Source: an uncultured Bacteroidota bacterium (GTDB lineage: Bacteria > Bacteroidota > Ignavibacteria > UBA10030 > UBA6906). Taken from it: a stretch of DNA of 64,000 nt. Location of the stretch: assembly GCA_963700635.1 (NCBI GenBank), contig CAVOYH010000003.1, positions 160,001 through 224,000 of the forward strand. Direction: 5' to 3'. The notes beneath the pieces were generated by a model that did not search any database, was not told the origin of the DNA, and was given only the letters and a program-made list of their open reading frames with translations. Shown piece after piece: positions 1-64,000 of this stretch (its first letter is position 1; every line of letters starts with the position of its first letter). The translations under genes and the position numbers were made by a program.

Positions 1-251
1 TGGATGCAACACATCCGAATGACAATGTCGAATATGTCAACTCGGGCCTTGAAGTTGCATGGCAGGAAATTCTTTTCGGCCGGATCGGGTACAAATCACT
101 CTTCCTGCGCGACACCGAGCAGGGGCTTACATGGGGACTCGGCGTTCACTACGGCATTCCAAACGTGGCAACAGTAAAACTGGACTACGGTTTTGCGGAT
201 TACGGCAGACTGAAGAACGTGCAGTACTTTTCGCTGGGAGTACGACTGTAA
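1..251 (+). CDS. PorV/PorQ-like outer-membrane beta-barrel, 3' end (partial; not in ORF track)
   Basis: Frame from nt 3 reads DATHPNDNVEYVNSGLEVAWQEILFGRIGYKSLFLRDTEQGLTWGLGVHY...KLDYGFADYGRLKNVQYFSLGVRL*, stop TAA 249-251; aligns by eye with the C-terminus of 3377..4411. Confidence 0.85.
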   Translation, partial: DATHPNDNVEYVNSGLEVAWQEILFGRIGYKSLFLRDTEQGLTWGLGVHYGIPNVATVKLDYGFADYGRLKNVQYFSLGVRL

Positions 252-285
252 CGAAGCAGTAGTCAGGACATCAGGGTACACACAA

Positions 286-321
286 CAAAGAGAGAAGAAC
301 CGGCACGTTCTTCTCTCTTTG
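286..321. terminator. Hairpin between convergent genes, probable terminator
   Basis: Perfect 15-bp inverted repeat CAAAGAGAGAAGAAC-cggcac-GTTCTTCTCTCTTTG followed by GTTTT. Confidence 0.7.
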
Positions 322-420
322 GTTTTCCGCACTCGTCGGCGATTGCGGCCGTCTTCCTCCATGACAGTCCGACGGGCCCGGCCGTCACCGATGCCGCTCT
401 GCACTCATCTCACCCGCATA

Positions 421-2679
421 TCATTTCACGAGCATCATCTTCTGCGTCACGGTTCTCCCCTCCCATTCCATCCTGGTGAAATACGCCCCGCTCGCAACGC
501 CTTCCCCGCTAAAACGAACCCTGTAGACACCCGGCTGATGAATCCCGTCGGCAAGTGTCGCGACGAGCTGTCCGACGATGTTGTAAACACGCACGGCGAC
601 GTGTGATTGTTTCCCCACCGTGTACCGGATGGTCGAGGATGGATTAAACGGATTCGGGTAGTTCTGTTCCAGGAGGAATTCTCTCTCGGCTCCCGACGCA
701 GAAGTCAGCTCCAGCACTGCAGCGTTGCTGACCGTAAACCGGAACTCTTCCCCCTGCCGGATCGGCCGCACGGTCAAGACGACGTTCGTGTCTCCCGGAC
801 CGGGCAGCACCGCGGCACCCGCCGGTGCTGTCGGACGGACCTCGGCGTGCGTGTTGTTCGTCGCACTTCGATAGGCCGGAGGTGTCAGGAAAATGATCCG
901 TTCGCCTATGGTCCACCGTTTGTTGACCACTGACTCCACAACCAGCAGGTCCATCCGCTGGCCGTCCGTGATGTTCCATCCAAAAAATGGAACGACCACC
1001 TCCCTTTTTCCGGTTGTCCCGAGCGCTGTGTCGAGTACAGCCGAATAACTCCCATCGGCAAGTGTATCGGTGCTTCCCCACACAAGTGCCACATCGATGG
1101 GCGCTGTCCGTTGTGTGCCCGCCGAGGGGATATTCAGGATGAAGTTCAGATTGGTGCCTGAACGGTTGATCATGGACGACCGGGCAAAGTCGATGGCGAG
1201 ATCAAACTCCGGAATCACCTCCAATGCAACACCCTGGAAGGTGGGCGTCAGGTAGAACACCCCCTCACCCCGGTCGATCAGAAAGGAGCGAACAAGCGTG
1301 TCACCCGTGGTGAGATTGTGTACCGAAAGTGCGGCGCTGGCCGGAGAGAGAGAATCGAAGATCGCGGCATAGGTCTGGCCCGTTAATGCAAGACTGTCAA
1401 GGACATGGACGATGACGCTGCTGGTCGTCCGCCCGGAATGGTGCGCGAGTGAATTGGGATCAAGGTGGCCCTGCGGGCGGGAGGGTGAGAGGATCCGGGC
1501 AACGATCTCATAATCTTTTCCTGCCTGGCCCCAACTTGACCATACCGCCATAAGAAAATCTCCGTTGAGTTGGACGGCGTCCGGTTCCCATTGAAAACTC
1601 TCCGTGGTGGTGTTACAGCGTGTTTCAAATGAGCGCCTTCCCCCTGAACTGTCGAACACTTGCAGATACACGCCTTCCCGGCTTCCATCCTGTTTCCAGC
1701 TCGACCAGACCACGGCAAACCCATCATCCTCAATCCGGCGAATTCTGGGGAGCCACTGATAGTATGCGGTTGTGGTGTTCACAATCTGTTCGCTTCCGAT
1801 CTTGGTTCCGTCAGGTCCGAATCTTTGCAAAACGATACTGCCATCGGCTCCATCTTGTTCCCAGCTGCACCATACCACAACAAACGTGTTGTCTGAAAGC
1901 GTCTCCACATCCGCGTACCACTGGTAGTCAGCGGTATAGGTGTTTGCCGGGATCTCTCCTGTGCGCGGTGTCCCCGTGCTGTCAAACAACCGCGTATAAA
2001 CTCCATACCCCCCTGTTTCGTCCTGCGACCAGGACTCCCAGACGACGACAATCCCGCCATCCGGCAGAAATTTCACCGCGGGCCTGGCCTGGCTGAAGGC
2101 GGTGGTGGTATGGACGCGAATCTCTCCGGTGGCGGGAACACCATCGGCCGAATAGACCCTCATGAACACGTCGCGGTCATCAGAGGGGGTCCAGCTGTTC
2201 CAGACGACAACAAACCGTCCGGACTCGCTGACCGCTACATCCGGTTCGGTCTGGGTCCGGGCCACTGTCGTATTAACCAGGAACTCCTCACCCGGGGGGA
2301 GAGAAGTCGTGAACCGCCGAGCCCTGATATCATAGGCCGAATCAAGGTGTGTCAGTGATGCCCAGGCCACCACAAGCGCCCCGGAAGAATTCATGCTGCA
2401 TGCCGGCTTTTCCTGATCTCCGTGCACTGTTGTGTTCACCCTGATTTCCCCGCCCACGGCCGCTCCGCCGGGGGCATACCTCTGCATCACGATGTCTCCT
2501 TTGCTGTCGGGCCCTGCGTGATTTTCCGCATTCCACACGATTGCGACGTTGCCGGAACCATCCCGTTCAATCTGAGGGTCTCGCTGTGTGGAGTCGCGTT
2601 GGGTGTTCACGATGAACTCTCCCTGGGCAAAAAGGGGATGGCTGACAGCAAAGAAGAGAAAGAACCAAAGGGCTTTCAT
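421..2679 (-). CDS. T9SS type A sorting-domain protein with N-terminal repeat (probable beta-propeller) region
   Basis: Start moved to ATG 2679 (MKALWFFLFFAVSHPLFA-Q signal peptide); about 7 repeats of ExxVNTxxxxxQxxP...VVWxSW; C-terminal LEQNYPNPFNPS...SGAYF...QKMMLVK. Confidence 0.85.
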   Translation of the reverse strand: MKALWFFLFFAVSHPLFAQGEFIVNTQRDSTQRDPQIERDGSGNVAIVWNAENHAGPDSKGDIVMQRYAPGGAAVGGEIRVNTTVHGDQEKPACSMNSSGALVVAWASLTHLDSAYDIRARRFTTSLPPGEEFLVNTTVARTQTEPDVAVSESGRFVVVWNSWTPSDDRDVFMRVYSADGVPATGEIRVHTTTAFSQARPAVKFLPDGGIVVVWESWSQDETGGYGVYTRLFDSTGTPRTGEIPANTYTADYQWYADVETLSDNTFVVVWCSWEQDGADGSIVLQRFGPDGTKIGSEQIVNTTTAYYQWLPRIRRIEDDGFAVVWSSWKQDGSREGVYLQVFDSSGGRRSFETRCNTTTESFQWEPDAVQLNGDFLMAVWSSWGQAGKDYEIVARILSPSRPQGHLDPNSLAHHSGRTTSSVIVHVLDSLALTGQTYAAIFDSLSPASAALSVHNLTTGDTLVRSFLIDRGEGVFYLTPTFQGVALEVIPEFDLAIDFARSSMINRSGTNLNFILNIPSAGTQRTAPIDVALVWGSTDTLADGSYSAVLDTALGTTGKREVVVPFFGWNITDGQRMDLLVVESVVNKRWTIGERIIFLTPPAYRSATNNTHAEVRPTAPAGAAVLPGPGDTNVVLTVRPIRQGEEFRFTVSNAAVLELTSASGAEREFLLEQNYPNPFNPSSTIRYTVGKQSHVAVRVYNIVGQLVATLADGIHQPGVYRVRFSGEGVASGAYFTRMEWEGRTVTQKMMLVK

Positions 2680-2723
2680 CCTGGCCTCATTGATTGGGCC
2701 CGAACCTCCTGCAGAGGCCCGGG

Positions 2724-3335
2724 TTATTTCAACTGGAAATCCAACAGGGGGTTGGTCAGCGAAGGGCCGTACTGGTAGTGCCACCATTCCGCGGCGTATC
2801 GGGTGAGTCCGCCTACATTTTCCATCATGGCGAGCAGCAATTCGCGGTTGGCAACCTGCTCGGCCGACATCCCGATCGTCCACCCGTGACGTGCCGCATC
2901 GCCAAAATAGTCAAAGACTGTCGGCATCACCAGTTCCTGCCCCGTGGCAAGGTGGACGAGTGATACGTCCACCGCGCCGCCGCGATTGTGGTTTGAGCCG
3001 CTTGCCGGGTCGGCCACGTAGACGGGATTGGGGAATATCTCGAACATAAGATATTGCACGGCCCGCGGCCTGTACCCATCGAAAATCTTGAGCCCGAGTC
3101 CTCTCAGACGCAGACTGTCCTGAACGATCTTCAGGCGTTTGACGGTACCGTGCGCCAGCAGACATTCATCGGTCGTGTAGAGTTTTTGCTGGAAAAAATT
3201 GTCCGTCGTATTGTACTTCAAATCCAGCACAATATCGGGGATAAGTTCTTTGACGTTGACAAGTTCGCTGTCGGATGATTGCGCAACGACGAGACAGGGA
3301 AGGAAAAGTACAACGGAGAGAAGAGAACATTTCAT
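2724..3335 (-). CDS. ddpX: D-alanyl-D-alanine dipeptidase (M15, VanX/DdpX family) with signal peptide
   Basis: Motifs DGYRP, SNHNRGGAVD (SxHxxGxAxD), EWWHY; hydrophobic N-terminus ending VVA-Q. Confidence 0.85.
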   Translation of the reverse strand: MKCSLLSVVLFLPCLVVAQSSDSELVNVKELIPDIVLDLKYNTTDNFFQQKLYTTDECLLAHGTVKRLKIVQDSLRLRGLGLKIFDGYRPRAVQYLMFEIFPNPVYVADPASGSNHNRGGAVDVSLVHLATGQELVMPTVFDYFGDAARHGWTIGMSAEQVANRELLLAMMENVGGLTRYAAEWWHYQYGPSLTNPLLDFQLK

Positions 3336-3376
3336 GGAACACCTCCGGGGAGAGAGGAAGAGTCAGGATCGGGTGG

Positions 3377-4411
3377 TCAGAATTTTACCCCGAATGTCAG
3401 ATAGTGGACATTCTTCAGCCGTCCCCAATCCTGGTAGGCATAGTCCACTTTGAGTTTAAATTCCCCCACGATCCGGTAGTGTACCCCGATACCTGCGGTG
3501 AACCGTTGTTCCGTATCCCGTTCGAACAGCGACTTCCATCCGCCGCGCAGGAACACGATTTCATTCCAGGCATATTCCACACCGGCATTGATGTACTCGG
3601 TATTATCGTTCGGATGTACGGCGTCGATGGCCGTTGTCAGGCGGTGTTCATCCGCCTTGACGACATCCGCCGCGACCCCGACCCGGAAGATAAGCGGAAG
3701 GTCAAACGATTCGAGCTGAACATCGGTATTGATGAGGTTTCCCTCCCCGCCTCCCACCTGTGTTATCATCAGGTTGTCGCGCCCCTCGAGTTTCATCTTC
3801 GTGCCGAAGTTCGAGATACTCGCCGCGAGACGGAATTCATTGAGTATCGGGATTTTGTAGAGTGTACCGATATCCAGGGCCACTCCCGTCGCCGACATAT
3901 TCCAGAGGTATTCGCGAAGGTATTTCACATTAAGCCCCAGGGAGAACTGATCGGTCAGGTTACGGGCATAGCTGATCCCGATGGCCATGGCGCCCGCGGA
4001 GAAGTACTCTCCTGTCCCTTCCGGTTGGGCTGTGGTCCGTACCAGCATCTCGTCCATCGACAACACACTGACAAATGCGCCCAGTGTCCCGACATCGGGC
4101 AGATAGGTGGCAAACGCGGCATAGTCAAAATTGACGTCAGCTATCCACCGGACATGATTAAATGTCGCCTCGCTTGAGTACAGATTTGCCATCCCGCCGG
4201 GATTCCAGTACATCGCAGTGATATCGTCGGCGACCGCCGTAAAAGCACCGCCCATGCCGATGGCCCGTGAACCAACGCCGATCTTAAGGAACGGCGCTGC
4301 AGACGTCCCCGTTTTCGTAAGGTTCTGCGTCAGTGCGACTGGCAGGAGGACCAACACCAGACACGCGGTCATGGCAACAACCCTCATTCCCCTGCTTCCT
4401 GTGCTCTTCAT
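3377..4411 (-). CDS. PorV/PorQ family outer-membrane beta-barrel
   Basis: FLKIGVGSRAIGMGGAFTAVADDITAMYWNPGG signature; C-terminal Phe; ATG 4411 preceded by GGAG. Confidence 0.85.
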   Translation of the reverse strand: MKSTGSRGMRVVAMTACLVLVLLPVALTQNLTKTGTSAAPFLKIGVGSRAIGMGGAFTAVADDITAMYWNPGGMANLYSSEATFNHVRWIADVNFDYAAFATYLPDVGTLGAFVSVLSMDEMLVRTTAQPEGTGEYFSAGAMAIGISYARNLTDQFSLGLNVKYLREYLWNMSATGVALDIGTLYKIPILNEFRLAASISNFGTKMKLEGRDNLMITQVGGGEGNLINTDVQLESFDLPLIFRVGVAADVVKADEHRLTTAIDAVHPNDNTEYINAGVEYAWNEIVFLRGGWKSLFERDTEQRFTAGIGVHYRIVGEFKLKVDYAYQDWGRLKNVHYLTFGVKF

Positions 4412-4507
4412 ATGTTTATCTCCAGGGTGCATTCTGTGTGCGATGCAGTGACAACTCCGCCCCCTCTCCCCGTGCCACGACACGGGAAAAGCGGGAGCGG
4501 AGTGGCA

Positions 4508-7500
4508 TTACTTGATCAGCGCAAACTTAAGAATTTTCTCTCCAATTCCGGGCGCGTCGATATGGGCGATATAAACGCCGTAGGCAACGCCAAAACCATC
4601 CCGGTTCAGGAGGTTCCAGTACTCGCGTCCGCTCTCCATCCCCGACTCATGCTCGATCGTCTGCACAACATCCCCGTTGATCGTGAAGATCCGGATGGTA
4701 CAGCGTGATGGAAGATGTTCGAAATATATCCGACGTTCACCGCGTGTTGCGCCGGGGAGTCGGTTTGTGGGCTCAATGTCGCTCAGGCCGACGTACGGGT
4801 TAGGCACCACGTAAATGTTGTCCATCCGCGAGGAGGCAAGAGTATTGTCCACACTCGCACCTTCTGTTTTCAAGGTGAAGGTATCCGACGCATCAAACGG
4901 ACGGCGGGTGGCTATGAGCAGAATGTCGCCATCACCGGGAATTCGTGGCGTAATGCTGGTGTCAGCGGGTTTTGTGATCACGACACCCCAGGTTGTGGTA
5001 TCCGTGGGGAGACCTGTGGCCCCGGGCTTGAAGAGCACTATTTCCTCCCCCGTACTCCATTGCAGATCCCGCGTAGCCGAGTTCTCCGCAAGAAACGTCT
5101 GAATACGCCGGGGCGAGCCGGTCGTCACATCAACTACGGCATACCGCACCGGCACGCGAATGAGTCCGCCGCTCTGCACGAGCGCCGTATCGATATTCTG
5201 GGAAGAGAACCGGATTTCGTAGTCCGCCGGCCAGAGGCGTTTCCGCGTCCCGATGGACGTGAGTTTCGCAATGAAGTTATAGTTGCTTTTGCCTTCAATC
5301 CAGCGCGAGCGGACTGAGTCGTATGCCAGGACCGGATGGTCCTCGATTTGTAATGCCACCCCATCAAACACCGGATTGGAATCTTCTGCCTTAAGGGAAC
5401 GGCTCTCAAACACAGGGTAATACCGATATGTCACGGTATATGTTCCGTTGGCCGGCATCGCGCTTGCGGCTGTCCGGCGGATGGCCCCGCGCTGGAAATT
5501 CATAAGATAGTCCACGCCGTAGGTGTACGTCGTGCCGTTTACACCGGTCACCCTGAAGAAACTGTCGTTGGCTATGTTCGGACGCGACAGTGCCGAGTAG
5601 TTCGTGTCGAACGGCACAAACGTCTCAGTAGTGCTTCGTGTGTCAAGCACCGAATAGTTCTTGCCACGATCCCTGCGGTTTCCATTCTGGAATGAATCTG
5701 CAAAACTGATCTGATACTGACCCCCGCTCCGGATCGCGAGATCGTTCAGAATCCGGAATTGCACCGGACCCGTTCCGATCCCCCGATCATGGGTGATGTC
5801 TTGTGAAAGGATCGCCGGGGCCTTATAACCGCTCGTGCGCGGGCCGGGCACAACCTGGGCGGTGTTCACATCAAATTTGAGTGTTGATGTGATGGGATCC
5901 ACGGTGATCTTCTTTGTGGTTTCGGTGGGAGGAATCCCGACCGAATCACCATGATCATACGCAACAACGGCGTAGTAATACGTCTGTCCGTTGATGACGT
6001 TATTCGAATCCACGAACGAATGCACCAGGCCACGGTTGTTGCCCAGAAAGTACTGGATGCCGCGGTCCTGATATGGGACGGGGTGATATCCTTTCCAGGG
6101 GTCATCCACTTCCTCGGACCACCTGCCGTCTTTGTTGATGTCTACAAAGGGTTCACCAGCATCATATCTGCCATTGTTGTTCAGATCCGTGTACTTCTCC
6201 TGGCGTCTGGCGATGTCCCACTTCGCCTCAACGCCGCTCAGTTCAGTCAGGGGCCTGGTGAGGAATCGGGATCCTTTTCCGTCAGTGACGGTCTGAATGT
6301 CATTAAAGCCCGGGTCCGTGCTCCGGTAGACCACATAGCCCTCAAAATCTTCTCCGGTTATCGGGTCAACACTTTCCTCGGCTATGGTATCCCAGTAGAG
6401 TGTGACTTTTTTGTCGTCCGGCACGGCGGTCATGCGCGGCGTGTTCGGGGGCCGGAAGAACTGGTAGTTCTTGTTATAGATGGTCTGCACCGTTTTCGCC
6501 GTGGTAAGGAGGCCGTCAAGATTTTCGGCAAGGAGAAGTGCCATGGAGATCCGTTTGGTTTCGGCACGCGCAAGAGAAATATATCCCGAGCCAAAAATAA
6601 AAACGATGTCTGCGCTCTGCTGGATCGCCCCGAAGTTGCGCGGGATGGAGCGGTTCCACATGGATTCGTCGTTGGAGATCCTGTCGGTATTCCATGACCA
6701 GCTGTTGAAGCTCGTGAGCCCGATCTGATCTGATTCGTCCAGGTCGGTGAGTTCAAAATTGGGTTCCCCCGGATACAGGGGATCAAGTGATCCGTCAGGC
6801 AGGCGTCTTCCTGCATCGGGAACACCGTTGCCTTCTCCCTGATCCTGGGAGTTGGGCACACCGTCGATCCCGACGTCATCCGATATCGGACTCCAGTCCC
6901 CATCGTTGTCAATCCCGTCATCCTGCCGTTCGTCGATAAGCCCGTCGCCGTCGTCATCTCTGCCGTTGTCCGGATCACCGGGACTCTCGAGAAACTTGCA
7001 GCCCAGGTACCCCAGGGGAAGACCTCGCGCCCCGGTCATATCCGGATCCCAGAAATACACAAGACTCCTCGAGTAGACGGGGATATCGTCCACCCGGCCG
7101 AGTGTATCATAGGGCGGGATAAAAAAACCGTTGTCGTCCGTGTTCTCCGGCGACCCACCTCCCAGATCGGGATCACCATAGATGCCGAAGAACAGACTGT
7201 CAAGATCCTTCTCGCTCGTATTGGTGATTGTGTAGACGAAGAAGATGGTGTTCTCTGCGAGAGCATTACTCCATTGGAACGCGCGCCCGTCAATCTGGAT
7301 GCCGATCCCTTTCCGTGCGGAATCACTCGGAAACGGAAAGTATGGGAATTCCGTGTTGAACCGGTCGTCCATCGCCCAGAACACTTCGAGATCGGAACTC
7401 AACACATCCTGAGAGAGGTAGCCGGGCCAGACGTACCTGCCGAGTGTCGGATTGTACCAGCTGCGCGGCCAGCTGTCCGGTTTGCCGTCGCCATTAACAT

Positions 7501-8075
7501 CATCCGCCGGATTTGAGGCAATACGCGGCTGATCCGGGTCAGCGTATCCCGGTAATGGTTGCCACTGCCAGAGAGTATCGCCGGTAGGATTCACTTCCCG
7601 CAGGGCGGGGTAGTCCCAGAGTGCATCGGAGATGATGTGGAGGCGGCGGGCAGGGTCGCCGGCAGAGGGAACGGATGCCCCCACAATCGGACAGAACTGA
7701 AATGCGTAGTCCAGATTCCGCCAGACGAGGTTATTCACCGACCGGAGTGCATCGTAGCCGGGCGCAATGCCTCCGTAATTGTAGAGTTCAACCGCAATTT
7801 TGTTCCCGTTCATAAAAAAAGACTTGCGGTCCTTCTGTGCCGTTACGGCGGTGGTTTTTGCCGGTGGTCGCTGATCGGGCTTCATCTGCGTGTCCGGGAC
7901 TCCGGCAACGGGCGTCGTGGACTGTGAAGATGCCGTCGTTCTCATGTACTCCTTCACCGCCCGCTGGGCGCGCTCAGAATTGCTCGTCCGGCGTCTCGGC
8001 GCTTGCGCCGCCGATTACGACACCCAGTGCCACAGCCAGCAACCAATTAAACCGGGTACCTGCTGAAGTTTTCAT
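4508..8075 (-). CDS. Large secreted acidic Ca-binding-repeat protein with variant T9SS-like C-terminal domain; frameshift near 7975
   Basis: ORF 4508..7957 has DxDxDG repeats, an FN3-like segment (VTLYWD...FEGYVVYRS...YYYAVVAYD) and a VVPNPY...YGVYIAHI...KFALIK tail; its signal peptide (MKTSAGTRFNWLLAVALGVVIGGASA) is encoded from ATG 8075 one base out of frame. Confidence 0.75.
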
Positions 8076-8148
8076 TCACATTCTTCCTTTTTGCCTGCTT
8101 GCTTCATCCTTCGAATCCTCTCTGCCTTCGACCATCATGAGCGGGTTG

Positions 8149-10911
8149 CTAGAATTCCACGTTCATGCCTATTCTCACTTCACGGGGCGGGGCGTAGTAG
8201 TCCGGCCGCGCAAACCACTCGCTGGCGGGATGGATGCCGGGAATCTCTCGCGCAATCTTGTCCGTCTGCTGGGCAGTTCCCTGGTTCTCCACGAGGGTGT
8301 AGGTCGCCCGGCCGGTGTCAGTATACACAAACCGTTCAATCAGACTGTCAAACAGATTGTAGACCTTCAGGAAACCGGTGATACGGAGTCCGTACACGGC
8401 AAAGGTCTTGTCCGCCAGGAGGTCAACACGGACCTGTGCCGGCTTGCGCGCGCTGTTTGTTTGCAGGTACACCGTCTGGGTGAGGATCTGCGGCGTATAT
8501 GGCAGGCCCGTACCGACCCGGCCAACGAGCGTCACGTTCCAGTCGTTCGACTCTCCAACCGATACCGTTGCATTCAGCGTGTGCGATTGATCCCAGTCAA
8601 GATAGACCGGCACTTTCTCACTCTGCCGGCCCGAAGACAGGTCCACAAAGAATGCATTCACATCCGTCTCGTTGCCTTCCGCAACCTGGAAGGTGTAATC
8701 CAGCGTAGCCCCGACAAGGTCACCGGGCGCACGACGTTTCGTGATGGAAAAGGTCAGCCCCTTGACGTTGCTGTAATCCTTGTTGACATATTTATAGTAT
8801 GTTTCATCTCCGCTGATGCGGATCTGCTGCTGGGCAAGGAGGTCACGCACATCCTTGTAGAAGCCCGTCGCCGTGAACGAAAGATTGTCCAGAAGTTGCT
8901 GTTGCAGACCGATTTCGTATGTCACGGTTTTCTGCGGATTCAGGTCGGCATTCCCGAAGCTCGGCGTCCCGGTGGAGAAACTGTACTTGAAGTCCGGGTT
9001 GGCGTAGAGGTAGGAGAAAGGCGGCATCTGGAAAAAGTGCCCGTATGAAAAGTGAATGATTCCCCTGTCCGTAATCGGAAAGGAAACGCCGACACGAGGA
9101 CTCCACTGATGCTTGCCTTTGGCCTTTGCAAGAAGAGTCGTGGGATCCACCGTGGACGGAAGAGTGGGACTGTTCGGCGAGGGATAAAAGATGTCTGTCG
9201 AATGGCTGGCGTCCGCGCTGAAATAGTCGTAACGGAGACCGACGTTGAGGATCAGACTCTCGAACTCCATCTTGTCCTGCAGGTACGCAGAAAATTCCGT
9301 CGGCTTACGTGTATAGGCGTCATGGTTGGACGTGTTGGTGCCGGGGATAGTAGGGGTGAAGTACCGTACGGTATCGCGCAGAACAACAAAACTGTCATAG
9401 TACAGCGCATGCGCTTTGTATTCGGCCCCGAGTTTTACCTCGTGATTTGACGTCAGCTGGCTGGTCACATCAAACTTGCCGCTCCAGGTGGCGGACCGCT
9501 GATAGTAGTGTCCGGGCCTGGTGCCGCCGGAGAGGAACGTATACGGCGCCACAGCCACATTTTTGTAGTCCGGCTGGTAGCGCGGATCCGCGTGGAGGGC
9601 GCCAAGGTCCATGCCGGTCCCGGCCGAATATTCCACCGGACTTCCCGAGGCATCCAGCAGGGGATACAGGTACTGTTTATAGTCATTCAGATTCAGGGAG
9701 CCACGCAGCGAATAATATGTCGTCGTGTTGAGCGTATGTCGCAGCTCGAGGGCGTTCAACAACCCCCATTCATTGTTGTTGTAGTTCGCATCAGGGTTGT
9801 ACTTGTAGCTGTGGGAATATCCCTTCCAGGAAGATCTTGAATAGAGCACATCGTAACGGATTTTTGCCGTCGAAAAAGGTGAAAAAGTCAGTTTTGCCGT
9901 TCCACTGAATTCACGGCTGGGGTTCATCGGAACAAGTGCACTGTCGCCGGTCTGATACACCGTAATGTCGTTGGGATTCAGAGGATTCTTGTTGGCATAG
10001 TCCGCCGGTGTGTGCTGGCGGATCCCGTACAGCCATCCTTTTTCGTCGTCAAAGCGTCCGGAGACAAAAAAGGTGAGCGCGTCAGAGACAACCGGCCCGT
10101 TAAACGTGAGTTCGGTGACCGAGTGGCTGAACGGCTTGATATTATCAATATTGGTGAAGATCTCCTTGTGGCTGCTCACATAGTCGCCGGTATAGAACGA
10201 GAGACTCCCTCCAAACCGGTTGCCTCCCTCTTTGGTGACGGTATTCACGACCCCGCTGAGCGCGTTCCCATATTCGGCATTAAACGTTCCGCTGACCACG
10301 GACAGCTCCTGGATGGCGTTGGTCGCGATCTGAACGGTCTTGGTGTTGTCAAACGGATTGGAAATCGAAACGCCGTTAACCGTGTACGAGATCTCATTGG
10401 ACCGGCCGCCACGGATATGGAGCTCGCCGCCGGCACCCTGCGTGATCCCGGCCTGCAGCGAAAGGATCTGTGTAACACTTTCCACGGGAAGCGCCTCGAT
10501 GGACGCGGCGTCGATGTTGGTGTGCGAGGAAGTCAGGTCCCGGCGAATCATCGGCGCCTCGGCCTGAATCTCCACCGTTTCGAGCGCGATCACATCGGTG
10601 GAGAGCCGGACATCCAGCCGCGTGGTGAAGTCGACTGACACCTTCACATTCGAAAACCGCTTTTTCTGATACCCCACGCCGGATGCGACAACCGTATAGA
10701 CGCCCGGAGGGATGTTGATAATCACGTACTCGCCTTCCACATCCGTGCTTGCACCCATCGTGGTGCCCTCGATGAAGACACTGACACCCACCAGCGGTTC
10801 GCCGGTCTCAGTAGCCTGCATACGCCCGGCGATTTTGCCGGTCGTGCCGGAGAGAACAAACACGGGAAGAAGGAGAATCAAGAGAAGTACAGAACAGATA
10901 CGTCGTGGCAT
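8149..10911 (-). CDS. TonB-dependent receptor with N-terminal carboxypeptidase-regulatory-like domain
   Basis: Signal peptide; TTGKIAG...GEPLVGVSV; plug motifs LHIRGGRSNE and SGTFNAEYG; barrel motifs LNVGLRYDYF, SPRVGVSFPI, GNADLNPQKT; C-terminal Phe. Confidence 0.92.
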   Translation of the reverse strand: MPRRICSVLLLILLLPVFVLSGTTGKIAGRMQATETGEPLVGVSVFIEGTTMGASTDVEGEYVIINIPPGVYTVVASGVGYQKKRFSNVKVSVDFTTRLDVRLSTDVIALETVEIQAEAPMIRRDLTSSHTNIDAASIEALPVESVTQILSLQAGITQGAGGELHIRGGRSNEISYTVNGVSISNPFDNTKTVQIATNAIQELSVVSGTFNAEYGNALSGVVNTVTKEGGNRFGGSLSFYTGDYVSSHKEIFTNIDNIKPFSHSVTELTFNGPVVSDALTFFVSGRFDDEKGWLYGIRQHTPADYANKNPLNPNDITVYQTGDSALVPMNPSREFSGTAKLTFSPFSTAKIRYDVLYSRSSWKGYSHSYKYNPDANYNNNEWGLLNALELRHTLNTTTYYSLRGSLNLNDYKQYLYPLLDASGSPVEYSAGTGMDLGALHADPRYQPDYKNVAVAPYTFLSGGTRPGHYYQRSATWSGKFDVTSQLTSNHEVKLGAEYKAHALYYDSFVVLRDTVRYFTPTIPGTNTSNHDAYTRKPTEFSAYLQDKMEFESLILNVGLRYDYFSADASHSTDIFYPSPNSPTLPSTVDPTTLLAKAKGKHQWSPRVGVSFPITDRGIIHFSYGHFFQMPPFSYLYANPDFKYSFSTGTPSFGNADLNPQKTVTYEIGLQQQLLDNLSFTATGFYKDVRDLLAQQQIRISGDETYYKYVNKDYSNVKGLTFSITKRRAPGDLVGATLDYTFQVAEGNETDVNAFFVDLSSGRQSEKVPVYLDWDQSHTLNATVSVGESNDWNVTLVGRVGTGLPYTPQILTQTVYLQTNSARKPAQVRVDLLADKTFAVYGLRITGFLKVYNLFDSLIERFVYTDTGRATYTLVENQGTAQQTDKIAREIPGIHPASEWFARPDYYAPPREVRIGMNVEF

Positions 10912-11032
10912 ACAGGCCTCCGTGGATGCTCACACGTCTGGGTGACCGGGGAAGGGGGTGCAACAGCGCACGACCCGCTGACTGGAGTCACGCTCGCAAC
11001 GCCCGTTGGTCTACCCCATGCCGGATGAGTAC

Positions 11033-11068
11033 AAAAAAGGGCCGTGAACGGTTTTCCATTCACGGCCC
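11033..11068 (-). terminator. Rho-independent terminator
   Basis: Minus strand GGGCCGTGAATGG-AAAA-CCGTTCACGGCCC followed by T6, just downstream of the stop at 11106. Confidence 0.85.
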
Positions 11069-11105
11069 GGTGGTCATGCAGCTGCGCTAGAATCCGGTGA
11101 ACGGA

Positions 11106-12998
11106 TTACCGGACCAACATCATTTTTTGTGACTTGCTGAAGTTGCCGTGCTTCAGAGTGTACACGTAGCTGCCGCTGGCGACACCCTGCCCGGCGTTGT
11201 TCGTGCCGTCCCATTCCACCTGGTAGGCCCCCTTCGCCGTCTCCTGGCTGGCGATCAGGGTCTTTACTTCACGGCCGACCATGTCGTAGACAATCAGAGA
11301 GATGGTGTTGTCCGCCGGCAGACTAAACCGGATGGAGGTCGAGGGGTTAAACGGGTTGGGATAATTCTGTTCCAGAACATACTGTTCCGGGGTCACGATC
11401 GTCAAATCGATCGGGGCAAACGTGGTTCCGGTCCACTCAAGCATCCGCAGGTTCGTCGCGACCACATTAACCTGCTTCCATGTGCTGTCCGTCCGGAACT
11501 GGTCAGGAGTCATCGTCGTGTCCCAGATGCGGCGGGTATATGACACAGAATCCGCCACACTCTGGTAGGACAGCATCACTTCGACCTTGCCATTGCCGTT
11601 GACATCCGCACCTGCGAACATCTTCGAAACAAACGGGCTCTCAGCGTAACTCGTATCCTTCACGCCAAGCGAATCGCGGTACTCCACCTCATGGAAGAAC
11701 GCCGGTTCGCCCGGGTAGTAGATCGTGCTGGTGTAGCTCGAGGGGCTGGTCAGACTGCCCGTGCCTTTGTACTCTAGCGCGATCACATTGTAGTCTGCCG
11801 ATCCGCCGATCAGGATTTCTTCACGGCCGTTCCCGTTGAAGTCGTATGCGCCGATCCCCCAGTGAGATCCTGCCGTTTTGCCGGCAAGGGTCCAGAGGTT
11901 TTCGCCGATGATGCCAAACTGGGTGCTGTCTTTCCAGACATAGACGCCCGTGTCGCCCTTGGCAATAGTGTTGAGCACCACCTTATAGTTGTAGTCGCCT
12001 GCGCCGATGTAGAGGATGCCTGCAATCTCCTTGGTTCCGTCACCGTTCACATCGACCGGCTGGACACCCATGTACGCCACCGCATCTTCATTAACCGACT
12101 TCATATACTCAAAGTAGAAGTTTTTCGCCTTGGGATTGGTCAGGGTGTCGACACCCGGTGTCGGATAACGATAGGAATCTGGGCCCTTGGGGTCAATGGA
12201 CCAGAAACCGTAATAATTCCAGTAGTGGTTGACGATTTCCTTCTGGCCGTCGCCGTCGATGTCGGCAGGAATGGACTGCCACCAGGATCCGCCTGAAAAC
12301 CGGTTCTCAGGATGTACTGAAGGATCTCCACCTTCAAGGTCCCAGGATCCGAAACCACCGATGTCGCCTATGACTCCGATGATATAGACCTTGTTGTCCT
12401 GATTGGCCATGATCAGCTCATCCCGGCCATCACCGTCAACGTCTTCAACCGTACCGGTTTCACGGTCCATACGTATTGCGGATGTTGCGCCAAGAAGGGC
12501 GGTGAACTGGGTCGCAGGAAGTTCAAGATCTGCAAACCCGGGCAGGGCGCCATATCCGTTGTCCGTGCCGTTGTATTCAAAAACGACCACCTTGCCGGTG
12601 TAGCGTGGGCCTACCGGGAAAATAATTTCACGATTTCCGTCGCCATCCAGATCGCCATCTCGCACCCAGCGGGGAGTGGAATTGGGATTGGACTGGTACA
12701 TATTGGGGGATGACCAGACGAGCTCCAGGATGTCCGGGCTTTTGAACTCGAACACGTGCACGCGTCCGCCGTTGGCATAGTCGGTTGAAACGATCTCCGG
12801 CTTGCCGTCTTTGTCCATGTCCGTCGTTACCCACGCACTCCGGATACCCTGGTCGTTCCGGTACGGCTGGGTGCTATCGGGTCCGGTCCAGTTGGCCTTG
12901 GTCTGATAGGAGTTGTGCGTGGAGACGCTGGTTAACTGCGCGAACGCAGTGCCGGCCGCCAGCACAAGAACGATCAACATCGTAATGGTTCTGCTCAT
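11106..12998 (-). CDS. T9SS type A sorting-domain protein with seven FG-GAP/VCBS-like repeats
   Basis: Signal peptide AFA-Q; repeats DMDKDGKPEI, DLDGDGNREI, DVDGDGRDEL, DIDGDGQKEI, DVNGDGTKEI, DFNGNGREEI, DVNGNGKVEV; NYPNPFNPST...WDG...KMMLVR tail; AGGAG RBS. Confidence 0.9.
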   Translation of the reverse strand: MSRTITMLIVLVLAAGTAFAQLTSVSTHNSYQTKANWTGPDSTQPYRNDQGIRSAWVTTDMDKDGKPEIVSTDYANGGRVHVFEFKSPDILELVWSSPNMYQSNPNSTPRWVRDGDLDGDGNREIIFPVGPRYTGKVVVFEYNGTDNGYGALPGFADLELPATQFTALLGATSAIRMDRETGTVEDVDGDGRDELIMANQDNKVYIIGVIGDIGGFGSWDLEGGDPSVHPENRFSGGSWWQSIPADIDGDGQKEIVNHYWNYYGFWSIDPKGPDSYRYPTPGVDTLTNPKAKNFYFEYMKSVNEDAVAYMGVQPVDVNGDGTKEIAGILYIGAGDYNYKVVLNTIAKGDTGVYVWKDSTQFGIIGENLWTLAGKTAGSHWGIGAYDFNGNGREEILIGGSADYNVIALEYKGTGSLTSPSSYTSTIYYPGEPAFFHEVEYRDSLGVKDTSYAESPFVSKMFAGADVNGNGKVEVMLSYQSVADSVSYTRRIWDTTMTPDQFRTDSTWKQVNVVATNLRMLEWTGTTFAPIDLTIVTPEQYVLEQNYPNPFNPSTSIRFSLPADNTISLIVYDMVGREVKTLIASQETAKGAYQVEWDGTNNAGQGVASGSYVYTLKHGNFSKSQKMMLVR

Positions 12999-13194
12999 GC
13001 GATGACTCCTTGAATTAAGTTAGGGTTGGTTGATTTTCAGGTCTGGTGTGTCCAAGGGATCTCACGGCTTTGGGAGACTGCGTGATCCGGGTAGCCCACA
13101 ACACACGAAATTTCCCACGCCACAATAACCGCTTGCGACAAGGGAATAATTACGGTGATTACATCGGGTGGAAGCGGGCTGACATGTCGTATAA

Positions 13195-13223
13195 AATATA
13201 GCGATATTGGCCAGGAATGTCAA
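13195..13223 (-). promoter_or_regulatory. Sigma70-type promoter for the 12998 gene
   Basis: TTGACA-N17-TATATT on the minus strand in the divergent intergenic region. Confidence 0.7.
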
Positions 13224-13361
13224 GGGGCGCAGTGATCTGCCGTTGGTAGTATTCGTCCATGGAACTTCCAATCAGGGATCACACTTGCCTTTTTGTCCTC
13301 GAATGTTAACTTGGATATGTTGTACTCTCACCCCTTTTCACCTACTAAACAGGAGGCTTCC

Positions 13362-16031
13362 ATGAGGGTTCTCTATTCCCTTTGCCTGGCAACCCTGGCA
13401 CTCGGCTTGTTACTTGCCCCGGGGAACCAGGCGTCGGCAGACGTTTTTGCACACAACATCCGGATCACGCAACCCGATTCCGATGCACCGTTCGACGCAA
13501 AGTTTAACGACGGATCGGGCGCTGCAATCCGGTTTGTTCTTTCCGACCGCGCGGATTCAGTCGTCATCATGATCAACTCCCCGACGGAGACCGTCCGCGT
13601 CCTCCGGGCAACCGATCTGGTTTCCGGGGATACCGTGGTGGTATGGGATGGCAATAATACATCCGGAACCCCCGTTCCATCCGGAGACTATAGCCTGAAG
13701 TTCACCGCATACGACAAAGGTTATTCTCTTTACACAGAAATCTTCTACGATCAACCGGCTATTTTCACCCGTGGGGTTACCACGATCCGGAATACCGATC
13801 TCAAGAATTTTGGATTTATCTACGCCGCAGACAACGGCGGCTATGCCACCGGCGTCGCACGCCATTCAGCCGATGTACGGCAGTGGGGAAACAGCAAGGG
13901 CGTTGCCAAATTAGATAATACCGGCGCCGTTGTTGGACCCGCCAACCTTCGCTATTCATCCGAAGCTGATGAGGCCGGGTATGTGTACCTCATCGGACGG
14001 GATAAGAAGGAAATTTACCGGTATCACACCGATACGATGTTTGTGGCACTGTTTGATTCCGGTGGTTATACCACCAATCTGGAAGGGCTTGCTGTTGCGG
14101 GCACCGGGAGCGGACGCGTTATAGCAGTTGCCGGACAGAGCAAAGTGTATTTTATGCCCGTCGGCGATAACCCTGGCTGGTTCCAGCCGAAGACCATTGC
14201 CGTGGACGGTGATACCTCAGTGATCTACTGGGATGCAGCGTTTGGACAGGATTCGGTCCTTTATACCACGTTTTACGGTGCGAAAGACGATATCCGGCCC
14301 GGCGTCGCAAAGTTTGATTTCACCGGATGGGACGGGACCACCCCGAAAAAACTCGCCGATGCGGTCTGGACCGCAACACTTGACAGCGGCCGCGCCAACA
14401 CGATGGCACTCGATTTCGGCCGCGACACCACCGACGTTGACGACGTGCTATACTTCACGATCGCACGCAGGAAATCCGCCGATGTCAACGTCCGGCAGAA
14501 CATCTACCTCCTCAAGAACCTGAACGCTGTCACGCCGATGCTGGACACGGCGTACATCGACAGGGGCAACAACATGACCCAATCCCGGTCCGATATTGCC
14601 GTGGATGCGGTGGGCAACATCGTCTATTTTGAAAACTCAAACGAAGAGACCGTCCTCATCTCTCCTCCAACCGGACCCAACAGCTTCATGACGCCGGCCC
14701 AGGTGAAGGTGAAGGTCATCATCTCCGAAACGATCGCGGCCGCGCGGCGTAGCACGGTAGATTACTACAAACCGGACCGGTTAAACGATACCGTAACGGT
14801 CATAGGCACAGTCAACTCCGTCAATCCTGTTGCCTCTGCGAATCGTTTCTCCTACTTCATCCAGGATGAAACAGCCGGCATCAACATCACCAAGGGCAGC
14901 GTCACAGGTGGTGGTCCCGTCTACAAGATCGGTGACCGGCTTGTTGCAAAAGGCGTGATCGGTCAGTTCCGCGGAACAACACAAATGAACATTGTCTCGC
15001 TGACAGACGTTGTGCTTCTCGACTCAGGCAACGCCGTGACACCATTCGTGCTTACAATGGATCAGTTCCTTACGGATCCTGAAACCTATGAAAGCCGGTT
15101 CATCAAGTTTAATGGTGTTGCAAAGACCGCGGCTTCGCCGGCCTGGCCCGGAGCCGGAGCCGATGCCAACATGATGATCTGGGACGGATATCGTGAGCTC
15201 ATCCTCCGCCTTGATCAAGACACCGACATTGATGGAACCACGGAACCCGTGTATCCCATGAATGTCCAGGGTGTCGCGACACAGTACACGTCGTTATCCA
15301 CCGTGTTTAATGACGGTTACCAGATTACGCCGAACATGTACACGGATATGACCGGCGGCGTCAATTCGCCACCGAACCGGTACTTTGCACTGCTGAGCCC
15401 TTCCCATACGTCCCGTATCGTGCTGAACGACACGGCACAGACGGTGACATTCCGGTGGGCCGCAGCGGTGGATCTGAACGGCGACAATGTGATTTACCAG
15501 TGGGTCCCCATGGGTTTCTCCGCAGTTCCCACGGGAAATGCAGCGCGTGATACGTTCCTCGTCCGGACCGGCAAACAGCTGCTGACCTATCTGGCCACCT
15601 CGGACTCTGTCGTCCTCAAGTGGCTTGTCGCAGCAAAAGATCCGACCAACGCGGTTGTGTACAGCAGGGATACTCTCTCTGTGACGCTGGTACGCGGAAC
15701 GATCACGGGCGTGGACGGACTCTATGAGATTCCGACACGGTTCTCCCTTGATCAGAACTATCCGAACCCCTTCAATCCGTCCACCACAATCCGCTTCGGG
15801 CTTCCGTCGGCGGCCTCTGTACGCCTTACGGTGTACGATGCCCTCGGACGGGAAATTGCCACACTGCTCAATGAAGAGCGTGCGGCGGGATACATCACCC
15901 TGACGTGGGATGGCGTGAATGGTTCGGGAACACGGGTAGCAAGCGGCATATACTTCTACCGGATCCAGGCGCAGCCTGTGGGCGGTGGTGTGCCGTTCGT
16001 CGAATTAAAGAAGATGATACTCGTGAAGTAA
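13362..16031 (+). CDS. T9SS type A sorting-domain protein (N-terminal FlgD-Ig-like domain, propeller-like region, OB-fold-like domain)
   Basis: ATG 13362 after AGGAGG; signal peptide; VVWDGNNTSGTPVPSGDY; FIQDETAGI...IGDRLVAKG OB-fold-like segment; NYPNPFNPST...KKMILVK. Confidence 0.85.
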   Translation: MRVLYSLCLATLALGLLLAPGNQASADVFAHNIRITQPDSDAPFDAKFNDGSGAAIRFVLSDRADSVVIMINSPTETVRVLRATDLVSGDTVVVWDGNNTSGTPVPSGDYSLKFTAYDKGYSLYTEIFYDQPAIFTRGVTTIRNTDLKNFGFIYAADNGGYATGVARHSADVRQWGNSKGVAKLDNTGAVVGPANLRYSSEADEAGYVYLIGRDKKEIYRYHTDTMFVALFDSGGYTTNLEGLAVAGTGSGRVIAVAGQSKVYFMPVGDNPGWFQPKTIAVDGDTSVIYWDAAFGQDSVLYTTFYGAKDDIRPGVAKFDFTGWDGTTPKKLADAVWTATLDSGRANTMALDFGRDTTDVDDVLYFTIARRKSADVNVRQNIYLLKNLNAVTPMLDTAYIDRGNNMTQSRSDIAVDAVGNIVYFENSNEETVLISPPTGPNSFMTPAQVKVKVIISETIAAARRSTVDYYKPDRLNDTVTVIGTVNSVNPVASANRFSYFIQDETAGINITKGSVTGGGPVYKIGDRLVAKGVIGQFRGTTQMNIVSLTDVVLLDSGNAVTPFVLTMDQFLTDPETYESRFIKFNGVAKTAASPAWPGAGADANMMIWDGYRELILRLDQDTDIDGTTEPVYPMNVQGVATQYTSLSTVFNDGYQITPNMYTDMTGGVNSPPNRYFALLSPSHTSRIVLNDTAQTVTFRWAAAVDLNGDNVIYQWVPMGFSAVPTGNAARDTFLVRTGKQLLTYLATSDSVVLKWLVAAKDPTNAVVYSRDTLSVTLVRGTITGVDGLYEIPTRFSLDQNYPNPFNPSTTIRFGLPSAASVRLTVYDALGREIATLLNEERAAGYITLTWDGVNGSGTRVASGIYFYRIQAQPVGGGVPFVELKKMILVK

Positions 16032-16056
16032 TGGCAGGCTGATTCTACTCTTGCAG

Positions 16057-16092
16057 GTAGGGACGCCCGGTCGGGCGTCCCTACTTTTTTTT
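16057..16092 (+). terminator. Rho-independent terminator overlapping the 3' end of the convergent SSS gene
   Basis: GTAGGGACGCCC-GGTC-GGGCGTCCCTAC followed by T8. Confidence 0.88.
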
Positions 16093-17535
16093 CACCGCTC
16101 CCAACATACCCATTCCCCATCCGATCGTCACTGCGGCAAGAACCCCGATCATCGTGTACCACGTCCAGGCAACGATGTTAAGTGAGATGACCGTCACCAT
16201 GACAAGGATACCCCCGACAAACCCGGCGAGCGCATCTTCCTGTGTCGGGCGCTTGAAGAGCACTCCGAGCAGGAATGTCCCCAGCAATCCGCCATAGGTG
16301 AAGGATGCGATGCTGAGGGCGAGCTCCACCACGGCCTGGCTTGTATTCATGAAGAAGAGTGCGGAGCAGACCAGAAGCACGGCCCAGAATGCGGTCACAA
16401 GGCGGGAGAGGCGGAGTTCTTTCTCGGGCGTGAATCGGGCCCCGGCACGCGGCTTGTAGAGATCCATCACCGTTGATGATGCCATCGAGCTCATGGAACC
16501 GGCCAGCGTCGATAACGCAGCTGCAAAGAGCCCGGCAATGATAAATCCTGACACGCCCGGCGGAAGTCCTTCGATAATGTACCGTGGAAAGATCTCGTCA
16601 GCTCTGCGGAGCCCCAGTTCTGCCAATCCCGCCCCGCCATAGTGGCCATACAGCAACACTCCCACCACCAGGAAGAGCGCAAACTGAACAATGATAATCA
16701 AACCACTTCCGATGAGTGCCTTCCGTCCGGCACGGACAGATTTTGTCGCGAGGATCCGCTGGACAATAAGCTGGTCGGTTCCGTGTGATGCCATGGAAAG
16801 GAATCCCCCGCCAAGGATCCCGGCAAAAAGCGTGTAGGGTGTCTTCCAGAAATCCGGACCAAATCCAAGATTGAAGACGTCGAATTTCCCGGCCTCCTGA
16901 GCCAGATGGGTGATCCCCGTCCACCCACCGTCATACGAAGTAATCAGCACAACCGCCGAGAGAATTGCCCCCCCCAGGTAGATGAACATCTGGATGGCAT
17001 CCACCCAGATGACACCCCGGACTCCGCCCATATACGTGTAGCCGAGCGCCACGACTGCAAGGATGATAATTGCCACGGGGTAGTCGATGCCGAGGGCAAA
17101 TTTCAGGGGGATGGCCGTGGCAAAGAGCCGCACACCGTCAGCGGCGATCCGAGTGAATAAAAACACAATCGAGGCAAAACTCCGGGTCTTTGATCCGAAC
17201 CGTCGTTCCAGAAACGCATACGCCGTGGAGAGTTCGCCCGTGGCGTACGCGGGAAGAAAAAGATAACTCACCGCAACCCGCCCGAGCAGATATCCCAGGG
17301 TTACCTGCAGAAAATTCAGGTTCGCCAGGTAGGCAAGTCCGGGTATGCTGATGAAGGTGAGGGTGCTTGTCTCTGCCGCAACAATCGAAAAGCAGACAAC
17401 CCACCAGGGAATGGTATCCCTGCCCAGGAAATAATCATTGGCGGATCGTTGTTTGCCACCCCGCCAGACGCCGAAGAGTGCGATCGCGGCAAGGTAGACG
17501 AGAACAATACCATAGTCGAGTGGTGTGAAGCCCAT
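16081..17535 (-). CDS. Sodium:solute symporter (SSS/SLC5)
   Basis: Start moved to MGFTPLDY; motifs YFLG, AAETSTLTFISIPG, GGVRGVIWVD, HGTDQLIVQR, AGLFAAALST; many hydrophobic helices. Confidence 0.92.
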   Translation of the reverse strand: MGFTPLDYGIVLVYLAAIALFGVWRGGKQRSANDYFLGRDTIPWWVVCFSIVAAETSTLTFISIPGLAYLANLNFLQVTLGYLLGRVAVSYLFLPAYATGELSTAYAFLERRFGSKTRSFASIVFLFTRIAADGVRLFATAIPLKFALGIDYPVAIIILAVVALGYTYMGGVRGVIWVDAIQMFIYLGGAILSAVVLITSYDGGWTGITHLAQEAGKFDVFNLGFGPDFWKTPYTLFAGILGGGFLSMASHGTDQLIVQRILATKSVRAGRKALIGSGLIIIVQFALFLVVGVLLYGHYGGAGLAELGLRRADEIFPRYIIEGLPPGVSGFIIAGLFAAALSTLAGSMSSMASSTVMDLYKPRAGARFTPEKELRLSRLVTAFWAVLLVCSALFFMNTSQAVVELALSIASFTYGGLLGTFLLGVLFKRPTQEDALAGFVGGILVMVTVISLNIVAWTWYTMIGVLAAVTIGWGMGMLGAVKKK

Positions 17536-17793
17536 GGGGTCAGGAGATTGTGGATGTCGGTGAATGTTCGATTCTTCGGTCTGTCGCACACAAAGAGGCG
17601 AACGTGTGGGGATCAAGATACACTGATTGCCGGAGGCATGCAACTGGAGGGCATCGAAAAACACGGACTGCAGAGTGCAGTCGCCGGATCATCCGGAAGG
17701 AGAAACTTGATTTTCAGGATAGAATCGGGTAGGTTCGATCGTACCGGCGGGGATACCGCACATCCTTCTTTCACAACCGAATATCAAAGAGCC

Positions 17794-18285
17794 ATGGCCA
17801 TACGCATTTTTGTGACCGGCGGCACATTCGACAAAGAATACAACGAGCTTGAGGGCAAGCTCTTTTTCCAGGACACACATCTTCCGGAAATGCTTACGCT
17901 CGGGCGCAACAGGGTAGAGATCGCACTCAGGACATTAATGATGGTCGACAGCCTGGAGATGACCGATGCTGACCGCACACTGATCGTGGAACAATGCCGG
18001 CGAAGCAAGGAAAACAAGATCGTGATCACGCACGGCACGGACACAATGGACATTACCGCGCACACTCTGGGAAAGACCATCACGGACAAGACCATCGTCA
18101 TCACCGGGGCGATGGTTCCCTACAAGTTTGGCAGTTCGGATGGCCTTTTTAATCTTGGCAGCGCCCTCGCGTTTGTGCAGGTGCTTCCGCCGGGCGTCTA
18201 TATCGCCATGAATGGCAGGGTGTTTCACTGGGACAACGTGAGAAAGAACAAGAAGACAGGGGTGTTCGAGGAGCGCCCCGGTTAG
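17794..18285 (+). CDS. Short single-domain L-asparaginase
   Basis: Start moved to MAIRIFVTGGT; catalytic motifs TGGT and HGTDT; about 163 aa, no C-terminal domain. Confidence 0.85.
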   Translation: MAIRIFVTGGTFDKEYNELEGKLFFQDTHLPEMLTLGRNRVEIALRTLMMVDSLEMTDADRTLIVEQCRRSKENKIVITHGTDTMDITAHTLGKTITDKTIVITGAMVPYKFGSSDGLFNLGSALAFVQVLPPGVYIAMNGRVFHWDNVRKNKKTGVFEERPG

Positions 18286-19178
18286 TACCGTTCCACCGTG
18301 ACACTTGACACACCGGCTTCGATATCCAGCGAGATCGTGCTCCGGGTGGTGCCGAAATTCTCGGTCCGGTATGTGCGGTCCCCGGTTTTCGTAAATCCCG
18401 CAAAATGTTTTGAAGAGAGCGCCGTCTCCACGTGGATTTCGCACGAAGCGGATTCGGGGACCAGGATCCGTATCGAGGATGCTCCCGCCGAAATATGCGC
18501 TGTCGTCTGAGGGGATCGGTCGCCAAGCGTGATCTTCATGCTTGATGCGCCGGCATTAACCTCCAGCCGTTCCACAATAAACGGCGTCAGATCACATGCC
18601 AGCTTTGCTGCGCCAATGTTGAGTTCCAGGTCCCAGACGGGCGCGGTGTGCAGCTTTGCGGTCACACGGTTGGCATAGTTCCCCAGCCTCCATCCCTTTT
18701 TCTTCCCTTCAAGTGATACGGTAAATGAGCGGCCATCCGCTGATTCAAACCGGTCGAGCGAATACTTCCCGATATTCGTCGTCGCCTGTATCGAGAGGAG
18801 ATCTCGCGAAGTGTCGGCAAGAGTAAACGCCCCCGCTCCCGATTCCAGAATGAACGAAGCCCGCCGCACGGAACTGTCCGCCGATTCCGTCAGAATCTGG
18901 GTTTCCGGAACCTGATCCCGGGACCAGTCAGGCCCGCATGACGACAGATTAAACAATGCCACGAAGAGAAACGCCAGGACAAAACCCGTAATTCCGGCGG
19001 CGACGGAGCGGATGACCTTTCCGCCGACAAGCAATGTAATACCCCAGAACAGAAGGACCAGGGGCCACAACCCCAACGCCACACCCCATTGCGCTGACAG
19101 GATGTCCACCTTCTCGGCGAACACCAGGAGACCGAGGGCGACAAAAAAGACCCCCCAGAAAAGCCGGCCGGATTTCAT
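18282..19178 (-). CDS. LiaF/DUF5668-like membrane protein with C-terminal toast-rack-like beta domain
   Basis: LFWGVFFVALG...LWPLVLL N-terminal helices; repeated GA/GV-x beta strands ending IEAGVSSVTV. Confidence 0.7.
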   Translation of the reverse strand: MKSGRLFWGVFFVALGLLVFAEKVDILSAQWGVALGLWPLVLLFWGITLLVGGKVIRSVAAGITGFVLAFLFVALFNLSSCGPDWSRDQVPETQILTESADSSVRRASFILESGAGAFTLADTSRDLLSIQATTNIGKYSLDRFESADGRSFTVSLEGKKKGWRLGNYANRVTAKLHTAPVWDLELNIGAAKLACDLTPFIVERLEVNAGASSMKITLGDRSPQTTAHISAGASSIRILVPESASCEIHVETALSSKHFAGFTKTGDRTYRTENFGTTRSTISLDIEAGVSSVTVERY

Positions 19179-19189
19179 TGTCTGCCTCC

Positions 19190-19405
19190 TCACTCTTTTC
19201 CATCTTCGCGGGAACGCCAGAGAAGTCCGGCCCCTATGGCAACAAGAACTAACGGCCAGAAATCACTAAAACGAACGTCCAAGAAATTGTCCGCAAGGAA
19301 AAGAAGTCCGAGCACGATGAGCACAAGACCCCCGATAACGCTCCCCCTGTCCCTCTTCCGCGGGGTTGTTGACGGCGTGGTGGATACCATGAACATGCCT
19401 TTCAA
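19190..19405 (-). CDS. Small LiaI/DUF5668-like two-helix membrane protein
   Basis: GLVLIVLGLLFLADNF...FWPLVLVAIGAGLL; exact start uncertain. Confidence 0.7.
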   Translation of the reverse strand: MKGMFMVSTTPSTTPRKRDRGSVIGGLVLIVLGLLFLADNFLDVRFSDFWPLVLVAIGAGLLWRSREDGKE

Positions 19406-19448
19406 TTGAACCTATGTGTAAAAAAGATAGAACCATCTCCGTTTGGTA

Positions 19449-19473
19449 TACGTAGAGCCGGCACAGATGTTGC
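19449..19473 (-). promoter_or_regulatory. Putative ECF-sigma promoter
   Basis: GCAAC-N16-CGTA on the minus strand, resembling the AAC...CGT(A) ECF (sigmaW-type) consensus, directly upstream of the Lia-like genes. Confidence 0.55.
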
Positions 19474-19475
19474 TT

Positions 19476-22400
19476 CTACCGGACGATCTTTACCTTACCC
19501 AGTCCGGACGTTGAGGAATAGCGCCCATCGTACATCGCCTCCGCGACAACCGGTGGATAGACAAAATCTCCGGCCGTGACTGCCCGGACCGCATAGTAAA
19601 ACACCTGCTGCCGTTTGCCGCCCCGGAACGCGGTATACAGGTTGATCCGATCGTCACGGATGTCCATATACTCGGGGTGGGAGGCATTTTTCACGAACGG
19701 GTATTGAGTCGCCTCGGTCAGACGCGGGTTCTCTATTTCGAACCCGGCCGGCAACAAATCGCTCACCGCCACAAAATCAAGACGATCCACAGTGGACGTC
19801 ACCGTCAGCTTTATGACAAGCAGATCGTTCTGCCGGATTGCGGACAGATTTGCAGTCCCACCGGTACGTGTCAGGACTTCGCGGCGGACCTGAAGGTTCC
19901 GGTCTTCCATTTCAATTCTGCCGTCACTGCGGATCCCCTCGACCACCAGCGTATAATAAACACGGCCTGAGCCCTGGAGCGCAATCGTGACCGTCTTGCC
20001 CCATGGTTCCAGGTCTATCCGTTGCGTTCCTCCGTTGTACGCGATCTCCCGGGCACCGATCGATATTCTGCCGGTTACTTTTGTTGCCGCGGCCATCCGG
20101 GCGGCCTTGCCGAAGGCGAGGAGGGTAAACGCGTTGTCCTGCGTACTGTACCACCGGTCTCCCCGGTACGCTCTGGATAGATATTCCATCAGACGCGGGA
20201 CGTGTGGATTGTTGAGGTCGGACTCCAGAAGCACATTGAGCATGACCGCGGCGCACCGAACCGGCGAATCAAAACTGCCGCCGGAACTCCGCGATGGTTC
20301 GTCCACAGAGAATTGAGGCGGAAGGATATCGGCATAGGTCCGCCGGTCTCCGCTTAACGCGTACGCCCCCGCAAGCAGGTAGCGCGTATCCGTGGTGAGC
20401 AGATGACGCTCGTTACGATAGAAGCTCATGACAGACTGTTCAGGTTTTTTCGCCAGGGCCAGGACATACAGAGCATACAGGCAGCTCTTTGCAGCAATAC
20501 GCCGTACCACCGTGCGATTACCGTCGGCATACGTATAGTCTTCCGACTTCTTGTCCCGTGCAATCCTTGACAAAGCTCCCAGTGCGGCGTTCAGTGTGCC
20601 GTCCATGACCGCATACCCTGCCTTTCGCGCCTCGAGCAGGAAGTGCGTTGCATAGACTGTCGTCCAGTCATTACTTTCCGTTCCACCGGGCCAGTATGCA
20701 AAAGATCCGTCATGCAACTGTAACCCGGCGGTTTTCGTGATGGCTTCGTTTACAAAATACGTCGGGCTCCCGCCTGCCAGGGCGGCAGGAGAGAGAACAG
20801 ACGCGATGTCGCGCAGATATATTTGTGGGAATGCCCTGGAGACGGTCTGTTCGAGACACCCGTGCGGGTATCCGAGAAGATGTTTTAATTCACGCGCAAA
20901 GGAAGAGACCGGAAACGGGCTCAGAGCGAGATACGCCTGCCGGCCTGCAGGAAGATACACATCGGGCACCGTGTGCGCAACGGAAGTTCCTCCATCCACA
21001 AAACCCGCCTCTATGTCCGCCGCATACGGTGCAATGGGCCGCACGGGAATGTCGGATCTGGATTCCACGATCTCACCGAAAACTTTGGTCCGGATTGTGA
21101 CCGTTGCCTTGCCGATCTCCGGGCCGGCCGTCAGTTGAACCGGCACGAACCGTTCCTGGTTGGCGGCGATCTCAAGTTCAGGATTCTTCTGTGCAGCGCT
21201 CAGACTCCCCGTTGTCCCCACATCAAAGAGAAGGGTCGTGGACCGTGCTGTGGTATTAAAGGCAGTAAGCGGCATGATGAATACATCACCCGGACTGGCA
21301 AAACGGGGAAGCGCCGGCGTGATAACGATCGGGTCGGAGACCTTCATAGCCTTCTCCGCCGAGCCAAAGCGGTCTCCTTTATAGGCAAATGCCATAAGGC
21401 GAAGCTCGCCGCTGAATTCAGGGATATCCAGCGGGATCACCGCCTCTCCACCGCCATCTGTTTTTATGATCCCTGACCAGAGGGCCAGCGGCTTGAATCG
21501 TTGTACACCGAGGGGATTTGTCCGCTTCCCGACCTCCGCCTCACCGCCGCCTGTACTGCTGCTGCGTTTTCCCTTCCCGGGTTCCGGCAAGAGGTGTTTG
21601 AAAAAATCATAGGTTTCCGTCTCGAGTGCCTTGCGCGCATAAAAATAGCCGTATGGATCGGGAGTCTTGTAGTTCTTCACCTGACAGATTCCCTCATCCA
21701 CGGCGGCAAGCGTTAACGTCACCCCTGACTCACCGGCTATTGCCACCGTTACCGTCTGCGTCGTCTTCGGCCGGATTTTCTCGGGGGCCCTGATCTGTAC
21801 GTCCAGTTTGTTCTTCGGCTTTTCAACCATAAGAGGCGTAAAACCGTGTCCCGCCAGAAGGGGGATGGAAAGATCGGTAATCTTGCGGAACAGGACGGCA
21901 GACACGTAGACCGTCGGGAGATGCTGATCTTCAATGTCCATCTCCATGGAGGCGGCATTGTTCACAACATCCAGATACCGAAAGCTGAACACGCGGTTCC
22001 GTTCGACGGTGACGAGCATACGCCCGCTGAATGGCGTCTGGAAGAGAATGCGCGCCTTGTCGCCGGGAGCGTACACCTTCTTATCAAGCACGATATCTAC
22101 CCGGGCTTCCGGATCCACTTCGAACGATGTCACGTCCGATGTCCCCCAGCTGTAGGAATAGAACTGAATCTGGTTGTACCCGCTTTCTCCATCTTTGCCT
22201 ACCCGGAGTGCGTAGTCACCGGAACGCGGAACGCTGTACGAGTAGTCAACCGGGTTCTCCCCGAGTATAATCCGGTCGGACCTCACCGGAATTTCGCGGC
22301 GTTCGGAGACATACCGGAGGTTCTTTGTCTGCGGGTGCTGGCGGAGAATCGAGTGCCATTCATAGCGTACCAGGTTGACCCGCGCCGAGAATCCGCGGAG

Positions 22401-24918
22401 TGGCCGGTCTTCGGCGTCAACCGCTACAATCTGTACCTTCTGCGTCGTGTTCGGTGCCATGTAATACGGCCCGGTATTCCGGAGTCCGATAAAATAGGGC
22501 TTGGGGTAGACGAGTGTCTGGGCGATCTGATAGACGGGACGCCCCGATTCATCAAATACCCCCACACGCCCGCGTGCCCGTAGAAGACCGGTCGTCGTGA
22601 GTCCCGGGGGAATCGGAAACTCCACAACCGCTCCCCCCTCTGCGTCCGTACGTCCATTCACGACAAACGGGTCTCCTACGGTATTGTTTGCCGCATCATC
22701 CCAGAAACGGAATTCCGGAAATCGTTTTGACGTAAAGGGGACGACCGTGAACACACCCTCAAATTCCCAGTTACGGTCGGCGGCGGGAGGGCCGAAGAAG
22801 TTGGTTGCCTGGACGGTGTACTCAACGGTCTCTCCGGGTTTGGCCTTTTCTACCGAGGGATTCAGGTTCACCCGGAGCCGGTCCGGCACAAAATCCTCAA
22901 CGCTCACCCTGTAGGTCGTCAGAAATATTCCACTACCAGTGTAGAGTTCATATCTGTAATCACCGGTCGCAGATGACGAAGACGTACCGGTGGAGGTTTC
23001 AAAAGATCCTTCCTGATTCAGGATATGCTGGGTCTCCTGCAGGAGGGCTCCCCGGGGGCTGAACAGCTTCAGATGCACCGGCATTCCCGCCGGAACCGGT
23101 TGTGTTATATTCCGGACAACCCCTGCGACCACCATCCGTTCGCCGGGCCGGTAGATGCTCCGGTCGCCATACAGCAGTGCGTCAAACGGTCCACCCACAT
23201 CGCGCTTTCCGGCCACATCAAAACGTGATGTCTCAACACGATAGTCTTCCAGATTGAGAAAGTTGAAGTCGTTGTCAGCCTCGGCAGTCACCAGCTTAAG
23301 GGGGAATTCCTTGAACTTGTCCGTCAGGCCGGTAAAGTGCGCAACCCCACCTTCATCAGTTTTCCCCGAAATGATCACCTGGTTGTTCACTGACACCAGC
23401 GATACCGCTACATTTGCCATGGGCATGGTCGTCTGCAGATGCGTTGCGAACACCATTGCGCCATCCCGGTGCACTTTCACGATGAGGCCGATATCGGATA
23501 TGGAGATGAGTTTTGCCGTTGAACGCCACGCTTCTTCAGGATTGGCAATCTCAACGAGATAGAACCCCTTGTATCCCGTAGTAAGAAAAGGGGTCAACGT
23601 GAACGATGTCGTCATTTCACGGTTTGGCGGACTTGCGATGGTGAGTGTGTCGTACGACAGTTGTCTGCCGTAGTTGCCCACATAGTACCGATACTTCCTG
23701 ACCCAGGACTGGCTGCTTCCCTCTTCGTCTCCGTACTCTCCGTAGTACGAGTAGTCGTAAAACCTGCCGCCGTTCAGGAAGAAGACAAGGTTGTTCTGGA
23801 ATATCTGACTTACCCGTACAGCGAGCCGGGGGAGATTCACCGTCTTGAGCTCGATCGTTTTTTCTCCACCAAGCATCATATACATGCCGCTTGAGGAGAC
23901 AAAGCTGAAGGACGGGGCGATATTACCGATCACCAGATCCGCTTCATACTCATGGTCCGTTTTGCCCCCCAGAACGCTTGTCAGGCCGCTCCTGACCCGT
24001 ATCCGGAACGTCGCCCCCGGTTCGAACGTGCCCAGAAGAGTAAAGCCGTCACCATCATTCCGTACCGTGAACTCCCGGGTCGGTTCGAGTGTCACCGCTG
24101 CGCGGGCTACGTCAGAATCCACTTCCTGCGACGTCCGGATCTTGATCCAGCCATTTGTCCCGTCGGATCCAAAATCGTGACCCAGAATCTTGAGTTCTCC
24201 GAGCGGGGGCATACGATACACGAATGGTTCGGCCATCCGTATACGCGTTTGTGTTTCCGGGGATGTGAGGTCTCCGGCAAATGTTACCGCGATGGTCCGC
24301 TCCCGTTCAAATTGTGTTACGGTGCCGATCTCCAGTGCGATCACCGTGCTCTGTCCGGTAGTCACAACGCCTGCGATCGCGCGTTGTTCATTGTCAACCG
24401 TTACGCGGATTGCCGGAACAATATCCTGCGCATTCACCGCATAGGTGAACTCGAGATTTGCCCGGATGCCGATCTCTCGCCGCTCGCCGATGCGGTCGTA
24501 AAAAAACTCTGCGGTCTTCAACGTGAAGCTCTGCGGTGGCAAAAGAAAACTCGTCCGGTCCGTCAAACCCGGTCGCCCCGGAAAGCTGGGTAAGAAGAGC
24601 GGTATTTAACCGCGCGGTGAACCGTGCATCGCCGGGGAGCTGGCCGTCGGGACTGAATACCAGGCGTGTCGTGTCCTCCCAGATAAACTTGCCGGGAATG
24701 TCCGGCGAGAACCGGATGTACGGTGTTGAGGTCCATTGATTCATGGAATCCGGCGGCACCACTCCCCGGGAAAACGCAACGGGGAGAACAGCATCTCTGC
24801 CGAGAATGCCTGACGGCAGTGTCGTCGTAACACGGAGCAAGGCGGTATCCGGTCCGCCGCAACTAAAAAACAGAAATGCCAGGAACAGTGCGCACGGAAT
24901 ATGGACATGACGATTCAT
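19476..24918 (-). CDS. Bacterial alpha-2-macroglobulin lipoprotein; frameshift near 24500-24540
   Basis: Lipoprotein N-terminus MNRHV...FLFFSC from ATG 24918 is in a different frame from the body; body has DRSIYRPGE, VEDFVPDR, AAVDEG, thioester motif YPHGCLEQ, DLLPAGFE, AEAMYD. Confidence 0.92.
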
Positions 24919-24974
24919 AGGTTCTCCCGATTCACCGTAGGTGTGAGTACTCTTCGGTAGTGCACGTAACACAT

Positions 24975-27287
24975 TTAGAGCGCGTATTTCACGGCGATTC
25001 TCACCGTGGAGAGTCTTCCACGATCATCCAGACAGGATACTGCATGTGTTCCTTCATCAAGAGCGAAAAAAATCTTCTCCCCCGGTCGCTTGATCCCCAC
25101 ATAATGGTCATCAACATACCAGCGATGTTCCCGGACATCAACACTCGAGCCGGCCTGCAGGAGAAACTGCTGGCCGCGAGAGACCACGTAGTAGGTCATA
25201 CCTTCTGTCGGGCTGAGAATGGTGGGTCCTTCACCGGCAAACACGCGCGCGCAGTCAGGATTGTGTGGCGGGGCAACATCCTGTTTCACCCCCCGTGTCC
25301 GCCAGAAGTGGAGCAATTCCGCAGGATACTGTGCAAGTACTCGCGCGTGGTACGGGTGCGCCGCGAGGCACGTTGCGCAGTACGTGGTGCTCCCGTCCGT
25401 GGAAACAAGGAATTCCGTACAAATGTCGCATGGTGTTGTTCCGGACTGCCGTGCTGCATACATGTCCTCGATGAACCGCGAACAGAACGGTCCCGGTGGA
25501 CGGCCGCTCAGCGCGCAGACCCGCCGTACCAGTATTTCCGGAGGAACTGCGAGGATATGCTTCTGCGATGGTGTGGAGATCGAGCTAAGAATGTCGAGAA
25601 GCAACGGGGCGGCAGCCCGGCTTCCGACAAGCTCCGGATTCCCTTCGTTGGTCACGTTGCCAATCCAGACACCCACGGTATACCCGGCGGAGTACCCGAC
25701 GCACCAGGCATCGCGTCTTCCGTAACTTGTTCCCGTTTTGTATGCCACCCGCGGAAGGTGCATCGCGTACTCGAAGTTGTTCGGAAGATCGGGCCGCTGC
25801 AACCCCGAGAGAATGTGGGTAACCATGTACGCAGTTGCATTTGAGAACACCCTGCGCACTGCCGGGGTATCCGGTGCTTCCCGCTCCAGGAAGGTAAGCG
25901 GTTTCCATATCCCTCCCCGGGGAAACGTTGCGTAGGCGTTCGTGAGTTCGTCCAGCCGGACGCCGCATCCGCCCAGTATCATGCTCAGGCCAACCCGATC
26001 GCGCTGTCCCCGGAGAGAGACAAACCCGTGCCGGTCGAGGAATTTCTGGAATTCCGGCAACCCGGCCTGTTTCAGCATCCGCACCATCGGGACGTTGAGC
26101 GATCGCTGTAACGCCTCATCGGCATACACTACGCCGTCGTACCCGCCGTCATAATTTTCCGCATAGAAGCCCTCGGCATCATAGGGAGTATCGAGCACGA
26201 CGGTGCGGGGCGTAAGCTCACCCCGTTCGATCTGCAGCGCATACAACAACGGTTTTAGAGTCGACCCGGGTGACCGTACTGCCATTACCGCATCCACCTG
26301 CCCTCTTGCCGCGACATCATCGAAGTCTTCTGACCCGACATACGTCCGCACAGCACCGCTCGCATTTTCGACAACCACCACCGCTCCATTTCGCACTCCC
26401 AGCTGCTTCCATGGTCTCAGGTGATTGCTCAGCAGTTTTTCAACCCTGTCCTGCATATCCAGATCGATTGTGGTCCGGACGACGGCTGCTGACGGTGACA
26501 AACGGAATACACGCCATGCAAGATGGGGAGCACGCCTGGGAGGAAGCATACGGGTGGCCGAAGCAGGTGTGGCCCAGATGACCAGTGAATCCTGCGCGGT
26601 CAGGAACCCCTTTGTGATCCACCGCAGCGATTGCCGGCACCGCTCTTCGCGCAGACGATCCCCCCCCCTGTCCGGCCTCAACGCATTGGGATTGTTGGGG
26701 ATCAGTATGAGGTCCAGCAATTGCGCAATGTTCAACCGTTCAAGCGGTGTTTGATAGTACAACAACGAAGCAGACATGAGCCCTTCGATGTTCCCTCCGA
26801 GGGGCACCGTCGAAAGGTACATTTCGAGCAACTGATCCTTTGAATACATCCACTCAAGCTGAATCGCACGCACCATTTCAAAAATCTTATTCGGGATCGT
26901 GCGCTCTTTGGGTTCAAGAAGCCGCGCGAGCTGCATGGTTATTGTTGATGCACCGGAAACGCGACGACCGGCATAGAGATTCTGCACCGAAGCACGGAAA
27001 AGTGAAAACGGATTTACGCCTGGATGATAGTAGAACCAGCGGTCCTCTTTTTCAAGCAGAATGGTTTTCAGGCGTTCCGGAATTTCGTCCGGTGAGGTTT
27101 TGAGCCTCCAGACGCCGTCGGCAGCACGAAACGCGTGGACAAACCGCCCCTGACGGTCTTCCACCAGAAGGGAATACGGTTTGGGGTGCGGAAGCGGAAA
27201 CAGAATCCACCACGACCACACCAGGAGCCCGCCGGCCAGAAGCAGACCGGCAGACAAAAGGACGTGGCGGATGTATTTCACGGGCAT
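24975..27287 (-). CDS. pbpC: Penicillin-binding protein 1C
   Basis: Transglycosylase motifs EDRWF, GASTITMQLAR; transpeptidase motifs STLK, SLN, KTGT; PBP1C C-terminal domain; adjacent to alpha-2-macroglobulin. Confidence 0.93.
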   Translation of the reverse strand: MPVKYIRHVLLSAGLLLAGGLLVWSWWILFPLPHPKPYSLLVEDRQGRFVHAFRAADGVWRLKTSPDEIPERLKTILLEKEDRWFYYHPGVNPFSLFRASVQNLYAGRRVSGASTITMQLARLLEPKERTIPNKIFEMVRAIQLEWMYSKDQLLEMYLSTVPLGGNIEGLMSASLLYYQTPLERLNIAQLLDLILIPNNPNALRPDRGGDRLREERCRQSLRWITKGFLTAQDSLVIWATPASATRMLPPRRAPHLAWRVFRLSPSAAVVRTTIDLDMQDRVEKLLSNHLRPWKQLGVRNGAVVVVENASGAVRTYVGSEDFDDVAARGQVDAVMAVRSPGSTLKPLLYALQIERGELTPRTVVLDTPYDAEGFYAENYDGGYDGVVYADEALQRSLNVPMVRMLKQAGLPEFQKFLDRHGFVSLRGQRDRVGLSMILGGCGVRLDELTNAYATFPRGGIWKPLTFLEREAPDTPAVRRVFSNATAYMVTHILSGLQRPDLPNNFEYAMHLPRVAYKTGTSYGRRDAWCVGYSAGYTVGVWIGNVTNEGNPELVGSRAAAPLLLDILSSISTPSQKHILAVPPEILVRRVCALSGRPPGPFCSRFIEDMYAARQSGTTPCDICTEFLVSTDGSTTYCATCLAAHPYHARVLAQYPAELLHFWRTRGVKQDVAPPHNPDCARVFAGEGPTILSPTEGMTYYVVSRGQQFLLQAGSSVDVREHRWYVDDHYVGIKRPGEKIFFALDEGTHAVSCLDDRGRLSTVRIAVKYAL

Positions 27288-27294
27288 GGCCGGC

Positions 27295-28083
27295 TCACAT
27301 ATTCTCGCCGCGGCGGATGGTCCAGAAGTCGTCGGAGAGATTTCGATCATCAAGATATGCGTACGGCATCGTGTAGTACCCCTTCTTCCCCCACCGGACA
27401 CCCCAGGAGTTGCGTACAAGGAAATGCTGCGCGGAAGTATCGTACCCCACGGCCATGACCGCGTGCCCTCCCAGAAGACGCTCCTCAGGGCCCGGCATCA
27501 CGGCGATCCCCGTCGTGGCAACATCACCTGCTTCAAAGCTCTCGTACACGGAAAAACCGAAGACAAACGGAAAACCGTCGGCAAGACAATCGAGCATTTC
27601 GTTGAGTGTCAGGAGACGTTCGTACAACGTGATCTGATGATCCATCCCCTCTTTGTAGCATGCCTTGGTGGGTTTGCGCCTGAAGCGGCTGATCGTATGC
27701 GGCCACAGTTTCTCGGAGCACACACCCTGAGCGGCAAGCGTTTTGATGCCGTCCCGCAATGTCGCACCTGAGTCCCACCGCGTAGTTCCGATCAGGGCTC
27801 GTTCATTATAATAGACGAACAACCGGCTGAGGTCCTTGAATACCACCTGATCCTTGAGTTCGAGATATTCCATTGCGCCGACGAGTGCCTGCGCGGTGCA
27901 ACTCCCGAGTGATCCCTGATCTTCGATGGGTGAGCAGTGTGTTCGAAGATCAACCGAGGAGGGTAAAGCCGGCGGCACCGCATGCCGGACACCGTACAGA
28001 AAATCCCGTTGATCGGGGAGGTCGGGTAACCATCCGAACGTATGGCGGCGCGGTGTGCGGCGGGAACGGGATCGTCTGGGCAT
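27295..28083 (-). CDS. Papain-family (C1A) cysteine protease
   Basis: VDLR...DQGSLGSCTA, GGHAVMAVGY, VRNSWG catalytic motifs; GGAGG RBS. Confidence 0.92.
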   Translation of the reverse strand: MPRRSRSRRTPRRHTFGWLPDLPDQRDFLYGVRHAVPPALPSSVDLRTHCSPIEDQGSLGSCTAQALVGAMEYLELKDQVVFKDLSRLFVYYNERALIGTTRWDSGATLRDGIKTLAAQGVCSEKLWPHTISRFRRKPTKACYKEGMDHQITLYERLLTLNEMLDCLADGFPFVFGFSVYESFEAGDVATTGIAVMPGPEERLLGGHAVMAVGYDTSAQHFLVRNSWGVRWGKKGYYTMPYAYLDDRNLSDDFWTIRRGENM

Positions 28084-28106
28084 AAACGCCTCCGGGAGGT
28101 TCTCCG

Positions 28107-28135
28107 AATATAGGCAAGGGAGGAGGGGAAGTCAA
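28107..28135 (-). promoter_or_regulatory. Sigma70-type promoter for the protease-pbpC-macroglobulin run
   Basis: TTGACT-N17-TATATT on the minus strand. Confidence 0.6.
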
Positions 28136-28199
28136 TACAACGGTATTTTGCAATTCGTTTCATTTCTTCGTAATTTTGGTCGATGAGTACACGAGACGT

Positions 28200-29405
28200 A
28201 TGACTCTTCTTCCCCGCCCCCTTCTTGATCGCGCACGGTCCCTCTTCCCCTACCTGGCCGGCGGCCGAATCTACCTGAACCATGCAGGAACAAGTCCGCT
28301 CTCAACACGCGTTGCTGATGTTCTGTCAAAACATGTGCAGGAGCGTGTAACTGGCGGGCTTGACACGTACGAGGCGGACATTGCCATGGTACAATCGTGG
28401 CGAAAGGTGGTGCAAGAACTGATCAATGCGGAGGCGCCGGAACGTATCGCATTCCAGATGAATACATCCGATGCGCTCAATCTCGTGGCCGCCGGACTCC
28501 CCTGGCGCGACGGAGACCATGTGCTCCTCAATGATGCGGAATTCCCTGCAAATCTTTATCCGTTTCTGCATTTGCGACGCCATGGCGTCCGCGTGGATAT
28601 GCTCCCCACCATTGATGGAGTTGTCACAGCGGATGTCATTGCCCGTGCACTTACCCCCGGAACCCGGCTTCTCTCCCTGAGCGCCGTTCAGTTTCTTTCC
28701 GGGTACCGCGCAGACATGCGTGAAATAGGTGAGTTATGCCGTTCGCGGGGAGTCATTTTTGTCGTGGATGGTATTCAGGCGGTTGGTGCGGTGCCGGTCG
28801 ATGTACAGCACCTGCGCATTGATGCCCTCGCTGCCGGTGCACAAAAATGGCAGATGGGCCCTCAGGGAACGGGGTTCCTCTATGTTTCCGAAGATCTTCA
28901 GGAACGGATCCAGCAACAGCACAGGGGATGGCTTTCGGTTGCATCTCCCTGGAACTTCCGTCACCTGGAACAACCCCTCGCCCCATCAGCCCGGCGTTAC
29001 GAAGGAGGGACGCTGAACATCGCCGGCATGTATGCGATGCGGGAGGCTATCACAATCCTCCAGGAATTCGGTATCAACACGATTGCCGATCAGATTTGCG
29101 GGCTGACGGAGGTCCTTATGCGCGAACTCGCCATACTCCCCGGCGTCCGGATCATCACACCACCTGATTCCGTCCACCGCGCAGGCATTGTCACCGTACA
29201 ACCACCCGACGGTGCGCATGCGGAACGTATCGCCGGGCAGCTCAAAACACGGGGTATTACCATCGCCGTGAGAGAAGGGCTTCTCCGGTTCTCGCCCCAC
29301 TTTTACAATAGTGCGGAGGAGATGCTCCGAACTGCCGACGAGGTGAGGAAAATCCTGGAATCAAAAACAGAGGCGTCAGAGGCGGAACACGGGGGGCGAC
29401 AATGA
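28200..29405 (+). CDS. Class V PLP-dependent aminotransferase (cysteine desulfurase/lyase-like)
   Basis: YLNHAGTSP, VDGIQAVG, PLP lysine in AQKW, RYEGGT, RFSPHFYN. Confidence 0.88.
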   Translation: MTLLPRPLLDRARSLFPYLAGGRIYLNHAGTSPLSTRVADVLSKHVQERVTGGLDTYEADIAMVQSWRKVVQELINAEAPERIAFQMNTSDALNLVAAGLPWRDGDHVLLNDAEFPANLYPFLHLRRHGVRVDMLPTIDGVVTADVIARALTPGTRLLSLSAVQFLSGYRADMREIGELCRSRGVIFVVDGIQAVGAVPVDVQHLRIDALAAGAQKWQMGPQGTGFLYVSEDLQERIQQQHRGWLSVASPWNFRHLEQPLAPSARRYEGGTLNIAGMYAMREAITILQEFGINTIADQICGLTEVLMRELAILPGVRIITPPDSVHRAGIVTVQPPDGAHAERIAGQLKTRGITIAVREGLLRFSPHFYNSAEEMLRTADEVRKILESKTEASEAEHGGRQ

Positions 29406-29761
29406 AATTTGGAGCGCGCATTCTGGTCATCGACGACAATCCTGAAGCCCGCGAACTTCTGAAGGTGGTTCTGGAGGAAAAAGGCTATTCCATTATGGAA
29501 GCGGAGAATGGGGAGCAGGCGCTTGATGTGATGAGCAAGACGCTGGTCCACATGGCTATTGTGGACCTTGACATGCCCAGGATGAACGGCATTGAGTTCT
29601 CCAAACGCGCCAAGGCAGCCAACCCCGCCTTCCCCATTATTATGGTCACGGCGTATTCACAATTTTATTCTCCGGCCGAAATTCTCGCCTCCGGCATTGA
29701 TGCGTTTCTGCAGAAACCCATCGACCTCAATCGGCTCCTCAAGGCCATCGAACAGTTGTAG
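29402..29761 (+). CDS. Single-domain response regulator
   Basis: ILVIDD, DLDMP, MVTA, FLQKP; ATGA overlap with the upstream gene. Confidence 0.9.
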   Translation: MKFGARILVIDDNPEARELLKVVLEEKGYSIMEAENGEQALDVMSKTLVHMAIVDLDMPRMNGIEFSKRAKAANPAFPIIMVTAYSQFYSPAEILASGIDAFLQKPIDLNRLLKAIEQL

Positions 29762-29765
29762 AAGA

Positions 29766-30632
29766 CTACTTCCTCATCACAATAAGCACCACTCCCACAA
29801 CGATAATAAGCGCGGAGACGATTATTCTCCCGGTCATCTCCTCGCCTCCCAGGGTCCACCCGAGCACAACCGCAATAACCGGATTCACATAGGCGTAGGT
29901 TGAGACCCGTGCAGGCGTCGAGACACCGAGCAGCCACGTATAGGCAGTAAATGCCAGGAGAGAGCCGAAGAGGAAAAGATAGCCCAGTGCGAGCAACGAC
30001 TTGGCTGACACCGTTGCAGGGTCGAGGCGAAATGGTTCACCCACGATTGTGCTGAACACCAGCAGCATGCCGCCGCCGGCCAGCATTTCGATTGCCGTGG
30101 CCATAAACGGCGACGATGGTAACACTGCGCGCCGTGAATAGAGCGAGCCCCACGCCCAGGAAATGGTCGCAATCATCAGCACCAGGATGCCGCTGATCGG
30201 GAATCCACCGCCGGTCAGAATGCGGTCCGGTCCGATGAGCAACACAACTCCGCACAAACCGATGATCAGTCCTATGACAATGTGCCGGCTGGGCCGGACG
30301 CCGCCGAAGAAGAGCCAGTCAATCACGACAAACCAGAACGGGGTGGTGCTGATCAGCAAGGCCGTAACGCCGGACGGAATACTCTGTTCGGCCCATGTGA
30401 CGCCGCCGTTGCCCACGAGCAGAAGAAGACTCCCTATGACTGCGGCTGATCGCCATTGGAGGAGCGTGGGCAACGGAGAACCACGGCGCAACTCCCAGAG
30501 AAACAACAAAGATCCGGCGAGCACAAACCGGACGCCCGCCATCAGAAACGGGGGCAAGGTCTCAACACCAAACCGTATCGCAAGATACGTGGAACCCCAG
30601 ATGACGTACACCGTCACGAAGGCCAGGAGCAC
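29766..30632 (-). CDS. EamA/DMT family transporter (YedA-like)
   Basis: VYVIWGSTYLAIR, PPFLMAGVRF, STYAYVNPVIAV; start uncertain (frame is open to about 30690). Confidence 0.88.
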   Translation of the reverse strand: MLLAFVTVYVIWGSTYLAIRFGVETLPPFLMAGVRFVLAGSLLFLWELRRGSPLPTLLQWRSAAVIGSLLLLVGNGGVTWAEQSIPSGVTALLISTTPFWFVVIDWLFFGGVRPSRHIVIGLIIGLCGVVLLIGPDRILTGGGFPISGILVLMIATISWAWGSLYSRRAVLPSSPFMATAIEMLAGGGMLLVFSTIVGEPFRLDPATVSAKSLLALGYLFLFGSLLAFTAYTWLLGVSTPARVSTYAYVNPVIAVVLGWTLGGEEMTGRIIVSALIIVVGVVLIVMRK

Positions 30633-30705
30633 CTTTACCTGTGAAGGTGCGGCAGCGTTATCAGCGGGTGGTATGATGTGCGCGGCTCCGTTCTACCTGT
30701 CGTGT

Positions 30706-33174
30706 TTACTTTTCCGGATTAAGGATCTTTGTGATCCGGTACCTGCAATCCTGGATGTGTGCGCGCATCTCGCGGTCCGCGGCGTTTGGCAACGCACTGG
30801 CAAGGAGCGCATCCAGGTCGTGCAGTTCAGCCCGCATGATCGCGCGTGCTTCTCCTGGCAGCGGGGTGCTCATGCTCATCACCACTGCCGCCGGCATGCC
30901 CGCCGGGGCAGACGGGACCGGTGGCGGATTCAGCTTCGTGTTCAGCAGGTCCAGATAAGCGCGCTGCAGATTCCGGCGATAGAGGTCCGCAGACACCTTC
31001 CTGCCTCCCAGTTCGGTCCAGATCCCTGTGCGCACGTCAGCCATCATCTCACTTAACCGGTACGGCCGGTACGATGTTCCGGGAAGCGCCTGTATGTTCA
31101 CGATGCGGGCCAGCCGCCCGTTGTCCAGCAGGGTGGCAAGCACGTTCCGTTGGCCCTGCAACACACGCTCGGCGGTCCCGCTGGGTTCGATGAGCGCAAG
31201 GATGTCAGGTTTCAGGATTTCCAGGGGGGTACGAAACGCATCAGTAACAAGGAGACCCACGGCTTCCTTCTGCTTTTCGCGCGGGACAGGGTCATACACA
31301 GCGCCCTGCTGCCCCGCTACCCGTCGGGTCCGGGTCACCCCGCCCACAACATTCGCCACGTGACCGAGTTCCCGGTTTCGTTGACCGATCAACTCCTGGT
31401 ACAGCTCGCGCAGCAGACTGTAGTCTTCTCCCTCCTCCGTTGTTGCAGAAAGCAGAAAGTCCGCAACACGCGCAATATTCTTCAGACCATACCGTGTTGC
31501 CGCAACGGCGTCTGCCCCCAGGTCTTCCGTTTGTGCGGACGGATCAACGCCGTCTGCGTCGCCGAAACGCAAATAGGGCTCTGTTTCCTGACGTGCAGCA
31601 ATGCGGTTAAGATGTGGACGTTCCTCATCCGGAGTGTCGACGCCCCGGAAGGGTCTGTATCCCCATTCGACGGCGAACAGATCATACGGACCAATTTTCG
31701 GAATCAGATATGCGTCATCACCCGGTTGCGCGATATAGTTGAACCGGCCATAATCCATGATCGACGCTTCCGTACCATAGTGTTGCGTAAAGGTGCGGCT
31801 TCGCAGGCTGTCCACCGGATACATCGATGTTGCCTTCATGTTATGGGGAAAGCCGAGGGAATGCCCGACCTCATGCGCGGCAATATACAGCAGCAGTTCT
31901 CCCAGCAAATCATCGGGCAATGGGAGCTTCTGCGCCCGACGGTCAACCGCACCCGCCTGCACCATATACCAGTTGCGGGCGAGACTCATGACATTGTGGA
32001 AGAATCCGATATCTGCATCAAGTATCTCGCCGGACCGGGGATCGGAGATATGCGGACCGTATGCGTTCTGGATTTCCGAGGGGAGCCACCGAATGGTCGC
32101 GTACCGCGCGTCTTCGGAGCTCCAATCCGGGTCTTCGGTTACGGAGGGAGGGTCCTTTGCGAGAATGGCGTTCTTGAATCCTGCCTTTTCGAATGCGGCC
32201 TGCCAGGATTCAACGCCTCGTTTCAGGTACGGCCTCCATTTGTCGGGTACACCGCGGTCAATATAGAAGACAATGGGCTTCACCGGGTCGACGACATCAC
32301 CCCTCAGAAATGCCGCGGTGTCTTGAGGTTCGAGGCGCCACCGCGCAATATACCGCCGCCGTTCCGCGCGATGACCGTCATACCCGTAGTCATAGACTTG
32401 ATGTGAAAAGAAGCTGACGCGTTCATCATACAGGCGCGGCATCATGGGTTTGTCGGGGAGCCGGACCATGGAATGATGCATCAACAGACTGATGGTGCTG
32501 AGCGCGTTGTCCATGGGTACCTGTCCCGCATCATAGGTGACCGTCACCCGCGTTTCAATATTGTCCGGAAATGACCGTACGCTTTCAATGAAGGTCCGTT
32601 TCGGGTCAACCCTGCGAATTTTGAACTGCTCGCGAGTCCTGCGATCCATGCCCAGTTCGGTCATGTCCGCGACGTACAAATCTGTTGCGTCAACAACCAC
32701 CGCGCTGGAGTCCTTGTTGAAGGCCTGAATATCAAAGACCATGAGAATCGGCGCAAAGTTGGCCTTCTCCACCGCATACGAAACCGGCAGGGAATCCGGC
32801 GCGATAGATGCGTAGAGAACGCTGCGCAGAATAACACGGTCAGCCGATCGGTCCCACCGGACAACCTGAGTGTTAATGTTGTCACCTCCGTATCCGATAC
32901 CGGGCTGGGTTTTTTCCTGTGATGTCACGAGCAGGTACTCTCTGCCAAATTCGCGTGCGGGAATCTCATAGTAGAGTTTTTGCTTGATCCGGTGTGCAAT
33001 GAACATCCCCGAATCCGACTTCGCCTCCTTCGTAATAACCTCGGCATACGGTTTCGGACCATCTTTTTTCTCGGGAGGTTTTGGTGATGCCCCGCCCGCC
33101 ACATCCGGTGGTTTTGTGGCTGCACAGCCAAGCATGAGCAATGCAGCCATGATGGGTATAGACAGGTGTTTCAT
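30706..33174 (-). CDS. Zinc-dependent metalloprotease lipoprotein (DUF5117/DUF4953, EcxA-like)
   Basis: Lipobox MKHLSIPIMAALLMLGC; HEVGHSLGFPHN zinc motif; SIMDY Met-turn; DPRSGEIL. Confidence 0.9.
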   Translation of the reverse strand: MKHLSIPIMAALLMLGCAATKPPDVAGGASPKPPEKKDGPKPYAEVITKEAKSDSGMFIAHRIKQKLYYEIPAREFGREYLLVTSQEKTQPGIGYGGDNINTQVVRWDRSADRVILRSVLYASIAPDSLPVSYAVEKANFAPILMVFDIQAFNKDSSAVVVDATDLYVADMTELGMDRRTREQFKIRRVDPKRTFIESVRSFPDNIETRVTVTYDAGQVPMDNALSTISLLMHHSMVRLPDKPMMPRLYDERVSFFSHQVYDYGYDGHRAERRRYIARWRLEPQDTAAFLRGDVVDPVKPIVFYIDRGVPDKWRPYLKRGVESWQAAFEKAGFKNAILAKDPPSVTEDPDWSSEDARYATIRWLPSEIQNAYGPHISDPRSGEILDADIGFFHNVMSLARNWYMVQAGAVDRRAQKLPLPDDLLGELLLYIAAHEVGHSLGFPHNMKATSMYPVDSLRSRTFTQHYGTEASIMDYGRFNYIAQPGDDAYLIPKIGPYDLFAVEWGYRPFRGVDTPDEERPHLNRIAARQETEPYLRFGDADGVDPSAQTEDLGADAVAATRYGLKNIARVADFLLSATTEEGEDYSLLRELYQELIGQRNRELGHVANVVGGVTRTRRVAGQQGAVYDPVPREKQKEAVGLLVTDAFRTPLEILKPDILALIEPSGTAERVLQGQRNVLATLLDNGRLARIVNIQALPGTSYRPYRLSEMMADVRTGIWTELGGRKVSADLYRRNLQRAYLDLLNTKLNPPPVPSAPAGMPAAVVMSMSTPLPGEARAIMRAELHDLDALLASALPNAADREMRAHIQDCRYRITKILNPEK

Positions 33175-33206
33175 TCGGCCGTACTCCCGGATAATAGGTG
33201 TGTGGA

Positions 33207-34073
33207 TTATTCTTCTCCCGTCAACATCTCTTTGGCCCTGACGAGCTCCTCCTTCTGCGCTTCCGTAAGCTCGGGATAGCGCAGATCCAGCGACTCCAGG
33301 GTCGAGTTGATGATCTGTGCGACGAGCGCGCGGGTGAACCATTTACGATCCGCAGGAATCACGTACCAGGGCGCCCACTCGGTGCTGGTATGTTCCAGCA
33401 TCTCCTCGTAGGCTTCCATATACTGCTTCCAGTATCCCCGTTCGCTGACATCGCTGATCGAGAATTTCCAGTTCTTTTCCGGCCTGTCAATCCGTTCCAG
33501 AAAGCGCTCTTTTTGTTCTTTCCTGGAGACATGGAGAAAAAACTTGAGAATCGTCACCCCCTGCCGGTCAAGGTAACGCTCGACAGCATTAATATCTTCA
33601 TACCGACTCTCCCAGAGTGACTCCAGGTTTGTCTGTTCGGGTAATCGTTGACGGAGGAGGTATTCCGGATGGACACGCACCACCAGCACCTCCTCATAGT
33701 GTGACCGGTTGAAGATGCCGATCCTTCCGCGTTCGGGGAGCGCCTTCATACATCGCCAGAGAAAATCGTGATCCAGTTCTTCCGTGGACGGCGCTTTGAA
33801 GCTGAACACCTGACAACCCTGGGGGTTCACGCCGGACATGACGTGTTTGATAACACTGTCCTTCCCCGCGGCATCCATCGCCTGAAAAATCAGGAGCAGG
33901 GCTCTGGTGTTCTGTGCATAAAGCACATTCTGGAGCTCCGCCAGGCGTTCAACATCCTTGCGGAGATCTTCGGCCGCATCATCCTTGTCCGTATACGATC
34001 CGGTGTCCCGGGTGTCGTACTCCTTGAGCGACACTTTTTTTCCGCCGCGCACCCGATAGTTGTCTGTCTTCAT
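33207..34073 (-). CDS. ppk2: Polyphosphate kinase 2 family protein (probably class III)
   Basis: AMDAAGKDS, EELDHDFLWR, IFNRSHYEEVL, KNWKFS; ATG 34073 after GGGAGG. Confidence 0.92.
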   Translation of the reverse strand: MKTDNYRVRGGKKVSLKEYDTRDTGSYTDKDDAAEDLRKDVERLAELQNVLYAQNTRALLLIFQAMDAAGKDSVIKHVMSGVNPQGCQVFSFKAPSTEELDHDFLWRCMKALPERGRIGIFNRSHYEEVLVVRVHPEYLLRQRLPEQTNLESLWESRYEDINAVERYLDRQGVTILKFFLHVSRKEQKERFLERIDRPEKNWKFSISDVSERGYWKQYMEAYEEMLEHTSTEWAPWYVIPADRKWFTRALVAQIINSTLESLDLRYPELTEAQKEELVRAKEMLTGEE

Positions 34074-34148
34074 GATACCTCCCGGTTCAGTTCTTCGTGC
34101 CGTGTGTTTCCTGTTCCGCGTCATTCCACTCGGACGTCTTCCGACCCC

Positions 34149-34787
34149 TCATTGCTCCCCTGACTCCCGATTCTTTCTCAGCATCATCACGATTTTGCTT
34201 ACCACCATGTCGATCGCCACGATGTTCTCAGATCCGCGGGGGATGATCACGTCCGCCCAGTGTTTGCTCGGCTCCACGAATTCCAGATGCATCGGTTTAA
34301 CTGTGGACATGTATTGCTGCATCACAGATTCAACGGACCGGCCACGCTCAAGGATGTCCCGACGAATACGCCGGATAAGACGTTCGTCGGCATCGGTATC
34401 CACGAAGATCTTGATATCCATCAACTCGCGCAGCTCTTTGTCCACGAAAATCAGGATCCCATCAATGATAATAATCTCACGCGGCTCCAGCCTGCGGGTT
34501 GAATCGAGTCGCCGGTGCGTGGTAAAATTGTAGATTGGCTCTTCGATCGGGAGTCCGGCCTTAAGATCCTTGATCTGCTGTATCAGCAAAGGGGTTTCGA
34601 GGGAGTCGGGATGATCAAAGTTCACCAGGTCCGGAGTGACTCCCCCGTACACGCTCAGGTCGCGGTAATACGAGTCGTGCTGGATGACGACAACCCTGGT
34701 GGTGTCGAGTCGTTTGAGAATTGCATGGGTGACGGTTGTCTTGCCGGACCCGGTGCCGCCGGCCAGTCCGATAACGAGGGGCTCCAT
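34149..34787 (-). CDS. udk: Uridine kinase
   Basis: GLAGGTGSGKTT, DSYY, NFDHPDS, RIRRDILERGR, FVEPSK. Confidence 0.93.
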   Translation of the reverse strand: MEPLVIGLAGGTGSGKTTVTHAILKRLDTTRVVVIQHDSYYRDLSVYGGVTPDLVNFDHPDSLETPLLIQQIKDLKAGLPIEEPIYNFTTHRRLDSTRRLEPREIIIIDGILIFVDKELRELMDIKIFVDTDADERLIRRIRRDILERGRSVESVMQQYMSTVKPMHLEFVEPSKHWADVIIPRGSENIVAIDMVVSKIVMMLRKNRESGEQ

Positions 34788-34874
34788 GATACAACACACG
34801 TTGTGAGAGGGGCGTGAAGTAGGACAAGATACAAGAAAAGGGGGAAAGGTCAAAAAGCGATGTGGCGCACGGTT

Positions 34875-36272
34875 TTAGAGATCCAGGCGCTTTTTCCACC
34901 GACGCAACGCGCGAGACACTTCTGCAGGGGAAGTGGATCCGGCAGACTTCTTCCGGAGCAGGGAAGCTCGTGGATCCAGCACAGTATACACGTCGGCCTC
35001 AAAGAGAACACTGAACGCTCGATACCGGTCCAGGGGGAGGTCCCCGAGCGCAGACCCGCTGTCAGCACACTCCTTCACAATGGAACCTGCGACGGTGTAT
35101 GCCGTGCGGAAGGGCAGACCCTTACGCGCAAGATAATCGGCCAGTTCGGTCGCAAGGAGAAAATCCGAACGGAGTTCATCTTCGAACCGTGCAGAATCAA
35201 AGCGAATGGTGTCAAACATACGCGCCATGATCGAGAGCGAACCGGTGGTCGTGTCCAGCGCGTCAAAGAGAGGTTCCTTATCCTCCTGCATGTCGCGGTT
35301 GTACGAGAGCGGCAGCCCCTTCATAAGGGTCAGCAGGGCCACAAGGTCCCCGTACACTCGCCCGGTCTTCCCCCGGACCAGTTCCGCCATATCGGGGTTC
35401 TGCTTCTGGGGCATGATGCTGCTGCCGGTGGTGAAGGCTTCACCGATCACGGCAAAATGCCATTCCCGGGAGACCCACATCACCAGTTCTTCCGACAACC
35501 GGCTGAGATGCATCATGGTGAGGGCGCAGCAGGAAACACACTCCAGAAGCGCATCACGATCGCTGACGGCATCGATGCTGTTTTCCACGATGCCGGACAG
35601 GCCCAGCCGCCGTGCTGTGGATGACCGGTCAATGGGAAACGGTGTTCCGCCCAGCGCCGCGGCCCCGAGGGGCGAACGTGCAGCCCGCTTCAGAGCGTCG
35701 CCAAACCGGCCACGGTCACGTTCAAACATCTCAACGTAGGCCAGCAGATGATGTGCCAGAAGTATCGGCTGGGCCCGCTGGAGATGTGTATAGCCGGGCA
35801 TCATCAGATCGTTGTACGCGTGAGCTTTTTGCACAAGGACACGCTGCAGATTGCGGAGGAGATCCTGCACCCTGGGTATTTCCCGCCGGAGATAAAGACG
35901 TTCGTCAAGCGCGACCTGATCATTCCGGCTCCGGGCGGTATGCAGCATCTTTCCAATCGCGCCGACCTTCCGAACGAGGCGATACTCGATCGCCATGTGG
36001 ATGTCATCTGTGGCAAGCCGTGCGGGGGTGCCGCCGCCGGGGTGCCCGGGCAGGCGTCCCGCCTCGATCTCCTTGCGGATCTCCATCAGCGCGGTCCGGA
36101 TTTTTCTGGCCGCCGCAGCGGGTATGATCTTCTGCTTCGCAAGCATGGTGACGTGGGCAATGCTGCCATCAATGTCTTCGCGGTAGAGACGCTGATCAAC
36201 TGCCAGCGACGACGAGAATTTCTGTGCCTCGTCGTCCAGAGGAGTCCGGAACCGGCCACGGGGTGGTGTCAT
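34875..36272 (-). CDS. argH: Argininosuccinate lyase
   Basis: [43 protein letters not shown]. Confidence 0.97.
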
Positions 36273-37522
36273 GAGCCGGACTCAGCCAACGCGATCAGTT
36301 TGGACGGGGTATGCAGAGTCACTCCGCTGCCGTTCACCTCGTTGTACGTCTTCACAGGAAGCCCGTAGATGGCAATAAAACCCTGCGAGGCTTTGTGGTC
36401 AAACGTATCTTCCTCGGTGTACGTCGCCAGCTTGGTGTTGTACAGAGAATGAACCGAGGACCGCCCTGCGATAGTGACGTTACCGCGGTAGAGCTTGACG
36501 CGCACAAGGCCGCTCACGGTTTTTTGTGTTTCATTGACAAAGGCGTCCATGGGAGCGCGGAGCGGAGAAAACCACAGGCCGTTGTACACCATGTTTGCAT
36601 AGTCGGCGGAAAGTTGGTTCTTCATGTGAAAAACCGCCCTGTCCAGGGTGAGCCGCTCGAGTTCGGTATGAGCGAAGTGCAGGATCGTGGCGCCAGGCGC
36701 TTCATAGACCTCACGTGACTTGATCCCGACAAGCCGGTTTTCCACGAGATCAAGGCGTCCGACACCATGGGCACTCCCGATCTTGTTGAGGGTTTGCACA
36801 AGCGTCACGGAGTCAAGCGGTGTTCCGTTCAGCGCAACGGGTATCCCCTGTTCGAACACGATATCAACATACTCGGGTTTTGCCGGAGCGAGTTCGGGCG
36901 CCACGGTGCGCTGAAACGCATCGGCGGGCGGCTCGACCATAGGATCTTCCAGCACCCCGCACTCCACACTCGTTCCCCAGATGTTCTCGTCGATCGAATA
37001 CGGGTTCTTTATCGTCGCGGAGACAGGAATGTTGTGCTTCTGGGCATAGGCGATCTCTTCTTCGCGTGATTTGAATTCCCATTCCCGGAGCGGGGCGACC
37101 GACAGCAGGTCGGGCGCCAGGGCCGCTACCGAGACCTCAAACCGGACCTGATCGTTCCCTTTTCCCGTACATCCGTGGGCGACCATGGTCGCACCCTCTT
37201 TCCGCGCGATTTCCACAAGACCTTTGGCGAGAAGGGGGCGGCCCAGGGACGTGGCCATCGGATACGTCTTTTCGTACAGTGCACCCGCTTTGAGCGCCGG
37301 GAACACATACTCCTCCAGAAATTCCTTTTTCATGTCACAGACGTAGGCCTTTACGGCGCCTGTCTGAATGGCCTTTTCTTTTACCCCCTCGAGTTCACGG
37401 CTGTAGCCAAGATCGCCGGTGAAGGTGATAACTTCGGCATTCTTTTCCTCGATCAACCAGCGCACCATCACCGATGTATCCAGTCCGCCGGAATACGCAA
37501 CCACGACTCGTTCTTTCTTCAT
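36269..37522 (-). CDS. argG: Argininosuccinate synthase
   Basis: [37 protein letters not shown]. Confidence 0.97.
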
Positions 37523-37971
37523 GTAGCTTCCTCAATCAATATGTGTTTTAGATAGTTCAATACCTGTTGTGTTTTTGTCGTTGAAACGGGGATCACGAGC
37601 AGGGTGTTATCCCCCGCCACGGTGCCCAGGATGTGCGGGGAGTTCTGAATATCCACATACTCTCCGACCGTGTGTGCGGCGCCCGGAAGTGTATGGATCA
37701 CGATCACGAGCTCGTTGGCATCCATTCCCAGAACTTCGGCGCCCACGATCGGACGGAGGGCGGAGGATCCGTCTTGCGCGGGAATTGCATACTGGGGGAC
37801 TCCTCCGCGCACGATGCGGCTCACGCCGATTTCTTTCATATCGCGGGAAAGCGTGGCCTGCGTAACACGGAATGATCGTTTAGCCAGTTCCCGGCGAAGA
37901 GACTCCTGCGACGTAACCGTCCGCGTCGCCAGGATCTCCCGCACCGCGTACTGCCGCGCTGTTTTTGTCAT
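37519..37971 (-). CDS. argR: Arginine repressor
   Basis: TQATLSRD helix-turn-helix; GTVAGDNT arginine-binding motif. Confidence 0.95.
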
Positions 37972-37995
37972 ATACCGTCTCCTTCCGGAAGGATC

Positions 37996-38844
37996 TCAGT
38001 GGACCACTTCGGTGCCGACCCCTTCCTTCGTAAAGATCTCCAACAACAGGGAGTGTTTCACCCGTCCATCGATAATATGCACCTTGTTCACCCCCGCGTC
38101 GAGCGCGCCAAAGGCCGACCTGATTTTCGGAACCATCCCGCTGCTGACGGTCCCTGCATCCACAAGGGACGCCGCCTGCACCCGACCCAGCGAGTGCAAC
38201 AGTTCGCCGTCCACCAGCACACCCGGCACGTCACTGAGATACACAAGCTTTTCCGACTGGAGGGCTGCGGCGAGGCACCCCGCGGCAATGTCGGCATTTA
38301 TGTTGTACACCTGCCCCTCTGTGTCAACACCGATGGGAGCGATCACCGGCATCACGTCGTGCGTGAACAGGAGTTCCAGAAACGTTGTGTTGACACGGAC
38401 AATATCGCCCACAAGGCCGAGGTCGGCTCCCTCCTCGGCGTGTTTGCGGACGAGAAAAAGTCCGTTATCGACGCCACTCAGCCCTACTGCCCCGCCATCG
38501 TGCTGGTTGATCCGTGCGACAATATCCTGGTTGGTTTTGCCCCCCAGCACCATCTGCACAACGTTCATCATGCCGGAGTCGGTGTACCGTTGGCCCTGCA
38601 CGAAGCGCGTCTGGACACCCAGCTTGCCGGCAAGGTCGGTGATGTCTTTCCCTCCACCGTGCACGATGACTATCCGGATTCCGATTTTCTTGAGGAGGGT
38701 CACATCCTGTGCGAATGTCTCCGTAAGATCCTCATCCACCATGGCCGCACCGCCATATTTGATCACGAACGTTTTTTGTTCGTACTGCTGAATGTACGGC
38801 AGGGCCTCAATCAGGATTTCGGTTTTGTCAGCAATCGTGGTCAA
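37996..38844 (-). CDS. argB: Acetylglutamate kinase
   Basis: EALPYI, KYGGAAM, VHGGG, NINAD, GMVPK; probable TTG start at 38844. Confidence 0.96.
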   Translation of the reverse strand: MTTIADKTEILIEALPYIQQYEQKTFVIKYGGAAMVDEDLTETFAQDVTLLKKIGIRIVIVHGGGKDITDLAGKLGVQTRFVQGQRYTDSGMMNVVQMVLGGKTNQDIVARINQHDGGAVGLSGVDNGLFLVRKHAEEGADLGLVGDIVRVNTTFLELLFTHDVMPVIAPIGVDTEGQVYNINADIAAGCLAAALQSEKLVYLSDVPGVLVDGELLHSLGRVQAASLVDAGTVSSGMVPKIRSAFGALDAGVNKVHIIDGRVKHSLLLEIFTKEGVGTEVVH

Positions 38845-38851
38845 TGCGGCC

Positions 38852-40054
38852 TCATGTCCGGTAGTTCGCATTAATGGTGACGTATTCCCGCGAGAGATCA
38901 CAGGTCCAGAACAACGCTGACGCCGTGCCGCGATGGAGGCGGATCGTAATCAGGATATCCTTGCGGGAGAGTATTTCTTTGGCCTCTTCTTCTGAAAAAT
39001 CAATCACGTAGTTCGACCGGAGGATAGGCAGGGTGCCGAAGCTGATTTCCACCCTGGCCGGGTCAAACGTAATTCCTGCGTTGCCGAGCGCAGCCAGGAT
39101 CCGGCCCCAGTTGGCATCTTCTCCGTTGAGTGCGGTCTTGACAAGGTTGGAGTTCGCCACAGCCCGTGCGGCTTTTGCGGCCTCCGCTTCGGTGTCCGCT
39201 TCCGTAACACGTATCTCGACAAACTTCGTCGCTCCTTCTCCGTCCATCACGACCATTTTCGCCAGGGCGATAAGCACATGCTCGAGCGCCTGATAGAAGG
39301 GCGTGTACCCCGGGTTCTGCTCGCTGTCAATGATAGGATTGCCGGCGCGTCCGTTGGCAAGAACGGCAACCATATCATTGGTGCTCGTATCTCCGTCAAC
39401 AGAAATACGGTGAAACGAACGATCCACAGCCTGACGTGTCGCCGTGCGCAGCACTTCGGGGGTGATCAGGGCATCGGTGGTCACCACGGCAAGCATGGTG
39501 GCCATGTTGGGTGCAATCATGCCCGAACCTTTGGCCATTCCGCCGACCGTGACCCTGCTCTCGCCCACCATACAGCGGACGGCAGCCTCCTTGGAAAACG
39601 TGTCCGTCGTCCGGATCGCTTCGGCCGCGCCGGTCCCGTCGGCTCCCAGATGCTCCACCGCCACCTGAATGCCGGAGAGGATAACGCTGATCGGAAGATA
39701 CTGGCCGATAACACCGGTGGACGATATGAGCACTTCGCTGTCGCTGATACCGAGAGCGGCGGCCGTCGTGTTGACCATGGACCACGCATCGTCAAGTCCC
39801 CGCGCCCCCGTGCAGGCGTTGGCGTTGCCACTGTTGATCAGCACGGCGCGGATGACGGACGACCGGTCGAGCTGTGCGCGATCCACAACCACCGGCGCCG
39901 CCACAACGGTATTGGTCGTGAATACCCCCGCTGCAACAGCCGGTGTCTCAGTGTACACCAGCGCCAGATCCTTCCGGGCCTTCTTTACACCACAATGAAT
40001 CCCTGCCGCCTGAAAACCAATCGGCGCGGTCACACCCTCCTGAACAACCTCCAT
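38852..40054 (-). CDS. argJ: Ornithine acetyltransferase (bifunctional ArgJ type)
   Basis: NSGNANA, KGSGMIAPNMATML, DGDTSTND, DANWGRI, INANYRT. Confidence 0.97.
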   Translation of the reverse strand: MEVVQEGVTAPIGFQAAGIHCGVKKARKDLALVYTETPAVAAGVFTTNTVVAAPVVVDRAQLDRSSVIRAVLINSGNANACTGARGLDDAWSMVNTTAAALGISDSEVLISSTGVIGQYLPISVILSGIQVAVEHLGADGTGAAEAIRTTDTFSKEAAVRCMVGESRVTVGGMAKGSGMIAPNMATMLAVVTTDALITPEVLRTATRQAVDRSFHRISVDGDTSTNDMVAVLANGRAGNPIIDSEQNPGYTPFYQALEHVLIALAKMVVMDGEGATKFVEIRVTEADTEAEAAKAARAVANSNLVKTALNGEDANWGRILAALGNAGITFDPARVEISFGTLPILRSNYVIDFSEEEAKEILSRKDILITIRLHRGTASALFWTCDLSREYVTINANYRT

Positions 40055-40069
40055 GGTCAACTCCTGGTT

Positions 40070-41107
40070 CTACTGCAACAGATGGTGTTCGGGATATCCG
40101 AACATGATGTTCATATTCTGAATCGCCTGTCCCGCCGCGCCCTTGACAAGGTTGTCAATCACTGATGTCACGACGAGTTTTCCGGTATGTGGCTCCACAA
40201 ACGCGGCGATGTCACAATAATTCGTGTAGACCACGGACCTGATTTCAGGAATGCGGGCTCTCCAACGCACAAAGGGTTCATCCTTGTAGTACTTCGCGTA
40301 CGTCTCATCCACATGCCCGGGCGAAACATCCGGCTTAAGATCGGCGTGTACGGTCGTGTAGATGCCCCGCGTAATCGGGATCAGGTGTGGAACAAAGGAA
40401 AGCGTCACGGGCATGTCCGAGACTCTCTCCAGAGTGGTTCTGATTTCCGGGATGTGCTGGTGGGTGCCGATCTTGTAGGCCCGCACGCTTTCATTCACCT
40501 CGGAAAAGCTCAACTCCACCGCACTGCTCCGTCCGGCGCCTGACACGCCGGACAGCGAGTTAATCACGATGCCCCTGGTGTCGATCAGACCGGCGGCAAC
40601 CGCCGGCAGGAGTGCGAGTAGAGCGCCGGTCGGGTAACATCCGGGGTTTGCGACAAGGTTTGCTGATCGGATATGATCGCGATTCAGCTCGGGGAGGCCG
40701 TACACTGCCTGCCCGAGCAGGGCCGGGGCGCTGTGCGGCTTCTTGTAGTAACGTTCGTACATTTCCGCGGAGGGGAGCCGGAGATCACCCCCGAGGTCAA
40801 TGATCCGGGCTCCCAGAGGCTGTAACAACGGAACGATTTCCATCGCCTCACCCGACGGGAGGGCCAGAAACACACAGTCCAGGCCGGCACACGCCTCCGG
40901 CCTGAATGCTGTGAACGTCAACGGTACAACGCCGGAGAGAAAGGGATGGACATCTTCCACCAGTCTGCCGGCGTGCGTATGCGCCGTCACGAGTTCGATC
41001 TGTATCGAGGGAGCCGGCGCCAGCAGTCGCAGCAACTCACCGCCGGAGTAGCCGGACGCGCCGACAATGCCGACGCGGAGAGGATCGGGGATTGATTTTG
41101 TCTTCAT
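40070..41107 (-). CDS. argC: N-acetyl-gamma-glutamyl-phosphate reductase
   Basis: GASGYSG, ANPGCYPT, SGVSGAG, DNLVKGAAGQA. Confidence 0.97.
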   Translation of the reverse strand: MKTKSIPDPLRVGIVGASGYSGGELLRLLAPAPSIQIELVTAHTHAGRLVEDVHPFLSGVVPLTFTAFRPEACAGLDCVFLALPSGEAMEIVPLLQPLGARIIDLGGDLRLPSAEMYERYYKKPHSAPALLGQAVYGLPELNRDHIRSANLVANPGCYPTGALLALLPAVAAGLIDTRGIVINSLSGVSGAGRSSAVELSFSEVNESVRAYKIGTHQHIPEIRTTLERVSDMPVTLSFVPHLIPITRGIYTTVHADLKPDVSPGHVDETYAKYYKDEPFVRWRARIPEIRSVVYTNYCDIAAFVEPHTGKLVVTSVIDNLVKGAAGQAIQNMNIMFGYPEHHLLQ

Positions 41108-41111
41108 GGGT

Positions 41112-41149
41112 ATTGCATAAATATACAAGAAGTTGTATCTTTATGCAAG
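41112..41149. promoter_or_regulatory. Tandem ARG boxes (ArgR operator) between divergent argC and argD
   Basis: ATTGCATAAATATACAAG and GTTGTATCTTTATGCAAG, both fitting TGnATwwwwATnCA (one deviation in the second), 2 bp apart. Confidence 0.88.
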
Positions 41150-41171
41150 AACAATTTTCGGGAGGCTGTCC

Positions 41172-42356
41172 ATGTCGCTCTTCGTCCGCGAAACCACGTC
41201 CCTCTTCCATACCTACAAGCGGCTCCCCCTCCATATTGTCCGGGGGGAGGGGATGTACATCTATACCGCGGATGGAACCCGTTATCTGGACATGTTCGCC
41301 GGCATCGCCGTGAATGCGCTCGGGCATGCACATCCGAGGATTGTTGCTGCCATTACGGACCAGGCCGCCCGCTACATCCATGTCTCCAATTATTTCGCCC
41401 AGGAACCTCAGATACACCTTGCAGAACTCCTTCTCCAGTACACCGGCGCGGCACGCGTGTTCTTCACAAACAGCGGGACGGAAGCTATGGAGGGTGCAAT
41501 AAAAATCGTGCGACAGTGGGGAAGCACCCGCGGCAAGACGCACATTGTTGGATTCAGTAACGCGTTCCACGGCAGAACGTTCGGCCCGCTGTCTCTTATG
41601 GACCGCCCCTCCTACCGTGATGGGTTCGGGCCGTTTCTGGCCGGCTGTACATCACTCCCCTTTAATGATAACGATGCTCTGAGGGCCGGGGTTGGTCCGG
41701 AGACAGCCGCCGTTGTCATCGAGTGTATTCAGGGCGAGGGAGGCATCAGGCCCGTCACATCGTCCTTCGTGGATACCCTCCAGGAACTCCGCAAGCAGTA
41801 CGGATTCCTTCTGATCGCGGATGAGATACAGAGCGGCGTGGGACGGACTGGGCGATTTCTGGCCTCGGAACATTTTTCCCTGAACGCCGACATTGTCACG
41901 CTTGCAAAACCAATAGGCGGAGGACTCCCTCTCGGAGCCATTCTCGGCACTCAGTCGGTCGGCGATGTCCTGCAACCGGGCATGCATGGCACCACATTCG
42001 GCGGGAATCCTGTCGCGTGCGCAGCAGGTATCGCCGTCATGGAAGAAATCCAGGACCATTCACTCATGCCCCACGCAACATCAATGGGCAATCTGATGCT
42101 CTCCCGGCTGCGCGAGTGTGTGACCGAATATCCGGCGCTCTGCAAGGAGGTCCGCGGGATCGGACTGATGGTTGGACTGGAGCTAACCGTCGACGCCGAA
42201 CCGGTCGTGACCGCCATGCGCGGACATGGGATTCTTATCAACGGAACAGATAAGACTGTCTTGCGCTTTGTTCCCCCCCTCATTGTGACCCCTGAAGAGA
42301 TCCACCGGACCGTGGACACCCTGCGGCAGGTCCTGTCCGGGATTTCCTCTTTTTGA
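41172..42356 (+). CDS. argD: Acetylornithine aminotransferase
   Basis: NSGTEAME, FHGRT, IQGEGG, DEIQSGVGRTG, AKPIGGG, HGTTFGGNP; ATG 41172 after GGAGG. Confidence 0.93.
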   Translation: MSLFVRETTSLFHTYKRLPLHIVRGEGMYIYTADGTRYLDMFAGIAVNALGHAHPRIVAAITDQAARYIHVSNYFAQEPQIHLAELLLQYTGAARVFFTNSGTEAMEGAIKIVRQWGSTRGKTHIVGFSNAFHGRTFGPLSLMDRPSYRDGFGPFLAGCTSLPFNDNDALRAGVGPETAAVVIECIQGEGGIRPVTSSFVDTLQELRKQYGFLLIADEIQSGVGRTGRFLASEHFSLNADIVTLAKPIGGGLPLGAILGTQSVGDVLQPGMHGTTFGGNPVACAAGIAVMEEIQDHSLMPHATSMGNLMLSRLRECVTEYPALCKEVRGIGLMVGLELTVDAEPVVTAMRGHGILINGTDKTVLRFVPPLIVTPEEIHRTVDTLRQVLSGISSF

Positions 42357-42506
42357 TAAGTGCTTGTCGAATTTGGCAACACTTGCTCGATCGCCGGGTA
42401 TAAAATCCCCTTCCTGATGCGATTTTCCGTATCTTGTTCTGGCACACGCATTGTGGTTTAACTCTTTTCAACGTATATATTTCCGCCTTCACGGTACAGG
42501 AGACCC

Positions 42507-43361
42507 ATGTTTCGTATTATCCGCACCGATGTTCTTGCCCCGACCATCACACGATTTGAGATCGAGGCCCCTTTTGTCGCACGGAAACGTAAGGCGGGCA
42601 ATTTTGTCATGATCCGCATCGACAATAATGGCGAACGTATACCCCTCACCATTGCCGACAGCGATCCCGAAAAAGGGACTATCACTATTATAGTGCAGGC
42701 CGTCGGAAAGACCACAAAACAACTCTGCGGTCTGGCCGCAGGCGACACCATTCTTGATGTCGTCGGACCGCTGGGTACCCCGACTCCCATCGCTCACCAC
42801 GGAACGGTCGTGTGTGTCGGCGGCGGCGTGGGAACGGCAGAGCTGTATCCCATTGCCCATGCCCTCAAAGAGGCGGGCAATACCGTGCTGTCGATTGTGG
42901 GAGCGCGATCGCGCGACCTCGTCATTCTGGAACAGGAAATGGTCTCCCTGTCCGATCATCTCTACATCACCACCGACGACGGCTCGTACGGACGGAAAGG
43001 CTTCGTCACCGATCAGCTCAAAGAGCTCCTGGATACCGTCAAGGGAATAGGCGCAGTCTTTGCCATCGGTCCCATCCCCATGATGAAGGCCGTGTCCGCG
43101 CTCACCAAACCGTACAACGTACACACGCTTGTTTCACTAAACACCATTATGGTCGACGGTACGGGCATGTGCGGCGGTTGCCGCGTAACGATAAATGGCG
43201 AGATGAAATTTGCCTGTGTAGACGGCCCGGAGTTTGACGGTCATATGGTGGATTTTGATGAACTGATGATGCGCAATAGAACGTACGGGGATCTCGAACG
43301 GACGGCGGACGAACGGCATGCCTGCAGAATTGCCACCGCAACGCAGGAGAACATCCGATGA
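42507..43361 (+). CDS. nfnA: NfnA/SudB-like FAD/NAD-binding [2Fe-2S] subunit
   Basis: ERIPLTIAD, GGGVG, TDDGSYG, MVDGTGMCGGCRV...CVDGPEF. Confidence 0.85.
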   Translation: MFRIIRTDVLAPTITRFEIEAPFVARKRKAGNFVMIRIDNNGERIPLTIADSDPEKGTITIIVQAVGKTTKQLCGLAAGDTILDVVGPLGTPTPIAHHGTVVCVGGGVGTAELYPIAHALKEAGNTVLSIVGARSRDLVILEQEMVSLSDHLYITTDDGSYGRKGFVTDQLKELLDTVKGIGAVFAIGPIPMMKAVSALTKPYNVHTLVSLNTIMVDGTGMCGGCRVTINGEMKFACVDGPEFDGHMVDFDELMMRNRTYGDLERTADERHACRIATATQENIR

Positions 43362-44788
43362 CAATTCCGAACCCGCTCAAGCCATCCGAACGGATGAAGA
43401 TTCCCCGTCAGGAGTCCATCGAGCAGGATCCCGGCGCGCGAAGCACCAATTTTCTTGAAGTATCGTTCGGCTTCGATATGGACCGCACGATCATCGAAGC
43501 CAAACGCTGTCTCGACTGCAAAACGCCGTATTGTATCGACGGATGCCCCGTCGGGATCGACATCCCCAGCTTCATCGGGCTTGTGCTGGAGAAAGATTAT
43601 ATCGGAGCGGTCCGGAAGATTCGCGAGGCCAACTATCTCCCCGCCATTTGCGGACGCGTCTGCCCTCAGGAGACACAGTGCGAAGAGCTCTGCGTTCTCG
43701 GGAAGAAACTGACACCGGTTGCCATCGGAAAACTCGAACGGTTTGTGGCGGATTACGAGATGCGCGAAAACCTGTTTGAGCCGCCTGTCATCAAGGAACG
43801 CCGGGAAGAAAAAATCGCGATCGTGGGATCCGGTCCGGCCGGACTGACCTGCGCGGCCGAGCTCGCACAAATGGGATATCAGGTTACCATCTTCGAAGCC
43901 CTTCACGCGGTCGGGGGGGTGTTACGCTATGGGATCCCCGAATTCCGGCTCCCGAAAGAGATCCTGGACATCGAAACAGACCGGATCAAGGCCCTTGGGG
44001 TCGAAATCTATACGAACTTTGTCGTGGGAAGGACCGCCACCATTGACGAATTTTTCGATGAGTGGAAATTCTCCGCGATCTTTCTGGCGACGGGCGCCGG
44101 GACTCCAACCTTCATGGGGATTCCGGGAGAGAACCTGAGCGGAGTGTATTCCGCGAATGAATTTCTCACACGCGTCAACCTGATGGGCGCCTACAAGTTT
44201 CCGGACGTTGACACACCCATTCGTATCGGCAAACAGGTGGCGGTGATCGGCGGCGGGAATACTGCCATGGATGCCGTGCGAACCGCGAAGCGGCTTGGGG
44301 CTGAAAAGGCGTATCTGATCTACCGCCGGTCGCGCCAGGAAATGCCTGCACGGCAGGAAGAAATTCATCATGCCGAGCAGGAAGGCATCGAACTTTTGCT
44401 TCTGACCAACCCCACCCGCATCATCGGCGACGAGCAGAACTGGGTCTCGGGAATTGAATGTCAGCGGATGGAACTCGGCGAACCCGACGAGTCAGGCAGG
44501 AGGAAACCTGTTGCCGTTCAAGGATCTGAGTTCCGCCTTGCGGTGCAAACGATCGTCGAAGCGATTGGACAGAGACCAAACCCGATCATCCAGTCCACCA
44601 CGCCGGGGCTGACCACCAGCAAACGCGGCACCGTGGTGACGGATGAGACACAAAAGACCAGCAGGCGGGGGATCTTTGCGGGTGGGGATCTGTCGCGCGG
44701 AGGCGCGACGGTCATTCTGGCGATGCGCGATGGAAAGCAGGCATCCGCTGCTATTCACGAATTCCTGACAGGAACATCCGGCGCCTAG
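43358..44788 (+). CDS. nfnB: NfnB/SudA (GltD-like) NADPH-dependent Fe-S flavoprotein
   Basis: RCLDC...CIDGCP, CGRVCPQETQCE, GSGPAG, GGGNTAMD, YRR; ATGA overlap with nfnA; no gltB adjacent. Confidence 0.82.
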   Translation: MTIPNPLKPSERMKIPRQESIEQDPGARSTNFLEVSFGFDMDRTIIEAKRCLDCKTPYCIDGCPVGIDIPSFIGLVLEKDYIGAVRKIREANYLPAICGRVCPQETQCEELCVLGKKLTPVAIGKLERFVADYEMRENLFEPPVIKERREEKIAIVGSGPAGLTCAAELAQMGYQVTIFEALHAVGGVLRYGIPEFRLPKEILDIETDRIKALGVEIYTNFVVGRTATIDEFFDEWKFSAIFLATGAGTPTFMGIPGENLSGVYSANEFLTRVNLMGAYKFPDVDTPIRIGKQVAVIGGGNTAMDAVRTAKRLGAEKAYLIYRRSRQEMPARQEEIHHAEQEGIELLLLTNPTRIIGDEQNWVSGIECQRMELGEPDESGRRKPVAVQGSEFRLAVQTIVEAIGQRPNPIIQSTTPGLTTSKRGTVVTDETQKTSRRGIFAGGDLSRGGATVILAMRDGKQASAAIHEFLTGTSGA

Positions 44789-45971
44789 CGGTTCTGAAGC
44801 ACATAGGCCCGCGTAATAATCGGATCCACATTGTGCCGCGAAAGAATCCGGTCGATCATCCCGGTGGTGAGCACAGTATCCGCAGGCAGCAGTTTGATAC
44901 CGCCCGAAGTCACCAGTTCGGTGGCAAGGACCATTCCTGGCTCCAGGGCCTGGACGGCCACTTCCTTTTTCCCTGTATCCAATCCGCATCAACCACAGCC
45001 ATCAGGTATTCCTCGGTAAGTTGCACAAGGCGGGCATCGAACAGCGTACCGCTGCCGGATGTCAGGCGTTGCCGGATGACCCGGGGATCCAGCGACTCAC
45101 CTTCCTCAACAGCGTTGATAATCCGGAGAATCCGTGAACCAAGGGGGATCTGATCTCTGAGCAGGTGGTCCGGCAATCCGGTGCCATCCACGTTCTCCGC
45201 CTGATGCCGTAGCAGATGTCCCACCTCACGAAGCTGGGGTACATTCCCGACGATCATGTGACCGAAGAGGGGAAACTGCGCCATCGTATCTCTGTCTACC
45301 TGCGTCCATGCCGCACGGTCTTTCGTCAGTACTCCGTCTGCCACAACAACTTTTCCGATTTCATGCAGTTTGGCAGCCAGCACGATATTGTGCAGGGACT
45401 CTTCTGGAAAACTCAGGCGGGTACAAATCCAGCGGGCATACGCACCGGCGCGTTGGGAGCGGCCTGCGGCCGCCGGCACACGCAAACTGACAATATTCAC
45501 AAGCAGGGCCGTGAGAGCGTCGAGATGCTCACCCAGCGCTGTATTCAGACGCTTAAGTTCTGTTCCGTCCGCCTTGAGTTGATCCTGCATCTTTTTGATA
45601 CGGAGCAGCGCGCGGATGCGCGACAAAAATTCCACGGGCGGGAATGGCTTCACGATGTAGTCGTCCACCCCGGCCTCATACCCCTTCAGTTTTGTCTGCA
45701 TCTCCCCCGCGCCTGTGAGCATCATGACCATCGCGTCGTGCAGCAGGGTATTCTGGCGGACCCATTCAACGAAGTCGAGTCCGCTCTCTTCTCCGAGCAG
45801 CAGATCGACCACGATCAGTGAGGGTGTGTCCCATTCGGCGAGTCGTTTTGCTTCAGCGATATTCTGGGCGGAAGCGACGTTGTACAGCCCTTCGGCTGTT
45901 AACAGATCCTTTACCATCTTAAGGGCAACAGGATCATCGTCGACCAGGAGTATAACCGGACGGAGCTTCAT
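44785..45971 (-). CDS. Response regulator with degenerate HD-GYP domain; frameshift near 44970
   Basis: Receiver domain (LVDDD, VVD, MLT, IVKP); HEIGK and RHQAENVDGTGLP; C-terminal LEPGMVLA...GIKLLP module continues in the frame of ORF 44785..44982. Confidence 0.8.
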
Positions 45972-46756
45972 GACCCCTCTCCTGCAATAAACTTCACCAC
46001 AATGCTGACCCGCCGGTTGGTAACGTCGTAGGGATCCCGGGCATTCTTGAGCCGGCTATCCGCATAGCCGCGCACCTCGTCGAACCGCGCCATCGGTACG
46101 CCATTACGCACGAGCACCCGGCGCGCGCTATTCGCGCGATCGGCACTGAGTTCGAAATTCGTGTAGCCATCATTGGTCGAATAGGGCCGGCTGTCCGTAT
46201 GACCTTCGATGATAAGATGGTTGGGTAACTTTGCAATTTCATCCGCGATGATCTTCAGCAGATCGACGGCTTCCCGTTTCATGCTTGCGGTACCAACATC
46301 AAAAAAGAATGACTCCGACCTGTCCAGCAATTCGATCCGCAACCCTTCACGGATAATCTCTATATTCACCTGGTCGGCGAGTTTACTGAGCCCCGGTTTG
46401 CCGCTTAGTTCCTGGAGAATCTGTTGTGCCATCGCCTGCAGATGGAGCGAATCTTGCTGGCGTTTGAGTCGGTCCTCCATAATTTTTTGTTCACCCAGGG
46501 GCAATTGTTTCGACTCAAAGACTCCCCCTCCCTTTGTATTCTCCATAAACGCCCCGGGGTCTTTGAAGTACTCTGCGACGTAGGATTTCACCTGCTGGCT
46601 TTGGCCGACGATCCAGAGCACGATGAAGAGTGCCATCATGGCGGTCACAAAATCAGCATAGGCCACCTTCCACGCACCCCCGTGGTGCCCGCCGTGGCGG
46701 ACCTTCTTTTTGATGATGCGTATGGGAGGGTTTTGCGATTGATCAAACGGATCCAT
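45968..46756 (-). CDS. motB: Flagellar stator protein MotB (set 1)
   Basis: HGGAWKVAYADFVTAMMALF; OmpA-like EGHTD...NFELSADRA...NRRV. Confidence 0.95.
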   Translation of the reverse strand: MDPFDQSQNPPIRIIKKKVRHGGHHGGAWKVAYADFVTAMMALFIVLWIVGQSQQVKSYVAEYFKDPGAFMENTKGGGVFESKQLPLGEQKIMEDRLKRQQDSLHLQAMAQQILQELSGKPGLSKLADQVNIEIIREGLRIELLDRSESFFFDVGTASMKREAVDLLKIIADEIAKLPNHLIIEGHTDSRPYSTNDGYTNFELSADRANSARRVLVRNGVPMARFDEVRGYADSRLKNARDPYDVTNRRVSIVVKFIAGEGS

Positions 46757-46765
46757 GGAATCGGC

Positions 46766-47632
46766 CTATGCTTGCTGAGCTTTGGCGCTGCGGACCGCAT
46801 CTTCGAGTTCTGCGAACGATGGCCGCACGCTATGAAAAATGACTCGTCGGGAGAATTCCACCACAATAATCGGGGCATTCCCCTTGGCATAGGCGACGAT
46901 GCCGGCTTTGATACACTCCAGGAACCGTGCTTCCGACGCCTGGAGCAGCTCGATATGTGTTGCGAGGGGCTGCACAAAACCATACGATGCCAGAATACCG
47001 ATGAAGGTGCCCACCAAAGCCACTGCGACTTTATGCCCGATCTCCTCGGGAGGTCCGCTGATGGCCTGCATGGTAATCACGATACCCAGAACAGCAGCCA
47101 CAATTCCAAGTCCCGGAAGCGCATCTCCGATTTTCTGAATCAGAGCCGGTGCCGAAGCGCCCTCGGCATGGTGGCTGTCCAGGTCCGCATCCAGCAATGC
47201 TTCCACATCATACGGCGGCACACCCCCACCGAGAAGAAGCTTCATGGTATCGCACAGATAAAACAGCGCATGGTGATGCTGGAGAAGAAATGCATTCTTT
47301 GAGAATACCGTGCTCTTTTCAGGATCCATCACGTGCGGCTCGAGCGCGATCAAGCCATCCCGCTTGGCCACCGTAAACAGATCAAAAAGCGTCAGAAGAA
47401 GCTCGAGATAACGCTTTTTTGTGAACGGGTCGCCTTTAAACACTCCGAGCGTCTGGGCAAGCACCATTTTCAGTTGCACCAGCGGGGTCATAACCATCAG
47501 AGACCCTATCGCCGCGCCGCCGATGATCAGGAACTCGACGGGTTGGATGAGAACCATGAGTGGTCCACCTTCCAGCACAAAGCCCCCGAGGACTCCTATG
47601 AGTACGATTGCAGCGCCTATAATGACAAACAT
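46766..47632 (-). CDS. motA: Flagellar stator protein MotA (set 1, long proteobacterial-like type)
   Basis: EFLIIGGAAIG, DALPGLGIVAAVLGIVITM, ALVGTFIGILASYG, RPSFAELE. Confidence 0.95.
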   Translation of the reverse strand: MFVIIGAAIVLIGVLGGFVLEGGPLMVLIQPVEFLIIGGAAIGSLMVMTPLVQLKMVLAQTLGVFKGDPFTKKRYLELLLTLFDLFTVAKRDGLIALEPHVMDPEKSTVFSKNAFLLQHHHALFYLCDTMKLLLGGGVPPYDVEALLDADLDSHHAEGASAPALIQKIGDALPGLGIVAAVLGIVITMQAISGPPEEIGHKVAVALVGTFIGILASYGFVQPLATHIELLQASEARFLECIKAGIVAYAKGNAPIIVVEFSRRVIFHSVRPSFAELEDAVRSAKAQQA

Positions 47633-47653
47633 GGTAGTCCTGTCTCTTCTGCG

Positions 47654-47884
47654 TTAATCTTTCGTGTCCTTTGCTCCGGCCACCACGGCACTGCTGCCCG
47701 ACCGATCCGGAGAATGGGGTCCATGTGTTTCCGCAGCGCCGTGCGGCTCTGTACGAATCACGCGCACGCCTGGAGGTGCATCAATCCCGAGCTTTACCTG
47801 TCCACCCCGTATGGCAATCACTTTCACGACGATATTATCGCCGATCTTGATTGCTTCCGAGATTTTTCGTGAAAGCACCAGCAT
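47654..47884 (-). CDS. csrA: Carbon storage regulator (divergent C-terminus)
   Basis: MLVLSRK...IKIGDNI...QVKLGIDAP...R; adjacent to fliW. Confidence 0.88.
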
Positions 47885-47886
47885 GC

Positions 47887-48300
47887 TCACGTCCCTTCAA
47901 TGACGGCGTGTACTTCTATCGGAAACCTTTCCGGTAACGCCGCATCATCAAGCGTTACCTGTTCGCCCGTGCGGGGCCCGTTACGGATAATGATGGGATG
48001 GCGGAGATCGAGCCACCATGCCACGTCACCCTCTCCTGTCGTCACAATCACGAATGTGGTGGTCCCTTCGGCCAGGTTCTCGCAACTTGTGTTACCGTTC
48101 AGGACCACGGTCGGATCGAGCACGGTCAGCGCAAGATCCGGATCGTCAACACTTACCAGCCACTGAAACGGAGATGTCCGTTCATCATTAACGATAACAA
48201 GCCGTGTACAATCTTTCCGCTCCAGAAGTCCGTCTGGAAACCGTATCATCTGCTCTTCCGAGCAGGAGATCTCGCCGAAAAGTGTGCTCACAAACTTCAT
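47887..48300 (-). CDS. fliW: Flagellar assembly factor FliW (divergent)
   Basis: STLFGEI...IRFPDGL...[15 protein letters not shown]...P; position next to csrA. Confidence 0.78.
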
Positions 48301-49055
48301 AGGCGTTTCCTCCGGGGAGTCCCTGGCGCAAGGGCTTCCGCCGTGTGTATGGATGGTTGATGTTGTACCTCGCCCGTGGCGATGATAACAATATCCACCC
48401 TTCTGTTCTTCGATCGATCCCCGGGCGTCTCGTTGGAAGCGATGGGAAAGAACTCCGAATACCCGACCACCGATACTCGCTCCTGAATCAGGCCGTGACG
48501 CTGTATAAGATAGTAGGCCACGTTGAGTGCGCGGGCAACGGAGAGATGCCAGTTCGACGGAAATTGTATGGTGCTGATGGGGACATTGTCGGTATGTCCC
48601 TCCACACGCAAGTCGTTCGGGAGTGTGCGCAGCACGCCTGCGAGAGTGTCGAGGGCGGTCAGGGACGTCTGTTTGATCTCCGCGCTCCCCGATGCAAAGA
48701 GGAGTTCTTCCAGGATATGGATGGTGACGCCGCGTTCATTTTCCGTGACGGTGATCGGGAGGTTCTGTGAATCCAGCTGCAGGGCGTTCCTTACGTCCTG
48801 CACAATCTGCTGGCGCTCGGACTTCAGCGCTGACCCCGGCTGTTCAATCATCGAGGCATTTCCCACCAGAATCCCCCGGGGGGAACCAAAAACGCCGTTG
48901 AGTGCTGATGCTATTTCTGCATACTTGCCTGCGTCAACTTTTGAAATTGCATACAGGATGACGAACAGTCCGAGCAGCAAGGTGATAAGATCGGCGTAGG
49001 TCAGAAGCCATCGATCTTCGTTGCCGTGATGCTGTTGTCTGCGCGTGCGTCTCAT
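48297..49055 (-). CDS. motB: Flagellar stator protein MotB (set 2)
   Basis: RWLLTYADLITLLLGLF; VEGHTDN...SNWHLSVARA...NRRVDI. Confidence 0.93.
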   Translation of the reverse strand: MRRTRRQQHHGNEDRWLLTYADLITLLLGLFVILYAISKVDAGKYAEIASALNGVFGSPRGILVGNASMIEQPGSALKSERQQIVQDVRNALQLDSQNLPITVTENERGVTIHILEELLFASGSAEIKQTSLTALDTLAGVLRTLPNDLRVEGHTDNVPISTIQFPSNWHLSVARALNVAYYLIQRHGLIQERVSVVGYSEFFPIASNETPGDRSKNRRVDIVIIATGEVQHQPSIHTAEALAPGTPRRKRL

Positions 49056-49834
49056 CGTTTTTCCGGCTCCTGTTCACCCGCAGGAAGCATGCTGTTCAGT
49101 TTGGCTTTGATGACCGAAGGGATTTCCCCCGCCTGAATCGCCAGAATCCCCTCGACAATCATGTCCATAAAAAGGTATTCTTCGTTGTGGATGTACTTCA
49201 GCTTGTCCGCGATGGGCAGCCAGACGATATTCGCCATAAACACCCCCCAGAGTGTCGCGACGAAGGCACTTGCGATGTGCCGGATCAGCGTATCCGGATC
49301 CTCGCCCGCAGACGCCAGTGTCGCGATGAGCCCCATCACCGTTCCGATGATGCCCATTGTCGGGGAGTACCCGCCCATCTTCTGGAAGAGCGAGGCGCTT
49401 TGTGTATGCCGTTCAGTCACATAATCCACTTCCGTTTCAGCGAGCGATCGGAGGATTTCCGGTTCGGTGCCATCAATTGCAAAGCGAAGAATCTTGCGCA
49501 TAAACAGATTCTCCACTTTGCCGAGTTCTTTTTCCAGTGCGAGAAGGCCGTCCTTACGCGCGATGGTGGAAAACCGCACCAGCGTGTTAATCGCGTCCTG
49601 CATTGCGTACGTCGGAGGATAGACGACCAGTTTGATCATCTTCCCCATGCGCAGAAACGTCTTGAGCGACGTGCCGACAAGGGCGGCGGCAAACGTACCG
49701 CCAAAAACAATAAGCATGGCGGGGGGGAGCAACAGTCCCTCCATATTCCCGCCTTCCCAGAGGAAGGAACCGAATACGGCAGCCATGCCGAGAAAGAGAC
49801 CCAGGGTAGTTGCTATGTCAAGGGAACGTCTCAT
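49052..49834 (-). CDS. motA: Flagellar stator protein MotA (set 2, short Bacillus/PomA-like type)
   Basis: LIVFGGT, ARKDGLLALE, GGYSPTMGIIGTVMGLI, AFVATLWG. Confidence 0.93.
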   Translation of the reverse strand: MRRSLDIATTLGLFLGMAAVFGSFLWEGGNMEGLLLPPAMLIVFGGTFAAALVGTSLKTFLRMGKMIKLVVYPPTYAMQDAINTLVRFSTIARKDGLLALEKELGKVENLFMRKILRFAIDGTEPEILRSLAETEVDYVTERHTQSASLFQKMGGYSPTMGIIGTVMGLIATLASAGEDPDTLIRHIASAFVATLWGVFMANIVWLPIADKLKYIHNEEYLFMDMIVEGILAIQAGEIPSVIKAKLNSMLPAGEQEPEKR

Positions 49835-49837
49835 TAC

Positions 49838-51112
49838 CTATTTCAGAAAGTTGAGAAGCGACTTGGGTATTATTGCCGCCGCGGCACTGAGCGCCGCATC
49901 CAGCATCAGCTGTTCCTGCTTTAACTTCATGCCTATCTCGGCAAGGTCAATGTCCTGGGTCGCAGAACGCAGATCCAGAAGGTGTTCACGCTGTGCGGTC
50001 AGATAATCGTTGGCGTTCGTCAGACTCGAGGAATACGAAGCTGCCCGCGACTGTTCGCGCATCACCACATTCTGCATCATGTCGAGCATGGCCATGTCAT
50101 CGGCGGTCGGACGTTGTCCGCTTCTGAGATGATCTCTCATTTCCAGAAGTTTGTTGAACACGGAGATATTCTGATGGGTGCCGCTCAGTGTTGATGGCGC
50201 GCCGCCGGTGTCACCTTCGGTCATCGTCCCGGCACGAAACATCATGGTCAGAGGAGGCGCCGCCCCACCGGGCACTGCTCCGGCCGGGGACAACATCAGG
50301 GGCGTTCCGCGCACGATGTCGTTTACCTGTCCGGTCACAGGGTCAAAGCTCACCGTCGCTGATCCGCCCGTCAGCGTGGTTCCGGTGGTTCCTGGAGGAA
50401 GCGCTGCCGACAGAGCCCACGTAGTGGCTGCTGTCTTCTTCATGGTGATCTCAATATCGTGCACCACTCCCGTCCCATCGGTGATCTGCATGGTGCTCGT
50501 GACGGTCGCGTTCAGCGGCGCATTCCGGTCAAGCATGCCCCCGAGAGAAATCTCGCCGGTTGATGTGAATGCCGCCATGCCGTTCACGTTTACCACCTGC
50601 GAAACACCTTCGCCCACCTGATACTGTATGGTCCGTGCGTCACCCTGATAGGTTATCTGTGCCGGACTGCCGGTGCGGACAAACGGAGGGGAACCGGTTC
50701 TTGTCCCGCCAAAAATGTACTTCTGATCAAACTGGGTGTTTGCGATTTCGGTCCCGATCGCGAGATACTGGTCCACCTGATTGGCGAATTGATTCAGCAG
50801 AGCCAGATCGCCGGTGCCCACGGCACCGTTGAGTAAGGACTTTACGTCACCCAGCAGATCTGACACACGACCGAGGCTGTCTGCCGTCACCTTCACAAGA
50901 CTCTGCCCCTGAACAACGTTGTTTTTGAACGTCCCTAGGCGGTCCAGGTCTGCATTGAGCCGCAGGATGGTACTCGCCGCGGCGGGGTCATCGGAAACGC
51001 GAAGGATGCGTTTCTGAGTTGCCAGCTGGGTATTCAGGCGGTTTATCCGGCCCTTGCTGCGATTGATGCTGGACAGGAAGTCCCCGATAATCGACGTATC
51101 TGCTATGCGCAT
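49838..51112 (-). CDS. flgL: Flagellar hook-associated protein 3 with internal insert
   Basis: LATQKRI...SDDP, ANTQFDQKYIFGG, YQGD, C-terminal SLLNFLK; follows flgK. Confidence 0.9.
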   Translation of the reverse strand: MRIADTSIIGDFLSSINRSKGRINRLNTQLATQKRILRVSDDPAAASTILRLNADLDRLGTFKNNVVQGQSLVKVTADSLGRVSDLLGDVKSLLNGAVGTGDLALLNQFANQVDQYLAIGTEIANTQFDQKYIFGGTRTGSPPFVRTGSPAQITYQGDARTIQYQVGEGVSQVVNVNGMAAFTSTGEISLGGMLDRNAPLNATVTSTMQITDGTGVVHDIEITMKKTAATTWALSAALPPGTTGTTLTGGSATVSFDPVTGQVNDIVRGTPLMLSPAGAVPGGAAPPLTMMFRAGTMTEGDTGGAPSTLSGTHQNISVFNKLLEMRDHLRSGQRPTADDMAMLDMMQNVVMREQSRAASYSSSLTNANDYLTAQREHLLDLRSATQDIDLAEIGMKLKQEQLMLDAALSAAAAIIPKSLLNFLK

Positions 51113-51114
51113 GG

Positions 51115-52557
51115 CTACACCATACTCAGTAGTGTCTGGAACATTTCGTCTGCAGTATTCACCAATCGCGCCGCCGCATCAAAGGCACGCTGAAACCTGA
51201 TCATGTTCGTCATTTCCTCATCCAGGGACACACCGGAGACCGCATCGCGCTGGCCGGCCAGCTGACCGATGACCAATTCCTGCGATTCGATCAACACGTC
51301 TGCCGCGTTCACTTGCGATCCGATCTGCGTCACACTCTGATTGTAGTATTGCGAAAGGGAAAGACCATCAAACAGTGTAGCCCCGCCGGAATCGGTGATC
51401 GGCTTACGATTGAATGCTTCAGCAATAAGCAGGGCAATATCATTGTTGCCTGAAGCGGTTGTGGATGAAGAGGCTGCAATGTTGGCGATGCTCGGACCTG
51501 ATCCTGCAGCTGCGCCCCCTGAGGTATCCGTCAGGTCTAAACCTATCGTCGCAGCGCTGGTGCCCATAAAGAAGTTGATGCCGTTGAGCGGTGGGTTCTG
51601 AATACCGTAGCCCGCGGCATGGTGGCGGTTTACCTCGGCGATAAGCCCTTCGGCCAGGCGATCCAGTCGGCCGAGAGCATTGGGAATAGTCGTGTTGTAC
51701 GATTTCAGGAGTCCGCCTGATTTCCCGCCGGTCAGATTGAGTTCGTTTCCCAGCTCGGTCACAACCCGTAGTTGCTCAAAGGATGATCCGGATGCCGTGG
51801 TGGTGGTTCCCGGAACCACACGCAGCCGCAACGAAGCGCCGTTGTCGGCTATGACGCTGCCACCGAGCACGACCATGACGGATCCGCGGTCGTCTTCATT
51901 CACCTGGATATTGGCAAGCGTCGACAGTTCTTCCAGTTTTGTATCGCGGAGGTCTTTCATGTCGCCCGTATTCATCCCACCGACGGCTGCCGCGGTGATC
52001 TGAACGTTGAGCTTGCTGATCTCGTCCGTCAGGGTATTAATCCGGTCAATCGTGGACCCGACCTCATCGCGTATCGAGTTACGAAGGGAGGTCATGTCGG
52101 TGCTCAAACGGCGGAACGTATCCGTGACCTTCTTGCCTTCCACCATCAGGGCATTACGCAAAACAGAGTCTTCGGGGTTTGTCGAAAGGTCGTGCCATGA
52201 ACGGAAAAAACCGTTCAGCACGCCGCTCAGCCCCGAGCTTGAAGGTTCGTTAAATGTTGCCTCGATCTGGCTCAGGATCTGATATTCCGATCCGGCCATG
52301 CTGAGCGAGGAGCTTGATGAGCGTATCTGCTGGTCTACAAACTGGTTTCGCAGCCGCGACACACTCTGCACCATCACGCCGGTCCCCAGCAGTCCTGACT
52401 GTGTTTGTGTTGGAGAGGTCGTGACGAAGTCAGCGCGCTGGCGTGAATAACCCGGCGTGCTCGCGTTTGCAATGTTGTGTCCGGTCACGCTCATGCCATA
52501 CTGCTGGGCGAGCAATGCGCGGCGTGCAGTTTCCAGTACTTGTGATATTCCAGACAT
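51115..52557 (-). CDS. flgK: Flagellar hook-associated protein 1
   Basis: GHNIANASTPGYSRQ; SGVSLDEEMTNMIRFQRAFDAAAR. Confidence 0.96.
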   Translation of the reverse strand: MSGISQVLETARRALLAQQYGMSVTGHNIANASTPGYSRQRADFVTTSPTQTQSGLLGTGVMVQSVSRLRNQFVDQQIRSSSSSLSMAGSEYQILSQIEATFNEPSSSGLSGVLNGFFRSWHDLSTNPEDSVLRNALMVEGKKVTDTFRRLSTDMTSLRNSIRDEVGSTIDRINTLTDEISKLNVQITAAAVGGMNTGDMKDLRDTKLEELSTLANIQVNEDDRGSVMVVLGGSVIADNGASLRLRVVPGTTTTASGSSFEQLRVVTELGNELNLTGGKSGGLLKSYNTTIPNALGRLDRLAEGLIAEVNRHHAAGYGIQNPPLNGINFFMGTSAATIGLDLTDTSGGAAAGSGPSIANIAASSSTTASGNNDIALLIAEAFNRKPITDSGGATLFDGLSLSQYYNQSVTQIGSQVNAADVLIESQELVIGQLAGQRDAVSGVSLDEEMTNMIRFQRAFDAAARLVNTADEMFQTLLSMV

Positions 52558-52578
52558 CAGGGTCTCTCCTCTTAATCG

Positions 52579-53037
52579 TTACACACGGTGATCGACAAGT
52601 TGTCGCGTGTGATCGTCGGTCACGAGACGTAACGTGTCTTGCACAAATCGAAGTGACCGCTGGAGCAGCATCCGGTTCTGGTCGTTCATGTGCAGGATCC
52701 GTTCGACCACCGTCCGGAGCCGTTTCGCCATTGTGGAGATCCGTACGGCGTCTCCCGCTGCGAGAAAGTCCAGCAGTTCAACGACAGTAATATCACGCTG
52801 TTTACCGACGGGGAGAGATGAGGTATCACCCACCAGTTCGGCCGTCAGCCGCGCGCGTTCCGCTTCCAATTCCCGGAAGGGTGTAAGGAGTTTGTCCTCC
52901 TCGACTACCAACGACGAGAGGATATCACTCTGGAGCCCTACAATGGACCGTTGTTTACGGCTGAGCAGAAGAAGCAACGCCTCGCCAACCTCCACTTCGG
53001 TCTCCATGACCCGTTCGAGTTCTTCAATTTTCGTCAT
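52579..53037 (-). CDS. flgN: Flagellar export chaperone FlgN
   Basis: Helical protein with NDQNRMLL motif directly upstream of flgK; start moved to MTKIEEL. Confidence 0.8.
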   Translation of the reverse strand: MTKIEELERVMETEVEVGEALLLLLSRKQRSIVGLQSDILSSLVVEEDKLLTPFRELEAERARLTAELVGDTSSLPVGKQRDITVVELLDFLAAGDAVRISTMAKRLRTVVERILHMNDQNRMLLQRSLRFVQDTLRLVTDDHTRQLVDHRV

Positions 53038-53971
53038 TGGTGCCTGACTCCTGTTGTTCAAAGTGGCGCAGATACTGGAGCACTTTACCGACATATGCCT
53101 GTGTTTCTTTGTAGGGAGGAATCCCCTTGTGCTTTTCAACGGCACCCGGACCCGCATTATAGGACGCAAGCGCGTGTTCCACGTTTCCCCGGAACCGATT
53201 CAGTAGTTGACTCAAATACTTGGCGCCACCGTTCACGTTCTGCTGTGGATCCCAGACGTTTCGCACACCCATGGCGGCTGCCGTGGAGTCAATAAGTTGC
53301 ATCAATCCCTTCGCCTGCTTTGATGATTGGGCGGTCGTACGTCCGGCGGACTCCGTAGCAATCACGGCTTTCAGCAAACTGGCATCCACGCCGTGCATTT
53401 CTGCAGCATCGCGGATAATCGGGGAAAGCGCTTCCATACGGCGGCGGACCGTATCGGGAGGCGCTGCGGACGTTGTGCTTATCGTACCCATTCCACTTAC
53501 CGCTGACTTCGGGAGCGTTTCATGCCGCGCCGGAACCGGGGCCGACCCGGGTGTTCCTGCACCATCGGACCGGGCAGCAGGTTTTGCTGCGACACCAGCC
53601 CGGGCAGAAGCAGGGACGGCCGCGGACACCGACCCGGCCCGGGTGACCGGATGTGACGTCGGGGTCATTGTGCGCGGCATTTCTTCTCCTGTGATTTCCT
53701 TGTACAACATCTCCCCCAGGCCAAGATTGCTCCCGCGGGATACATGGCGGGCCAGTTCGACGTCAAACATTCCCTCCAGCATATCCCCGCCATAACTCTC
53801 ACCGAACATCTCATCTTTGGGAATGCTCGAACGCATGCTCTTGAGCATGTAGCCCACCAGCACGGCCTCAAACTCCTTCACCGCGTGCTGTAGGCGGAGT
53901 TTCTGCTTTGCATCCAGCGGTTGCTGGGTCTGCGCAGCCTGCGTCTGTTGTGTGGAACTCACCGGTGCCAT
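53024..53971 (-). CDS. flgJ: FlgJ-type rod-binding domain fused to an SLT lytic transglycosylase
   Basis: EFEAVLVGYMLKSMR...LGLGEML N-domain; IATESAG, AKGLMQL, ASYNAG, YKETQAYV SLT motifs. Confidence 0.85.
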   Translation of the reverse strand: MAPVSSTQQTQAAQTQQPLDAKQKLRLQHAVKEFEAVLVGYMLKSMRSSIPKDEMFGESYGGDMLEGMFDVELARHVSRGSNLGLGEMLYKEITGEEMPRTMTPTSHPVTRAGSVSAAVPASARAGVAAKPAARSDGAGTPGSAPVPARHETLPKSAVSGMGTISTTSAAPPDTVRRRMEALSPIIRDAAEMHGVDASLLKAVIATESAGRTTAQSSKQAKGLMQLIDSTAAAMGVRNVWDPQQNVNGGAKYLSQLLNRFRGNVEHALASYNAGPGAVEKHKGIPPYKETQAYVGKVLQYLRHFEQQESGTNDEN

Positions 53972-55071
53972 TAGATTATTACCAGCTCCGCGTTAAGTGC
54001 GCCCGATCGTTTGAGAGCCTGAAAGATCGCGATGATGTCTCGCGGTGTCACCTTCAGCGCATTCAGTGTCTTCGCCACATCCTGCACCGTCGCAGCACCG
54101 TCGAATGCCATCACGGTTGCGGAATCCTCCGAGGCATACACGGCGGTGAGCTGCGTCGAGACTGTTTGTCCCTGCGAAAATGGACTCGGCTGGGAGATTA
54201 CCGGCATCGATTCAATTTCAATGTTCAACCCGCCGTGTGAAATCGCAGCAGGCAAGATACTCACCGCTCCCCCGACGACGATCGTACCCGTACGCTCGTT
54301 GATGATAACCTTCGCGGTGACATCCGGCGTCACTTCCAGCAGTTCCACGAGGGAGATAAACTCCACCAGACGCCCGTCGGTACGGTACGCCTGCGGAACG
54401 AGGATGGCGATCCGTGAAGCGTCTTCGGGAATGGCGATCCGTTCCCCGATCTTCGTGTTGATGGCTCCCGCAATCCTCGTTGCCGTGGTAAAATCCGCTT
54501 CCATCAGGACGACAGCAATGGTTGAATCCTGTGTGATGGTTGCCTGCACGGCACGCTCCAGAATTGCCCCGCCGGGAATCCTGCCTGTTGCGGTGTGATT
54601 CCGGCGCACTTCGTTTCCGTTCGCCCGGACACTCATGCCCCCGACCGAGAGCGGGCCCTGTGCCATGGCATAGACAACACCGTCGATCCCGGACAGCGGG
54701 GTCAGCAACAACGTTCCTCCCTGCAGACTCGTCCCATCACCCAGAGACGACACGACGACGTCCGCGGTTCCTCCCTCTTTTGCGAATCCCGACACGGTCG
54801 CCGTGATCATGACAGCCGCGACATTCCGCAGACGAAGATCACTCTGCGGCACGGTGATCCCGAACCGTTTTAGCATGCTGGAAACGGACTGGAGGGTGAA
54901 CGTCGAGCGTTGGGTGTCACCCGTCCCATTCAGCCCGACGACCAATCCATACCCGATCATCTGTTGGCTCCTGACACCGTGGACGTAGGCGATATCTTTG
55001 ATCCGGATCGCTCCCGTCGCCTCTGCACAGAGAAGCACAACACCGATAACAATCACATGTATCCTGTTCAT
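53971..55071 (-). CDS. flgI: Flagellar P-ring protein
   Basis: RIKDI, GYGLVVGLNGTGD, NVAAVMITA, SLQGGTLL, INERTGTIV. Confidence 0.97.
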   Translation of the reverse strand: MNRIHVIVIGVVLLCAEATGAIRIKDIAYVHGVRSQQMIGYGLVVGLNGTGDTQRSTFTLQSVSSMLKRFGITVPQSDLRLRNVAAVMITATVSGFAKEGGTADVVVSSLGDGTSLQGGTLLLTPLSGIDGVVYAMAQGPLSVGGMSVRANGNEVRRNHTATGRIPGGAILERAVQATITQDSTIAVVLMEADFTTATRIAGAINTKIGERIAIPEDASRIAILVPQAYRTDGRLVEFISLVELLEVTPDVTAKVIINERTGTIVVGGAVSILPAAISHGGLNIEIESMPVISQPSPFSQGQTVSTQLTAVYASEDSATVMAFDGAATVQDVAKTLNALKVTPRDIIAIFQALKRSGALNAELVII

Positions 55072-55082
55072 GTCACCCTCTC

Positions 55083-55658
55083 TCAAAAGAGCCAGTGTAA
55101 CAACTTCGTGATCCAGCCCGGTCCCTGCGCCCGCGCCACAATACCCCCTCCTTCAAACGCTATCCGCGCGTCTGAGATGTTATAGGAGTAGATGCTGTTG
55201 TCGGCCTGAATGTCGGAGGGACGTACGATGCCCGTGATCGAAATGATCTGTTCTTCGCCGTTGATGATGATCGTACGGTTTCCGGTGATGACCAGGTTGC
55301 CGTTCGACAGGACCGAGTCTACCCGGGCACTGATGCGGGCCCGGATCGATCCGCGGGAAGACGTTGCGCCTTCGCCCTTGAAGGAGTTTCCCGAGCCGAC
55401 ACCGAGCGATACATCGGGGAGGGCCGTTGATCCTGTTTTTCCCGCCGCCGAAAGCGAGAGATTGCTCGCCCGTTCGGCAGAGGTGCTTGCGTCATTGGAT
55501 GCGCTTGAGACCTCCACCACGAGTACGGTGACGGCGTCACCGCTCTGCGTCGCCTTCTGATCGGCAAAGAGTGATCGTCCGATATTGCTGCGCATATCCT
55601 GTGCCGTGAGAGAAACGGCACCCGCCAGAAGTAATGCCGCACACAACCGCGTTTTCAT
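55083..55658 (-). CDS. flgH: Flagellar L-ring protein
   Basis: SLFADQKA...GDAVTVLV, NGNLVITG, GIVRPSDI...NSI, PGWI. Confidence 0.93.
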   Translation of the reverse strand: MKTRLCAALLLAGAVSLTAQDMRSNIGRSLFADQKATQSGDAVTVLVVEVSSASNDASTSAERASNLSLSAAGKTGSTALPDVSLGVGSGNSFKGEGATSSRGSIRARISARVDSVLSNGNLVITGNRTIIINGEEQIISITGIVRPSDIQADNSIYSYNISDARIAFEGGGIVARAQGPGWITKLLHWLF

Positions 55659-55671
55659 ATTCCTTTCCTTC

Positions 55672-56397
55672 CTAATCGGCCAGAACGGCTACGGTGCGTT
55701 CGTTATGAACTCGGGCCTTTAACCGTTCACCACGTCCGCGTACTGATACGTCAATCACATCACCCCGATGGCCGTCTTCCCGTGCCACCCCCTCGGCCGT
55801 CACGGTCACCGCCCCCGCCTGCACGCGCACATTCACCCGGTCGCCCGCCTGTACTATCGGGACAGACTCGAACAGATCTTCATAGAGGATGCTCCCCTGA
55901 GAAACGATCCGCCGCGTCCGTTTCTCCGCAAGGGAAGCCGGATCCACAGCGAACGGACGATCAATGGACGTCGTTTCCATCCGGAGCACGGCTACATGAT
56001 CTGCCGACGGCGTAGTCCGCCTGGGAATCATCCGGGCTGCAACAAGAACGTCGGCGTAGGTGCGGACCACCGCCGTTATCATACACCGCTGCGCTGATCT
56101 GGCTCCACATTCAATCACAACCACGAACGACACGGCGCCTTTGAACCGCGTGGACCGGCCTGATTCGACGTGCAGTGTGTAGTCGGAGCTTTCCACGCGG
56201 ATACTCTCGGGAACGGAACGGAAGGTGAGTTCGGTATCTCCGTCCACTTCCATTGATCTCTCCGCGATGAATGCACGAACAGCATCCTTCAGCTCTCCTG
56301 CACGGACAACCGGCCGGTCTCCCGCCACAGCCTGCGGGAGAGACAGCAGCAAGAACCCGATCATGAGGGTCGCCGTTATGTGGTGACGCTTATCCAC
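55672..56397 (-). CDS. flgA: P-ring formation chaperone
   Basis: SAF-like C-terminus PIVQAGDRV...GVAREDGHRGDVI; located between flgG and flgH. Confidence 0.85.
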   Translation of the reverse strand: MDKRHHITATLMIGFLLLSLPQAVAGDRPVVRAGELKDAVRAFIAERSMEVDGDTELTFRSVPESIRVESSDYTLHVESGRSTRFKGAVSFVVVIECGARSAQRCMITAVVRTYADVLVAARMIPRRTTPSADHVAVLRMETTSIDRPFAVDPASLAEKRTRRIVSQGSILYEDLFESVPIVQAGDRVNVRVQAGAVTVTAEGVAREDGHRGDVIDVSVRGRGERLKARVHNERTVAVLAD

Positions 56398-57181
56398 GTT
56401 TGATGTTATTTGCGATGTTCAACATGTCTTCGACGGTTTTGATCGTCTTGGCATTGATTTCGTAGGCGCGTTGTGCCGTGATCATTCCCACCATTTCTTC
56501 CACAACGTCCACATTGGAAGACTCCAACATCCCCTGGAGAAGTTCGCCGAACCCTTCGCTCCCGGCGGAGCCCACAATCGGCGCACCCGAGGCCGTCGTT
56601 TCAACAAACAGATTCCCTCCGATTGATCTGAGACCGGCCGGATTGATGAACTTTGCCAATTCAAACTGTCCGACCTTTGTGGATTCTCCCCCGCCCGAGG
56701 AGGTGGCCTCGATGGTCCCGTCACGGCCTATCGAGATCGTCATGGTATCATCGGAAAACGTCATCGAGGGCTCCACAAGGTATCCCTGGGCGGTCACCAT
56801 TGACCCTTCGCCCGAGATCTTGAAAGCTCCGTCACGCGTATACGCGAGCGTCCCGTCGGGACGCCGGACCTGGAGGAAGCCTTCACCTTCAATCGCAACA
56901 TCCAGCTGATTCTGGGTGGGTTGGATGTCACCCTGGAGGAAACTTTTCATGGTGGACACAGGAACCGCACCGGTACCGACCTGCAGTTCCATCGGCTGCT
57001 GTACATTCGGATTCTGCGACGTCCCCGTGCTTTTGAGGGTCTGGTACATCAGATCCTGGAATTCCGGCCGGCTTTTCTTGAAGCCTGTCGTGTTTACGTT
57101 CGCCAGGTTATGGGCGATCGTATCGATATTGAGCTGTTGGGCAAACATTCCGGTTGCCGCAGTACGCAATGCTCTGTTCAT
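56390..57181 (-). CDS. flgG: Flagellar distal rod protein
   Basis: AATGMFAQQ...NLANVNTTGFKKSRPEFQDLMYQ, YTRDG, LESSNV...AQRAYE. Confidence 0.97.
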   Translation of the reverse strand: MNRALRTAATGMFAQQLNIDTIAHNLANVNTTGFKKSRPEFQDLMYQTLKSTGTSQNPNVQQPMELQVGTGAVPVSTMKSFLQGDIQPTQNQLDVAIEGEGFLQVRRPDGTLAYTRDGAFKISGEGSMVTAQGYLVEPSMTFSDDTMTISIGRDGTIEATSSGGGESTKVGQFELAKFINPAGLRSIGGNLFVETTASGAPIVGSAGSEGFGELLQGMLESSNVDVVEEMVGMITAQRAYEINAKTIKTVEDMLNIANNIKRG

Positions 57182-57207
57182 CTGGTGTGCCTCTCTCCTT
57201 GTGGTTG

Positions 57208-57951
57208 CTACATCCGGCCGATATCCATCGTCCGGTCCAGAGTCGCGTCCTGCGACTGAATCATCCTTTGATCTGCTTCAAAAGCCCTGCTGAGCTCAAT
57301 CATGGCTATCATTTCTTCGATTCCTTCTACATTCGATTCTTCAAGGAATCCCTGACGTATGGAGACAGAATCCGATGGAACATCGCGCAGCATTTCACCC
57401 TGGTTCAGGAACAGAAGTGATTCATGATCCTTCTGGAGTGCCGTGGGGTTTTCCGCTGCAACGACCCGCAGGGTCCCGAGGGGCTCATTGTTATGCACGA
57501 CCTCTCCCGTCACATTAATCGCGATCGTATCCTGCTTGATTTTGTCCGTCTGCGGCATCTGAATCCGGCCTTTTGTTCCCAGCACAGGATATCCTTCCGC
57601 GGTAACGAGCGTGCCATCGGTGCTCAAGGAAAAGTTCCCGTTCCGTGTCAGCCGCATGCCACGAGGGGTCTCCACGGCGAAGAAGCCGTCACCCGCCAGC
57701 GCGAGGTCAAACGGATTCCCTGTCTGACGCAGTGCCCCGGCCGAGAGGTCGATATACCGCTGGGTCTCCACGCCGCTGAGATCTGAGCGCCCGTCTGGAC
57801 GGGCATTGGAAGACTCCTCCAGCATCCGGACAAACACTCGATCCCGTTTGAAGCCCGTGGTGTTGATGTTGGCCAGGTTGTTGGCGAGCACTTCCATGCG
57901 TGTCATTTTGGGCCGCATGGCCGCCTCTGACGAGTAGATGCCTTTGATCAT
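57208..57951 (-). CDS. flgF: Flagellar proximal rod protein
   Basis: ANNLANINTTGFKRD, TGNPFDLAL, LTRNGNF, QGFLEESNV; precedes flgG. Confidence 0.9.
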   Translation of the reverse strand: MIKGIYSSEAAMRPKMTRMEVLANNLANINTTGFKRDRVFVRMLEESSNARPDGRSDLSGVETQRYIDLSAGALRQTGNPFDLALAGDGFFAVETPRGMRLTRNGNFSLSTDGTLVTAEGYPVLGTKGRIQMPQTDKIKQDTIAINVTGEVVHNNEPLGTLRVVAAENPTALQKDHESLLFLNQGEMLRDVPSDSVSIRQGFLEESNVEGIEEMIAMIELSRAFEADQRMIQSQDATLDRTMDIGRM

Positions 57952-59117
57952 TGGTGATCCTCCTTCTTCTCCACCACCTGTCCCATGGATTTCAATTTCA
58001 CCGCGAGATCGAATTCCCCTCTTCCCACGCCCAGTTTCCGGGCTGCATGAAGTTGTTGGGTCTTCGTCGTGGCACGGGAAAGAACGGTTTCCATCCGGCC
58101 GGACGTGAGCGTTGGTTCTGTCTGTTCGTGAAAGCGCCGTGCAAGTGTAATCTCTTCGCTCCCCCGCTTGAACGTGCGCGCAAGCTGCAGCGAAGTCTCC
58201 CGGCCATTATCATGCTCTTGTGACTCATCTTCGATCAGGGCGCTGGAAAATGTGTTTCTTCGCGTCGTGCCCGTTTCTTCGTACGCATCGCCGGCAGCAA
58301 TCCCTTCAGGATTCGCCGGGAGTTCAGCGAAGGCAGTGGCGGCCCGGGGGAGCCTTGATTTCCCTGAACGGTGAGCTTTCCGCTGACGCGCCAGATACCA
58401 GGCGCCGAGCATGAGCCCTGTTGAAACCGAGCTTAGCCCCACACTCAGGAGTATGACAAACCCTGTTGAGAATCCGGACACCTGCGTATCCGCCGTCGAA
58501 GGGCCATTGGGAGAATACTCATGCGGGCTATCAGGCTCCATCTGGCGTCGGGCGACAGCCGGGATATCGACAAGAGGGCTCGTGGATGCCTGTCCGGGCG
58601 GTTCCTCTGCCGACGTGCGTGCAGGCTGAGTGCCGGCCGTGGGTCGCGCGGCTGTTCCGGCTTTTGTCGCTGTCGGAGCTGCAGGAGGTGGTGACGTGAT
58701 GCGCTCCGGCGTGCGCCGGACGATGTCACGTCCGTCAACCTCAACAAAGAGTTCGTTTCCGCTGGATGGCCGTACACAGCGGTACGTACTCCCCTCAACG
58801 ATCATCATGCTTACCACAAGGCTGTCGGATGCCGGGCTTGCAAAGGAGATACTCTCCAGCGGACCTGACGGGATGAGCCTCCGCTGGATTGTTCCCGGCG
58901 TTGCGGGCCGTGTACGCGAGAAGATCAGCCGTACGGCTCCTTTTCCCTGTTCTGTTGAAAAGCGCACGTCACCGGAAAACGCGAAGGTCACCTTGGTCCG
59001 ACCACTGTGTGTGGTGTAACGAACGTCTTTGAGGAGTGTTGTCTGGTCCGCACACAGGTGTCCCTGCGCAAGCACCAGAACAGCAACGACCAGAACGACA
59101 CTTGGCAGGCGCATCAT
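57948..59117 (-). CDS. Membrane protein: AMIN-like exported domain, Pro/Ala linker, one TM helix, small C-terminal helical domain
   Basis: Signal peptide; LKDVRY...TKVTF...LFVEV; TM GFVILLSVGL...LGAWYL; AARKLGVGRGEFDLAVKL tail. Confidence 0.6.
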   Translation of the reverse strand: MMRLPSVVLVVAVLVLAQGHLCADQTTLLKDVRYTTHSGRTKVTFAFSGDVRFSTEQGKGAVRLIFSRTRPATPGTIQRRLIPSGPLESISFASPASDSLVVSMMIVEGSTYRCVRPSSGNELFVEVDGRDIVRRTPERITSPPPAAPTATKAGTAARPTAGTQPARTSAEEPPGQASTSPLVDIPAVARRQMEPDSPHEYSPNGPSTADTQVSGFSTGFVILLSVGLSSVSTGLMLGAWYLARQRKAHRSGKSRLPRAATAFAELPANPEGIAAGDAYEETGTTRRNTFSSALIEDESQEHDNGRETSLQLARTFKRGSEEITLARRFHEQTEPTLTSGRMETVLSRATTKTQQLHAARKLGVGRGEFDLAVKLKSMGQVVEKKEDHQ

Positions 59118-60478
59118 CGTGGTGCCCTCCAGACCGGCAAGAATATCGTGAATGTTGTCCCCTTCGCCTCTTCACTTTCGACCCGGATTTCGCCTTTATG
59201 CTGGGCGATGATTTTGCTGCAGATCGCAAGGCCCAGTCCGGTTCCCTTTTCCCCTTTTGTGCTGAAAAACGGTTTGAATATTTTTTCCTGAAGATCTTTC
59301 GCAATGCCGTGTCCGGTGTCGGAGAAACTGACACACACATGGAATCCCGTCAGTGTTGAGGACACGCCGATCGTTCCTCCTCCAGGCATCGCGTCGCGCG
59401 CATTGATGAGCAAATTAAGAAACACCTGCTGGAGATAGTTGGCATTCCCCCCGACGGCAGGAAGATCCTGTGCAAGTTTTTGTTCGATGGTGATCCCGTT
59501 TCCCTCGAATTCATGCTGCACCATCATCACAATGTCTTCGATCGCTCTATTGACGTCAATCGGCTCCGTGACGACCTCCTCGGATGCGTTCCGGGAGAAG
59601 TTCATGAGGCGGAGAGTGATGTCGGAAAGCCGTTTTACCTGTTTGCTGAACATCTCGATCCAATTGGGCAGGGGTCGGCCGGCCTGTACAAGTTCGAGAT
59701 GGAGCATCAGCACCTGCAGGGGATTTTTGATTTCATGGGCGATCCCCGCGGCCAGCTCGCCGATAGCGGCCAGTTTTGCTGCCTGTACCATTTGCGCCTG
59801 CGACGCCTTGAGTTCGTCGTTTGCCTTCAGGAGCTGCTGATATGTTCTCCAGTTTTCCACGCCCACCGCGGCCTGGTTGGCAAGCACCGACAGGAGCTGG
59901 ATGTCCTGATTCGAAAACTCCTGCTGGGGTTTTTCGGTGTGGATGATGAAGACCCCGATGCCCTGGCTTCGCAGGATCAGGGGCACGATCACAAAATTTC
60001 GCGCGCTGCTCTTCGCCAGCATATGTTCCAGGTCCGGGATGATGACCGTCTTCTTTTCCGAGATCACCCAATCCACGATCCCTGCCTCCAGCTGGTGTTC
60101 CGCCTCGGCCTGAAGCCGGGGTGCGCTTTTTGACGAAAGAGGCAGCAGGTGTCTGGAAGTTGACTGGAACAGGAAGATGTTACTGTCAAGCACCTGAATC
60201 ACCTGTCGCGCAAGCTCGAGCAACGCACTGACGATGAGTTCCGGCTCGGTTGCCGTGCTGATGATATTTGACAATCGTTGTGTGGCGACCAGTTCATCGA
60301 TGGAACTACGGATGGCCAGATTGTTCTGGTTAAACTGCACGTTATCCTGCCGCAGGATATCAATTGTTTTTTCGAGCGCCTTGATGTACGTCTCACGGCT
60401 CTCGATGAACTGCTCGAATTGGGGTAGACCCTCTTCAAGGAGCTGCATCCGGTTTTTTTTCTTCGGGACAGATTCCAT
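59114..60478 (-). CDS. Soluble GAF-domain histidine kinase
   Basis: Coiled coil; GAF (IVPL...FSNQDIQLL...ANQAA); H-box AHEIKNPL; NLLINARDA, DTGHG, FFSTK, GTGLGL. Confidence 0.93.
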   Translation of the reverse strand: MESVPKKKNRMQLLEEGLPQFEQFIESRETYIKALEKTIDILRQDNVQFNQNNLAIRSSIDELVATQRLSNIISTATEPELIVSALLELARQVIQVLDSNIFLFQSTSRHLLPLSSKSAPRLQAEAEHQLEAGIVDWVISEKKTVIIPDLEHMLAKSSARNFVIVPLILRSQGIGVFIIHTEKPQQEFSNQDIQLLSVLANQAAVGVENWRTYQQLLKANDELKASQAQMVQAAKLAAIGELAAGIAHEIKNPLQVLMLHLELVQAGRPLPNWIEMFSKQVKRLSDITLRLMNFSRNASEEVVTEPIDVNRAIEDIVMMVQHEFEGNGITIEQKLAQDLPAVGGNANYLQQVFLNLLINARDAMPGGGTIGVSSTLTGFHVCVSFSDTGHGIAKDLQEKIFKPFFSTKGEKGTGLGLAICSKIIAQHKGEIRVESEEAKGTTFTIFLPVWRAPR

Positions 60479-60492
60479 GGTCGTCGTAATGA

Positions 60493-61368
60493 CTACCCCC
60501 CTCCTGATTGGCCAAACTGGGTAACCGCTGCCAGGTCCGTTTTGACCAGCGCATGGTAGTTTTCTACGTATTCCTGAAGCACCTTGGGATCGTTGAGCTG
60601 GAGGTGTTCCAGCGCCCAGGGACTAAAGTCAGCGCCTTTGTCAAATTCCATAGGTTGTACATCCATGCGCCAGGAGAAGATATCAGCACAGTGAATGATC
60701 GCGACCAGGTCCTTGTTCTTTTCGGCCCGGTCGGGAGTATGATGCATGTTGATTGCCTCCACCAGATGGTCGGGAAGATTCCATCGCTCGGCCAGCCATC
60801 CCCCGACTTCCGCGTGTGTCACTCCCAGAACACTCTCTTCGGCTTCCAGCGCCGTCAGGTCCGTCTCATGAATGATTTCCGTGATCCGTTTGTATTCATT
60901 CTTAAAGTACCGGTGGAGCACGGAGATCCCCATATCGTGCAGGAGCCCTCCCACAAACACTTCGCCGGACACCCGGTATCCCAGATCGCGGGCCAGGCGC
61001 CGGGCCAGCACACCGCACATGATGGCATGGTCCCAGAACCCTTTGGCGTTGAACATTGCATCCGACTTCCTCTGTAACGAACTCACGAGGGAGATGCTGA
61101 TCACGATCTCCTTCAACGCATCATACCCAAGCACAATAATGGCAAAGTCGATCGTCGAGATCTTCCTGGGAAATCCATAGAATGGCGAATTGGCAATTTT
61201 AAGTACTTTTGCCGTTAACGCCTGATCCGTCGAAATGAGTTTCCCCAACCTGGACGCACTGGTTTTGGGATTATCGACAAGCTCGACGAGTTCCATTGCA
61301 ATCGTAGGCAGAGCAGGGAGTTGAATAATGCTCTGCACTCTTTCTTTGATGATTTCCGATGACATCAT
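60493..61368 (-). CDS. HDOD domain protein
   Basis: LPALP, DQALTAKVLKIANSPFYG, FWDHA, LLHDMG, HAEVGGWLAERWNLP...HH. Confidence 0.93.
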   Translation of the reverse strand: MMSSEIIKERVQSIIQLPALPTIAMELVELVDNPKTSASRLGKLISTDQALTAKVLKIANSPFYGFPRKISTIDFAIIVLGYDALKEIVISISLVSSLQRKSDAMFNAKGFWDHAIMCGVLARRLARDLGYRVSGEVFVGGLLHDMGISVLHRYFKNEYKRITEIIHETDLTALEAEESVLGVTHAEVGGWLAERWNLPDHLVEAINMHHTPDRAEKNKDLVAIIHCADIFSWRMDVQPMEFDKGADFSPWALEHLQLNDPKVLQEYVENYHALVKTDLAAVTQFGQSGGG

Positions 61369-61386
61369 GTCGTCATTGTTCTCCCG

Positions 61387-62433
61387 TTACAGACAATCAT
61401 GGATAGTGGCCGCCAGGGTTGACAGAGCGACGTCATGCAACCGGTACACGTCTTCCTCCGTGGTCCCCATAAGGTGCGCGACTTCGCCGATGGCCAGCCC
61501 TTCCTGGTAGCAAAGGGCAAGTGTAAGACGTTCCTTGTATGGCAGCGCGCCGATTGCTTCCACCAGCGATTGTTTCAGCGCCGCGACCAGCCGGTCGAAT
61601 GCCGGGGCCTCCGCCATCCCTTCCTGAATACGTATCGTATCATCCTGCAGCCGGGGGGGCGTCAGATCGTCCTCGGTTAACCCCAGGAGCGTCAACGCAG
61701 TCTGGTCATACGCCTGTTCGGCGTCGGCCTCATACCTGCCGACATCCATACGGCGGCAGAGGATATCCGCAATGTGCACCGTCGCGACAAGGTATGGATC
61801 ATACACGGCGTTGGCCGGATGATGGTGATACCGGACCGCTTCCACGATGCGATCTCCCAGACCCCATTGTTCCGCAAGCCAGGAGCCGATTTCTCCGTGA
61901 TGTTCCACCACGGTTTGCGGGTCTTCCGGCGCGAGGTTCCAACGGATATGACCTTCACGCTGTTCTGCAGGGGAGATCATGCCGATATCGTGGAAGAGTC
62001 CCGCCACAAAAGCGTCATTCTCATGCACAGGCGGATACTTCCGGGCCAGGACTCGCGCCACAAGGCCGCAGGCGATAGAGTGGTTCCAGAACTCTCCATA
62101 CTGCGTGAACAAATCAACGATTGTACGGAATGCTCCTGTCACCACCATACGCATGACCGTATCCCGTAACGCATCAAATCCCAGCATGGTGACGGCATGT
62201 GGCACTGTTTCCACACGCGCCGGGATACCAAGGGAGGGCGAATTGGCAATCCGCAGCACGCGTTCGCTCAGTCCGCGATCGGATGACACGATGGCTCCAA
62301 GTTGCGCCACGCTTGATGCGGGATTCCGCATCACCCCGAGCAGTTCCGTCACCAGCGCTGAACGATCACGGTGCGGCGCTACAGACGTGAGCGAGGACTG
62401 CTCTAATACCGCCAGGCGTGTCTGACGAGTCAT
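61387..62433 (-). CDS. HDOD domain fused to a C-terminal sigma70 region-4-like domain
   Basis: VLRIANSP, FWNHS, FHDIG, RYHH; tail LVEAIGALPYKERLTLALCYQEGLAIGEVAHLMG; ATGA overlap with the upstream gene. Confidence 0.85.
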   Translation of the reverse strand: MTRQTRLAVLEQSSLTSVAPHRDRSALVTELLGVMRNPASSVAQLGAIVSSDRGLSERVLRIANSPSLGIPARVETVPHAVTMLGFDALRDTVMRMVVTGAFRTIVDLFTQYGEFWNHSIACGLVARVLARKYPPVHENDAFVAGLFHDIGMISPAEQREGHIRWNLAPEDPQTVVEHHGEIGSWLAEQWGLGDRIVEAVRYHHHPANAVYDPYLVATVHIADILCRRMDVGRYEADAEQAYDQTALTLLGLTEDDLTPPRLQDDTIRIQEGMAEAPAFDRLVAALKQSLVEAIGALPYKERLTLALCYQEGLAIGEVAHLMGTTEEDVYRLHDVALSTLAATIHDCL

Positions 62434-63509
62434 GACCACTCTCCGAATTCCGCGAGCATCGTTGTAAACCTCTGGAGTGCGTGCCCATGCATAAGTACAA
62501 CATGGTCCCGCGTTGTCCCCAGGACGCCCGCAATGCCTGCCAGCGAAAGGCCTTCAAAGTAGTGCAACGCCAACAAAAAACGCTCCTGCTCTTCCAGGTC
62601 TTCAAATGTATTGATCAGATTTTCCTTGACCACACTGACTTTTAATTGTAGTGCCGGTGCGCGATGCAGGACTCGTTCCTCCAGCGAGCACATCCGATGC
62701 TCCATCGATTCTGATGCGCATCCCGACAGTAACCCGAGTGTGTCACAGGCGCTCCGGGAGAAGGCCATTTCCGGCTCTTGCCCCATGGGGCCTCCGAACA
62801 GACGATGGCAGATGACATCGGCAACATGGACCACGGCGGCAAGCACAGGATTCTGCTCGGTGCCGGTCGGCCCGTGGTGATGACGTACTGCATCACGTAA
62901 GTCCGCATCAAGAGTCTCCCAGCGATCCAGCATCCATGATCCGGCTTCTTCATGCATTCCTTCAGGGGTCAGGAGATTCGGACGGCGATGATCGTATTCG
63001 GGTCTCCAATCCAGAAGCCCCTCCACTTCGGGAGAAGGCAGATCGTCACCCAGGAACAGGAATCCGATATCATGAACGAGCCCGGCGACAAATGCCCGGT
63101 CTCTCTCCCGGCAGCCTGTCTCTGCGGCAACAGCCCGTGCAACAAGCCCGCACATCAGCGAATGATCCCAAAGGTCTTCGCAGTAGTGGAAGCTGTTGAC
63201 AATATGCCGCGTTGCCCTGCTGGCAACCGCCCACTTCACGGTGTCCCGGATGGACTGCGAGCCGAGCAGGCCGAGGGCAAGGTTGACATCCCGTACCTGA
63301 CCCGGGAGGCCGAACGCGGTATTTGCCGACAGAGAGAGCGAACGCATAAGAATCGGATTCCATCCAATCACCGCTGCCAGGCGCGAGACGGGTGTCAGCG
63401 GATCGTTGACAAGCGCGACCACATACTCGAGCACCCTGGCCTTAAACGGAAATGCGGCTCCCGTCTCCAGGGCGCGATGTTCAAACTCATCAACAATGGG
63501 CATCCGCAT
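62430..63509 (-). CDS. HDOD domain fused to a C-terminal sigma70 region-4-like domain
   Basis: Start moved to ATG 63509, just after the fliA stop; LWDHS, VHDIG, RHHH; tail LEEQERFLLALHYFEGLSLAGIAGVLG. Confidence 0.85.
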   Translation of the reverse strand: MRMPIVDEFEHRALETGAAFPFKARVLEYVVALVNDPLTPVSRLAAVIGWNPILMRSLSLSANTAFGLPGQVRDVNLALGLLGSQSIRDTVKWAVASRATRHIVNSFHYCEDLWDHSLMCGLVARAVAAETGCRERDRAFVAGLVHDIGFLFLGDDLPSPEVEGLLDWRPEYDHRRPNLLTPEGMHEEAGSWMLDRWETLDADLRDAVRHHHGPTGTEQNPVLAAVVHVADVICHRLFGGPMGQEPEMAFSRSACDTLGLLSGCASESMEHRMCSLEERVLHRAPALQLKVSVVKENLINTFEDLEEQERFLLALHYFEGLSLAGIAGVLGTTRDHVVLMHGHALQRFTTMLAEFGEWS

Positions 63510-63513
63510 GCTC

Positions 63514-64000
63514 TTATGCCTCCATGGCGACAAGTCTGGTCCGGAGCTGGCGCAACACTTCGGAATGTATCTGCGATATGCGCCCTTCTGAGATATCAAG
63601 AACCTTTGCGATCTCCGTAAATTTTAGACCTTCGTAGTAGTACAGCGCAATGACGGTGCGGTCGCGCTCCGGCAGCCGCTCGACGGCCTCCAGCAGGATG
63701 GCGCGGGTTTCTTGCTCGCTGAGACGGTCGAATGGACTTGGCCCGTCGGATGGTGTCTCATCCAGCGCTTCTGCACTGTCGCTCCCGCCTCCGGCGCCGG
63801 CCTCGCGCGAAGGAGCTACAGACCCGGTGCCGATGAGCTCATAGTATTCCTCCAGGGTGATTTCGAGCTTCCCGGCTATTTCTGCGTCAAGAGGTTCTCT
63901 CCCGTTCTGCTGCATAACCTGATGGGCGGCTTTGCCCACCTTCCGCGATGTCTCACGCACCGACCGGGGGACCCAGTCGAGTTTACGCATCTCGTCGAGA
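63514..64000 (-). CDS. fliA: Flagellar sigma factor sigma-28 (5' part outside window)
   Basis: LDEMRKLDWVPRS and LPERDRTVIALYYYEGL...EIAKVLDISEGRISQIH. Confidence 0.92.
   Translation of the reverse strand, partial: LDEMRKLDWVPRSVRETSRKVGKAAHQVMQQNGREPLDAEIAGKLEITLEEYYELIGTGSVAPSREAGAGGGSDSAEALDETPSDGPSPFDRLSEQETRAILLEAVERLPERDRTVIALYYYEGLKFTEIAKVLDISEGRISQIHSEVLRQLRTRLVAMEA

Follow-up and report, generated by a model that had tools for sequence, protein, structure and literature searches.

Tandem HDOD proteins with a sigma-28-type region 4 encoded directly downstream of fliA: candidate HDOD-gated sigma-4 decoys

The window (the whole 64-kb stretch of DNA that was analysed) contains an operon in which fliA, the gene for sigma-28, is followed by two genes for HDOD proteins whose tails resemble region 4 of the sigma factor itself. 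All genes of this fliA/HDOD operon lie on the minus strand. The features considered below are as follows.

63514..64000, minus strand: 3' part of fliA (sigma-28), with regions 3 and 4 present and the 5' end cut by the window edge
62430..63509, minus strand: gene A, 359 aa, HDOD/HD domain with a sigma-28 region 4 tail
62433..62678, minus strand: region-4-like tail of gene A, residues 278-359, with four helices, matched by FliA/WhiG models over residues 278-356
61387..62439, minus strand: gene B, HDOD/HD domain with a sigma-28 region 4 tail
61390..61638, minus strand: region-4-like tail of gene B, residues 268-350 (350-aa numbering); TIGR02479 matches residues 268-344
60493..61368, minus strand: gene C, 291 aa, HDOD/HD protein without a tail (HDOD 221.4 bits)
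59114..60478, minus strand: cytoplasmic GAF-HisKA-HATPase histidine kinase (GAF_3 49, HisKA 37.1, and HATPase_c 95.7 bits)
57948..59117, minus strand: membrane protein of unknown family, 389 aa, with a weak DUF6115 match only (E 0.17)
44910..45971, minus strand: response regulator with an HD-GYP-type (HD_5) output domain (Response_reg 80.5 and HD_5 85.1 bits)

The initial annotation had described tandem HDOD/region 4 fusions just downstream of fliA, and these were confirmed by the open reading frames and by Pfam, NCBIfam, and BLASTP; the three peptide strings quoted there for FliA and both genes were all found in the translations. The 4-nt gap between fliA and gene A and the coupling of genes A and B likewise held. 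The fliA stop codon TAA (63516-63514) is followed by a gagc spacer and the gene A ATG at 63509, while the 3' end of gene A reads TCATGA, so that its TGA (62432-62430) overlaps the gene B ATG at 62433 as ATGA. The ORF list places the start of gene B at GTG 62439 (350 aa), two codons 5' of ATG 62433 (348 aa); the ATG is the likelier start, as the database copy (P0001) has 348 aa. The database copy of gene A (P0268) is 359 aa long, the same length as in the window. The fliA fragment itself scored 60.6 and 40.4 bits against the Pfam models Sigma70_r4 and Sigma70_r3, respectively, and matched TIGR02479 (FliA_WhiG) at E 4.3e-41 over the 161 aa present.

Past gene B, the operon continues tightly packed with gene C, the GAF kinase, the 389-aa membrane protein, and flgF onwards. 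The kinase gene starts 14 nt after gene C, and the membrane protein gene was assigned to the same operon because it shares 4 nt with the end of the kinase gene and another 4 nt with the beginning of flgF; an atlas search with the membrane protein gave nothing above 0.84. The initial annotation had missed gene C and the GAF histidine kinase in this operon. The HD_5 response regulator sits at the far end of the window's flagellar cluster and is possibly a partner of the orphan GAF kinase.

HDOD is widespread and, in the available text of two studies, is termed a domain of unknown function with no established mechanistic role (PMC11004494, PMC6543031). Genes A, B, and C scored 93.2, 138.5, and 221.4 bits, respectively, against the Pfam HDOD model (PF08668, HD superfamily), all above the curated cut-off of 22.9, and A and B also exceeded the cut-off of the HD model (39.8 and 41.9 bits). 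The all-helical, HD-like fold predicted for the HDOD proteins resembled solved HDOD structures, the best Foldseek matches being 3hc1, 9qzk (SadB), 3mem, 3m1t, and 3i7a (probability 1.00 each), and the family profile matched 3hc1 at E 9.1e-32. Residues H120, H150, D151, H181, H205, and H206 were invariant among 29 sequences; in a set of 65 sequences, H150 was invariant and the other five were conserved in at least 90%. They align with His and Asp residues of 3hc1 and form a putative metal site; in this Geobacter protein, five His and one Asp are described as holding two iron ions (PMC12075610). Gene C shares 35% identity with gene B, confined to the HDOD part. In the tree, gene C (starred) groups with the second HDOD protein of locus L003 and the fliA-adjacent HDOD protein of L006, followed by those of L004 and L030 in path length. 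Judging by this placement, gene C corresponds to the HDOD gene directly following fliA in Ignavibacteriota-type loci.

The last ~80 residues of A and B constitute a sigma-28-type region 4. In Pfam, the HDOD assignment of the initial annotation stood, but region 4 was matched just below the curated cut-offs (24.1 for Sigma70_r4 and 25.7 for Sigma70_r4_2), which counts against the assignment: the tail of gene A scored 21.3 bits (E 1.9e-4) and 22.6 bits, and that of gene B 21.9 and 20.8 bits, respectively. BLASTP against the window's own FliA fragment aligned both tails with its region 4, as had been proposed (E 4e-9 for A and 6e-9 for B), and the likeness of gene B extended upstream into the region 3/4 linker. 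The best NCBIfam matches of both tails were FliA/WhiG models (E 3e-8 to 1e-7), which align by their last 75-95 positions only and score 32-34 bits against cut-offs of 190-343. A 29-member family profile matched the Escherichia coli FliA chain 6pmi_F at E 1.2e-14 (57 bits) and the WhiG and Pseudomonas aeruginosa FliA chains at 51-52 bits; the best sigma factor outside the FliA/WhiG group was an ECF factor (29.7 bits). All 24 full-length relatives scanned had a region 4 match at E <= 0.01, and 20 of them passed the curated cut-off for at least one region 4 model, with P0124, P0127, P0131, and P0138 falling below it. On this homology, the tails of A and B descend from region 4 of sigma-28.

Two other identities were rejected. 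A generic helix-turn-helix tail of the LuxR/GerE type, which the initial annotation had named as evidence against its proposal, found no match, as Pfam listed neither GerE nor any other helix-turn-helix family for A or B at E <= 1; FliA/WhiG models remained the best matches of the tails, and conservation is lower in the recognition helix (0.67) than elsewhere in the tail. Nor are A and B sigma factors: the region 2 and region 3 models of Pfam gave no match in either at E <= 1, in agreement with the absence of region 2 recorded initially, and the -35 contacts are lost.

The tail was confidently modelled in both proteins by AlphaFold2 (pLDDT 83.2 and 82.3 and pTM 0.82 and 0.68 for A and B, respectively). 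Helices were predicted at residues 287-304, 307-318, 323-330, and 334-356 in the tail of A and at 281-298, 301-312, 317-324, and 328-349 in that of B. The mean pLDDT of 10-residue blocks in the tail of A was 87-95 over residues 281-350 and 70 over 351-359. The pTM of A suggests that the tail is docked in a fixed pose on the HDOD domain, which gating would require.

Among the best 150 matches in a library of 1.84 billion proteins, 27 full-length representatives carried the HDOD-region 4 fusion. The fusion adjoins fliA in the window and in all three public loci carrying it, so the synteny expected by the initial annotation was found. In a tree calculated with the tails removed, 28 fusion proteins and 26 plain HDOD proteins split at 100/100 support, and therefore only one change of state is needed; on this tree, the fusion arose once. 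We infer that A-type and B-type proteins co-occur in nine further cases. In 29 of 80 loci, the gene immediately after fliA encodes a tail-less HDOD protein; these loci span at least six phyla (Ignavibacteriota, Fibrobacterota, Latescibacterota, Gemmatimonadota, Deferribacterota, and Bacteroidota-labelled genomes). The HDOD gene is immediately followed by a kinase gene in L003-L008, L012, L013, L016, L030, L044, and L049, among others. No fliA lies upstream in 47 of the 80 loci, and HDOD-kinase pairs occur without fliA too. The wider and older feature is the plain HDOD gene directly after fliA, usually followed by a GAF kinase, and the two fusion genes are insertions into this fliA/plain HDOD/kinase module.

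We compared 63 tails with 32 FliA proteins in a region 4 alignment. The -35 element is contacted by K208 and R220 in E. coli sigma-28 (bioRxiv 10.1101/2020.01.02.893370) and by S224 and Q228 in P. aeruginosa sigma-28 (PMC12784957), according to the text available for each. Mean identity at these four positions was 0.11 in the tails vs 0.94 in FliA. The R220/R225 position is Arg in all 32 FliA proteins but Lys or Arg in one tail only, with Asp or Glu in 44 of 63, and the K208/K213 position is Lys or Arg in 29 of 32 FliA proteins vs 7 of 63 tails; the S224 and Q228 residues occur in 7 and 19 tails, respectively. Column 74 of the alignment, after the recognition helix, is Lys or Arg in 25 of 32 FliA proteins and in none of the 63 tails, and the region 4 domain has a mean net charge of +0.09 in FliA vs -3.7 in the tails. 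The four DNA-side positions read ADHL in A and GEDR in B.

The FlgM side of the same domain gave the opposite picture. The Pseudomonas sigma-28/FlgM structure, as reported in the available part of PMC12784957, has an interface of eight sigma-4 residues, and the L204R substitution weakened FlgM binding from 2.2 to 422 nM with a small motility defect. These eight positions read LFFALYGL in A and LILALYGL in B. Mean identity there was 0.70 in the tails and 0.77 in FliA, compared with 0.34 in the other 44 sigma-4 columns of the tails, and the tails keep seven of the eight positions as the same or a hydrophobic residue. The L204 position is Leu in all 63 tails, the A203 position Ala in 62 (vs 19 of 32 FliA proteins), and the Y206 position Tyr in 60; the E209 position is Gly in 58 tails, as it is in FliA of the window. 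In the B clade, no part of the protein was as conserved as the LPxxER..YxEGL segment (0.93), and the recognition helix (0.67) was less conserved than the HDOD domain (0.73). The numbers thus bear out the initial statement of a retained scaffold with a replaced recognition helix. By these residues, the tail keeps the sigma-4 fold and the hydrophobic anti-sigma groove and has become acidic; sigma-type promoter reading has probably been lost and the surface gripped by the inhibitor kept. Such a selective loss on the DNA side with retention on the FlgM side is the pattern that would be expected of a sigma mimic.

Because the -35 residues are lost and the domain is acidic while fold and groove are kept, we read the tail as a decoy rather than a DNA reader. 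A and B would each combine a putative metal-binding HDOD/HD domain with a degenerate copy of region 4 of sigma-28, and our leading, still tentative, reading (probability of roughly 0.4) is that they are HDOD-gated sigma-4 decoys working by PhyR-like partner switching. The HDOD domain would let go of the tail, and the freed tail would capture an inhibitor of sigma-28 region 4, either FlgM or a functional equivalent; FliA would thereby be freed and the late flagellar genes more strongly expressed. Release might be triggered through the metal centre or a ligand of the HDOD domain, or alternatively by the tail-less HDOD protein and the GAF kinase, whose genes are co-transcribed with A and B. The idea of HDOD-gated sigma mimics in the initial annotation is partly supported, namely by the sigma-28-type region 4, the lack of region 2, the fliA linkage, and the pattern of kept and lost residues.

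Several points speak against the decoy reading. Most of the kept FlgM-side residues are hydrophobic and would also be kept for the fold alone, that face of the tail may serve other partners, and FlgM also contacts sigma-2 and sigma-3, both absent from the tails. FlgM (PF04316) was not found among 69 small ORFs of the window, which covers 64 kb of a 1.9-Mb contig, and 13 related loci. The flgM gene often sits between flgJ and flgN; in the window, flgJ abuts flgN. Should the lineage lack FlgM, the named decoy target would be wrong.

In the part of PMC4598750 available, PhyR is described as joining a signalling domain to a sigma-like one that no longer works as a sigma factor; the signalling domain masks the sigma-like one until a signal comes in, and the latter binds the anti-sigma factor NepR. 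A and B resemble the alphaproteobacterial PhyR/NepR/sigma-EcfG system in carrying a degenerate sigma-like domain on a signalling domain, in the location of the gene beside its sigma factor, and in a histidine kinase that, for A and B putatively, feeds the system. However, PhyR mimics an ECF sigma factor with an N-terminal, receiver-gated pair of sigma-2-like and sigma-4-like domains, whereas A and B have the sigma-4 domain of a group-3 (sigma-28) factor alone, at the C-terminus of an HDOD/HD domain with a conserved putative metal site; no receiver (Response_reg) match was found in either with Pfam. The likeness would lie in the working principle only, not in membership. The FliA/FlgM system is likewise related by the homology of the tails to FliA region 4 and the largely kept FlgM face, but A and B differ from FliA in lacking regions 2 and 3 and the -35 contacts and in their acidic domain.

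Among described HDOD proteins, 3HC1, SadB, GsmR, and Cj0248 share the HDOD/HD domains with A and B, and several members are genetically linked to motility in the accessible text of PMC11004494; unlike A and B, none of the four has a sigma region 4. SadB further differs in having lost most metal ligands and in carrying a YbaK-like domain instead.

A reading absent from the initial annotation fits as well, namely that the HDOD domain itself may bind region 4. The fliA-adjacent HDOD proteins, such as gene C, would then be anti-sigma factors or proteolysis adaptors, and the tails of A and B pseudo-partners in cis, leaving A and B self-inhibited or competing and tuning the amount of FliA that the HDOD system holds. 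We regard this as rather unlikely. The plain HDOD gene after fliA, present in 29 of 80 loci and at least six phyla, is older than the fusion, and the pTM of 0.82 suggests a defined packing of tail on HDOD in A, but the model of B reached only 0.68 and neighbouring genes often do not interact. Moreover, 47 of the 80 loci have no upstream fliA, and therefore the HDOD module is not tied to sigma-28 in general. SadB delivers the transcription factor AmrZ to proteolysis with no HDOD-pocket ligand needed, according to the available text of PMC12075610, and motility was reported as altered in HDOD mutants of Xanthomonas, Campylobacter, and Pseudomonas (PMC11004494, PMC6543031). FlgM was not found in the flagellar loci scanned, and the kept anti-sigma groove would suit any partner using it. 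Similarly doubtful is the broader proposition that HDOD proteins encoded after fliA in at least six phyla are unrecognised sigma-28 regulators, binding FliA region 4 in place of or alongside FlgM under the control of the metal/ligand site and the GAF kinase, with the A/B fusions as built-in competitors and a 'Rosetta stone' of this interaction, the regulator having acquired a copy of its target domain.

That the tails compete with sigma factors appears unlikely. Once released by HDOD, they would occupy the beta-flap tip of RNA polymerase and lower sigma-28-dependent or general transcription, and the sigma-4 fold and the region 4.1/4.2 core are indeed strongly conserved. The conserved groove could also serve polymerase binding because FlgM blocks the main polymerase-binding determinants of sigma-2 and sigma-4 (PMC4598750, in the part available). 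However, L187 and L204, which are among the best-kept residues, are described in the accessible text of PMC12784957 as taking no part in polymerase or DNA contacts, and a sigma-4 domain on its own, without sigma-2 as the main core-binding determinant, would be a weak competitor.

A and B might be ordinary one-component transcription factors, with HDOD as the sensor and region 4 as a helix-turn-helix of new specificity, which we judge quite improbable. The helix-turn-helix is intact in both predicted models, many regulators have DNA-binding domains homologous to region 4, and the Q228 position is Gln in 19 of 63 tails, with Arg one residue earlier in 22. Nevertheless, few parts are less conserved than the recognition helix, even in close orthologues (0.67 vs 0.93 in the 4.1 segment), the key phosphate-contacting Arg is replaced by Asp or Glu in 44 of 63 tails, and the basic residue of column 74 (25 of 32 FliA proteins) is retained in none of the 63 tails, which have a mean net charge of -3.7; such charge and helix features are unusual for a sequence-specific DNA reader.

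It is very unlikely, finally, that the tail, left over from a partial fliA duplication, now only caps the HDOD protein structurally or helps it to dimerise and plays no part in sigma-28 control: although the order fliA, HDOD-region 4, HDOD could have resulted from tandem duplication of the fliA 3' end and HDOD followed by stop-codon loss, and no partner is known, the tail is kept in all 28 fusion proteins of the tree, down to ~26% identity and after the further A/B duplication, some positions are tighter than in FliA (Ala in 62 of 63 tails vs 19 of 32 FliA proteins), and the Arg position has not drifted at random but has reversed its charge in one direction.

Control of a sigma-28-family factor by a protein other than FlgM has a precedent in the Streptomyces RsiG-(c-di-GMP)-WhiG system, which also involves a nucleotide second messenger, as described in the available part of PMC7005675. 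The tail has WhiG chains among its best matches, and the window's flagellar cluster contains the HD-GYP response regulator; RsiG differs, however, in being a coiled-coil anti-sigma factor unrelated to HDOD.

Control of sigma-28 is textbook material centred on FlgM secretion; the fliA-A-B locus joins it with HDOD signalling and points to a candidate switch for flagellar genes. Should the decoy reading be correct, sigma mimicry would have evolved independently for a group-3 sigma factor, the literature searched, as far as its text was available, containing only PhyR, an ECF mimic; late flagellar genes of poorly studied, uncultured FCB-type bacteria would then be tied to a domain that senses a metal or a ligand. 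In addition, the fusion points to a concrete candidate partner surface for the commoner tail-less HDOD genes beside fliA. If it is instead the HDOD domain that binds region 4, this would be its first mechanistic role in sigma-factor control; the adaptor protein SadB is the only worked-out HDOD case in the available text of the literature searched.

As for novelty, the architecture had initially been presented as unfamiliar from characterised systems. It is uncharacterised in the literature searched, where no published description of an HDOD-sigma region 4 protein was found, but it is already in databases, whose records give HDOD+HD+Sigma70_r4 as the precomputed domains of the relatives. The source names of these relatives are either 'HDOD domain-containing protein' or, wrongly, 'sigma-70 family RNA polymerase sigma factor'.

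All genes of interest were found on the minus strand and were packed as one operon, as follows:

63514 to the window end, minus strand: fliA, 3′ part, the 5′ end being cut off by the window edge
62430–63509, minus strand: gene A, 359 aa, HDOD/HD protein with a region-4-like tail (a fusion), starting 4 nt past the fliA stop codon
61387–62433, minus strand: gene B, 348 aa, second fusion, whose ATG overlaps the TGA of A as ATGA
60493–61368, minus strand: gene C, 291 aa, tail-less (plain) HDOD protein, 18 nt after B
59114–60478, minus strand: GAF-HisKA-HATPase kinase, 14 nt after C
57948–59117, minus strand: 389-aa membrane protein, with a 4-nt overlap with each neighbour

These coordinates and junctions bear out the initial annotation, which had placed tandem HDOD/region-4 fusions directly 3′ of fliA, and all the peptides it quoted were found in translations of the window. 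The gene for the 389-aa protein was followed by flgF, flgG, flgA, flgH, flgI, flgJ, flgN, flgK, and flgL, and then by motAB (49052–49834 and 48297–49055), fliW-csrA (47887–48300 and 47654–47890), a second motAB pair (46766–47632 and 45968–46756), and a receiver-HD-GYP protein gene (44910–45971). In the 389-aa protein, the N-terminus resembles a signal sequence, a Pro/Thr-rich stretch and a single membrane segment are also present, and the C-terminus weakly matches DUF6115 (E 0.17). Searching a protein atlas with this protein yielded no match above 0.84. Small DUF2802/DUF6115-like proteins were also encoded 3′ of the kinase in two Latescibacterota loci (L005:3756–4193 and L049:13172–13642; L numbers denote public loci matching the fusion query). 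Type IX secretion markers, namely Por_Secre_tail and PorV-like proteins (421–4483), share the window with the full flagellar cluster. Taken with the closest relatives of FliA and of gene C, these markers suggest a lineage of the FCB group related to Ignavibacteriota and not classical Bacteroidia.

HDOD and HD matches exceeded the Pfam cut-offs in A, B, and C, and approximately 80 extra C-terminal residues were present in A and B only. The pairing of HDOD with Sigma70_r4 proposed earlier was thus upheld by Pfam for its HDOD half, but the region 4 scores of the tails (21.3 and 21.9 bits in A and B, respectively) fell slightly under the cut-off of 24.1 bits. Neither region 2 nor region 3 was matched in Pfam, in agreement with the annotated lack of region 2. 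In BLASTP, the tails of A and B matched the window's own FliA with E values of 4e-9 and 6e-9, and the top NCBIfam models for both tails were FliA/WhiG. A profile of 29 family members gave 57 bits for E. coli FliA, 51–52 bits for WhiG and P. aeruginosa FliA chains, and 44 bits for Aquifex FliA, compared with 29.7 bits for the best other sigma factor, an ECF. By these several independent measures of sequence similarity, the tail of A and B is a sigma-28-type region 4. AlphaFold2 gave confident models of both proteins (pLDDT 83.2 and pTM 0.82 for A; pLDDT 82.3 and pTM 0.68 for B), with the tail built as four helices, and Foldseek ranked solved HDOD structures on top and sigma-28/FlgM complexes lower. 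Sequence comparison indicated that the HDOD part retains the five His and one Asp of the 3HC1 di-iron site, which bind two iron ions (PMC12075610).

For the residue-level comparison, 32 FliA region-4 segments from the window and the loci were aligned with 63 tails, taken as the last 82 residues of each protein and passed through a motif filter; this dropped 10 of the 73 members (database relatives P0022, P0026, P0028, P0030, P0126, P0130, P0134, P0137, P0143, and P0144), although most of these ten do have tails. Contact residues were mapped from two structural papers (bioRxiv 10.1101/2020.01.02.893370 and PMC12784957).

Residues at −35 contact positions (Ec and Pa, E. coli and P. aeruginosa FliA numbering)
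Ec R220 / Pa R225: FliA, Arg in 32/32; tails, Lys/Arg in 1/63 and Asp/Glu in 44/63
Ec K208 / Pa K213: FliA, Lys/Arg in 29/32; tails, Lys/Arg in 7/63
Pa S224: FliA, 29/32; tails, 7/63
Pa Q228: FliA, 32/32; tails, 19/63

Lys or Arg at column 74, which follows the helix, occurred in 25/32 FliA sequences and in none of the 63 tails, and the mean net charge shifted from +0.09 in FliA to −3.7 in the tails. The earlier claim of a kept scaffold with a replaced recognition helix therefore stands, as the fold is intact and the −35 contact residues are lost in the tails. The region 4 of the window's own FliA (63514–63780) carries Thr and Gly at the Pa K213 and S224 positions, both −35 contacts, where Lys and Ser are found in 27 and 29 of the 32 FliA sequences, respectively.

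The sigma-4 residues in contact with FlgM, as given in PMC12784957, are L187, I191, L200, A203, L204, Y206, E209, and L210. Mean identity at these positions was 0.70 in the tails and 0.77 in FliA, compared with 0.34 at the other 44 sigma-4 columns in the tails. L204 was retained in all 63 tails and Y206 in 60, and A203 was present in 62/63 tails versus 19/32 FliA sequences. The E209 position was Gly in 58/63 tails and in the window's own FliA, and at six of the seven other contact positions, 60 or more of the 63 tails had a hydrophobic or aromatic residue. The same paper reports that L204R lowers FlgM affinity approximately 190-fold with little effect on motility, and its authors state that neither L187 nor L204 takes part in contacts with DNA or polymerase (PMC12784957). 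Among close B-type orthologues, conservation within the protein peaked at LPxxER..YxEGL (0.93) and was below average in the recognition helix (0.67).

No Pfam match to FlgM was obtained among 69 small ORFs (10 from the window and 59 hand-picked from 119 candidates in 13 loci), a search that a divergent small FlgM can escape. In the window, flgJ (Rod-binding and SLT domains) abuts flgN and leaves no room for flgM (52579–53971). Sigma-28 promoters have the consensus TAAA, 14–16 bases, CCGATA. This motif occurred 0 times in the window against 0.11 expected, a count tied to a general consensus that may differ from that of this lineage.

Word-based searches returned 34 relatives of A (41–100% identity), and the top 43 rows for B were full-length-type relatives (39–100% identity), 40 of which had a precomputed region-4 domain. 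Their database names vary ('HDOD domain-containing protein', 'putative signal transduction protein'), and some are wrongly named 'RNA polymerase sigma factor'. When 1.84 billion representatives were searched exhaustively with a profile, 54,721 HDOD matches were obtained at E ≤ 1e-3, and 27 of the best 150 extended through the tail. The region-4 cut-off was passed for at least one model by 20 of 24 scanned tail-bearing relatives, and a tail-only word search of a large protein collection gave six matches, all family members. Only three fusion loci (L001–L003) were found among one-genome-per-species contigs; the fusion lay directly 3′ of fliA in all three, in support of the expected linkage in other genomes. 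L001 carries A, B, and C as in the window, and in L002 and L003 a single fusion precedes a plain HDOD gene and the kinase gene. In tblastn, L007, L008, L016, L044, and L049 (Latescibacterota and Gemmatimonadota) also seemed to hold fusions; these were rejected, since it was the upstream FliA that the tail segment had hit.

With the tails removed, the HDOD tree placed 28 fusion proteins and 26 plain HDOD proteins in two groups with 100/100 support, so that only one change of state is needed, and A-type and B-type proteins formed separate starred clades. The starred group that holds gene C also contains the HDOD next to fliA in L006, an Ignavibacteriaceae locus, and the second HDOD of L003; by path length, L004 and L030 come next. 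From this grouping, C is read as the older resident, with the fusion genes sitting between it and fliA. We infer that the fusion may have arisen by tandem duplication of the 3′ end of fliA plus HDOD followed by stop-codon loss, which would yield the observed gene order. In the region-4 tree (79 columns), for which the window and loci held no other sigma factor usable as an outgroup, a single long branch separated the tails from FliA.

The A/B system sits within a broader fliA-HDOD-kinase module, of which no description was found in the literature searched. A plain HDOD gene lay directly 3′ of fliA in 29 of the 80 loci, a set of top query matches and not a random sample, and the 29 spanned at least six phyla; inspection added a thirtieth (L043), 47 loci had no fliA upstream, and 4 had too little sequence. 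By phylum, 25 of the 29 were distributed as Ignavibacteriota 7, Fibrobacterota 6, Bacteroidota-labelled 5, Latescibacterota 5, Gemmatimonadota 1, and Deferribacterota 1. The module was present, with the HDOD match near position 10001, in L004–L018, L023, L026, L030, L032, L039, L041, L044, L047, L049, L052, L060, and L071, and at 59114–61368 in the window. A GAF-type histidine kinase usually came next after the fliA-linked HDOD gene. HDOD-kinase pairs were not confined to fliA loci; Geobacter, Desulfuromonadaceae, and Nitrospinaceae provided examples that lacked fliA.

The intact fold, the anti-sigma groove that is kept and sometimes tightened, and the promoter-reading residues erased with charge reversal, together with the fusion to a signalling domain and the position beside a sigma gene, are the features expected of a sigma mimic. 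In PhyR, a sigma-like domain binds the anti-sigma NepR after a receiver domain lets go (PMC4598750); this is the known precedent, and here HDOD would gate region 4. Because of this pattern and precedent, we tentatively favour A and B as HDOD-gated region-4 decoys, with a probability of about 0.4, in which the released tail would act, through partner switching, on the inhibitor that holds sigma-28 region 4, whichever that may be. The sigma-mimic reading of the initial annotation is thus supported in part by the residue-level evidence, and every binding step is one that we infer. A serious rival, if an unlikely one, would have region 4 bound by the HDOD domain itself, with the fused tail as a cis pseudo-partner; it is supported by the age and breadth of the fliA-HDOD linkage, by the high pTM obtained for the model of A, and by the adaptor role of SadB for a transcription factor (PMC12075610). 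Less likely than either are competition of the tails for RNA polymerase, which we consider improbable, and a new DNA specificity, slightly more so. A functionless relic is the least probable reading. If the mimic reading is true, A and B represent another form of both sigma-factor mimicry and HDOD signalling; no description of an HDOD plus sigma region 4 architecture was found in the literature outside subscription journals.

Several further features were observed around the module. In L002 (5185–7467), the tail-less HDOD and GAF kinase form one 760-aa ORF, whereas its close relative L003 has a separate HDOD (10975–11883, 302 aa) and kinase (11887–13257, 456 aa) with 3 nt between; the long ORF is either an assembly error or a natural fusion, which would hint that HDOD and kinase are physically linked. 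A conserved small ORF of approximately 80 aa, with no Pfam match and two hydrophobic, probably membrane-spanning segments, lay between flhG and fliA in seven loci, a site that falls beyond the window's end:

L002:3062–3313
L003:8849–9100
L006:5597–5845
L030:4874–5131
L041:8137–8385
L052:9025–9282
L060:8168–8404

FliA of Melioribacteraceae/Ignavibacteriales was just 209–217 aa, versus approximately 250 aa elsewhere (L041:8410–9039, L047:8391–9020, L052:9289–9915, L060:8400–9029, and L071:9227–9877), and was followed by two tandem tail-less HDOD genes in four of these five loci, one HDOD being seen in L071. The L009 flagellar cluster encodes, in the same neighbourhood as fliA-HDOD, an RsbW-like anti-sigma kinase (HATPase_c_2; 13301–13744) and a STAS anti-anti-sigma (13761–14090), a classical partner-switch pair.
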